Shown: piece by piece, positions 1 through 64,000 of the stretch | Position numbering within the stretch: position 1 is the stretch's first letter | Layout of the letters: every line of letters starts with the position of its first letter | Source of the DNA: Nemertoderma westbladi | Taxonomy: Eukaryota > Animalia > Xenacoelomorpha | Reading direction: 5' to 3' | Assembly (NCBI GenBank): GCA_032718475.1 | Contig: JAUCBJ010008230.1 | Coordinates: forward strand, 62,001 to 126,000 | DNA length: 64,000 bases | Notes under the pieces: generated by a model | Told to the model about the DNA's origin: nothing | Seen by the model: only the letters and a program-made list of their open reading frames with translations | The model's database searches: none | Program-made: the position numbers and the translations under genes

Positions 1-2
1 TT

Positions 3-365
3 ACGCCGACCGTTACGACATTAGATCCGTATACGGAGATTAAACCCTGTTCGACACCCAGTTTGATAGAGACGGCAGCGGCCATTTCGCTGTACCGAGC
101 CTATAAGGATCTAGAGGCGCGGCGCGAAGCGGTACGGGACTCGAGTTCCTGGACCACGTTCACTTCGCTTCACCAGGAGAGGAAGCTCACGCCTGAGTAT
201 CCAGACGAGATTCGCGCCGTCCATCCGTCTACTAACTATATCCAAGATCCGCGGTTTATACGATATTTACTCCAAATTATTTCGGGAAGTTTCGACGAAC
301 GCATTATTAAGCCCGAATATGTCCAATCCTTTATATATCATTGTCGCTCTGATATATACGTCTAG
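3..365 (+). pseudogene. ORF fragment of unknown function, probably the 3' accessory ORF of element A
   Basis: The frame of ORF 63..365 is open back to the window start. No pol motifs are present. Coding-like composition continues past the TAG to ~720. Confidence 0.35.
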
Positions 366-1515
366 AATTATTACCCAGCGCACAATTGGCGGCCTAAGGA
401 GACTCGTTTGGGGTCATTGACCTCTGAACGAGTGGAGGATCAGGACCGCCGCGCCCACAGCGACAACAGCCGGAGCTCACAGCTCGCGGCAAGTACCAGA
501 AGGAGGAGTCCTTGGCAAGCGTCAAGCCAAGGACGAGCAGTTCTATTCTACGGTTGAAGAAAAGGAGTTGGCGGAGGCGCCCACAGGGACACGGCAAATG
601 GGACGAGGCCGAGGGAGGAGCCCAGAAGGACGAAAGCGAGACTGGTGTATCTGGAGAGGGGAGCGAGCCCGAGAGACCCAGGAGCTAGCCGATGAGACTA
701 TAATATCACGGAGCGACAAACTCTAGACATATACATCATCGTCGCTCTGATGTATATCGTAGGTTTTGATCAATCATTCGACTGGACTCATATACACTAG
801 TCGTATTCATAGTTTAGAGTTTTATTTTAGACGGCCGAAAAATATTGAAAGGAAATACTTTTATTTTATAGTCCGTTGGAAATATGATTTTGAGCCTATA
901 CTATATTTGATTTTGTGTATATGACTTTATTTGCTCTAAAGTTTATTGAAAGAGGCAAAGGAAGTGATTGGGGAGACAAACCCGCGGGTTTGGCTTACTC
1001 CTATCACTTACCTGAGCAATCATCAAACCAAGGTGATTTGCGTTTTTATAAGAAATTAAGTAAAGTCCGAAAATGAAAGAAATTATTACGTATTTTATAT
1101 TTAATTTGATTATCGGCCTTTAATGCAATTTAGTTAAAAATTTAGCCTCAAATACGTTTATATTTAGTTTATCTTGTTAATGTTGATCGTTAATTTGAGA
1201 TGGGAAATGGGGGACATTGTCCTAGCCATGTTCCATTTCAATATGTAGATCGTCAATTTGTAAATAAATAAAGGAAGTAATATTTTGTAAATTTAATTTT
1301 GTATGTAGTAATCATTATGTAGAACGAACGAGAAACAATATTTTGTAAATTTAATTTGTATGTAATTCATTATGCAATATCTATGGCAATATTTGTAAAT
1401 AGTAGAATTATTATGTTATTTAGATTGGTTGGAAGAAATTTATTTTGTTTTGTATACATCACCTTATACTCTTCTACAGTTGGAGGGAAACATTATATGA
1501 TTTCCCTTGGAGCGG

Positions 1516-3620
1516 TGTTACGGTATATGGCGCTGTATCCACATTATTAGTCGTTATACTGTATGCAGTATTAGTCCATTATGCAGTATGCAATATTAGT
1601 CCGTTATACTGTACGTAATATTAGTCCGTTGTGCAGTATAATTATTTAGATAAGGCACAGTGTGGTGACATTTAGGTAAGGAAGTTAAAACGCCCATATA
1701 TTTTGCATCCATTCATTTGTATAGTATGTAGCCCTACCTACGTAATTTTGTATTAGGATATATGTAGATAGTTCCAGGGTAGCGAGTTTATTCGGACCCT
1801 GGATTTTGTGCTTGCTGATATTAGTTTGATAGGGCTAGCATATAGGGACGCCGTCCTGGCCATTCAGCAGCCAGAGACGTGAACCATTACCATATATGGT
1901 AATAATTTGAGCAATAGGGCTACAATCCGGCCTCCTTATTGGATTAACTGCTTCCAGGTTGGTCTAATGCTAGCATGGACTGGAGAGCCAATAGGAGAGC
2001 GATTGAGTCACCCTATTGCATCATCCCACCCGGATCACCTATAAATTGGCGGTGTGCCGGTAGAGCCTGTTATCAATCTGTTCAACCTGTTTTACTGTTT
2101 TTCAATCAGTCACTGCTGTTGTACTTGCTAAGCTGTCTCTAATTTTGTATTAGGATATCGTATTTTCTGCAATTTGCTAATTTGATTAATTTCTTGAAAT
2201 GATTTGCTAGTGCGATTACTTGCTTGTGTTTCTCAATAATTCCTTCGATTACTGCTAATTACAACTGAACTATGATTTCTACCTTTTGATTAATGGTTCT
2301 ATGTGATTCTTTTCTGCGCAATAATCCTAAGGGATTTCTGAGACTGTCAGACTTTGTGATTTGCATGCGCCGCTACGGTAGCTATTAGCATAATGGAGGG
2401 CTAAGGCGCCAGTGGGCGGTGGGCACATCGGGGGGTTAGCGACGAAGGGAGCGGAGGATTCAAAGGCGAGCAACGCTGGCGGGGGGTCACCGTTGCGGTC
2501 GGGCAATTTGCATTGTAGCGTGGGGGCAGCTCGCTGGTACAGTAATTAGGGGGCTGATGATCCAGGTTTTGTCTCTATTTAGTATTAGGGGGGCAGGAAT
2601 TGGGTTAGTTAGGAAGCCTAGATGTACCCGGGAGAGGTCTGCGTGCTTTACAATTGCGAATTGCATGTATTGCAGTATTGCGAATTATTATATTGTGCTG
2701 TGTAATTGCTAATTGCGTGCATTGCGGATTGTACAATTGTGAATCGCGCATTGCGAGCTGTGATTGCTGACGCTGATTGGTGTGTTACTAAAGTGTGCCT
2801 AAGATTACGAATGCTTAGATAGGCGCTCTTTTCCCTTTGATTGATTTCTATCTCTTAGTTTACTGTAAATAATTACTGATTAGGTCAAAGTAATACAGTA
2901 TTTTAGGCTGTTACATATTTGTGACTGTAATTAATTAGTAAAATTAAGAATTAGTACGCAGCATAGCGGAGAGTAGCTAAGGTAATAATTAGAGTACCGT
3001 AAACTATTCACGCTGAGCGGTTATTTGAATTAGCGGGCAATAAGCTAGATAGCAGTATTCAGTACGCAAAACGCATTAGTAATTTGCTGGCCTAAAGCCA
3101 GCCGCAGACAAGTTTAGTCCCACTATAGGTATTAGCCCTAATAAACACTGTACCACTTTGATTATTTTAAATATTCTCGCATTCACACATTCCGTTAGGG
3201 AACCCCCAGTATTCGCGATTAGAAAAGACGTAGGCATTGGCGTACTTTAACAGTAAGATTAGGCGTAAGAATATACTCTGAGTGTAAAACCTCTCACACT
3301 CGTTTTAAGTCAGCTTAGGGAGCCGATTCGGGTTTGTTGTTTTGGTTATTCCCGCGTGGCTCATATATTCGAACAGTTAGCTCTCTATCGAGTAATTGGT
3401 AGAGAAAGGAACAAGAAATTAGCAGGAGCCGTAGACTGGTAGAAAATTAGTAAAACATATTAGCGGACGGCAGGTTAGCGCCATCTAACGGTAAGTAGCG
3501 GTTTTGTATTTAGCAGCCCCTCACATTAGCAATAATACGCTCCTGATTGCCCTGTCTAATAAATAGAGCAGTTTGCAGTTTTGTGTCTTTATTGGTTAGG
3601 CCGGGGTAGTTTGTTTAACA
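1516..3620 (+). repeat. Putative 3' LTR of element A (~2.1 kb)
   Basis: 5-bp terminal inverted repeat TGTTA...TAACA; CCAAT ~1989 and TATAAA ~2040; AATAAA ~3558; internal short repeats at 1545-1640 and 2650-2765; sharp junction with satellite. Confidence 0.6.
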
Positions 3621-4842
3621 GAAGTAATCAGCTGTTATTTGCTTCGTCTTTCCACAGGAGATGGATGAAATTTGATTGCGTCGGAACACCCCCTTTTTGA
3701 GGCTCTCAGAGTGAAGAGATAAGTAGTCTATCTTCCTGTTAATATTGTTGTGTTCTAGAATAATTATTATAGTTTCATCGTATTGCCAAAGCGGCTGGAG
3801 CCGAAGTTAATATGTGATACAATAATTCACCTCAAATTTCTCAGCTATTTCATGAATGTATTGAGTATTAAAGCCATGTCAAAATCCTTGGGGTTTTTCA
3901 GCAATAATTTATCAAAATATCCTCTGATTTTTTTTCAAAAACCACATAGATTTTCATATTTATAACTTCTAACCCACTCCACGAGATAGAGAATCTTAAA
4001 CGAAAGTCATAAGAACAGGTAACACTTTCATTTAGAAGTAATCAGCTGTTCTTTGCTTCGTCTTTTCCCTGGAGATGGATGAATTTTGATTGCGTCGGAA
4101 CACCCCCTTTTTGAGGCTCTCAGAGTGAAGAGATAAGTAGCCTATCTCCCTGTTAATATTATTGTGTTCTAGAATATTTATTATAGTTTCATCGTATTGC
4201 CAAAGCGGCTAGAGCCGAAGTTAATATGTGATACAATAATTCACCTCAAATTTCTCAGCTATTTCATGAATATAATGAGTATTAAAGCCATGTCAAAATC
4301 CTTGGGGTTTTTCAGCAATTATTTATCAAAGTATCCTCACTTTTTTTACAAAAAACGACACCGATTTTCATATTCATGACTTCTAACCCACTCCAAGAGA
4401 TAGACAATCTTAAATGAAAGTCAAAAGAGCAGGTAACACTTACATTTATAGAAGTAATCAGCTGTTCTTTGCTTCGTCTTTCCCCTGGAGATGGAGGAAT
4501 TTGATTGCGTCGGAACACCCCCTTTTTGAGGCTCTCAGAGTGAAGAGATAATTAGCCTATCTCCCTGTTAATATTGTTGTGTTCTAGAATATTTATTATA
4601 GTTTCATCGTATTGCCAAAGCGGCTGGAGCCGAAGTTAATATGTAATGCAATAATTCACCTCAAATTTCTCAGCTAATTTATGAATATAATGAGTATTAA
4701 ATCCTTGTCAAAATCCTTGGTGTTTTTCAGCAATAATTTATTAAAATCTCCTCTGATTTTTTACAAAAAACGACATCGATTTTCATATTCATGACTTCTA
4801 ACCCAATCCACGAGATAGAGAATCTTAAACGAAAGTCATAAG
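3621..4842. repeat. ~415-bp satellite, about 3 monomers
   Basis: The same sequence recurs at 414-416 bp spacing (e.g. ORF-track starts 3783 and 4197). Confidence 0.97.
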
Positions 4843-4969
4843 TATAGAATTATATTCCCTAAATGCCGTGGATTTTCAAAATTTTATTTTGTTCGAATTA
4901 ACTTTGTAAAAGATTGCTTTGAGTCCTCATTTGTATTTGTTATATCTATTGTACGCCTATTATTCAAGT

Positions 4970-5056
4970 GGTTCAGTAGCTCAGTCGGTAGAGCGTTGGA
5001 AATTATATGTGTAGTAGGTATTGAGTTCGAATCCTAGTAAGTGCGAATTATTTTTT
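4970..5056 (+). ncRNA. tRNA-derived Pol III (type 2 promoter) unit inside the putative U3; not a functional tRNA
   Basis: A box TAGCTCAGTCGG 4977-4988 with a perfect D-arm GCTC/GAGC; B box GAGTTCGAATCC 5023-5034; T6 run 5051-5056. Acceptor and anticodon stems do not pair. Confidence 0.65.
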
Positions 5057-5114
5057 GTGCAGAATTTCAACTCATTTAAATTAACCGCTACAAATTAAAT
5101 TGCATTTGTCTGTA

Positions 5115-5263
5115 CCAATGAGACTGTAGTTATTTGATTGTAACCAATGTCGTGCAAGTTATATATTAGCTGGACCAATAGCTATCTTTAAAAACCTGTT
5201 AGAACCTATAGAACAATCGAGAATTTTCTCGATTGATTGCAGCACAAATTTGCTATATAAAGG
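5115..5263 (+). promoter_or_regulatory. Pol II promoter of B1: three CCAAT boxes about 30 bp apart plus TATA
   Basis: CCAAT at 5115, 5144 and 5175; TATATAAAAG at 5254-5263. Two of the three CCAAT contexts are clearly kept in B2, which also has a third CCAAT at the equivalent place. Confidence 0.65.
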
Positions 5264-7537
5264 TGCGATTTGTTCATTAGTTATCTATCTTTATTCATTC
5301 TAATCTTCTGTATTATTCAATATTGTTTATTCTGTCATTAGTTTCAGATTACATTTTTGTATTATTATCTGCAATAAATTCAGAAATACCGCTATCTGCT
5401 TTTCTTTCACCATGATTCACTATGGTGAACAAAGTTAAGGACAGGATGGCCGGCTAGAGATCGGGCCGCAGCAATGAACGGGAACATCACGGGAATGTAG
5501 ACAAGAGACAACCCGCAATATCATCTCAGTTATTCGCCCATCGCCTGAAAGGTTAGACAGCGTTCGACGCCTTGCTACCTAAGCGTAAGACCAAAGATCA
5601 AAAGGTAGAAGTAGTGACACGCTGTGAGCCTAAAATTACATCTTAGGGACTGTACTGTCTTAATTCAGGAAAAAACCACAGTAGACCTTCACATTCCTAC
5701 GGGGGGGGGGAGAGCAGGCAGATACTAGTACGCAGATAGGACGTAGGCACACCGGTACGAAGCATACACATTGGTAGGGTGCAGCAAACTGTACGCCTAA
5801 CTCTTGCTAAGTACAGGTGCGTCTGTGACTATTTGTAGTACAACGGTGTCCATTGCATTAGAACTTGTAGGCTAGGAGGGTTGCTGTGTTTTCACCTGAA
5901 TTAGGATTGTACCGTTCAGGCGGTAGGGCAGTTTACAACTAGGCGCAAATAAATTGAGGCTATTAGGGATATACTAACATCTACCGTGTCCCCGCCAACG
6001 CCCTAATAGGAAGTTACCCAGCCTACCTAGGTGACTAAAATTCTAGATAAGAGCCAGGATAGCTATTAGTAACTGTACACCTACAGTAGTAAACTAACAC
6101 ATCTCTTCTTAGTATTAGGGACCTGGTACCTAAAATTGCCGAATTCTGGGCGTAGCATTAACTTTATGCCTGAATTTGAGTCCTGGAAATACGCAAGAGG
6201 GGAAGGAACCTTATCATTCGTGAGTATTGGACCTACAAGTTACAAAATTAGAATATTCGTAAAATGCACACCGTACCCAGTAATTATATATGTGAAGGAG
6301 CAAAACTGCTTTTGACCGTTCAGAATTAACACACGCGCGTTAGAAATTATTTACACCTCAAAATATATAAAATTAACTTTCGTCCTTACTGTGCTTTGCC
6401 TGCTAGTTAGACATCCCCAAATCTCTGCCTCTGTACCTAGCTAGCGTCCCTTTCGCCCAACCATATAAATCACACCGCGGCAAAGTATACGAGCCCCTTA
6501 GTCCGTCAGTGAGTCAGCCTGATTTTAGGATTCGCTGCGCGGGATTTTGTTCTATCGAAGTTTGTCTGCTCGTAGACTGTTTTCTGCCTCACCGGTTATA
6601 AGAGATCGATACTGCAATATATTAGCTTACTTAGAGTTTACTGTTTTGGTGAGAAGGTCGGATTTATGATTTGATTCACAAACTTTACAGTAAGATATTG
6701 CAGGTATTGTTACTGTCTCTTCCAATAGTAGGAATGTGTTTTACTGAACTACGGTTCGGTAGGACTAAAGTTATTTGAAAATTTTGTATTTTGAGGTAAA
6801 AATTTGTATTTGATTAGCTAAGTGCTAATTTTTTGAAATAAAATTTGATTTGAACCGCGTGTAAAATATTTTTGGAATTGAATACCGGTGTTTAAAAAGG
6901 GTTTAAATACCATATTGTACCGGTACAAAAATTTTCGTAAAAGTAAAACCTAACTCTTTTGTTTTTCAGGATTCAGAACTCATTTCTAGACTGTAACGGG
7001 AGCAAGACCGTGTTTAGCAAGTTTGGGAGATAGATAACTCAACAACTTTGGTTGGGAAAATTGCGCTTCGTCCGCAACGCTGGAAACGGAAAGGTTCACG
7101 TTCGGTTTGTATCTGGGAATCTGTTTTTCTGGAGAATTATTGGAGTGGGTGAGTTCGAAAAGTTGCATAAATAAGTTAGGCATTACCGTATTAGTTAAAA
7201 TTATTGTGGGTTCCACTGTCTCAAGTATTTATGCATTCCGTATGATTTCTTTGTTCATTGCTGAATTAGTCCGTATTATTGTATTTAATATACCTTTTGA
7301 TAACGCATATCGTTATCCGATTTATTTGTTATAAAATTGGCCGCTAGGCTAATTTTATTATATACTTATTCCGTAACATTTATTTGCTGTAAAATTGGCC
7401 GTTTAGGCTAATTTTATCCATCTGCTATAAAATCGGCCGGTAGGCTAATTTTATATGACTGTAATTAGTACCGTTTAGATAAAATACGGTAAGTTTGATA
7501 CTTTGACACTCACTTTACTTGACTTACAACTACCGAA

Positions 7538-10009
7538 ATGAGTGACAAACAAGACTATACGAAGAATACACCTACCAACTATGACTCATGTGACGCGGAT
7601 AAGTCAGCAGCGGAAGAACAACAGGGGAAGACTCGCGAGCCTACCGAACCTACACCGTGTGCGTCACCAGTACATCCAACGGGAGTACCGGATGCCGTAG
7701 TACGAGGCGACGGCAGGACCGAGGACTTTCTAACTGTTCCGCAACCTGGATACAGGGAAACGGAATTGGTAAGTTCAGCAGGAAGCACAGAAAGTGTGGT
7801 TAGAAGCGTCGGAGGATACATGGCGCATATAACCAGGAGTATTGGAGAAGGCCAACGCATATTAGACGAGTTGACCGCTCCGATGTCTCGATTCGAGTTC
7901 TACACCCTCCAGGTTAGAGTACAAAGTAGAGTACACAAGTCCGTAGATAACCTAATTGGTCTACAAGATCTAGCTAGACAGAGACAGGACATGGATACTC
8001 AACTTAGAATCCTCGAGAAACTAATGATCGCTAGAGAGAAACTGATTCAGTTTAAGTCGACGATTAGGCAGATACAACATCAACAAGCGGACCAGTTGTT
8101 AGGTGAGTCAGTTTCGGACGAATTATTACAGCCCGAGGAAGAACAGGAACTGTACCGACTGGATGGACAATTGAAACACCTGACAGATCACTTACGCATG
8201 TGCGGCGAGGACGTCGGAGATTGGGAAACCGTGCCGGAGGCTACGAGGGAAACTTCGCTCGCACAAATCGAACTGGCACCGGGAACACTAAATCAATCAC
8301 TGGTGAGTATTCGTAGCGAAATCTGCGAGGGAAGTATGGTCACGTCAGAAGATGCTCGACAAATGCAAGAATTCTGCCGACAACGACGAGAAATGGAGGA
8401 ACAAGCTCAACTTCTAGTGATGCAGGCAGCAGTAGAGGAAGAGAAGCTACGCGTTGCGAATATAGCGAGAATCTCTCATCTACAGGAACAAGCTGAATTA
8501 GAAGCAGCTGAAGTAGAAAGGTTAGAGGTAGACATTGCCCGACAAGCGGCAGTGGCAGCGGCCGAGTCAGAGCGACAAGCGGCAGCGGCAGCGGCGGAAT
8601 TAGAACGAGAAAGGTTAGTTTCGGAAGCACGGGCCGAAATGAAAACACGGCAAATAAAAGCTCAATCCGCTATACGACAAGCGGAGTTTGAGGCGCAACA
8701 ACAACAAACGGAACAATGAGAGAAGACAGCTAAACTTCATTTCGAACTCGAGAAGAAGGCGAGAGAATTAGCGAACGCCGAGGAAGATCTGGATCAAAAG
8801 GCCCACGATCGATCAATGAGATCTCGAGACGGACATGACTTGGACCAGATAGAGGTAAGACATCGCCAAATTAAGGAACGAAAGAAGGAAGGAAGCGTAG
8901 GAGCACCCGGACGGGAACGACAATTAGTAAAAGACTTGTGTCAACGATTCCCACAGGTAACTCATATGTTTGCACCGGTTACGACTAAGGAACCTGTTTC
9001 GATTGCTGGTAGCAGTGATATTTCTCCTATCCATGGTGCGACGGAACACAGGTTTGTTATTCCGGACAAGTTTACACCGCCAAGAGCAACGTCGTCGCCT
9101 ATTCCGAAAGTTAAGGTAAGTAACCCACCGATTACAGATCGTAGTAGTTTATTAGTCAGACCTGCACTACTGACGACTAAACAGGTGAGTCCACCTTTAA
9201 CGCCAAAACCGGTTACGCACTACGAATACCCAATGACGTTTCGGCCTACAAGGCCAGTTGATTCGAAAGCGGTTATTCGACCACCGATCCAGTTTACATC
9301 GCAATCTACGACTTCGAGGAAGACTTGTGAGCCTACCGAACAACGGAGAACAGTGGATACGCAACTGTTCAACCAGCTTACATCGCAATCTACGACTTCG
9401 AGGAAGACTTGTGAGCCTACCGAACAACGGAGATCAGTGGACGATGTTCCAAAGCGAAACGTTAGAATTCGTACGACGCAACGGACGCGAACACGTCGAC
9501 CACCATATCCAGATGATAGTAGTACTTCGAGCGAATCGGATTACCCGAAACGCGAGGTATTTAGAACAGGGGCGGCCGATGAATATAAACGTGAGCGTTC
9601 AGACAACTCCTTTGTAGACAATCCTCCACAGAATACACCAACACAGAAGGCGTTACAACCAACGGACGCAATCAGTACACAACAGTTCGCCGACATCATG
9701 CGACCAGTTGTTAACAAGTTGGCTCAGATCGAGGAACGTCTGGAGGAAGTTCAAACCGATAGTTCGAGGAACACCGAATTCGAACACAATAGACACCCGA
9801 AGGAACCACAAAGACCGGTACCTTCAAAACATACATCGTATCAGGGAAAAGCGCCAAGAAGGGATATCAACCTAATTACCAACCAAGGACGCGAAACTCT
9901 GAACGTTGCCGAGGAGATAGCGAAATTCGCAGCCAGACAGGGATTGCCGGTGCAACAACCACCTAAGTTTTCCGGTAGCTCAAAACACTGGCACACTTTC
10001 GTAGACTAA
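7538..10009 (+). pseudogene. gag: N-terminal Gag region of B1 (coiled-coil, then P/T/S-rich), with in-frame stops at 8717 and 10007
   Basis: ORFs 7538..8719 and 8816..10009 share one frame and end in PPKFSG..W..F, the start of the BEL/Pao Gag core (DUF1759-like). Confidence 0.8.
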
Positions 10010-10027
10010 ATCGAATCTCAGATCGCC

Positions 10028-12388
10028 GTGTGCGCCTTTACATCACGGGAGAAGTTTAATTATCTGCTTCAAACGTTGTCAGGAGAACCTAAACGTTTGG
10101 CGGAGACTTTCGTCGGTGTACCAAACGCTTTCGAACTAGCGTACGATCGTTTAACTTCGATATACGGAGGTACAGTCAGCATGGCCAGGTCAGTGATAGA
10201 GGAACTCTGTAAGGGAGGGGCTATCACTAAACCCATCGACTTATTAAAACTGGCTGACGAGATAAAGAACGCTATGACTACTTTAAGATCCATTGGACAA
10301 CTTGACTACGGGAATACCCCTACAGTCCTATTAAAGATCATAGGACGACTCCACCATCGACTTCGTCGGGAGTGGAGAAAGATCGAATACCAGCGAGAAG
10401 AGCGGGGTGGATTCTTAAAACTAGAGGATGTGTACCTTTTGATATCCAGGGAAGCAGTTGTAGAAACTCGATCCAACTACACTGACCAGCACATCGTAGC
10501 AGAAGGGATCACCTTGCCATCCTCCAACCGACAAAAACCCCAGACAACATCCACCAAGACGGCCACTTACGCCACACCGACGGAATCACGACAATTCTCG
10601 GACGGTAGTAGGGTATCTGCGCCCATTGGGACAAAACAGACGAGACAACAACTCAGTACCGACTTCAGCGGCTGCCGATACTGCGAGCATTTAGGCAAGT
10701 GGTATATCGGTCACAAGTTGCGAGGTTGTCGACAGTTTCGCGAGTTAAACTCGGAAGAACGACGGCTGCAGATATGGCCATTGGACTCTTGTTGGCGGTG
10801 TACGCGACACGGACACGTCCGTAAAGATTGCCCAAATACCGACACTTGTCCATCCTGTGGACGCAACCACGACGGTCTGCTCCACACAGACAGCCACACA
10901 CCGACAAAACGCTTCGCCAGGGAACACCCGGAAGCAGCAGCGAGATGTGATGCGGCCTACAGAAGTCGAGAATCGAAAACAACTCCAACCTTTGTGACAC
11001 ATATAAAGGATTGCTTCTCAGAACAATCCGGATCGTCGGACGAAGAGTCAGAAGACGACGACGTATATTCTGATGGAGACGAACAACCATCGATCGCGCT
11101 TCTAACGACTGACCAACTAAAGGGATTCAGTGTAATTCCGATTAAGATTACTGGCACAAAGGGAAGCAAGAGAATCTACGCTATCCTGGATTCAGCCTCA
11201 TCTCACAGCTACGTGGATGAACAGATAGCTGACGTAGTGACGGATCTCAAACAAGGTAAGCGCGTCAGTTATACTGTAAGTAGTATGCACGGACAGCGTG
11301 CAATACCAGTGACACGAGTTAAGTTGGATTTAGACACTCTTCTTCCAAAATCGCAACACAGCGAGAGGGAGAGGTCTTTGTTACCCTTCAAGGATTTGAC
11401 TTTTGCGGCCACCAAAGACTTTAGTAACCTACTAGGTCCGGTCCCAGAACAATCCTTGGAGGACCGTAAGTATTTCAGACACCTTGGTGTACCTGAATGT
11501 CCTGTCAATTATCGATCGGTAGCCATGCTGATCAGGACGGACCAATTCAATCTACATCAAGTGTGGGAAACCAGACCATCGGCAGTCGTAGCGGGAAACG
11601 CATACGCCTGTAGAACGCCGATAGGGTGGTATACTCGAGCGCCTGTGCGCACACTGGACATAAGTGACGAGGAAGACGATGTACAAAGTACATGTAGTTT
11701 ATTAACTACAAATTCAATTCATTCCTTTTCACACGACGTGGACCATACTACATTACATACAAGACATGACAGACGTGTAACTAGTATGATAAGTCACAAG
11801 GAGCAGCTAATCCACCAGGTGAGTTTAGAACTTGGGGAGAAGACGAGTCAGCTAGAGATTCCATCGACGACAGATGATAACGCCGGAAGGCTTGCGAGTC
11901 TACCTACCCCAATAACCTCAACAATACCCGTCGATATCGATGATGACGCGTTGAGAAATCATCAAGTGGAACAAGCTGCACTGGACAAAGAATTAACGGA
12001 GAAGACTATCAGGTGGTTAGAACAAGATACAGCTGAACCTGGTAGCTACGAACCTTGTATGTCGGAACAGGAGAAACAATCTTTGAGGATCATGGAAGAT
12101 ACTATCCGCCAGACGAAAGACGGACATTATGAGGTGGGGATGTTATGGCGTAGCCAAAGTCCTAAACTTATAAATAACTACCCACTAGCTTTAAGACGTC
12201 TACACTCAATACGGCAACGTCTATTAAAGGACGAGAAAGCCCATCTGCAGTACAACACTCAGATGGAGACGTATTTGACCAAGGGATACGCTATCCGGAT
12301 GACTAACCCAGAGATAGTGACTGACCAGACGTACTACTTGCCACATCACTACGTGAGACACACCAGACAAAGTACGTGTAGTCAATGA
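10028..12388 (+). pseudogene. B1 Gag core, three Cys/His knuckles, aspartic protease and start of RT
   Basis: EKFNYLLQTLSGEP; CRYC..H..C, CWRC...GH...C, CPSCGRNH...LH; YAILDSAS; YYLPHH. A frameshift near 12362 leads into KVRVVNDC...LMDGPN...DVEAMFHQV. Confidence 0.9.
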
Positions 12389-12563
12389 CTGTGCAGCTCT
12401 GTTTGAGGGAATGTCCCTCAATAGCGAGTTGATGGATGGACCAAACATGAATAATTATCTTATGGGGGTGATTATGCGCTTCCGTCAGCGTCAAGTAGCT
12501 TTTACTTGTGACGTTGAAGCGATGTTTCACCAAGTGAGAGCGTAAGAGCGAGACAGAGACAGT

Positions 12564-14630
12564 TTGCGGTTCCTCTGGTACCCGGAAGGAGACTTAAGTC
12601 TACCACCGGCGACTTACCAAATGCAAGTTCGCGTTTTCGGTGCCAGGGACAGCCCAAACTGCACGATGTACGCCCTAAAACAAGCCGCTAGGGATCAGAA
12701 ACACCTGTATGACCCAGAGATAATTAGGATTGTGGAACGTGACTTTTACGTCGACGACGGATTACAGAGTTGCGACACAGTAGAACGTGCTACAACAGTA
12801 GCACATCAATTACGGGACTGCTTGGCGGGCGGAGGTTTTAACCTCACCAAATTCACCTCAAACAGTGCCGAATTAGTAGACTCATTCGGAACGACTGAGC
12901 GTGGAGGTGGTGACATAGACCTAGAGTTCGAACCACTACCGACGACCAAGGTGTTGGGGCTCTTTTGGGACCCAAACACGGACAACTTTCGAGTAAAGGT
13001 GAGACTGGACAGTCAAGAAAACACACTGACAAAGAGATCATGCTTGTCAAAATTGAGCCGATTGTTCGATCCATTAGGATTCATCAGCACAATTATACTG
13101 CAAGCCCGCATTTATATGCGCAGTATTTGGAAGGATGGACTGACATGGGACGAGCCGATCTCATCAGACCAAGTGGACTTATGGAAGACCTGGGAGGCGG
13201 AATTATCTTCGCTAGAGGATTATTCCATACCCAGAGTCTACTTTCCATTACAAACTACATTTCCTGACAACTTGGAACTACATTGTTTTTCTGACGCCAG
13301 TGACAACGGTTTTGGTGTGGCAGCGTACTTGCGCAGACAAGTAGACTCAGAAGAATTCGACGTTTTGCTCATTACTTCTAAGGCAAAAACAATGCCTACT
13401 AAGTATATGACGACACCACGAGCTGAGCTACAAGCCGCAACCCTGTCAACCACAATCGTGAACCTTATACAGACAGAACTACAGTCAAGTTTACAGATAT
13501 TTTATTGGACTGACGCGACGTTGGTTTTATTTTACATAAATAACGACACACTTGAATTCAAGACATTCGTAGCTAACCGTCGCGCGGAAATTCTAGACCG
13601 TTCAATAAAGGAAGATTGGCGACATTGTCCCGGACCACAAAACCCAGCCGATATTGCGTCGCGAGGAATGATGCCTGAGGAATTCTGTAAACCGGAAAAC
13701 AAAGAATTTTGGCAACACGGACCCCAATTCTTGCAGAAATCGACGCAAGATTGGCCACCGTTATACGACAACAAGTCTAACACCATCCCTAAGGACGCCG
13801 AAATCAAGAAACCAAAAAAGGGGAAGGCAAAGAAAAAGACGACGGCGGCGAAACTCAAGAAAAAACCGAAGGCGAAATGGAAAGATATAACTTCAAAGGT
13901 CAAGAGAGGAAGACTTGCGAGCCTTTCTACACCAGACATATCGCCAGACGGTCAAACAGATACGTTACTAGACGGTCAACCAGACGTTTTGCCAGACATG
14001 TCACAAGACGCTTCGCCGGATGTTCCGCGAAACATTTTACAAGACATATCACAAAATGTTCTACCAGACACTAGTAACATATTAACAAATAGTAAAGCCG
14101 CAGTTTCTCTATTGGAGCGGCCTTCTATTGACAAACAACCAGATACGTTACCAGACGTATCGCCAGACACGTTACTAGACGGTCAACCAGACGTTTTGCC
14201 AGACACGTCACTAGATATTTCGCCGGATGTTCCGCGAAACATTTTACCAGACATGTCACAAAATGTTCTACTAGACACTAGTAACATATTGACAAACAAT
14301 AAAGCCGCAGTTTCCCTATTGGAGCGGCCTTGTATTGACAAACTACCAATTTTGACACACTTGAGCAACCATAAGCACGGTGAAACCTCATGTATTACAG
14401 ATGTGGGTAGTACCTACGCTAATGTAAATACAGGTGTTACTCTGCGCTCAAGAGACATACCAAACTTGCAACCTATGGTGAGACCTGGGATTAATGTCGG
14501 CAGAAAAATAAGTTTACCGAAACCCAGTGACCCCATAGAGTTCAAACCACCACTAACGATCGACTTACAAAGTACTGACAATCAAGGTAAGAAGACGAAG
14601 AAGGATAAATTACTTGTAGACCCGGACTGA
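12564..14630 (+). pseudogene. pol: B1 reverse transcriptase and RNase H (Pao type), followed by a low-complexity linker
   Basis: RFLW, FGARDSP, FYVDD (12747-12758), FDPLG, LHCFSDAS, PRAEL, YWTD, NPADIASRG. Confidence 0.95.
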
Positions 14631-14666
14631 TCAACAGTCAACAAGGGAATACTTACCGGCGGACCC

Positions 14667-16161
14667 ATGGGCCCTTCTAGTAATTCAAAACCTTCCAAAA
14701 TCTCCATTGACTTACCTGATGACGTCACAAATACTCACGTCGACCGTATTGTAAACCTAACAGACTCTTGGACGAACGCTTGCCGAAAATTAGCGTGGAT
14801 TGTACGTTTTGTACAATACCTTAAAGGCAAACGTGACTTTACACGTCGACTTACATTGGCTGAGATTGACAGGTGTGAAATTAAATTAATTCGCCATTAC
14901 CAACTGCGATATTTCGCGCGCGAATTCACATCTATAAATCAAGGTCTACCAATCAAGTCGTCACCAATACTGAGTTGGAGTCCGATTATTTATAATGGCT
15001 TAATTTGTCATAAATCTCGGCTTCAAAACATTGACTTTAACACAAACTTTAGATACCCAATAATAATACCGCAACACCACGAACTACAACGTGCAATGAT
15101 ACTGGACGCACATTTACATCTGAAACACGCTGGAAGACACCACTGTCTTTCCTACTTACGTACAAGATTTGTTTTAATTAGACCCAGTAAAGCGTTAAGT
15201 TCAGTGACACGTACGTGTATTATTTGTAAAAAGGTACATTCTAGAATAGGTACCCAAGAAATGAGTGAACTTCCACAAGCACGACTTCAAGCATTCAGAC
15301 CACCTTTTACAGAAACTGGAATTGATTGCTTTGGTCCCATACATACGAAACGTGGACGTATACTAGTAAAACGCTGGGGACTGATTTTCACATGTATGTC
15401 CAGTAGGGCAGTTCATATTGAACGTGTGATGGATCTTTCCACCAACGAGTTTATACTAGCATTACGGCGATTTATCGCTAGACGCGGACTAGTAAAATGC
15501 TTGTACTCAGACCAAGGGACAAACTTTGTTGGTGCTCGAAATGAGATTGCTAGAGCCTTTAAGAAATTAGATCATGATCAAATCTCGAACGAACTACAAC
15601 CTCACAAGATTGTTTGGAAGTTTAATCCTCCAGATAGTCCATGGAGAGGCGGAGTCTGGGAGAGATTGATTAGATCTATAAAGACGGCAATGGCAAAAGT
15701 CATTCCAGTAAACCACATATTGACAGACGACCAACTGACAACACTGTTTGTTGAAATCGAGGCAATACTAAATACTAGACCAATAGTATTAGTACCCGAT
15801 GACAAACAATCTCAGTTTGCTTTGACACCGGCACACCTGCTTATGCAGGCACCGACCACATTGACACCTATTTCTATTCCAATAGAAAGCGACAGCTACG
15901 GTAGAAAAGCGTGGAAAATCACGCAACTACTAGCTAACAAATTCTGGGAAATATGGCAAAACCATTATTTGCCCTCTATTTCTGCCAGAACAACATGGTA
16001 CAATAACACCCGCGCATTAAAGCCGGGAGATCACGTGCTGTTAGCAGAAGTGAATCTAAAAAGACGCTTCTGGATAACAGGTGTAATTTTAGCCACACAT
16101 CCATCTATGGATGGAGTGACAAGAACTGTGACGGTACGGACAATTGACGGTCGTACAGTAG
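14667..16161 (+). pseudogene. B1 integrase (HHCC, DDE core, partial C-terminal domain)
   Basis: AHLHLKHAG...CIIC; TGIDCFGP; YSDQGTNF; GGVWERLIRSIK; LNTRP; DGVTRTVTVRT. In frame with the upstream ORF across a TGA at 14628. Confidence 0.95.
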
Positions 16162-16286
16162 TTTTTTGCCAAAAGTTGTATCTACAACCCAACTCTAATT
16201 GTGCCAATTTTCGAAAATACTTGACAATGTTGAAGCACACGACAATGATTTTTGTAAAAAATGCGCTTAGGTGGTGTACCGCCCCC
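16162..16286. mobile_element. Orphan terminus of a TTAA-targeting DNA transposon (Kolobok-like, ends CCCCC|TTAA)
   Basis: 125 bp of sequence unlike both B1 and the satellite, ending GTACCGCCCCC exactly at a satellite TTAA (16287-16290). The other end is absent. Confidence 0.45.
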
Positions 16287-19200
16287 TTAAAGTTATTATG
16301 TAATGCAATAATTCACCTTAAATATCTCAGCTATTTCATGAATATAATGAATATTAAAGCCATGTCAAAATCCTTGGGGATTTTCAGCAATAATTTATCA
16401 AAATATCCTCTGATTTTTTTTCAAAAACCACATCGATTTTCATATTTATAACTTCTAACCCACTCCACGAGATAAAGAATCTTAAACGAAAGTCATAAGA
16501 ACAGGTAACACTTACATTTATAGAAGTAATCAGCTGTTATTTGCTTTGTCTTTCCCCAGGAGATGGATGAATTTTGATTGCGTCGGAACACCCCCTTTCT
16601 GAGGCTCTCAGAGTGGAGAGATAAGTAGCCTATCTCCCTGTTAATATTGTTGTGTTCTAGAATATTTATTATAGTTTCATCGTATTGCCAAAGCGGCTGG
16701 AGCCGAAGTTAATATGTAATGCAATAATTCACCTCAAATATCTCAGCTAGTTCATGAATATAATGAGTATTAAATCCTTGTCAAAATCCTTGGTGTTTTT
16801 CAGCAATAATTCATTAAAATCTCCTCTGATTTTTTACAAAAAACGACATCGATTTTCATATTCTTGACTTCTAACCCACTCCAAGAGATAGACAATCTTA
16901 AATGAAAGTCAAAAGAGCAGGTAACCCTTACATATATAGAAGTAATCAGCTGTTCTTTGCTTCGTCTTTCCCCTGGAGATGGATGAATTTTGATTGTGTC
17001 GGAACACCCCCTTTTTGAGGCTCTCAACGTGAAGAGATAAGTATCCTATCTCCCTGTTAATATTGTTGTGTTCTAGAATATTTATTATAGTTTCATCGTA
17101 TTGCCAAAGCGGCTGGAGCCGAAGTTAATATGTGATACAATAATTCACCTCAAATTTCTCAGCTAATTCATGAATATAATGAGTATTAAAGCCATGTCAA
17201 AATCCTTAGGGTTTTTCAGCAATAATTTATCAAAATATCCTCTGATTTTTTTCAAAAACCACATCGATTATCATATTTATAACTTCTAACCCAATCCACG
17301 AAATAGAGAATCTTAAACGAAAGTCATAAGAACAGGTAACACTTTCATTTATAGAAGTAATCAACTGTTATTTGCTTCGTCTTTCCACAGGAGATGGATG
17401 AAATTTGATTGCGTCGGAACACCCCCTTTTTGAAGCTCTCAGAGTGGACAGATAAGTAGCCTATTTCCCTGTTAATATTTTTCAGTTGTAGAATATTTAT
17501 TATAGTTTCATCGTATTGCTAATGTGGCTGGAGTTAAAGTTATTATGTAATGCAATAATTCACCTTAAATATCTCAGCTATTTCATGAATATAATGAATA
17601 TTAAAGCCATGTCAAAATCCTTGGGGATTTTCAGCAATAATTTATCAAAATATCCTCTGATTTTTTTTCAAAAACCACATCGATTTTCATATTTATAACT
17701 TCTAACCCACTCCACGAGATAGAGAATCTTAAACGAAAGTCATAAGAACAGGTAACACTTACATTTATAGAAGTAATCAGCTGTTATTTGCTTTGTCTTT
17801 CCCCAGGAGATGGATGAATTTTGATTGCGTCGGAACACCCCCTTTCTGAGGCTCTCAGAGTGGAGAGATAAGTAGCCTATCTCCCTGTTAATATTGTTGT
17901 GTTCTAGAATATTTATTTATTATTATTATTATTTGCTTCGTGTTTCCACAGGAGATTGATGAAATTTGATTGCGTCGGAACACCCCCTTTTTGAGGTTCT
18001 CAGATTGAAGAGATAAGTAGCCTATCTCCCTGTTAATATTGTTGTGTTCTAGAATATTTATTATAGTTTCATCGTATTGCCAAAGCGGCTGGAGCCGAAG
18101 TTAATATGTGATACAATAATTCACCTCAAATTTCTCAGCTAATTCATGAATATAATGAGTATTAAAGCCATGTCAAAATCCTTGGGGTTTTTCAGCAATA
18201 ATTTATCAAAATATCCTCTGATTTTTTTCAAAAACCACATCGATTTTCATATTTATAACTTCTAACCCACTCCACGAGATAGATAATCTTAAACGAAAGT
18301 CATAAGAACAGGTAACACTTTCATTTATAGAAGTAATCAACTGTTATTTGCTTCGTCTTTCCACAGGAGATGGATGAAATTTGATTGCGTCGGAACACCC
18401 CCTTTTTGAGGCTCTCAGAGGGAAGAGATAAGTAGCCTATCTCCCTGTTAATATTGTTGTGTTATAAATAATTATTATAGTTTCATCGTATTGCCAAAGC
18501 GGCTGGAGCCGAAGTTAATATGTGATACAATAATTCACCTCAAATTTCTGAGCTATTTCATGAATATAATGAATATTAAAGCCATGTCAAAATCCTTGGG
18601 GATTTTCAGCAATAATTTATCAAAATATCCTCTGATTTTTTTTCAAAAACCACATCGATTTTCATATTTATAACTTCTAACCCACTCCACGAGATAGAGA
18701 ATCTTAAACGAAAGTCATAAGAACAGGTAACACTTACATTTATAGAAGTAATCAGCTGTTATTTGCTTTGTCTTTCCCCAGGAGATGGATGAATTTTGAT
18801 TGCGTCGGAACACCCCCTTTCTGAGGCTCTCAGAGTGGAGAGATAAGTAGCCTATCTCCCTGTTAATATTGTTGTGTTCTAGAATATTTATTTATTATTA
18901 TTATTATTTGCTTCGTGTTTCCACAGGAGATTGATGAAATTTGATTGCGTCGGAACACCCCCTTTTTGAGGTTCTCAGATTGAAGAGATAAGTAGCCTAT
19001 CTCCCTGTTAATATTGTTGTGTTCTAGAATATTTATTATAGTTTCATCGTATTGCCAAAGCGGCTGGAGCCGAAGTTAATATGTGATACAATAATTCACC
19101 TCAAATTTCTCAGCTAATTCATGAATATAATGAGTATTAAAGCCATGTCAAAATCCTTAGGGTTTTTCAGCAATAATTTATCAAAATATCCTCTGATTTT

Positions 19201-22200
19201 TTTCAAAAACCACATCGATTATCATATTTATAACTTCTAACCCAATCCACGAGATAGAGAATCTTAAACGAAAGTCATAAGAACAGGTAACACTTTCATT
19301 TATCGAAGTAATCAGCTGTTCTTTGCTTCGTCTTTCCCCTGGAGATGGATGAATTTTGATTGCGTCGGAACACCCCCTTTTTGAGGCTCTCAGAGTGAAG
19401 AGATAAGTAGCCTATCTCCCTGTTAATATTGTTGTGTTCTAGAATATTTATTATAGTTTCATCGTATTGCCAAAGCGGCTGGAGCCGAAGTTAATATGTA
19501 ATGCAATAATTCACCTCAAATATCTCAGCTAGTTCATGAATATAATGAGTATTAAATCCTTGTCAAAATCCTTGGTGTTTTTCAGCAATAATTCATTAAA
19601 ATCTCCTCTGATTTTTTACAAAAAACGACATCGATTTTCATATTCTTGACTTCTAACCCACTCCAAGAGATAGACAATCTTAAATGAAAGTCAAAAGAGC
19701 AGGTAACACTTACATTTATAGAAGTAATCAGCTATTCTTTGCTTCGTCTTTCCCCTGGAGATGGATGAATTTTGATTGTGTCGGAACACCCCCTTTTTGA
19801 GGCTCTCAACGTGAAGAGATAAGTATCCTATCTCCCTGTTAATATTGTTGTGTTCTAGAATATTTATTATAGTTTCATCGTATTGCCAAAGCGGCTGGAG
19901 CCGAAGTTAATATGTGATACAATAATTCACCTCAAATTTCTCAGCTAATTCATGAATATAATGAGTATTAAAGCCATGTCAAAATCCTTAGGGTTTTTCA
20001 GCAATAATTTATCAAAATATCCTCTGATTTTTTTCAAAAACCACATCGATTATCATATTTATAACTTCTAACCCAATCCACGAGATAGAGAATCTTAAAC
20101 GAAAGTCATAAGAACAGGTAACACTTTCATTTATAGAAGTAATCAACTGTTATTTGCTTCGTCTTTCCACAGGAGATGGATGAAATTTGATTGCGTCGGA
20201 ACACCCCGTTTTTGAAGCTCTCAGAGTGGACAGATAAGTAGCCTATTTCCCTGTTAATATTTTTCTGTTGTAGAATATTTATTATAGTTTCATCGTATTG
20301 CTAATGTGGCTGGAGTTAAAGTTATTATGTAATGCAATAATTCACCTTAAATATCTCAGCTATTTCATGAATATAATGAATATTAAAGCCATGTCAAAAT
20401 CCTTGGGGATTTTCAGCAATAATTTATCAAAATATCCTCTGATTTTTTTTCAAAAACCACATCGATTTTCATATTTATAACTTCTAACCCACTCCACGAG
20501 ATCGAGAATCTTAAACGAAAGTCATAAGAACAGGTAACACTTACATTTATAGAAGTAATCAGCTGTTATTTGCTTTGTCTTTCCCCAGGAGATGGATGAA
20601 TTTTGATTGCGTCGGAACACCCCCTTTCTGAGGCTCTCAGAGTGGAGAGATAAGTAGCCTATCTCCCTGTTAATATTGTTGTGTTCTAGAATATTTATTT
20701 ATTATTATTATTATTTGCTTCGTGTTTCCACAGGAGATTGATGAAATTTGATTGCGTCGGAACACCCCCTTTTTGAGGTTCTCAGATTGAAGAGATAAGT
20801 AGCCTATCTCCCTGTTAATATTGTTGTGTTCTAGAATAATTATTATAGTTTCATCGTATTGCCAAAGCGGCTGGAGCCGAAGTTAATATGTAATGCAATA
20901 ATTCACCTCAAATATCTCAGCTAGTTCATGAATATAATGAGTATTAAATCCTTGTCAAAATCCTTGGTGTTTTTCAGCAATAATTCATTAAAATCTCCTC
21001 TGATTTTTTACAAAAAACGACATCGATTTTCATATTCTTGACTTCTAACCCACTCAAGAGATAGACAATCTTAAATGAAAGTCAAAAGAGCAGGTAACCC
21101 TTACATATATAGAAGTAATCAGCTGTTCTTTGCTTCGTCTTTCCCCTGGAGATGGATGAATTTTGATTGTGTCGGAACACCCCCTTTTTGAGGCTCTCAT
21201 AGTGAAGAGATAAGTATCCTATCTCCCTGTTAATATTGTTGTGTTCTAGAATATTTATTATAGTTTCATCGTATTGCCAAAGCGGCTGGAGCCGAAGTTA
21301 ATATGTGATACAATAATTCACCTCAAATTTCTCAGCTAATTCATGAATATAATGAGTATTAAAGCCATGTCAAAATCCTTAGGGTTTTTCAGCAATAATT
21401 TATCAAAATATCCTCTGATTTTTTTCAAAAACCACATCGATTATCATATTTATAACTTCTAACCCAATCCACGAGATAGAGAATCTTAAACGAAAGTCAT
21501 AAGAACAGGTAACACTTTCATTTATAGAAGTAATCAACTGTTATTTGCTTCGTCTTTCCACAGGAGATGGATGAAATTTGATTGCGTCGGAACACCCCCT
21601 TTTTGAAGCTCTCAGAGTGGACAGATAAGTAGCCTATTTCCCTGTTAATATTTTTCTGTTGTAGAATATTTATTATAGTTTCATCGTATTGCTAATGTGG
21701 CTGGAGTTAAAGTTATTATGTAATGCAATAATTCACCTTAAATATCTCAGCTATTTCATGAATATAATGAATATTAAAGCCATGTCAAAATCCTTGGGGA
21801 TTTTCAGCAATAATTTATCAAAATATCCTCTGATTTTTTTTCAAAAACCACATCGATTTTCATATTTATAACTTCTAACCCACTCCACGAGATAGAGAAT
21901 CTTAAACGAAAGTCATAAGAACAGGTAACACTTACATTTATAGAAGTAATCAGCTGTTATTTGCTTTGTCTTTCCCCAGGAGATGGATGAATTTTGATTG
22001 CGTCGGAACACCCCCTTTCTGAGGCTCTCAGAGTGGAGAGATAAGTAGCCTATCTCCCTGTTAATATTGTTGTGTTCTAGAATATTTATTTATTATTATT
22101 ATTATTTGCCTCGTGTTTCCACAGGAGATTGATGAAATTTGATTGCGTCGGAACACCCCCTTTTTGAGGTTCTCAGATTGAAGAGATAAGTAGCCTATCT

Positions 22201-22693
22201 CCCTGTTAATATTGTTGTGTTCTAGAATAATTATTATAGTTTCATCGTATTGCCAAAGCGGCTGGAGCCGAAGTTAATATGTAATGCAATAATTCACCTC
22301 AAATATCTCAGCTAGTTCATGAATATAATGAGTATTAAAGCCATGTCAAAATCCTTGGGGATTTTCAGCAATAATTTATCAAAATATCCTCTGATTTTTT
22401 TTCAAAAACCACAACAATTTTCATATTTATAACTTCTAACCCCATCCACGAGACAGAGAATCTTAAACGAAAGTCATAAGAACAGGTAACACTTTTATTT
22501 ATAGAAGTAATCAGCTGTTATTTGCTTCGTCTTTCCACAGGAGATGGATGAAATTTGATTGCGTCGGAACACCCCCTTTTTGAGGCTCTCAGAGGTAAGA
22601 GATAAGTAGCATATCTCCCTGTTAATATTGTTGTGTTCTAGAATAATTATTATAGTTTCATCGTATTGCCAAAGCGGCTGGAGCCGAAGTTAA
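16287..22693. repeat. ~415-bp satellite array with 145-bp short-monomer variants
   Basis: Continuous tandem monomers; (TTA)n junction variant near 17910, 18885, 20693 and 22083. Confidence 0.97.
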
Positions 22694-24283
22694 CCCTATT
22701 ACCACTGGGGGGGGGGGCCGAATCGGCCCCTTCCTAGTTTTTAGTTGCTGTAACTATGCACCCACATTACGTACCGGCCCAATTTTTTGTGAGAATTAGT
22801 CAAATTTAATGCCGCATCTTTTGCAAAAAACGCCGTTGCAATTGGATTTCTACTTTTCGATGTGGGTGCCACCTCAAAATTTGGTCTCCAGCACCAAATT
22901 TTTTGAAATTTTCGAATTTTACAAAGTCATTCGTGATTTAGTAATTATTTGTGTTTGGGCTATTTTTATTTATTTTCATTGGTTTGGATCACTCTAATGC
23001 TCTATACAAGTATGTAAGTGTAGTGGTACGTCATTTTTGGAGCACCAAATTTAGGGCGTGGCACTTTAAAATTTCAAAATTACTTTATTCGGAAAATTTA
23101 CTAAAGTTCTGATTTCGAAGCATTTTTATTGGTTTTCTGGAGCGCTGAATCGATTAAAAGTAGTATAGAAGCCTGAAGACTTAGTGGTTCGCCATTTTTG
23201 GTGCACTAAAATTAGGGTGTGGCACTTCAAATTTTGAAAAATACGAGATTCGGAAAATACACTGAAGTTTTGATTTGCAAAGCATTTTTATAGGTTTTCT
23301 GGAGCGCTGAATCGATTGAAAGTAATATAGAAGCCTGAAGACTTAGTGGTTCGCCATTTTTGGTGCACCAAAATTAGGGCGTGGCACTTCAAATTTTGAA
23401 AAATACGAGATTCGAAAAATTCACTAAAGTTTTGATTTTAAATTAATTTTATAGGTTTTCTGGAGCGCTGAATCGATTGAAAGTAATATAGAACCCTGAA
23501 GACTTAGTGGTTCGCCATTTTCGGTGCACCAAAATTAGGGCGTGGCACTTCAAATTTTCAAAATTACTTTATTCGGAAAAAACACTAAAGTTTTGATTTC
23601 AAAAAATGGCTAACTTCTAAATCTTCAGGCTTTTCTATATTACTTTCAATCGATTCAGCGGTCTGGAAAACCTATATAAATTCGTTAAAATGTCAATTTC
23701 GGTTTATTTTCCGAATCTCGTATTTTTCAAAATTTGAAGTGCCACGCCCTAATTTTGGTGCACCAAAAATGGCTAACCACTCAGTCTTCAGGCTTCTATA
23801 TTACTTTCAATCGATTCAGCGGCCCAGAAAACCCATAAAGATGCGTTGAAATAAAAAAATTAGGGGCATTTTCTGAATATCTAATTTTTCAAAATTTGAA
23901 GTGCCACGCCCACTTCTTATGTGCACGAAAAATAGCATCCACTTCAATTTTTGGAAGTGGAATATAATCACATTCGATTCAGCGTCTTGAAAAACCTACT
24001 AAATCTAGCCAACACTGCCACACTATTAGTTTTTAGAAAACGAAAAATTTTGTAATTTTGTCCTGGGACTACTTTTATTTTTCATCAAAATTATGAGTCC
24101 CTGCTTATGAAATTTTAACTTTTTAAGGTTTGGTAGTGTTCATCTATAGTTGTTTCACCAACAGCCCAAATTTTGTAGGATTTCATTGGACGACTACAAA
24201 AATATAGTGGGTGGGCCGAATCGCCCCCCCCCCCCCCCCCCCCCAGTGCTGCTAATGGTCAAAACACCCCAGTGGTAATAGGA
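22694..24283. mobile_element. Non-autonomous piggyBac-like foldback element (1590 bp)
   Basis: TTAA at 22690-22693 and 24284-24287; TIR CCCTATTACCACTGGGG / CCCCAGTGGTAATAGGA (terminal mismatch); subterminal GGGCCGAATCG motif at both ends; no transposase; satellite phase resumes exactly. Confidence 0.9.
23020..24000. repeat. Internal ~162-bp repeats of the piggyBac-like element, direct then inverted about ~23600
   Basis: GACTTAGTGGTTCGCC at 23178, 23340 and 23501; reverse-complement units (GAAGTGCCACGCCC) at ~23736 and ~23898. Confidence 0.85.
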
Positions 24284-27200
24284 TTAATATGTGTTACAAT
24301 AATTAACCTCAAATATCTTAGCTATTTCATGAACATAATGAAGTATTAAAGCCATGTCAAAATCCTAGTGGGTTTTTCAGCAATAATTTATCAAAATATC
24401 CTCTGATTTTTTTCAAAAACCACATAGATTTTCATATTTATAACTTCTAACCCAATCCACGAGATAGAGAATCTTAAACGAAAGTCACAAGAACAGGTAA
24501 CACTTTCATTTATAGAAGTAATCAGCTGTTATTTGCTTCGTCTTTCCACAGGAGATGGATGAATTTTGATTGCGTCGGAACACCCCCTTTTTGAGGCTCT
24601 CAGAGTGAAGAGATAAGTAGCCTATCTCCCTGTTAATATTGTTGTGTTCTAGAATATTTATTATAGTTTCATCGTATTGCCAAAGCGGCTGGAGCCGAAG
24701 TTAATATGTGATACAATAATTCACCTCAAATTTCTCAGCTAATTCATGAATATAATGAGTATTACAGCCATGTCAAAATCCTTGAGGTTTTTCAGCAATA
24801 ATTTATCAAAATATCCTCAGATTTTTTTCAAAAACCACCTCGATTTTCATATTTATAACTTCTAACCCAATCCACGAGATAGAGAATCTTAAACGAAAGT
24901 CATAAGAACAGGTAACACTATCATTTATAGAAGTAATCAGCTGTTATTTGCTTCGTCTTTCCACAGGAGATGGATGAAATTTGATTGCGTCGGAACACCC
25001 CTTTTTTGAGGCTCTCAGAGGGAAGAGATAAGTAGCCTATCTCCCTGTTAATATTGTTGTGTTCTAGAATATTTATTATAGTTTCATCGTATTGCCAAAG
25101 CGGCTGGAGCCGAAGTTAATATGTGATACAATAATTCACCTCAAATTTCTCAGCTAATTCATGAATATAATGAGTATTACAGCCATGTCAAAATCCTTGA
25201 GGTTTTTCAGCAATAATTTATCAAAATATCCTCTGATTTTTTTCAAAAACCACATCGATTGTCATATTTATAACTTCTAACCCACTCCACGAGATAGAGA
25301 ATCTTAAACGAAAGTCATAAGAACAGGTAACACTTTCATTTATAGAAGTAATCAGCTGTTCTTTGCTTCGTCTTTCCCCTGGAGATGGATGAATTTTGAT
25401 TGCGTCGGAACACCCCCTTTTTGAGGCTCTCAGAGTGAAGAGATAAGTAGCCTATCTCCCTGTTAATATTGTTGTGTTCTAGAATATTTATTATAGTTTC
25501 ATCGTATTGCCAAAGCGGCTGGAGCCGAAGTTAATATGTGATACAATAATTCACCTCAAATTTCTCAGCTAATTCATGAATATAATGAGTATTACAGCCA
25601 TGTCAAAATCCTTGAGGTTTTTCAGCAATAATTTATCAAAATATCCTCAGATTTTTTTCAAAAACCACCTCGATTTTCATATTTATAACTTCTAACCCAA
25701 TCCACGAGATAGAGAATCTTAAACCAAAGTCATAAGAACAGGTAACACTATCATTTATAGAAGTAATCAGCTGTTATTTGCTTCGTCTTTCCACAGGAGA
25801 TGGATGAAATTTGATTGCGTCGGAACACCCCTTTTTTGAGGCTCTCAGAGGGAAGAGATAAGTAGCCTATCTCCCTGTTAATATTGTTGTGTTCTAGAAT
25901 ATTTATTATAGTTTCATCGTATTGCCAAAGCGGCTGGAGCCGAAGTTAATATGTGATACAATAATTCACCTCAAATTTCTCAGCTAATTCATGAATATAA
26001 TGAGTATTACAGCCATGTCAAAATCCTTGAGGTTTTTCAGCAATAATTTATCAAAATATCCTCCGATTTTTTTCAAAAACCACCTCGATTTTCATATTTA
26101 TAACTTCTAACCCACTCCACGAGATAGAGAATCTTAAACGAAAGTCATAAGAACAGGTAACACTTACATTTATAGAAGTAATCAGCTGTTATTTGCTTTG
26201 TCTTTCCCCAGGAGATGGATGAATTTTGATTGCGTCGGAACACCCCCTTTCTGAGGCTCTCAGAGTGGAGAGATAAGTAGCCTATCTCCCTGTTAATATT
26301 GTTGTGTTCTAGAATATTTATTTATTATTATTATTATTTGCTTCGTGTTTCCACAGGAGATTGATGAAATTTGATTGCGTCGGAACACCCCCTATTTGAG
26401 GTTCTCAGTGTGAAGAGATAAGTAGCCTATCTCCCTGTTAATATTGTTGTGTTCTAGAATAATTATTATAGTTTCATCGTATTGCCAAAGCGGCTGGAGC
26501 CGAAGTTAATATGTAATGCAATAATTCACCTCAAATATCTCAGCTAGTTCATGAATATAATGAGTATTAAATCCTTGTCAAAATCCTTGGTGTTTTTCAG
26601 CAATAATTTATTAAAATCTCCTCTGATTTTTTACAAAAAACGACATCGATTTTCATATTCATGACTTCTAACCCACTCCAAGAGATAGACAATCTTAAAT
26701 GAAAGTCAAAAGAGCAGGTAACCCTTACATTTATAGAAGTAATCAGCTGTTCTTTGCTTCGTCTTTCCCCTGGAGATGGATGAATTTTGATTGCGTCGGA
26801 ACACCCCCTTTTTGAGGCTCTCAGAGGGAAGAGATAAGTAGCCTATCTCCCTGATAATATTGTTGTGTTCTAGAATATTTATTATAGTTTCATCGTATTG
26901 CCAAAGCGGCTGGAGCCGAAGTTAATATGTGATACAATAATTCACCTCAAATTTCTCAGCTAATTCATGAATATAATGAGTATTACAGCCATGTCAAAAT
27001 CCTTGAGGTTTTTCAGCAATAATTTATCAAAATATCCTCAGATTTTTTTCAAAAACCACCTCGATTTTCATATTTATAACTTCTAACCCAATCCACGAGA
27101 TAGAGAATCTTAAACGAAAGTCATAAGAACAGGTAACACTATCATTTATAGAAGTAATCAGCTGTTATTTGCTTCGTCTTTCCACAGGAGATGGATGAAA

Positions 27201-30200
27201 TTTGATTGCGTCGGAACACCCCTTTTTTGAGGCTCTCAGAGGGAAGAGATAAGTAGCCTATCTAACTGTTAATATTGTTGTGTTCTAGAATATTTATTAT
27301 AGTTTCATCGTATTGCCAAAGCGGCTGGAGCCGAAGTTAATATGTGATACAATAATTCACCTCAAATTTCTCAGCTAATTCATGAATATAATGAGTATTA
27401 CAGCCATGTCAAAATCCTTGAGGTTTTTCAGCAATAATTTATCAAAATATCCTCAGATTTTTTTCAAAAACCACCTCGATTTTCATATTTATAACTTCTA
27501 ACCCACTCCACGAGATAGAGAATCTTAAACAAAAGTCATAAGAACAGGTAACACTTACATTTATAGAAGTAATCATCTGTTATTTGCTTTGTCTTTCCCC
27601 AGGAGATGGATGAATTTTGATTGCGTCGGAACACCCCCTTTCTGAGGCTCTCAGAGTGGAGAGATAAGTAGCCTATCTCCCTGTTAATATTGTTGTGTTC
27701 TAGAATATTTATTTATTATTATTATTATTTGCTTCGTGTTTCCACAGGAGATTGATGAAATTTGATTGCGTCGGAACACCCCCTTTTTGAGGTTCTCAGA
27801 GTGAAGAGATAAGTAGCCTATCTCCCTGTTAATATTGTTGTGTTCTAGAATAATTATTATAGTTTCATCGTATTGCCAAAGCGGCTGGAGCCGAAGTTAA
27901 TATGTAATGCAATAATTCACCTCAAATATCTCAGCTAGTTCATGAATATAATGAGTATTAAATCCTTGTCAAAATCCTTGGTGTTTTTCAGCAATAATTT
28001 ATTAAAATCTCCTCTGATTTTTTACAAAAAACGACATCGATTTTCATATTCATGACTTCTAACCCACTCCAAGAGATAGACAATCTTAAATGAAAGTCAA
28101 AAGAGCAGGTAACCCTTACATTTATAGAAGTAATCAGCTGTTCTTTGCTTCGTCTTTCCCCTGGAGATGGATGAATTTTGATTGCGTCGGAACACCCCCT
28201 TTTTGAGGCTCTCAGAGGGAAGAGATAAGTAGCCTATCTCCCTGATAATATTGTTGTGTTCTAGAATATTTATTATAGTTTCATCGCATTGCCAAAGCGG
28301 CTGGAGCCGAAGTTAATATGTGATACAATAATTCACCTCAAATTTCTCAGCTAATTCATGAATATAATGAGTATTACAGCCATGTCAAAATCCTTGAGGT
28401 TTTTCAGCAATAATTTATCAAAATATCCTCAGATTTTTTTCAAAAACCACCTCGATTTTCATATTTATAACTTCTAACCCAATCCACGAGATAGAGAATC
28501 TTAAACGAAAGTCATAAGAACAGGTAACACTATCATTTATAGAAGTAATCAGCTGTTATTTGCTTCGTCTTTCCACAGGAGATGGATGAAATTTGATTGC
28601 GTCGGAACACCCCTTTTTTGAGGCTCTCAGAGGGAAGAGATAAGTAGCCTATCTAACTGTTAATATTGTTGTGTTCTAGAATATTTATTATAGTTTCATC
28701 GTATTGCCAAAGCGGCTGGAGCCGAAGTTAATATGTGATACAATAATTCACCTCAAATTTCTCAGCTAATTCATGAATATAATGAGTATTACAGCCATGT
28801 CAAAATCCTTGAGGTTTTTCAGCAATAATTATTTATCAAAATATCCTCAGATTTTTTTCAAAAACCACCTCGATTTTCATATTTATAACTTCTAACCCAC
28901 TCCACGAGATAGAGAATCTTAAACAAAAGTCATAAGAACAGGTAACACTTACATTTATAGAAGTAATCATCTGTTATTTGCTTTGTCTTTCCCCAGGAGA
29001 TGGATGAATTTTGATTGCGTCGGAACACCCCCTTTCTGAGGCTCTCAGAGTGGAGAGATAAGTAGCCTATCTCCCTGTTAATATTGTTGTGTTCTAGAAT
29101 ATTTATTTATTATTATTATTATTTGCTTCGTGTTTCCACAGGAGATTGATGAAATTTGATTGCGTCGGAACACCCCCTTTTTGAGGTTCTCAGAGTGAAG
29201 AGATAAGTAGCCTATCTCCCTGTTAATATTGTTGTGTTCTAGAATAATTATTATAGTTTCATCGTATTGCCAAAGCGGCTGGAGCCGAAGTTAATATGTA
29301 ATGCAATAATTCACCTCAAATATCTCAGCTAGTTCATGAATATAATGAGTATTAAATCCTTGTCAAAATCCTTGGTGTTTTTCAGCAATAATTTATTAAA
29401 ATCTCCTCTGATTTTTTACAAAAAACGACATCGATTTTCATATTCATGACTTCTAACCCACTCCAAGAGATAGACAATCTTAAATGAAAGTCAAAAGAGC
29501 AGGTAACCCTTACATTTATAGAAGTAATCAGCTGTTCTTTGCTTCGTCTTTCCCCTGGAGATGGATGAATTTTGATTGCGTCGGTACACCCCCTTTTTGA
29601 GGCTCTCAGAGTGAAGAGATAAGTAGCCTATCTCCCTGTTAATATTGTTGTGTTCTAGAATATTTATTATAGTTTCATCGTATTGCCAAAGCGGCTGGAG
29701 CCGAAGTTAATATGTGATACAATAATTCACCTCAAATTTCTCAGCTAATTCATGAATATAATGAGTATTAAAGCCATGTCAAAATCCTTGAGGTTTTTCA
29801 GCAATAATTTATCAAAATATCCTCTGATTTTTGTCAAAAACCACATCGATTTTCATATTTATAACTTCTAACCCAATCCACGAGATAGAGAATCTTAAAC
29901 GAAAGTCATAAGAACAAGTAACACTTTCATTTATAGAAGTAATCAGATGTTATTTGCTTCGTCTTTCCCCAGGAGATGGATGAATTTTGATTGCGTCGGA
30001 ACACCCCCTTTTTGAGGCTCTCAGAGGGAAGAGATAAGTAGCCTATCTCCCTGTTAATATTGTTGTGTTCTAGAATAATTATTATAGTTTCATCGTATTG
30101 CCAAAGCGGCTGGAGCCGAAGTTAATATGTGATACAATAATTCACCTCAAATTTCTCAGCTATTTCATGAATATAATGAGTATTAAAGCCATGTCAAAAT

Positions 30201-33200
30201 CCTTGGGGATTTTCAGCAATAATTTATCAAAATATCCTCTGATTTTTTTTCAAAAAGCACAACAATTTTCATATTTATAACTTCTAACCCCATCCACAAG
30301 ACAGAGAATCTTAAACGAAAGTCATAAGAACAGGTAACACTTTTATTTATAGAAGTAATCAGCTGTTATTTGCTTCGTCTTTCCACAGGAGATGGATGAA
30401 ATTTGATTGCGTCGGAACACCCCCTTTTTGAGGCTCTCAGAGGTAAGAGATAAGTAGCATATCTCCCTGTTAATATTGTTGTGTTCTAGAATAATTATTA
30501 TAGTTTCATCGTATTGCCAAAGCGGCTGGAGTCTAAGTTAATATGTGATACAATAATTCACCTCAAATTTCTCAGCTATTTCATGAATATAATGAGTATT
30601 AAATCCTTGTCAAAATCCTAGGGGGTTTTTCAGCAATAATTTATCAAAATATCCTCTGATTTTTTTTCAAAAACCACATCGATTTTCATATTTATAACTT
30701 CTAACCCAATCCACGAGATAGAGAATCTTAAACGAAAGTCACAAAAACAGGTAGCACTTTCATTTATAGAAGTAATCAGCTGTTATTTGCTTCGTCTTTC
30801 CACAGGAGATGGATGAAATTTGATTGCGTCGGAACACCCCCTTTTTGAGGCTCTCAGAGGGAAGAGATAAGTAGCCTATCTCCCTGTTAATATTGTTGTG
30901 TTCTAGAATAATTATTATAGTTTCATCGTATTGCCAAAGCGGCTGGAGCCGAAGTTAATATGTGATACAATAATTCACCTCAAATTTCTCAGCTATTTCA
31001 TGAACATAATGAGTATTAAAGCCATGTCAAAATCGTTGGGGATTTTCAGCAATAATTTATCAAAATATCTTCTGATTTTTTTCAAAAACCACATCGATTT
31101 TCATATTCATGACTTCTAACCCACTCCAAGAGATAGACAATCTTAAATGAAAGTCAAAAGAGCAGGTAACCCTTACATTTATAGAAGTAATCAGCTGTTC
31201 TTTGCTTCGTCTTTCCCCTGGAGATGGATGAATTTTGATTGCGTCGGAACACCCCATTTTTGAGGCTCTCAGAGGGAAGAGATAAGTAGCCTATCTCCCT
31301 GATAATATTGTTGTGTTCTAGAATATTTATTATAGTTTCATCGTATTGCCAAAGCGGCTGGAGCCGAAGTTAATATGTGATACAATAATTCACCTCAAAT
31401 TTCTCAGCTAATTCATGAATATAATGAGTATTACAGCCATGTCAAAATCCTTGAGGTTTTTCAGCAATAATTTATCAAAATATCCTCAGATTTTTTTCAA
31501 AAACCACCTCGATTTTCATATTTATAACTTCTAACCCACTCCACGAGATAGAGAATCTTAAACAAAAGTCATAAGAACAGGTAACACTTACATTTATAGA
31601 AGTAATCATCTGTTATTTGCTTTGTCTTTCCCCAGGAGATGGATGAATTTTGATTGCGTCGGAACACCCCCTTTCTGAGGCTCTCAGAGTGGAGAGATAA
31701 GTAGCCTATCTCCCTGTTAATATTGTTGTGTTCTAGAATATTTATTTATTATTATTATTATTTGCTTCGTGTTTCCACAGGAGATTGATGAAATTTGATT
31801 GCGTCGGAACACCCCCTTTTTGAGGTTCTCAGAGTGAAGAGATAAGTAGCCTATCTCCCTGTTAATATTGTTGTGTTCTAGAATAATTATTATAGTTTCA
31901 TCGTATTGCCAAAGCGGCTGGAGCCGAAGTTAATATGTAATGCAATAATTCACCTCAAATATCTCAGCTAGTTCATGAATATAATGAGTATTAAATCCTT
32001 GTCAAAATCCTTGGTGTTTTTCAGCAATAATTTATTAAAATCTCCTCTGATTTTTTACAAAAAACGACATCGATTTTCATATTCATGACTTCTAACCCAC
32101 TCCAAGAGATAGACAATCTTAAATGAAAGTCAAAAGAGCAGGTAACCCTTACATTTATAGAAGTAATCAGCTGTTCTTTGCTTCGTCTTTCCCCTGGAGA
32201 TGGATGAATTTTGATTGCGTCGGTACACCCCCTTTTTGAGGCTCTCAGAGTGAAGAGATAAGTAGCCTATCTCCCTGTTAATATTGTTGTGTTCTAGAAT
32301 ATTTATTATAGTTTCATCGTATTGCCAAAGCGGCTGGAGCCGAAGTTAATATGTGATACAATAATTCACCTCAAATTTCTCAGCTAATTCATGAATATAA
32401 TGAGTATTAAAGCCATGTCAAAATCCTTGAGGTTTTTCAGCAATAATTTATCAAAATATCCTCTGATTTTTGTCAAAAACCACATCGATTTTCATATTTA
32501 TAACTTCTAACCCAATCCACGAGATAGAGAATCTTAAACGAAAGTCATAAGAACAGGTAACACTTTCATTTATAGAAGTAATCAGATGTTATTTGCTTCG
32601 TCTTTCCACAGGAGATGGATGAAATTTGATTGCGTCGGAACACCCCCTTTTTGAGGCTCTCAGAGGGAAGAGATAAGTAGCCTATCTCCCTGTTAATATT
32701 GTTGTGTTCTAGAATAATTATTATAGTTTCATCGTATTGCCAAAGCGGCTGGAGCCGAAGTTAATATGTGATACAATAATTCACCTCAAATTTCTCAGCT
32801 ATTTCATGAATATAATGAGTATTAAAGCCATGTCAAAATCCTTGAGGTTTTTCAGCAATAATTTATCAAAATATCCTCTGATTTTTGTCAAAAACCACAT
32901 CGATTTTCATATTTATAACTTCTAACCCAATCCACGAGATAGAGAATCTTAAACGAAAGTCATAAGAACAGGTAACACTTTCATTTATAGAAGTAATCAG
33001 ATGTTATTTGCTTCGTCTTTCCACAGGAGATGGATGAAATTTGATTGCGTCGGAACACCCCCTTTTTGAGGCTCTCAGAGGGAAGAGATAAGTAGCCTAT
33101 CTCCCTGTTAATATTGTTGTGTTCTAGAATAATTATTATAGTTTCATCGTATTGCCAAAGCGGCTGGAGCCGAAGTTAATATGTGATACAATAATTCACC

Positions 33201-35031
33201 TCAAATTTCTCAGCTATTTCATGAATATAATGAGTATTAAAGCCATGTCAAAATCCTTGGGGATTTTCAGCAATAATTTATCAAAATATCCTCTGATTTT
33301 TTTTCAAAAACCACAACAATTTTCATATTTATAACTTCTAACCCCATCCACGAGACAGAGAATCTTAAACGAAAGTCATAAGAACAGGTAACACTTTTAT
33401 TTATAGAAGTAATCAGCTGTTATTTGCTTCGTCTTTCCACAGGAGATGGATGAAATTTGATTGCGTCGGAACTCCCCCTTTTTGAGGCTCTCAGAGGGAA
33501 GAGATAAGTAGCCTATCTCCCTGTTAATATTGTTGTGTTCTAGAATAATTATTATAGTTTCATCGTATTGCCAAAGCGGCTGGAGCCGAAGTTAATATGT
33601 GATACAATAATTCACCTCAAATTTCTCAGCTATTTCATGAATATAATGAGTATTAAAGCCATGTCAAAATCGTTGGGGATTTTCAGCAATAATTTATCAA
33701 CATATCTTCTGATTTTTTTTCAAAAACCACATCGATTTTCATATTTATAACTTCTAACCCACTCCACGAGATAGAGAATCTTAAACGAAATTAATATGTG
33801 ATACAATAATTAACCTCAAATATCTTAGCTATTTCATGAACATAATGAAGTATTAAGGCCATGTCAAAATCCTTGGGGTTTTTCAGCAATAATTTATCAA
33901 AATATCCTCTGATTTTTTTCAAAAACCACATCGATTGTCATATTTATAACTTCTAACCCACTCCACGAGATAGAGAATCTTAAACGAAAGTCATAAGAAC
34001 AGGTAACACTTTCATTTATAGAAGTAATCAGCTGTTCTTTGCTTCGTCTTTCCCCTGGAGATGGATGAATTTTGATTGCGTCGGAACACCCCCTTTTTGA
34101 GGCTCTCAGAGTGAAGAGATAAGTAGCCTATCTCCCTGTTAATATTGTTGTGTTCTAGAATATTTTTTATAGTTTCATCGTATTGCCAAAGCGGCTGGAG
34201 CCGAAGTTAATATGTGATACAATAATTCACCTCAAATTTCTCAGCTAATTCATGAATATAATGAGTATTAAAGCCATGTCAAAATCCTTGAGGTTTTTCA
34301 GCAATAATTTATCAAAATATTCTCTGATTTTTTTCAAAAACCACATCGATTTTCATATTTATAACTTCTAACCCAATCCACGAGATAGAGAATCTTAAAC
34401 GAAAGTCATAAGAACAGGTAACACTTTCATTTATAGAAGTAATCAGCTGTTATTTGCTTCGTCTTTCCACAGGAGATGGATGAAATTTGATTGCGTCGGA
34501 ACACCCCCTTTTTGAGGCTCTCAGAGGGAAGAGATAAGTAGCCTATCTCCCAGTTAATATTGTTGTGTTCTAGAATATTTATTATAGTTTCATCGTATTG
34601 ACAAAGCGGCTGGAGCCGAAGTTAATATGTGATACAATAATTCACCTCAAAATTCTCAGCTAATTCATGAATATAATGAGTATTAAAGCCATGTCAAAAT
34701 CCTTGAGGTTTTTCAGCAATAATTTATCAAAATATTCTCTGATTTTTTTCAAAAACCACATCGATTTTCATATTTATAACTTCTAACCCAATCCACGAGA
34801 TAGAGAATCTTAAACGAAAGTCATAAGAACAGGTAACACTTTCATTTACAGAAGTAATCAGCTGTTATTTGCTTCGTCTTTCCACAGGAGATGGATGAAA
34901 TTTGATTGCGTCAGAACACCCCCTTTTTGAGGCTCTCAGAGGGAAGAGATAAGTAGCCTATCTCCCTGTTAATATTTTTCTGTTGTAGAATATTTATTAT
35001 AGTTTCATCGTATTGTTAATGTGGCTGGAGT
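24284..35031. repeat. ~415-bp satellite array with a ~1390-bp higher-order repeat
   Basis: Monomer spacing 415-416; short-monomer junctions near 26313, 27703, 29100 and 31740. Confidence 0.97.
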
Positions 35032-35501
35032 TGTGACGGGATCCACGAAGGATCCCGATTTATCCGTTTGTCAATCTACGCGTCCCCGCCGTGTGTGAAA
35101 GGTAAAAGAGTTTGCATTGTTCGTCGTAACAATAGTATATGGAAGGCGGGAAACAGTGATTAAGTCCTGGTACTTCCCTAGCTAACCTAACTAACACTAA
35201 ATGGCACACTGACTAAATGATACATTGGTAACTGCTATTATATTGCACGGGTTGGCCTTGTTACAGTACCTAGTCGATGCTTCCCCCTTGATTGGCTAAT
35301 ATCCCTGTTGGTGCCCTTTGGAGTGTTTCCCTTTACTCCTGCTATTCTCTCTCGGTCAGGGGTATGGCTCCTGACCCTTATTGTGTGTTTCTCCTTCCCA
35401 CTTTGTTGGGGTGGCACGAGATTGGGTAACCAACCTCGTGGCCCCCAATATTGCTTAACGGTTTTCATTGTGGGCTGTTAGTGGAATTGAATACGCTAAC
35501 A
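35032..35501 (-). repeat. 3' LTR of element C (470 bp)
   Basis: TGTGAC...TAACA on +; aligns with 47237-47743; adjacent CTCCCCCC (35502-35509) is the purine tract on the minus strand. Confidence 0.93.
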
Positions 35502-36369
35502 CTCCCCCCATGCTATCTTCCCGGTAAGAAGATAGCATCCACCTAAAGTGCGCTACAATTCCGCTAGATCCCGATCTAATATCGGGCGTGGGGTGGTATT
35601 ATTTCTTCTCGGAGCCGGCTTTCCAGGCCGCTCCCTATGGGTATGATAATGCTACCTGGCATCCCATGTCGGGCCGATCGTGCGCTCCTCTCACATGACT
35701 TTTGTTTCCCCAACACTTTCGCCACTTCAACTCCACTCTGTTCTCACCCTGACTCTCCTCTACTTCTCTTCTCTTTCACTCTAGCTCTCAGACTTCCCTG
35801 TCCCTTACTCAGCCTCTTATCTTCCCCCCCCCCCACACTTGAATTGTATCCGCACTCTCTCCGCACTCCGCACTATTACTCCGTCTTTCGATCCCCCTCT
35901 GGCTAACCTACTCATCTCTGACGAGTCTCCTGTGCCGTCGCACTCAGGAAATGTGAAGTCGTCTAGTGCCTCGTTCGTCATAGTCAGTCCTCCCCGGTCC
36001 AGTAGCTAATTGGAAAAGGTTATACGACTATAGTACTTACTTCGAATGTATATTCTCGTAGATTACTGATTACTACGTACGTACATACAAATTGCACTTA
36101 TTTGATTATTTAGATTACTTGAATTTGTACTTAATAGTTCGCACGTCTCATGTGGCGCCTTCCAGGCGTACCACATCAAAGTCTCAGTTTTTCCCTCCTG
36201 GCTTTGGGAACCACCTCAAGTCTTTCCCTTTGCCGTCCTCCTCCCTGGGTTGTTTCTTGGTCACCACCGCTCCTCTGGGATCCGCTTTCTGTCTTCGGAC
36301 TTTCGCCGCCACCTCCTTACTGATTCCGGTCGTTGGTTCCTTGGGCGCTGGTGTTATCAGTGCCCGATA

Positions 36370-38747
36370 TCACTTCACGGGTGGCCCCTCCGAGTGGCCC
36401 TGTTGTCTCCCCCTGGTGGCGTCCCATAAGATCATCTTCATTGCCCGCGGCACGTGCTCTGCCAAGAAATCCCTAAACTCCCCTCGGTTCTGTGGCGTCC
36501 ACCTGTCCAAATACCTTTGTGTATTTATTACCCCGGCATACGACGCCGCCGTTGCTACCTCTTGATAGGTAAACGGTAACCTCCTCTTTATGATCTCCAA
36601 GTGAGCCTCCTGATTGATTAGGAAGAAACCCCACTTAAACTCCTGGGCCTTCATGCGTTGCCGCGTCATGGCCCCGACGTCGGCCCATTCTTCGAAGATC
36701 CTGAACTTCTCCTCATCGTCCATCCAGTCGCACTGGCGTCCGTAGTGTCCCCGAAAGTTACACTTTGGACATCGGTTAGGCAACCGCGGACACGCCCCCA
36801 TCCTGTGGCTCGACTCGCGGCAGTAGAGACAACTAGTCCCTTTCTGGAACCGGTACAAGCAGCTCCTTTCCTGGTGGGTCTGTCTCCCACAGTAGTCACA
36901 GCCAAGCACCAATGTCTCCCGCCCCACGTTGTCTTTCGTCCCAAGCGATCTCCGCGGTCTGTGGAGTCGCTGATAGGCGAACTTCTGGACGTTAGTGTCC
37001 CTGTCTACGTCGATCTCCTCACCCCTCCCGGGCATCGTCTCCCCGAATACTACCCGTGGCGCCGTCCCCGGTTGCTCGCCCAGCCTAATAGCGCTCCCCG
37101 CAAAATCCATCGCCGGCTCCTCGTGCACCCAGGCCCGCTTGCCGGGTTTGTCCCGAAGGCTCTCGCCCCACTGGCCGTCACCACCCTCCTGCCAACCCAG
37201 TCCGTGCCCGAGTAGCCTATCCTCCCGATGGGCGGCATCTCTCCGAACTCGTCGTTGTCTTCGTCCTCCTCTCGCAGTGGTTCCAACCCCGGTATCCTGG
37301 TGGACCCACTATGTCCCTTCCCGCCTTGGTTCATGCCCGTAGCTCTCCATTCCTCTAGCTCCCCTAGCTTCCTTTGCGGTTGATCGCCCTCGGCGCCCGC
37401 TGGTATTGGCATCGCTTGCAATCCCGACGTCGACTGTTTCGGTGATCCCACCGTCCACCCCAGTTCTTTCTCTAGAGACTCCCCCAAACTCCCTGACGAA
37501 GTCCAACGAAGTTTGTCTAAGGCCGTTTGTTCCTCAAAGCCGTAGCTCTGCGCCCTAGCTTCCTCCTCCCTCTCTTCTGCTTCTCTCCTCTCCCATCTAG
37601 CGATTTCTTCCAATCGCTTTGCTTCTCATCTGTCCGCTTCTAGCTGCTTCCACCTCTGATATGGCGTATCTACCTCCCTGTCTACCAGATGTCGGTGGTT
37701 GTAGTACACTGACTCGCCCTTCAGCCCCGGGTGGTCTACCAGACCCTCAAAAGCCGTTTTAAAGGCTCTTCTGTAGCTCAGGGTTGATCCCGATAGCAGG
37801 AATGCCGTTGGTTCCTTCCCAATGACGATAGTCATGAATAGGTTTAGTAAACCTATCATTATCCAGTCCTCCTGCAGGATATATTGCTTCTGATATACCT
37901 TTATCGCTCCTCTCCGGAATTGATACACCTCTTGTTTCCCTGGCCTTGCTCCCCACTTCAGCGAGTTTGCTAACTCTGCTCCGTACTCTTCTCTGAACTT
38001 ACCCCAGTCCATCGGTTTGTGACACACGAGCCCCAATAGCTGGCCCATCGCCACCGCTCCGCACTGGCCTGTGCTCTCCACTGCTCCCAACCTGTCCGGC
38101 GCTGTCATAGCCATGAAGACCGTCTGCATGTCCAGAAGGTTGGGGGTGTCCGGACCGATGATTCTCTCCGCGTCATCGCGAATCGCCGATCCCACCTTGT
38201 TCGTCGAGTTCTCTCTTACCAGGACTTGCACCGCTTTTGGCAACCGGTTTAATTTCGGCCCGTCCTTGTTCCCATACGTTCCTAGGTCGAATAGGAAAAT
38301 GTCCCCATTTGGCGCGGCCAAATGTAGGAGTATGGTCCTGGCCGACCCCGCTGATCCTCGTCTCGAACACTCCTCGTCTTCCACGGTTCCCTCGTCGTCT
38401 AGGATCATATATCCTCCCCTGCTGACGGACTCTACGAACCTCTTCCAATCTTTCTTCGGCAATTCCCTCGCGTACTTCGGAATCCCAAACTTCGCCTCGT
38501 CTCCCTTTACCACATAGTGGAAATGCTGGAAGATCGCGTTGTCCAGCGACGGCATCCCGTAGGTGCTGACCAGCCGCTGTTCGTGCACTTTCCTGAAATG
38601 TTCTTGTAGCGCTCGTGCTGCGTAACCCCTCTCCAGCCGTTAGTAGTATCCTCTCGTCTTCTCTTCCGGATGCCTCTTGGTGAAGTCCACCAGTATCTCC
38701 TTTCCTCCTTGCTCCGCCTTTCTCTTTCTGATCAGTTTTCCCGCCAT
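36370..38747 (-). pseudogene. Accessory ORF of element C: DEDDy-like 3'-5' exonuclease, acidic/coiled linker, three CCHC knuckles, C-terminal domain
   Basis: ATG at 38747 is in frame with 38588..37626 and 37613..37050 (stops at ~38641 and ~37627); one frameshift leads into 37128..36370. Motifs: ILDDEG, LLHLAAPNGDIFLFDL, LPKAVQVLV..NKVGSAIRDD, LLDMQ, QKQYILQED; CDYCGRQTHQERSC, CLYCRESSHRMGAC, CPKCNFRGHYGRQC. Confidence 0.75.
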
Positions 38748-39239
38748 TCCGAACACTCTCACTTGCTCACCTGTAAGGTGGTGCCTTACCAAGGCGCAAT
38801 ACAGATGAGTGATGTAGCTAAGATGGTCTGTACGGTCCGATAATGGCCTACTCCTTATCTAACTACGCCTTATAGCCTAAATTCCTACTATTTAATTTTA
38901 AAGCTATTAAATTTACCCTGATTTGCAGTTTCTGTCAGTTACTTTAATTATGTTCCAGAATAATTTCCCTACTGTTACCATAATTTGTAACTTTTAGCCC
39001 TATTCTTATTCTATTCTATTTTTTAATTTAATTTAATCCTACTACTTACTGTTGCCTATGGATTATTCTACTTTCTAATCCACATTCTGGCCTACTCTGT
39101 GGGCCTGTGCAGTACAACAGTATGCGTCGCGTGGCCACACAACTTATCCAGCTGTACTCATATGCCCCCTCTCGCTACTAATTACTGACTGATATCTATA
39201 CTATATATACCCTTCTACCTCTATCTCTTACTAACTAGT

Positions 39240-40065
39240 ACTACGTACTTTCTTACTAACTTCTAACTCTCTCTAACTAACGGTACTATGTACCCTCTAA
39301 CTCTTACTCTCTCACTCTCTAACTAGCGGTACTACGTACCCTCTAACTCTTACTCTCTCTCTCTCTAACTAACTAGCGGTACTATGTACCCTCTAACTCT
39401 TACTCTCTACTCTCTCTCTCTCTAACTAACTAACGGTACTACGTACCCTCTAACTCTTCACTAACTAACGGTACTACGTACCCTCTTACTACTCCACTAA
39501 CTAACGGTACTACGTACCCTCTTACTACTCCACTAACTAATGGTACTATGTACCCTCTTACTACTCCACTAACTAATGGTACTACGTACCCTCTTACTAC
39601 TCTGACTCTACTAACGGTACTACGTACCCTCTTACTACTCCACTAACTAACGGTACTACGTACCCTCTTACTACTCTAACTCTACTAACCACCGGTACTA
39701 CGTACCCTCTTACTACTCTGACTCTACTAACCACCGGTACTACGTACCCTCTTAACTAACTAACTAACTAACTAACTAACTCTCTCTCTTGGTACTACGT
39801 GCCTCCTAACTAACTAACTAACTAACTAACTCTCGCTCTCGGTACAACGTACCTCCTAACTAACTAACTAACTAACTAACTAACTCTCTCTCTTGGTACT
39901 ACGTACCTCCTAACTAACTAACTAACTAACTCTTGCTCTCGGTACTACGTAACTCCTAACTAACTAACTAACTAACTCTCTCTCTTGGTACTACGTACCT
40001 CCTAACTAACTAACTAACTAACTCTCTCTCTCGGTACTACATACCTCCTAACTAACAAACTAACT
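39240..40065. repeat. Minisatellite of ~18 GGTACTACGTACC hairpin units with (ACTA)n/CT-rich spacers
   Basis: The unit recurs every ~34-57 bp from 39282 to 40045. Confidence 0.9.
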
Positions 40066-40284
40066 CTTTTTATTTATTTTTATTTTTATGTGTGGGAAGG
40101 GCGTCTCGCCCTCAATCCCACCCCCCTCAGTCCAAAACTTGGACGACTAAACTTCTCTCCATCTCCAACCAAAGGTGCCCCTTCTAATAGACAGCATTTC
40201 CCTACAGTTCTCCTGTAGGTTTTTCTGTCCTTTGCACCTATCTTGCCACCTATCCGCACTTCTACCGATCGGACTCTTCCGTCC

Positions 40285-43182
40285 TCAAGAGTTCATTACT
40301 AGAATCCCGTCATCATTAAGTTGTGGTGACAGCGTGATCAGCTCGCTGTCCCGTCGAAGATGCTGTTGTTTACTGACGTGTTCCACCTCGTCGCCATAGT
40401 TCTTCCGGTGTTCATAGCGGATGACTGCTTTGCCCACTCCTTCAAGATCTGTGGTTGTCCTGATCTTCCTGCCTTTGCCAACTCCCGCGAGGAAATTCCC
40501 GAAGGCTCTCCAGTACGCCACTAATTTCTTGGTCTTATACCAACTAGAGCTGTAGCTGAGGAGTTTATCCGTCGGGTTATCGCACAGTTCTTCTGGTATT
40601 GGTTGCACGTCCCTTATCTCCCTCACCATCTGGGAGTATATCTCTTCTCCCTCTGAATCTCCTTCTTCTCCCTCTGATACTGCCTCTCCTGAGCCCGGGT
40701 CTACCTTTCTCATCGGCGGCCAGGCCTCCTTGTCGCTCAGAAATTGCGGCCCGTGTTGCCACAATTCTTCCTTCTTTAAGAAAGTGTGGCGTGCCACGCC
40801 CCTCGATAACAAGTCCGCAGGGTTCTCGTCCGTAGGGCAGTAGTGCCACCTTTCTAGATCTGTCGTCGCCCTTATTTCGTCCACTCTATTTGCGACGAAT
40901 ATAGGGTAGCGCGTTTTCTCGTTATGTAGCCAGCCAAGCACTACCATGGAATCCGTCCAGTAGTGTGTCTCCACTATGTTGGGAATAGCGTCCATTATGT
41001 AGGCTGTGGCCCTAACTCCTAGCCTTGCCGCTGTCAACTCTAGTTTGGGAACCGATGCCGAATCTGGTGGCGTTGACTTTGCCTTGCTGAAGGCAAGTCT
41101 GGGCTTATGAGGCCCCTCTCGTTGTACTAAATAGAGTGCGGCTCCGTATGCCTCTAGTGACGCATCGGAGAACATGTGCAGATCCAGGTTCGTCATGTCC
41201 CCATCCGGGAAATACACTCGCGGCATGCTGTATGTTCCCATCTTCTCCAAACCTTCTGTCCACTTACACCACTGTTTCCTGATCTCGTCTGGTACCTCTA
41301 TATCCCACTCATCCTTCAGTTTGTATACTCTCTTGAGTATCTGTTTCCCCGTGACTAGTAGTGGGGATGCTAGGCCTAGGGGATCGTATATTCTTGCTAT
41401 GTATGATACATAGCCTCTCTTTGTGTGGATGTCTGCGCCCTCCTGGCTCAGCTGGTACTTCAGTTCATCTGTCTCTCTGTTCCACACGATTCCCAGTGCC
41501 TTCTGTTGAGACTCTGTCCTCTTGTTCACCATGTCCTGCCCTTTGGCTGTTGTGGGATTATCCATGGTGGATTCTGGTCTCTCGTCCTCTATCGCCCTGA
41601 TAAATTCCTCCGAACTGGATTGGAATTTGGTTAGGTTAAAGCCGGATCCCTTAAGGATGTCGCGAACCTCGTGCCCTGTGTCCAGTATCTCCTTAACCGT
41701 ATTTCCAGACTCCATTCCGTCGTCTATGTAGAAGCCACGTCGAATCATATCGACGGCCCTAGTGCTGTATCTATCCTCCTTTCCCTTTACTGTGTCTCTT
41801 ACTGCCATAGTCGTCGTAAATGAAGACGACTTGGCTCCCATGTTCTGTACTATCATCTTGTATGTCGGTATAATCGACGGTTCTTCATCGCCGTTGTACC
41901 ATAAGAAGCGTTGGCTATCGCTATCTTCTTCCGTTACACGGACTTGGTTGAACATGCCTTCTATATCACAGGTGAAGGCGTGTTTCCCATTCCTGAATCT
42001 AAGTAGGACCTCGATCCCCGAGTTGTATATGTTGGGACCCTCTAGCAGATAGTCGTTTAGGCATTTTCCATTGGTCTTTGCCGACGCATCCACTACCATC
42101 CGCAGTTTACCTTTCTTTGGATCTAAAGCCACGTGGAGTGGCAGGTAATATGTCCTGTCCGTGTTTGGTTTGTCGACCGGTAGCTCCACGGCCCATCCTT
42201 TCTCGATGTACTTCCTAATCGTTCTGTGGATGTACTCATTCTTCTCGGGGCTCCGTTTTAGTGTCTGCTTCAACTTACGAAGCCTCGTGAGTACCATCCC
42301 TCTATTATCGGGTAGCGGTAGCTTCGGTAGCTTCCATACCATCCCTATGGTATACCGCCCCTCATCACACCTCATAGACTCCTCTACGCTCTGCAGAGCC
42401 TGCTTGTCTTCTACCGAGGTTCTGATCCCAGTCTCCTTTAATCCTTCAAAATCCTGTCTGAGCAGTCTCTTAAGCTGCTCCTCCGCTCTCTCATCACCCA
42501 TTTCCTGCATAGTTCCCGCGAACATGCATCCTGATGTCTCCGACATCCTAAATGGTATCTTACTCTTGATTGGGCCGCTCAGTGTCCACCCGAATGGTGT
42601 TAAAATCGCCACCGGGTCACACTGCCTGTCTTCGCCGAAGACCGTTTGCATTCTCTCGTGGGCCGTCGGGCAGTCCATTCCTACTATGATGGATACTTTC
42701 CTGACGTCCACCTCTGGGATTGAGAAGTCGATATCATCCAGGAATCTATACTGTTTGACCTCGATGTTGGTTGGCTGCCTGGCATTGATATTTATTGATT
42801 CAATCACTTGGATGGGGTCGATGGTCGCGCCGTAGTCGCATCCCGGTGCCACCGCTGCAATTGCGCACCGTCCGGTTCTCATCTCCAGGATCTCATCTTT
42901 GCTAGAGATGGTTGTTACCGCCATTCTACTTGGCCTCGTTCTCAATCCTATTTCTTTGGCCACCCAATCCTCGATTAATGTGAAGGCAGCTCCACTATCA
43001 ACCAGCATCAGTGGGGTTACTGATCGATTGCCTTCTCCAATCACTCGCACTGGCACTACCCCAAGTAGCACCGTCCCTCTCTTTTTCGCCCCTACTGTGC
43101 TCGTTGCCATCGTTTGGCCTTTACTTTGACCAAACTTAATCGGCGTTTCCTCGCATTGCCTAGCTCTATGTCCACTCATCAC
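40285..43182 (-). pseudogene. pol: Element C pol: protease, RT, RNase H; ends at the integrase deletion
   Basis: LVDSGA, YYLPLH, LLEGPN, DIEGMFNQV, RFLW, FYIDD (41719-41730), YDPLG, LHMFSDAS, PKLEL, YWTDS, NPADLLSRG. Confidence 0.95.
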
Positions 43183-44045
43183 ACATCGCGAGCAGATCTC
43201 ATTTCTTGCCGCGTATATCTTCCCTGGGTAATGCTTGCCAGTACCTGCAGTTCATGGTCTGATGGAGCGCATTTGTATGTAGCTGGCATTTGCTCTTTGG
43301 GTCGTAGCCTATCGTATGCATTGCGTATCGTGGTTGCATTTGTACCAAAGTCCCTACTATTCTTATTGTTTGGGTTCGGCCTACTGGCAGTCCCCTGCGT
43401 CGCTGCGTATGGCAGTGATTGCCTGAGCTTTGGCAATGCGTCTGATGTGTTGTGTTCTGGTTTCGGTTTATGGTTATCTATTCTTGGTCCCTTTCCCAGG
43501 CTATCCTCGCTATAGACTGGGTCGGTTATTAATTCAGCTTCGTAATTTAAGAAGCTCGACATTTCTTCTAGACCCGGTTCCGCGCCCTTCCTATCTCGAG
43601 TGGAGAAAGCGACTTTCCTCCACTTGTTGCGCAGCCATATCGGTAGTGCCTGCGCTATCGTGGTTATGTTGTTGGACGCGTTGAGCTCGTATGGCGCGTC
43701 TAGCGTTTTCAGTACGATTAGCGCCTTTTCGACCTTGTTCGCGAATGTCTTAATGCTAACGGGATTGTCCTGTAGGCCACCTGATGTTATGCCTCTCAGG
43801 GTTTGCTGGATGATCTTGGCTGGGTGCCCGTATTCCCTGTCCAGTGCCCGCCATGCCATCGTCAAGCCGCCCTCTATGCCCTGGTATTGCCTCACGATGT
43901 CGTATGCTGGACCTCCTGTGTATACTTGCAGATACTTTAGGCACTCCGCCTGCGTCAAGTTCTTTGTTAGTATTTCGTTGCTATACATGCGCCGAAACTG
44001 TAGGTATTCTTCCGGCCTGCTCCCATCGAATTTGAATGGTTCCAC
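43179..44045 (-). pseudogene. gag: Element C Gag core (DUF1759-like); knuckle region frameshifted
   Basis: FDGSRPEEYLQF, LKYLQVYTGGPA, LDREYG, LPIWLRNKW; CSRCVMSGHRARQC appears in the pol frame. Confidence 0.88.
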
Positions 44046-47000
44046 GGGTGGTAGTCTATTAACGTGGCCATTCCCATCGCCTGCGCTTCCAATGGGTTTG
44101 ATGGATGTTGTATAGTTTCCCCTGTTAGGTGCGGTCCGTCCGTCCTATTTCCTGCCTTCCTCTGGCTTGGGTATATCATTGGGGGTAGCGGCCCCCTCCA
44201 TATTTCTGTGTCGCATGACCTATTTCCATCCAAGGGTCTCATTGTTCTTGCTCATATCGAGGTATATTTTTGATATTGTGATGGGGGAATGTCACCCTGT
44301 CCCCCCCCCCCCACCGGTATGTTTGGTACTGGGGTTGATGTTAATATATTGGGGCCCATGCACCTATCCGCAATAATTCCCCCCTCCCCTGGGTATATGT
44401 TATGTCCCTGCATGCTGTAGTCATACTGCTGTACTGGTACCGGTATAGGCCTATCAGCTTCTGGCCTACCTGCCGGTATATACTCCGCGAGTTCCAGGTT
44501 TAATCCCGTCGACCGCGCTATCCTATCGCCAACATTATTCCTGTCAGCATGGCCTATGGTATGTGCAGTAAGGCCTACAGTATGTCCTACAGTCTGCATG
44601 TGTCGCTCGGGATCTAAGTTTATTCTTCTTGAATAATCCTCCTCGCGGCTACCATATTCCAGATCGGCAGGTATATCCCGCCGGAGAGCCTCTCTTTGAC
44701 CCCCTCTACTGCTCTCGTCTTTGTACCGGTACATCGTGTACCCCTCTCTCGACGCGTAATGCGCCCCCTCAGGTCGCGTTCCTCCAGGGCGACGGCAATC
44801 TCCCGAAGTTCGACCCTGCTGACTCTCCATCTCCATCTCTACTACCGATGGCACGCTATCCGTTCTCGCTCTCCTGTCGTTCGCGGCGACACTTCTTCTA
44901 TTCTCTTCCCTTCTTTTCTTCGTAGTGCAGTATTCCCGCTCGTGAGATCTCTCGTCGACCTCCCGGTTAAACTCCACTGTTCTTCTTCCCTCTTCTGATC
45001 GGGCTCGACGCTTCGTCCGCCCTCTCGCGACGTCAACCTGCTTCTCTCTGCTCGATCGCACGCCGCTGGGGATACTCGCAATCCCCCTATTACTCTCCGT
45101 CGCCGGGTGTTGCGGTTTACCTATCTCGGCCCGCGCATTATCCGTTGACGCCTGTGGGGCACTCTCTGCCCCCCCCCCCCCCCCTTTTCGCCGCTAACTC
45201 GCTGTTGTGGGGCTCCTGTAGCCCCCCCCCCCCCCCCCACTTGCCACATCTAACTTTGCTATCTCTCACCTCACTGCTATATCCTTCTCTAGTCGACACA
45301 GCAACCCTACTGCGGCTGGGTCTATTCACCCCCGCCTCTCCTTCTACTACTGTGTGGCCTACCAGGCCCTCTACTTCCTGCCTACTAACTACGTGGCCTA
45401 CCAGGCCCCCGCTGGGTTTACCCAACCCAGCCACTCCCTGCCTACTAACTACGTGGCCTGCCAGGCCCTCTCCGGGTTGGCTCAACCCCGCCACTTCCGG
45501 CCTACTAACTGTACGGCCTACCAGGCACTTATCTGCCGGGTTTTACACGCCCGACGTGTTCACGTTAATAGCACCCATATTAGAAACGGAATTATTTTGT
45601 TTGTTCGAAATAAAATAATTTGAATTATTTTGCGCGACTACACCATTTGAATTATTTTGTAAATTCGGGTTTGGATCATTATTTAAATTATTTGGATTAT
45701 TTTGCGTAACTACGTTATTTGAATTATTTCCTACATTAATATTATAATCGTTCGGATTTAAATTTAAATTATTACCACTAGGCAAAATATTTCCTGCAAT
45801 AAAGGTTTGGTTAGTATTATCCAATACGGTACTATTAATATTAACGACGTCTACTGTACCATTATTATTACCCCCACCGCCCGTACGGTCACACCAGTTT
45901 CGGGTCTGTCGTGCGGTCCCTGTAAGTGGGGTATTAATAAATGTATCCACTTGGCTCCCCGAAAACACTAGAGCCAGTCCCGCTCTCAGACGCCCCTATC
46001 CGCGCCAGTTGCAGTTCGTGCGTGCGTCTAATATTGTACTCCATAAGCTCACTTTGGCGTTTTACCAATTCTTTTTGCTCACGCTCCTCTCTTGCCATTC
46101 TCTCCCGAACCTCTCGCGCATTCTGGTCGGCCAATTCCGGCTCTCTCCTAGCTCCCTCCCTTCGCCTCGCCTCACGCTCTTCTTGTTCCTTCCTCCCTAT
46201 TTCATCACACTCCCTAAGGCTTTTCGCGGCCCTTTCGGCCCTCTCTCCAGTTTCTCTAATCATTCTCATTTCCTTCTCTAATAGCATTCTCCCATCCTCT
46301 AACCGTCTCTCTACTTCTCACTGACTTTGCGCTATCAGATCGAGATGGTACGTGGCATTTATCTCTCTCACCCGTCTTCCTTTTACAGAGGATGTAGCAG
46401 ACTTATCGGTTGTGACGGATTCCCTCCGCCTTCCCGATCTACTAACTTTCCCTCTCTTCCCAGAACTTCCTCCGACCGACGAGATCGAATAATCGGGGTT
46501 AACCTCGGATTCGCCCTCCTGCGGCCTTCTCCAACCCACTAATTTTATACCCCGGGCATCGACTAAGTATGGCCCTACGTACACTACGCTAGGTTGCATA
46601 CCCCTACACCGCCATAATTCACACAGTTCCTCGGCAACCCCTCTCGCTCTCGCCTTGGCCAGTTCTCTCTGCCCAAAGCGCATTAAATAACTAAAATGTC
46701 TATCCGACTCACCTAGTCCTGTTGTCAACTTTACCTCATCTATCTTCGCCCCCTGCTTGGCCTCCTTAAGTAGCTTCCGGGTCGCGTTGTAGGCCCGTCG
46801 AAGTCGATCGGAAACCCCGAAGTCCTCGTCGCCGACCTCTCCTCCGTCTCTCCGGGTCCGACGTCGTACCGGCGGCCCCACCGTCGCCGTTTCGGTGGGC
46901 CATCTGTCGCCCTCGGCCTGTGGCTGGCCGGCGACATCGGTACGTTGACCAACGTGTGTCGACTCGTCTCTTTCTCCTTCCGTCTCGCTCTCTCCTTCTC

Positions 47001-47166
47001 TCAACTCGGCTTCCGGCTCCAGACAGCCCCCCTCATCTTGAACTGCCGGATGACCCGTTACCGATGGGTCCGGCGTTGTGGGCCTATACCGTCTGGTCAC
47101 AGCCTCGCGAATCGTTAGGTCTTCGTCTGGGGTCTGTGGTGGCGTCGTCTCACCCAACCAACTCAT
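44046..47166 (-). pseudogene. Fragmented N-terminal Gag region of element C (coiled-coil, Asn-rich and Gly/Arg-rich segments)
   Basis: Chain of same-strand ORFs starting 47166, 46287, 45968, 45494, 45061 and 44242, broken by stops and by frameshifts, some near poly-C runs. First ATG is 70 nt from the 5' LTR. Confidence 0.7.
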
Positions 47167-47236
47167 CTTGTACTTTAGATTGGTGGCTGGTAGTCACTGT
47201 TTAGCTAACTAGGGGCGGCAGCTTGGGTTTAATCAC

Positions 47237-47743
47237 TGTGATGGGATCCACAAAGGATCCCGATTTATCCGTTTGTCAATCTACGCGTCCCCGCCGTGTG
47301 TGAAAGGTAAAAGAGTTTGCGTTGTTCGTCGTATATAATCTCCGGGTATAATAGTATAAATAGAGTGATCGTATAATGAATAAGTGAGTAACAATAGTAT
47401 ATTGAAGGCGGAAAACGGTGATTAAGTCCCGGTACTTCCCTAGCTAACCTAACTGACACTAAATGGATTGGTAACTGCTATTATATTGCACTGGTTGGCC
47501 TTGTTACAGTACCTAGTCGATGCTTCCCCCTGATTGGCTAATATCCCTGTTGGCGCCCTTTGGAGTGTTTCCCTTTACTCCTGCTATTCTCTCTAGGTCA
47601 GGGGTATGGCCCCTGACCCTTATTGTGTGTTTCTCCTTCCCACTTTGTTGGGGTGGCACGAGATTGGGTAACCAACCTCGTGGCCCCCAATATTGCTTAA
47701 CGGTTTACTTTGTGGGCTGTTAGCGGAATTGAATACGCTAACA
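47237..47743 (-). repeat. 5' LTR of element C (507 bp)
   Basis: TGTGAT...TAACA on +; homologous to 35032-35501 with two indels; CCAAT and TATAA on the minus strand. Confidence 0.93.
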
Positions 47744-50700
47744 GGAGTTAAAGTTATTATGTAATGCAATAATTCACCTCAAATATCTCAGTTTTTTCAT
47801 GAACATAATGAAGTATTAAAGCCATGACAAAATCCTTGGGGTTTTTCAGCAATAATAATAATAATAATATCCTCAGATTTTTTACAAAAAACGACATCGA
47901 TTTTCATATTTATAACTTCTAACCCACTCCACGAGATAGAGAATCTTAAATGAAAGTCATAAGAACAGGTAACACTTACATTTATAGAAGTAATGAGCTG
48001 TTATTTGCTTTGTCTTTCCCCAGGAGATGGATGAATTTTGATTGCGTCGGAACACCCCCTTTCTGAGGCTCTCAGAGTGGAGAGATAAGTAGCCTATCTC
48101 CCTGTTAATATTGTTGTGTTCTAGAATATTTATTATAGTTTCATCGTATTGCCAAAGCGGCTGGAGCCAAAGTTAATATGTAATGCAATAATTAACCTCA
48201 AATATCTCAGCTAGTTCATGAATATAATGAGTATTAAATCCTTGTCAAAATCCTTGGTGTTTTTCAGCAATAATTTATTAAAATCTCCTCTGATTTTTTA
48301 CAAAAAACGACATCGATTTTCATATTCATGACTTCTAACCCACTCCAAGAGATAGACCATCTTAAATGAAAGTCAAAAGAGCAGGTAACACTTACATTTA
48401 TAGAAGGTAATCAGCTATTCTTTGCTTCGTCTTTCCCCTGGAGATGGATGTTTTTTTATTGCGTCGGAACACCCCCTTTTTGAGGCTCTCAGATTGAAGA
48501 GATCAGTTAATACTGTTGTGTTCTAGAAAATTTATTATAGTTTCATCGTTTTGCAAAAGCGGCTGGAGCCGAAGATAATATGTGATACAATAATTCACCT
48601 CAAATTTCTCAGCTATTTCATGAATATAATGAGTATTAAAGCTATGTCAAAATCCTTGGAGTTTTTCAGAAATAATTTATCAAAATATCCTCTGATTTTT
48701 TTCAAAAACCACATCGATTTTCATATTTATAACTTCTAACCCACTCCACGAGATAGAGAATCTTAAACGAAAGTCATAAGAACACGTAACACTTTCATTT
48801 ATAGAAGTAATCAGCTGTTCTTTGCTTCGACTTTCCCCAGGAGATGGATGAATTTTGATTGCGTCGGAACACCCCCTTTTTGAGGTTCTCAGAGTGAAGA
48901 GATAAGTAGCCTATCTCCCTGTTAATATTGTTGTGTTCTAGAATAATTATTATAGTTTCATCGTATTGCCAAAGCGGCTGGAGCCGAAGTTAATATGTAA
49001 TGCAATAATTCACCTCAAATATCTCAGCTAGTTCATGAATATAATGAGTATTAAATCCTTGTCAAAATCCTTGGGGATTTTCAGCAATAATTTATCAAAA
49101 TATCATCTGATTTTTTTTCAAAAACCACATCGATTTTCATATTCATGACTTCTAACCCACTCCAAGAGATAGAGAATCTTAAACGAAAGTCATAAGAACA
49201 GGTAACACTTTCATTTATAGAAGTAATCAGCAGTTATTTGCTTCGTCTTTCCACAGGAGATGGATGAAATTTGATTGCGTCTGAACACCCACTCTTTGAG
49301 GCTCTCAGAGGGAAGAGATAAGTAGCCTATCTCCCTGTTAATATTGTTGTGTTCTAGAATATTTATTATAGTTTCATCGTATTGCAAAAGCGGCTGAAGC
49401 CGAAGATAATATGTGATACAATAATTCACATCAAATTTCTCAGCTATTTCATGAATATAATGAGTATTAAAGCTATGTCAAAATCCTTGGGGTTTTTCAG
49501 AAATAATTTATCAAAATATCCTATGATTTTTTTCAAAAACCACATCGATTTTCATATTTATAACTTCTAACCCACTCCACGAGATAGAGAATCTTAAACG
49601 AAAGTCATAAAAACAGGTAACACTTTCATTTATAGAAGTAATCAGCTGTTCTTTGCTTTGTCTTTCCCCAGGATATGGATGAATTTTGATTGCGTCGGAA
49701 CACCCCCTTTTTGAGGCTCTCAGAGTGGACAGATAAGTAGCCTATTTCCCTGTTAATATTTTTCTGTTGTAGAATATTTATTATAGTTTCATCGTATTGC
49801 TAATGTGGCTGGAGTTAAAGTTATTATATAATGCAATAATTCACCTCAAATATCTCAGTTTTTCATGAACATAATGAAGTATTAAAGCCATGTCAAAATC
49901 CTTGGGGATTTTCAGCAATAATTTATCAAAATATCCTATGATTTTTTTTCAAAAACCACATCGATTTTCATATTTATAACTTCTAACCCAATCCACGAGA
50001 TAGAGAATCTTAAACGAAAGTCATAAGAACAGGTAACACTTTCATTTATAGAAGTAATCAGCTGTTATTTGCTTCGTCTTTCCACAGGAGATGGATGAAA
50101 TTTGATTGCGTCGGAACACCCCCTTTTTGAGGCTCTCAGAGTGGACAGATAAGTAGCCTATTTCCCTGTTAATATTTTTCTGTTGTAGAATATTTATTAT
50201 AGTTTCATCGTATTGCTAATGTGGCTGGAGTTAAAGTTATTATGTAATGCAATAATTCACCTCAAATATCTCAGTTTTTCATGAACATAATGAAGTATTA
50301 AAGCCATGTCAAAATCCTTGGGGTTTTTCAGCAATAATTTATCAAAATATCCTCAGATTTTTTACAAAAAACGACATCGATTTTCATATTTATAACTTCT
50401 AACCCACTCCACGAGATAGAGAATCTTAAACGAAAGTCATAAGAACAGGTAACATTTACATTTATAGAAGTAATCAGCTGTTATTTGTTTCGTCTTTCCC
50501 CAGGAGATGGATGAATTTTGATTGCGTCGGAACACCCCCTTTCTGAGGCTCTCAGAGTGGAGAGATAAGTAGCCTATCTCCCTGTTAATATTGTTGTGTT
50601 CTAGAATATTTATTATAGTTTCATCGTATTGCCAAAGCGGCTGGAGCCAAAGTTAATATGTAATGCAATAATTAACCTCAAATATCTCAGTTTTTCATGA

Positions 50701-53700
50701 ATAATAATGAGTATTAAATCCTTGTCAAAATCCTTGGTGTTTTTCAGCAATAATTTATTAAAATCTCCTCTGATTTTTTACAAAAAACGACATCGATTTT
50801 CATATTCATGACTTCTAACCCACTCTAAGAGATAGACAATCTCAAATGAAAGTCAAAAGAGCAGGTAACACTTACATTTATAGAAGTAATCAGCTATTCT
50901 TTGCTTCGTCTTTCCCCTGGAGATGGATGTTTTTTTATTGCGTCGGAACACCCCCTTTTTGAGGCTGTCAGATTGAAGAGATAAGTTAATATTGTTGTGT
51001 TCTAGAATATTTATTATAGTTTCATCGTATTGCAAAAGCGGCTGGAGCCGAAGATAATATGTGATACAATAATTCACATCATATTTCTCAGCTATTTCAT
51101 GAATATAATGAGTATTAAAGCTATGTCAAAATCCTTGGGGTTTTTCAGAAATAATTTATCAAACTATCCTATGATTTTTTTCAAAAACCACATCGATTTT
51201 CATATTTATAACTTCTAACCCACTCCACGAGATAGAGAATCTTAAACGAAAGTCATAAGAACAGGTAACACTTACATTTATAGAAGTAATGAGCTGTTAT
51301 TTGCTTTGTCTTTCCCCAGGAGATGGATGAATTTTGATTGCGTCGGAACACCCCCTTTCTGAGGCTCTCAGAGTGGAGAGATAAGTAGCCTATCTCCCTG
51401 TTAATATTGTTGTGTTCTAGAATATTTATTATAGTTTCATCGTATTGCCAAAGCGGCTGGAGCCAAAGTTAATATGTAATGCAATAATTAACCTCAAATA
51501 TCTCAGCTAGTTCATGAATATAATGAGTATTAAATCCTTGTCAAAATCCTTGGTGTTTTTCAGCAATAATTTATTAAAATCTCCTCTGATTTTTTACAAA
51601 AAACGACATCGATTTTCATATTCATGACTTCTAACCCACTCCACGAGATAGAGAATCTTAAACGAAAGTCATAAGAACACGTAACACTTTCATTTATAGA
51701 AGTAATCAGCTGTTCTTTGCTTCGTCTTTCCCCAGGAGATGGATGAATTTTGATTGCGTCGGAACACCCCCTTTTTGAGGTTCTCAGAGTGAAGAGATAA
51801 GTAGCCTATCTCCCTGTTAATATTGTTGTGTTCTAGAATAATTATTATAGTTTCATCGTATTGCCAAAGCGGCTGGAGCCGAAGTTAATATGTAATGCAA
51901 TAATTCACCTCAAATATCTCAGCTAGTTCATGAATATAATGAGTATTAAATCCTTGTCAAAATCCTTGGTGTTTTTCAGCAATAATTTATTAAAATCTCC
52001 TCTGATTTTTTACAAAAAACGACATCGATTTTCATATTCATGACTTCTAACCCACTCCAAGAGATAGGCAATCTTAAATGAAAGTCAAAAGAGCAGGTAA
52101 CCCTTACATTTATAGAAGTAATCAGCTGTTATTTGCTTCGTCTTTCCACAGGAGATGGATGAAATTTGATTGCGTCGGAACACCCACTCTTTGAGGCTCT
52201 CAGAGGGAAGAGATAAGTAGCCTATCTCCCTGTTAATATTGTTGTGTTCTAGAATAATTATTATAGTTTCATCGTATTGCCAAAGCGGCTGGAGCCGAAG
52301 TTAATATGTAATGCAATAATTCACCTCAAATATCTCAGCTAGTTCATGAATATAATGAGTATTAAAGCCATGTCAAAATCCTTGGGGATTTTCAGCAATA
52401 ATTTATCAAAATATCATCTGATTTTTTTTCAAAAACCACATCGATTTTCATATTTATAACTTCTAACCCAATCCACGAGATAGAGAATCTTAAACGAAAG
52501 TCATAAGAACAGGTAACACTTTCATTTATAGAAGTAATCAGCAGTTATTTGCTTCGTCTTTCCACAGGAGATGGATGAAATTTGATTGCGTCGGAACACC
52601 CACTCTTTGAGGCTCTCAGAGGGAAGAGATAAGTAGCCTATCTCCCTGTTAATATTGTTGTGTTCTAGAATATTTATTATAGTTTCATCGTATTGCAAAA
52701 GCGGCTGAAGCCGAAGATAATATGTGATACAATAATTCACATCAAATTTCTCAGCTATTTCATGAATATAATGAGTATTAAAGCTATGTCAAAATCCTTG
52801 GGGTTTTTCAGAAATAATTTATCAAAATATCCTATGATTTTTTTCAAAAACCACATCGATTTTCATATTTATAACTTCTAACCCACTCCACGAGATAGAG
52901 AATCTTAAACGAAAGTCATAAAAACAGGTAACACTTTCATTTATAGAAGTAATCAGCTGTTCTTTGCTTTGTCTTTCCCCAGGATATGGATGAATTTTGA
53001 TTGCGTCGGAACACCCCCTTTTTGAGGCTCTCAGAGTGGACAGATAAGTAGCCTATTTCCCTGTTAATATTTTTCTGTTGTAGAATATTTATTATAGTTT
53101 CATCGTATTGCTAATGTGGCTGGAGTTAAAGTTATTATGTAATGCAATAATTCACCTCAAATATCTCAGTTTCTCATGAACATAATGAAGTATTAAAGCC
53201 ATGTCAAAATCCTTGGGGATTTTCAGCAATAATTTATCAAAATATCCTATGATTTTTTTTCAAAAACCACATCGATTTTCATATTTATAACTTCTAACCC
53301 AATCCACGAGATAGAGAATCTTAAACGAAAGTCATAAGAACAGGTAACACTTTCCTTTATAGAAGTAATCAGCTGTTATTTGCTTCGTCTTTCCACAGGA
53401 GATGGATGAAATTTGATTGCGTCGGAACACCCACTCTTTGAGGCTCTCAGAGGGAAGAGATAAGTAGCCTATCTCCCTGTTAATATTGTTGTGTTCTAGA
53501 ATATTTATTATAGTTTCATCGTATTGCAAAAGCGGCTGAAGCCGAAGATAATATGTGATACAATAATTCACATCAAATTTCTCAGCTATTTCATGAATAT
53601 AATGAGTATTAAAGCTATGTCAAAATCCTTGGGGTTTTTCAGAAATAATTTATCAAAATATCCTATGATTTTTTTCAAAAACCACATCGATTTTCATATT

Positions 53701-56700
53701 TATAACTTCTAACCCACTCCACGAGATAGAGAATCTTAAACGAAAGTCATAAAAACAGGTAACACTTTCATTTATAGAAGTAATCAGCTGTTCTTTGCTT
53801 TGTCTTTCCCCAGGATATGGATGAATTTTGATTGCGTCGGAACACCCCCTTTTTGAGGCTCTCAGAGTGGACAGATAAGTAGCCTATTTCCCTGTTAATA
53901 TTTTTCTGTTGTAGAATATTTATTATAGTTTCATCGTATTGCTAATGTGGCTGGAGTTAAAGTTATTATGTAATGCAATAATTCACCTCAAATATCTCAG
54001 TTTTTCATGAACATAATGAAGTATTAAAGCCATGTCAAAATCCTTGGGGTTTTTCAGCAATAATTTATCAAAATATCCTCAGATTTTTTACAAAAAACGA
54101 CATCGATTTTCATATTTATAACTTCTAACCCACTCCACGAGATCGAGAATCTTAAACGAAAGTCATAAGAACAGGTAACACTTACATTTATAGAAGTAAT
54201 CAGCTGTTATTTGTTTCGTCTTTCCCCAGGAGATGGATGAATTTTGATTGCGTCGGAACACCCCCTTTCTGAGGCTCTCAGAGTGGAGAGATAAGTAGCC
54301 TTTCTCCCTGTTAATATTGTTGTGTTCTAGAATATTTATTATAGTTTCATCGTATTGCAAAAGCGGCTGGAGCCAAAGTTAATATGTAATGCAATAATTA
54401 ACCTCAAATATCTCAGTTTTTCATGAATAATAATGAGTATTAAATCCTTGTCAAAATCCTTGGTGTTTTTCAGCAATAATTTATTAAAATCTCCTCTGAT
54501 TTTTTACAAAAAACGACATCGATTTTCATATTCATGACTTCTAACCCACTCCAAGAGATAGACAATCTTAAATGAAAGTCAAAAGAGCAGGTAACACTTA
54601 CATTTATAGAAGTAATCAGCTATTCTTTGCTTCGTCTTTCCCCTGGAGATGGATGTTTTTTTATTGCGTCGGAACACCCCCTTTTTGAGGCTGTCAGATT
54701 GAAGAGATAAGTTAATATTGTTGTGTTCTAGAATATTTATTATAGTTTCATCGTATTGCAAAAGCGGCTGGAGCCGAAGATAATATGTGATACAATAATT
54801 CACATCAAATTTCTCAGCTATTTCATGAATATAATGAGTATTAAAGCTATGTCAAAATCCTTGGGGTTTTTCAGAAATAATTTATCAAACTATCCTATGA
54901 TTTTTTTCAAAAACCACATCGATTTTCATATTTATAACTTCTAACCCACTCCACGAGATAGAGAATCTTAAACGAAAGTCATAAGAACAGGTAACACTTT
55001 CATTTATAGAAGTAATCAGCTGTTCTTTGCTTTGTCTTTCCCCAGGATATGGATGAATTTTGATTGCGTCGGAACACCCCCTTTTTGAGGTTCTCAGAGT
55101 GAAGAGATAAGTAGCCTATCTCCCTGTTAATATTGTTGTGTTCTAGAATAATTATTATAGTTTCATCGTATTGCCAAAGCGGCTGGAACCGAAGTTAATA
55201 TGTAATGCAATAATTCACCTCAAATATCTCAGCTAGTTCATGAATATAATGACTATTAAATCCTTGTCAAAATCCTTGGTGTTTTTCAGCAATAATTTAT
55301 TAAAATATCCTCTGATTTTTTACAAAAAACGACATCGATTTTCATATTCATGACTTCTAACCCATTCCAAGAGATAGACAATCTTAAATGAAAGTCAAAA
55401 GAGCAGGTAACCCTTACATTTATAGAAGTAATCAGCTGTCCTTGCTTCGTCTTTCCCCTGGAGATGGATGAATTTTGATTGCGTCGGAACACCCCCTTTT
55501 TGAGGCTCTCAGAGTGAAGAGATAAGTAGCCTATCTCCCTGTTAATATTGTTGTGTTCTAGAATAATTATTATAGTTTTATCGTATTGCCAAAGCGGCTG
55601 GAGCCGAAGTTAATATGTGATAACATAATTCACCTCAAATTTCTCAGCTAATTCATGAATATAATGAGTATTAAAGCCATGTCAAAATCCTTGGTGTTTT
55701 TCAGCAATAATTTATCAAAATATCCTCTGATTTTTTTCAAAAACCACGTCGATTTTCATATTTATAACTTCTAACCCAATCCACGAGATAGAGAATCTTA
55801 AATGAAAGTCAAAAGAGCAGGTAACCCTTACATTTATAAAAGTAATCAGCTGTTCTTTGCTTCGTCTTTCCCCTGGAGATGGATGAATTTTGATTGCGTC
55901 GGAACACCCCCTTTTTGAGGCTCTCAGAGTGAAGAGATAAGTAGCCCATCTCCCTGTTAATATTGTTGTGTTCTAGAATAATTATTATAGTTTCATCGTA
56001 TTGCCAAAGCGGCTGGAACCGAAGTTAATATGTAATGCAATAATTCACCTCAAATATCTCAGCTAGTTCATGAATATAATGAGTATTAAATCCTTGTCAA
56101 AATCCTTGGTGTTTTTCAGCAATAATTTATCAAAATATCCTCTGATTCTTTTCAAAAACCACGTCGATTTTCATATTTATAACTTCTATCCCACTCCACG
56201 AGATAGAGAATCTTAAATGAAAGTCAAAAGAGCAGGTAACACTTACATTTATAGAAGTAATCAGCTATTATTTGCTTCGTCTTTCCCCTGGAGATGGATG
56301 AATTTTGATTGCATCGGAACACCCCCTTTTTGAGGCTCTCAGAGTGAAGAGATAAGTAGCCTATCTCCCTGTTAATATTGTTGTGTTCTAGAATATTTAT
56401 TATAGATTTATCGTATTGCCAAAGCGGCTAGAGCCGAAGTTAATATGTGATACAATAATTCACCTCAAATTTCTCAGCTAATTCGTGAATATAATGAGTA
56501 TTAAAGCCATGTTAAAATCCTTGGGGTTTTTCAGCAATAATTTATCAAAATATCCTCAAATTTTTTTCAAAAACCACATCGATTTTCATATTTATAACTT
56601 CTAACCCAATCCACGAGATAGAGAATCTTAAACGAAAGTCATAAGAACAGGTAACACTTTGATTTATAGAAGTAATCAGCTGTTATTTGCTTCGTCTTTC

Positions 56701-59700
56701 CACAGGAGATGGATGAAATTTGATTGCGTCGGAACACCCCCTTTTTGAGGCTCTCAGAGTGAAGAGATAAGTAGCCCATCTCCCTGTTAATATTGTTGTG
56801 TTCTAGAATAATTATTATAGTTTCATCGTATTGCCAAAGCGGCTGGAGCCGAAGTTAATATGTGATACAATAATTCACCTCAAATTTCTCAGCTAATTCA
56901 TGAATATAATGAGTATTAAAGCCATGTCAAAATCCTTGGAGTTTTTCAGCAATAATTTATCAAAATATCCTCTGATTTTTTTTCAAAAACCACATCGATT
57001 TTCATATTTATAACTTCTAACCCACTCCACGAGATAGAGAATCTTAAACGAAAGTCATAAGAGAAGGTAACACTTTTATTTATAGAAGTAATCAGCTGTT
57101 CTTTGCTTCGTCTTTCCCCAGGAGATGGATGAATTTTGATTGCGTCGGAACACCCCCTTTTTGAGGCTCTCAGAGTGGATAGATAAGTAGCCTATTTCCC
57201 TGTTAATATTTTTCTGTTGTAGAATATATTTATTATAGTTTCATCGTATTGCTAAAGTGGCTGGAGTTAAAGTTATTATGTAATGCAATAATTCACCTCA
57301 AATATCTCAGCTAGTTCATGAATATAATGAGTATTAAATCCTTGTCAAAATCCTTGGTGTTTTTCAGCAATAATTTATTAAAATCTCCTCTGATTTTTTA
57401 CAAAAAACGACATCGATTTTCATATTCATGACTTTTAACCCACTCCAAGAGATAGACAATCTTAAATGAAAGTCAAAAGAGCAGGTAACCCTTACATTTA
57501 TAGAAGTAATCAGCTGTTCTTTGCTTCGTCTTTCCCCTGGAGATAGATGAATTTTGATTGCGTCGGAACACCCCCTTTTTGAGGCTCTCAGAGTGGACAG
57601 ATAATTAGCCTATTTCCCTGTTAATATTTTTCTGTTGTAGAATATATTTATTATAGTTTCATCGTATTGCTAATGTGGCTGGAGCCAAAGTTAATATGTG
57701 ATACAATAATTCACCTCAAATTTCTCAGCTAATTCATGAATATAATGAGTATTAAAGCCATGCCATGTCAAAATCCTTGGGGTTTTTCAGCAATAATTTA
57801 TCAAAATATCCTCTGGTTTTTTTCAAAAACCACATCGATTTTCATATTTATAACTTCTAACCCAATCCACGAGATAGAGAATCTTAAACGAAAGTCATTA
57901 GAACAGGTAACACTTTCATTTATAGAAGTAATCAGCTGTTCTTTGCTTCGTCTTTCCCCAGGAGATGGATGAATTTTGATTGCGTCGGAACACCCCCTTT
58001 TTGAGGCTCTCAGAGTGGACAGATAAGTAGCCTATTTCCCTGTTAATATTTTTCTGTTGTAGAATATTTATTATAGTTTCATCGTATTGCTAATGTGGCT
58101 GGAGTTAAAGTTATTATGTAATGCAATAATTCACCTCAAATATCTCAGCTAGTTCATGAATATAATGAGTATTAAATCCTTGTCAAAATCCTTGGTGTTT
58201 TTCAGCAATAATTTATTAAAATCTCCTCTGATTTTTTACAAAAAACGACATCGATTTTCATATTCATGACTTCTAACCCACTCCACGAGATAGAGAATCT
58301 TAAACGAAAGTCATAAGAACAGGTAACACTTACATTTATAGAAGTAATCAGCTGTTCTTTGCTTCGTCTTTCCCCTGGAGATGGATGAAATTTGATTGCG
58401 TCGGAACACCCTCTTTTTGGGGCTCTCAGAGTGAAGAGATAAGTAGCCTATCTCCCTGTTAATATTGTTGTGTTCTAGAATATTTATTATAGTTTCATCG
58501 TATTGCCAAAGCGGCTGGAGCCGAAGTTAATATGTGATACAATAATTCACCTCAAATTTCTCAGCTAATTCATGAATATAATGAGTATTAAAGCCATGTC
58601 ATAATCCTTGGGGTTTTTCAGCAATAATTTATCAAAATATCCTCTGATTTTTTTTCAAAAATCACATCGATTTTCACATTTATAACTTCTAACCCACTCC
58701 ACGAGATAGAGAATCTTAAACAAAAGTCATAAGAATAGGTAACACTTACATTTATAGAAGTAATCAGCTGTTCTTTGCTTCGTCTTTCCCCAGGAGATGG
58801 ATGAATTTTGATTGCGTCGGAACACCCCCTTTTTGAGGCTCTCAGAGTGGACAGATAAGTAGCCTATTTCCCTGTTAATATTTTTCTGTTGTAGAATATT
58901 TATTATAGTTTCATCGTATTGCTAATGTGGCTGGAGTTAAAGTTATTATGTAATGCAATAATTCACCTCAAATATCTCTGTTTTTTCATCACCATAATGA
59001 AGTATTAAAGCCATGTCAAAATCCTTGGGGTTTTTTAGCAATAATTTATCAAAATATCCTCAGATTTTTTACAAAAAACGACATCGATTTTCATATTTAT
59101 AACTTCTAACCCACTCCACGAGATAGAGAATCTTAAACGAAAGTCATAAGAACAGGTAACACTTACATTTATAGAAGTAATCAGCTGTTATTTGCTTTGT
59201 CTTTCCCCAGGAGATGGATGAATTTTGATTGCGTCGGAACACCCCCTTTCTGAGGCTCTCAGAGTGGAGAGATAAGTAGCCTATCTCCCTATTAATATTG
59301 TTGTGTTCTAGAATATTTATTATAGTTTCATCGTATTGCCAAAGCGGCTGGAGCCAAAGTTAATATGTGATACAATAATTCACCTCAAATTTCTCAGCTA
59401 ATTCATGAATATAATGAGTATTAAAGCCATGTCAAAATCCTTGGGGTTTTTCAGCAATAATTTATCAAAATATCCTCTGATTTTTTTCAAAAACCACATC
59501 GATTTTCATATTTATAACTTCTAACCCAATCCACGAGATAGAGAATCTTAAACGAAAGTCATAAGAACAGGTAACACTTTCATTTATAGAAGTAATCAGC
59601 TGTTCTTTGCTTCGTCTTTCCCCAGGAGATGGATGAATTTTGATTGCGTCGGAACACCCCCTTTTTGAGGCTCTCAGAGTGGACAGATAAGTAGCCTATT

Positions 59701-60337
59701 TCCCTGTTAATATTTTTCTGTTGTAGAATATTTATTATAGTTTCATCGTATTGCTAATGTGGCTGGAGTTAAAGTTATTATGTAATGCAATAATTCACCT
59801 CAAATATCTCAGCTAGTTCATGAATATAATGAGTATTAAATCCTTGTCAAAATCCTTGGTGTTTTTCAGCAATAATTTATCAAAATATCCTCTGATTTTT
59901 TTCAAAAACCACATCGATTTTCATATTTATAACTTCTAACCCAATCCACGAGATAGAGAATCTTAAACGAAAGTCATAAGAACAGGTAACACTTTCATTT
60001 ATAGAAGTAATCAGCTGTTCTTTGCTTCGTCTTTCCCCAGGAGATGGATGAATTTTGATTGCGTCGGAACACCCCCTTTTTGAGGCTCTCAGAGTGGACA
60101 GATAAGTAGCCTATCTCCCTGTTAATATTGTTGTGTTCTAGAATATTTCTTATAGTTTCATCGTATTGCCAAAGCGGCTGGAGCCAAAGTTAATATGTAA
60201 TGCAATAATTCACCTCAAATATCTCAGCTATTTCATGAATATAATGAGTATTAAATCCTTGTCAAAATCCTTGGTGTTTTTCAGCAATAATTTATTAAAA
60301 TCTCCTCCGATTTTTTACAAAAAACGACATCGATTTT
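47744..60337. repeat. ~415-bp satellite array (~30 monomers) with a distinct variant set
   Basis: Continuous tandem monomers; variant blocks recur at 831, 3311 and 3726 bp (ORF-track starts 49382/52693/53524 and 51030/54756). Confidence 0.97.
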
Positions 60338-60466
60338 TATATAATTATATCCTCATAAAAGCCGTGGATTTTCAAAATTTAATTTTGTTCGAATTAACTT
60401 GTTATAAAGATTACATTAAGTCCTCATTTGTAATTACTATAGCTATTTGTATAACATTGTTCAACT

Positions 60467-60550
60467 GGTTCAGTAGCTCAGTCGGTTAAGCGTTAGAAAA
60501 TTGTGTAGTAGGTATTGAGTTCGAATCCTAGCAAGTGCGAATTATTTTTT
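60467..60550 (+). ncRNA. tRNA-derived Pol III unit in the B2 LTR
   Basis: A box TAGCTCAGTCGG and B box GAGTTCGAATCC identical to B1; T6 run at 60545-60550. Confidence 0.62.
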
Positions 60551-61674
60551 GTGCTAAATTTCAACTCATTCAAATTTACCGCTACGATTTAATTGCATCT
60601 GCTTAAGGTAGATTAACCAATGAGATTGCAGTTATTTGATAGTAACCAATGTCGTGCAAGATACGTGTTTGCTGGACCAATGATTATCTTTAAAAACCCC
60701 ATAGAACGCATAGAACAATCGAGATTTATCTCGATTATTGCAGCACAAAATTTGCTATGAAAGGTGCGTTTTGTTTATTAGTTATCACTTCACTTTTCTA
60801 ATCTTACTTCTGATATTCACTTCTTTATTATACTTTAGTAGTTCTTTAGTGTATATTATCTTTATTAGTTATCGTTAAATTTTGTAATAAAGTTAGAAGT
60901 ATTCGCTATATCTGCCCTTTTTTACTATGTTTTCACAAATTTGTATTTGATTAGCTAAGTGCTAATTTTTTTGAATAAAATATTTTGATTTGAACCGCGT
61001 GTAAAATATTTGGAATTGAATACCGGTGTTTAAAAAGGGTTTAAATAACATATTGTACCGGTACAAAATTTTCGTAAAAGTACAACCAAACTCTTTTGTT
61101 TTTCAGGATTCAGAGCTCATTTCTAGACTGTAACGGGAGCAAGACCGTGTTTCGCAAGTTTGGGAGATAGATAACTCACAATTTTGGTTGGGAAAATCGC
61201 ACTTCGTCCGCAATGCTGGAAACGGAAAGGTTCATGTCCAGTTTGTATCTGGGAATCTGTTTTTCTGGAGAATTATTGGAGTGGGTAAGTTCGAAAAGTT
61301 GCATAAATCAGTTAGGCATTACCGTATTAGTTAAAATTATTGTGGGTTCCACTGTCTCAAGTATTTATGCATTCCGTACGATTTCTTTTTTATTGCTGAA
61401 TTAGTCCGTATTATTTGTGTTTAATTTATATATTTGATAACGTATATCGTTATCCGATTTATTTGTTATAAAATTGGCCGTTAGGCTAATTTTATTATAT
61501 ACTTACCGTGACATTTATTTGCTGTGAAATTGGCCGCTAGGCTAATTTTATCCATTTGATATAAAATCGGCCGGTAGGCTAATTTTATATGACTGTAATT
61601 AGTACCGTTTAGATATAAATACGGTAAATTTGATACTTTGACACTCACATTTTACTTGACTTACAATTACCGAA

Positions 61675-63873
61675 ATGAGTGACAAACAAGACTATACGAA
61701 GAATACACCTACCGACTATGACTCATGTGACGCGGATAAGTCAGTAGCGGAAGAACCACAGGGGAAGACTCGTGAGCCTACCGAACCTACACCGTGTGCG
61801 TCACCAGTACATCCAATGGGAGTACCGGATGCCGTAGTACGAGGCGACGGCAGGACTGAGGATTTTCTAACGGTCCCGCAACCTAGACACAGGGAAACGG
61901 ACATGGTAAGTTCAGTAGGAAGCCAATAGAGCGTAGTTAGAAGCGTCGGAGAATACATGGCACATATTACCAGGAGTATTGGAGAAGGCCAACGCATATT
62001 AGACGAGTTGACCGCTCCGATGTCTCGGTTCAAGTTTTATACCCTACAGGTTAGAGTACAAAGTAAAGTACATAAGTCCGTAGATACCCTAATCAGTCTA
62101 CAAGATCTAGCCAGACAAAGACAGGATGTGGACACTCAATTTAGAATCCTCGAGAAATTAATGATCGCCAGGGAGAAACTAATTCAGTTTAAGTTGACCG
62201 TTAGACAGATACAACAAGAGCAAGCGAATCAGTTGCTAGGTGAGTCAGTTTCCGACGAACTATTACAACCCAAGGAAGAACAAGAACAGTACAGACTGGA
62301 TGGACAATTGAAATACCTGACGGATCACTTACGGTTGTGCGGCGAAGACGTCGGCGATTTGGAAACCGTGCCGGAAACTACGAGGGAAACTTCACCCGTA
62401 CAAATCGAACTGGCACCGGGAATATTGGATCAATCACTGGTGAGTATTCGCAGCGAAATTGGCGAGGTGAGTATGGTAACGTCAGAAATTTCTCGACAGC
62501 AACAACAGTTCGACAGACAACAACGAGACATGGAGGAACAAACTCAACTGCTAATGATACAAGCAGCAGTAGAGGAAGAGAAACTACGTGTTGCGAATGT
62601 TGCAAGAATCTCTCATCTGCAAGAACAAGCTGAGTTGGAAGCAGCCGAAATGGAAAGGTTAGAGTTGGACATTGCACAACAAGCGGCAGCGGCCGAGTTA
62701 GCGCAACGAACAGCAGCGGCCGAGTTAGAGTGACAAGCGGCAGCGGCAGCAGCAGCGTCCGAGTTAGAGCGACAAAGGTTAGCTTCAGAAGCAAGAACCG
62801 AAATGAAAAAACGGCAAATAAAGGCTCAAACAGCTATACGATTAGCGGAGCTCGAGGCGCAACAACAACAGACGGAACAATGAGAGAAGGAAGCTAAACT
62901 TCATTTCGAACTCGAAAGGAAGGCGAGAGAATTAGCCAACGCCAAAGAGGATTTAGATCTCAAAGCCCGCGATCGATCAATGAGATCTCGAGACGGACAC
63001 GATCTAGACTGGATAGAGGTAAGGCATCGTTAAATTCAGGAACGAATGAAGGAAGGAAGTGTAGGAGCACCTGAACGAGAATGAGAATTGGTTAAGGACT
63101 TATGTCAACGATTTCCTCAAGTAACTCCAATGTTTGCACCAATTACGACCAAAGAACCTGTTTCGATTGCGGGTAGTAGTAATATTTCTCCTATCCATGG
63201 TGCGACGGAGCACAGGTTTGTTATTCCGGACAAGTTTATACCGCCAAGAGCAACGTCATCGCCTATTCCAAAAGTCAAGGTAAGTAACCCGCCGATTACC
63301 GATTGTAGTAGTTTATTGGCAGGGACTGCATTACTGACAACTAAACAGGTGAGTCAACCTTCGACACCCCAACCTGTTACGCACAACGTAGATCCGATCG
63401 CATTTAGATCTAAGAGGACTTTGGATTCGAACGCCATTACGCGACCACAGATTCAGTTTACATCGCAATCTACAACTTTGAGGAAGACTTGCGAGCCTAC
63501 CAAACAACGGAAACTAGTGGGTGATGTTTCCAAACGGAATGTTAGAATTCGGACAACACAACGGACGCGAGCACGTCGGCCACCGTATCCAGGTGATAGT
63601 AGTACTTCAAGCAAATCGGATTACCCGGAACGCGAAGTGTTTAGAACAGGAGCGGCCGATGAATGCAAATGCGAGCGTTCAGATAATTCCTTTATGAATA
63701 ATCCTCCACAAAATACACCAACACAGAAAGCGTTACAACCAACGGACGCAATTAGTACGCAACAATTCGCCGACCTAATGCAACCAGTTGTCAACAAGTT
63801 GGCCCAGATTGAGGAACGCCTAGAGGAAGTTCAAACCGATAGTTAGAGAAATACCGAATTCGAACACAATAGA
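61675..63873 (+). pseudogene. gag: B2 gag N-terminal region with multiple stops and a frameshift
   Basis: ORFs 61675..61929, 61957..62733 and 63088..63846 match the B1 ORFs 7538..8719 and 8816..10009. Confidence 0.85.
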
Positions 63874-64000
63874 AACTTTGAGGAAGACTTGCGAGCCTAC
63901 CAAACAACGGAAACTAGTGGGTGATGTTTCCAAACGGAATGTTAGAATTCGGACAACACAACGGACGCGAGCACGTCGGCCACCGTATCCAGGTGATAGT

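Follow-up and report, generated by a model that had tools for sequence, protein, structure and literature searches.

We describe a BEL/Pao retrotransposon of Nemertoderma westbladi that carries an extra gene in the env position, between pol and the polypurine tract. This gene is a feature of the whole family and not a one-off capture, and it is under purifying selection across copies. It encodes three CCHC zinc knuckles and a domain that very probably has the DEDDy exonuclease fold. On balance, we think it probable that this is a selected accessory gene whose product is a 3'-5' exonuclease predicted to grip single-stranded RNA and to trim its 3' end on behalf of the element.

The element and its genomic setting

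The element was found in a window of 64,000 nucleotides, most of which is a 415-bp satellite (blocks at 16290-22693, 24284-35030 and 47751-60310). The satellite runs on one strand throughout 16290-60310, and a 1.6-kb break in it at 22694-24283 contains internal repeats, both direct and inverted, of about 260-310 bp. With a length of 12.7 kb, the element lies on the minus strand at 35032-47743 and splits the satellite array; contigs of empty satellite units continue across its insertion site. It is bounded by a 5' LTR of 507 bp (47237-47743) and a 3' LTR of 470 bp (35032-35501), each of which has the form TG...CA. The LTRs match at 435 of 450 ungapped positions (96.7%, K2P 0.034) with three indels, and the identical 5 bases beside their outer ends (47744-47748 and 35027-35031) are a 5-bp target-site duplication. 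The polypurine tract (35502-35509, minus strand) is directly upstream of the 3' LTR. An earlier note on this DNA had described matched LTRs, a target-site duplication and a gene in the env position ahead of the purine tract, and all of these are present.

The gag region (43179-47193, minus strand) is made up of ORF pieces in several frames and includes a DUF1759 domain at 43182-44144 (Pfam E 5.7e-10). The adjoining region at 40285-43251 on the same strand encodes one gag-type knuckle (43194), followed by the pol protease, reverse transcriptase and RNase H, and matches Peptidase_A17 (E 1.1e-40). We assign the element to BEL/Pao because the DUF1759 and Peptidase_A17 matches are both past the Pfam cut-off. 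The other Pfam matches in pol, to Asp_protease_2 (7e-5) and RVT_1 (0.004), are weak. The element has the paired LTRs of 0.2-1.2 kb and the target-site duplication expected of this group, and the domain order protease, reverse transcriptase, RNase H holds in pol as far as RNase H. The pol protein is 37% identical to that of another Pao element in the window.

The window copy lacks the integrase core, as judged from three features: pol breaks off at 40285 after RNase H, the next bases resemble an integrase tail in another frame, and at the deletion junction near 40286 contigs from other copies either stop or diverge. The segment downstream of the junction (40086-40286, minus strand) is probably the C-terminal tail of the integrase. 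This identity is our own reading of a motif like the end of the window's other Pao integrase, and the segment gave no match by Pfam or tblastn. The earlier note had correctly named a BEL/Pao element but overlooked the deletion in its pol. The window copy is a dead relic. In this copy no canonical primer-binding site starting with TGG, which in BEL/Pao would be one for tRNA-Arg or tRNA-Gly, follows the 5' LTR (47215-47236, minus strand); if true of intact copies, this would bear on the idea that the extra gene trims primers. Between pol and the extra gene is a spacer with tandem repeats in units of 36-50 bp (39214-40065, Tandem Repeats Finder); the number of units varies among copies and they are possibly regulatory.

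The second BEL/Pao element in the window is a distant relative at 6800-16450 on the plus strand, in which the integrase is present and broken by stops. Its pol has an internal repeat spaced 207 bp near 13957-14348. A further copy of this second family is found at 60937-64000 (plus strand), about 88% identical to 6800-9796 and cut by the end of the window. Several retrotransposons lie in or beside the satellite array, which may reflect heterochromatin or a target preference. The extra gene gave no tblastn match to the second element at 6800-16450.

An extra gene with zinc knuckles and a putative exonuclease domain

The extra gene is on the minus strand and starts after approximately 1.3 kb of repeat-bearing spacer downstream of pol. 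It extends from an ATG at 38747 to 36370, a span of 792.7 codons, and in the window copy it is broken by two stops (38642-38640 and 37628-37626) and one frameshift. The coordinates, ORF pieces, breaks and length of about 790 codons given in the earlier note hold. The first piece (38640-38747) comprises the 35 residues from the ATG to the first stop. The second (37626-38639) has 337 open residues (38639-37629) and contains the whole putative DEDDy-type 3'-5' exonuclease domain at 37821-38462, which was placed by our own profile, alignment register, the ExoIII pattern and synonymous excess. The third (37150-37625) is a charged, probably helical stretch followed by a low-complexity linker, with no Pfam match. 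The frame of the second stop stays open to about 37050, and the shift to the last frame occurs within about 37050-37300. Translation from a later ATG, at 38555, would leave the nuclease domain entire, and an AG 24 bases ahead of the ATG at 38747 is a candidate splice acceptor.

The fourth piece (36370-37149) consists of linker, three zinc knuckles and a C-terminal region of approximately 120 residues, the last of which (36370-36730, minus strand) matches no family. The knuckles (36900-36859, 36831-36790 and 36771-36730, together 36730-36900) are exact copies of the CX2CX4HX4C pattern, as the earlier note had stated. In 3000 shuffles a single knuckle arose 11 times, and no shuffle had two or more in one frame. 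The Pfam match of this piece to zf-CCHC_5 (E 0.004) is below the cut-off. We rejected an env identity for the gene because the highest 19-residue hydropathy of the protein is 1.47, at the ExoIII helix, and no strongly hydrophobic segment that could be a membrane anchor or signal is present.

The putative catalytic residues are Asp 38399 and Glu 38393 in ExoI, Asp 38174 in ExoII, and Tyr 37883 and Glu 37871 in ExoIII (minus strand). The motifs from which the earlier note had proposed the exonuclease (ILDDEG, LLHLA..IFLFDL, LP..V.VLV, KVGSAIRDD, LLDMQ and QKQYILQED) are present. The D-x-E of ExoI and the Asp of ExoII align to invariant columns with both HMMER and MAFFT. In ExoIII the Tyr is in register; Y-x3-D itself is not found, as Glu occupies the site that is Asp in 43 of 43 comparison proteins, and an Asp follows one residue later. 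The deviation is this Glu at the fourth acidic site and not the spacing, which is the standard Y-x3 and which the earlier note had called atypical. Because Glu replaces Asp at this site, the putative catalysis may be weak.

We built a profile from 53 bacterial PF01612 DEDDy proteins, these being the ones that passed an ExoI motif filter among 70 loci screened. This profile scores the exonuclease piece at 7.1 bits, a value that 2 of 5000 shuffles reach, and of 53 ORFs in the window the piece ranks first; the corresponding P of 1.7e-4 would lose its significance in a search of a whole library. Along the match ExoI, the two strands after it, ExoII and the next Asp follow one another in order. Beyond the profile match is the ExoIII pattern, which is found in 0.13% of 100,000 shuffles (p 0.0013) and in 16 of 17 WRN-like proteins. 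The context of ExoII is common to 16 of the 17 WRN-like proteins and 2 of 36 other comparison proteins; both patterns were picked after the alignment had been seen. A profile of the RNase D subgroup gives -1.6 bits, which 530 of 5000 shuffles reach. In the MAFFT alignment 8 of 14 conserved columns are in register, and 15 of 384 shuffles match at least 8 (p about 0.04), which is a weak control. The hhalign probabilities were 0.2% and 18%. A language-model search placed a DNA_pol_A_exo1 cluster second (0.78), which we treat as a lead.

Library and homologue searches did not recover the domain. There was no Pfam match up to E 10, PF01612 included, and searches of NCBIfam, PHROGs and PDB sequences were empty or at chance level. 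Word-index homologue searches were also empty, both for the exonuclease piece (against proteins of 185-590 and 591-2000 aa) and for the knuckle piece (against proteins of 318-2000 aa). A search of 1.8 billion representatives gave two matches, both to proteins with internal repeats that look to have inflated the scores, and we rejected them as true homologues. No HRDC domain, which follows the exonuclease in the RNase D/Rrp6 subgroup, was matched by Pfam in a protein that is too diverged for a firm negative.

Structure prediction was carried out with and without an alignment as guide. The unguided single-sequence model has a pLDDT of 31 and no fold match, and sets strands at the three expected beta motifs with low confidence. 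A model guided by 43 proteins has a pLDDT of 74 and a pTM of 0.72; all its listed PDB matches are DEDD-type exonuclease domains, and a viral structure library gave a similar result. The guided model is circular. An alignment of three sequences was dropped, as ExoI was misaligned in it. The PDB matches of the guided model place trypanosome RNase D at ranks 1-5 and Egalitarian at 6, 9 and 10, whereas in the guiding profile's own ranking they stand at 36-37 and 39-40 of 45. This contrast of ranks escapes the circularity, and we take the ranking as a hint because the E-values are close. Thus the exonuclease proposed in the earlier note is likely in its fold; searches of Pfam, of PDB sequences and with the unguided structure gave no DnaQ-fold match, and such a match appears only with the circular, alignment-guided model.

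Presence and selection across copies

Five sequencing runs, from three studies of one organism, contain this sequence; contigs of four of the runs were aligned to the whole element, and in each run they cover 30 of 30 element bins. In two samples 951 and 1407 contigs cover 571 bases of the exonuclease region at 80-100% identity. The summed depth of the gene relative to pol, a rough measure, is 0.82, 0.58 and 0.78 in three runs. Among the best 15 of 160 joints none skips the whole extra gene and some remove parts of it. Some copies have internal deletions at 36199-37581 that remove the knuckle part, where joints skip 534 and 1368 bases. No internal LTR pair was found around the gene, and no contig was found that spans both pol and the gene. 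No relatives of the exonuclease, knuckle or pol pieces turned up when contigs were scanned for them.

At the second stop the other copies differ from the window copy in nearly all the depth. Within the frameshift interval 9, 14 and 12 contigs differ in length from it, and these make up 64%, 20% and 52% of the depth at the listed placement (among the best 12 of 95). The first stop is not among the best 40 of 1687 differences. Intact copies probably make one fused nuclease-knuckle protein, which may start at the ATG at 38747; the frameshift difference covers part of the depth, and the first stop falls outside the differences listed.

In the exonuclease region 40 of the 68 differences were listed, and 27 of these 40 are synonymous, where random placement of the same changes would give 11.3 (p≈5e-5). 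Equally 27 of the 40 are at third codon positions, the crude omega from them is 0.19, and none of them is a nonsense change or alters a putative catalytic residue. Listed variants that occur in only part of the depth are synonymous in 23 of 27 cases. Where nearly all other copies differ from the window copy the figure is 4 of 13, as expected if the window copy has decayed. The frame of the gene is the best of six, with 27 synonymous changes against 3, 4, 6, 8 and 21 in the others. The antisense frame, which shares third positions, accounts for the 21; it has 3 stops in the window copy and was rejected as the source of the signal. The presence of the gene in other copies and its non-neutral evolution, both of which the earlier note had set as tests of its proposal, are thus borne out.

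Function and comparison with known systems

A separate RNA, either spliced or internally initiated, would be translated into the extra protein. We propose a separate RNA because 1.3 kb of repeats lies between pol and the gene. The fused protein would comprise, in order, the nuclease, the charged helical stretch, the long linker, the knuckles and the C-terminal region. The knuckles would hold single-stranded RNA and the nuclease would remove 3' nucleotides, by analogy with trypanosome RNase D. Selection at the level of the element suggests that this activity would aid the spread of the element. Of the possible substrates we rank marks of host silencing or decay first, with a modest probability, namely small guide RNAs or the 3' tails put onto transcripts of the element; its own RNA or primer ranks second and is rather doubtful as a substrate. 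More tentatively, the family may encode an RNA exonuclease guided by its knuckles, convergent with the RNase D of trypanosomes, that destroys host piRNA or siRNA guides or strips decay tails. If this is true, a suppressor role would help to explain the very high copy number of the family. Uridylation is reported to restrict LINE-1 elements (PMC6191937), and the removal of tails is proposed here as an analogy because the portions of that paper drawn on hold no passage on LTR elements.

The gene might instead be a host gene fragment or a nested element that was captured by one copy and has decayed neutrally. The three breaks in the window copy would fit with this, as would the failure of any contig to join pol and the gene, but hundreds of diverged contigs cover the gene at a depth comparable to pol, the synonymous excess is strong and no LTR pair encloses the gene. 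This explanation is largely refuted and we give it almost no weight. We also considered a real and selected gene with an N-terminal domain other than a DEDDy exonuclease, in which the order of motifs would be coincidental. Every blind library and homologue search fails, the register control gives p of about 0.04, and the hypothesis came from the same sequence. Coincidence is nevertheless quite unlikely, given that 2 of 5000 shuffles equal the profile score and that the separate ExoIII pattern has p 0.0013; the language-model lead names the same clan unprompted and the unguided model, at low confidence, has strands where they are expected.

Two further alternatives accept the fold. The protein could be an RNA-binding adaptor with little or no catalysis that packages, transports or shields element RNA, in the manner of Egalitarian or EXD1. 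The Glu in place of the invariant ExoIII Asp and the rise of Egalitarian in the guided fold search are in favour of an adaptor, and EXD1 and Maelstrom are described in passages of PMC5408684 as inactive DEDD derivatives that have kept RNA binding. We find it fairly unlikely, since an acidic residue stands at each of the four sites, ExoIII retains its Tyr, none of these residues is altered in the 40 listed of 68 differences, and the ORF3 proteins of rotifer elements, according to the same passages, also have Asp to Glu (DEED) in otherwise intact motifs (PMC5408684). The other alternative is a DNA exonuclease that trims or proofreads cDNA ends in reverse transcription, like WRN or the proofreading domains of polymerases. 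Its ExoII context is that of the WRN-like bacterial subgroup, and CCHC knuckles can bind single-stranded DNA as well. The gene is separate from the reverse transcriptase and not fused to it, the closest architecture and the top fold matches are RNA enzymes, and to our knowledge LTR elements generally replicate without a trimming or proofreading exonuclease; this role is therefore very unlikely. We continue to favour an RNA-trimming accessory protein.

Whether animal retrotransposons encode enzymes that act against small-RNA silencing is, in our framing, an open question. The predicted RNA-binding module formed by the knuckles points to a concrete assay, and the nuclease domain is testable as it stands since it lies in one unbroken frame in the window copy.

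WRN-exo, EXD2, Mut-7 (Nibbler), EXD1 and Egalitarian are all among the guided fold matches, and a WRN-like bacterial subgroup has the ExoII and ExoIII context of the extra gene. The five named proteins are products of host genes, they have no sequence-level match to the extra gene and no subfamily can be assigned to it.

The fusion of an exonuclease to knuckles has a cellular precedent, which the earlier note did not name. Trypanosoma brucei RNase D (TbRND) contains a DEDD domain and four C-terminal CCHC fingers, and passages of PMC7797062 report that RNA binding is due mostly to the fingers, which also increase the cleavage of U-rich 3' ends. As in the extra gene a DEDD exonuclease is followed by a C-terminal CCHC array, and TbRND supplies the top five matches of the guided model. 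TbRND is a cellular protein with four fingers on a 28-residue linker (PMC7797062), whereas here three knuckles are approximately 300 residues from the nuclease, and its identity to the extra protein is 15-17%. The common architecture is probably convergent.

The element shares with the Belpaoviridae its LTRs, DUF1759 gag, Pao-type pol, purine tract and a third gene after pol (PMC8742986 and passages of PMC3118150). The third genes described for this family are only env-like and its stated length is 4.2-10 kb (PMC8742986), whereas the extra gene is not env-like and the element reaches 12.7 kb although it lacks the integrase core. The word exonuclease is absent from the main text of PMC3118150, as far as it was covered. 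No exonuclease gene in BEL/Pao was found in the titles and the starts of abstracts that the literature searches listed, and subscription journals or Repbase entries could contain one; this agrees with the earlier note, which named none.

The closest parallels are in bdelloid rotifers, where the earlier note had pointed to DEDDy extra ORFs in gypsy-type elements. Such ORFs are published: a DEDDy ORF3 is present in the LTR elements Juno and Vesta, and in Athena/Terminon elements (PMC5408684, PMC6431247, PMC6338049, each drawn on in part). In these sources, as here, a DEDDy-type gene lies downstream of pol in the env position, has no membrane domain, has one of its four acidic residues changed from Asp to Glu and is of putative function. 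The rotifer elements are gypsy-like or Penelope-like, unlike the BEL/Pao element described here, and the motif is DEED in the rotifers and DEDE here (PMC5408684). The passages used describe no CCHC knuckle array in the rotifer ORF3, compared to three knuckles here, and report no significant departure from neutrality in its intragenomic evolution (PMC5408684), in contrast to the clear synonymous excess that we observe.

A DEDDy accessory gene on a retroelement was thus already known; relative to the sources searched, the BEL/Pao host group, the fusion to three knuckles and the evidence of selection are new. The extra gene adds a third group of retroelements with a DEDDy accessory gene, together with evidence of purifying selection. 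The repeated, apparently independent recruitment of the same class of nuclease to the env position suggests a requirement that retroelements share in their life cycles.
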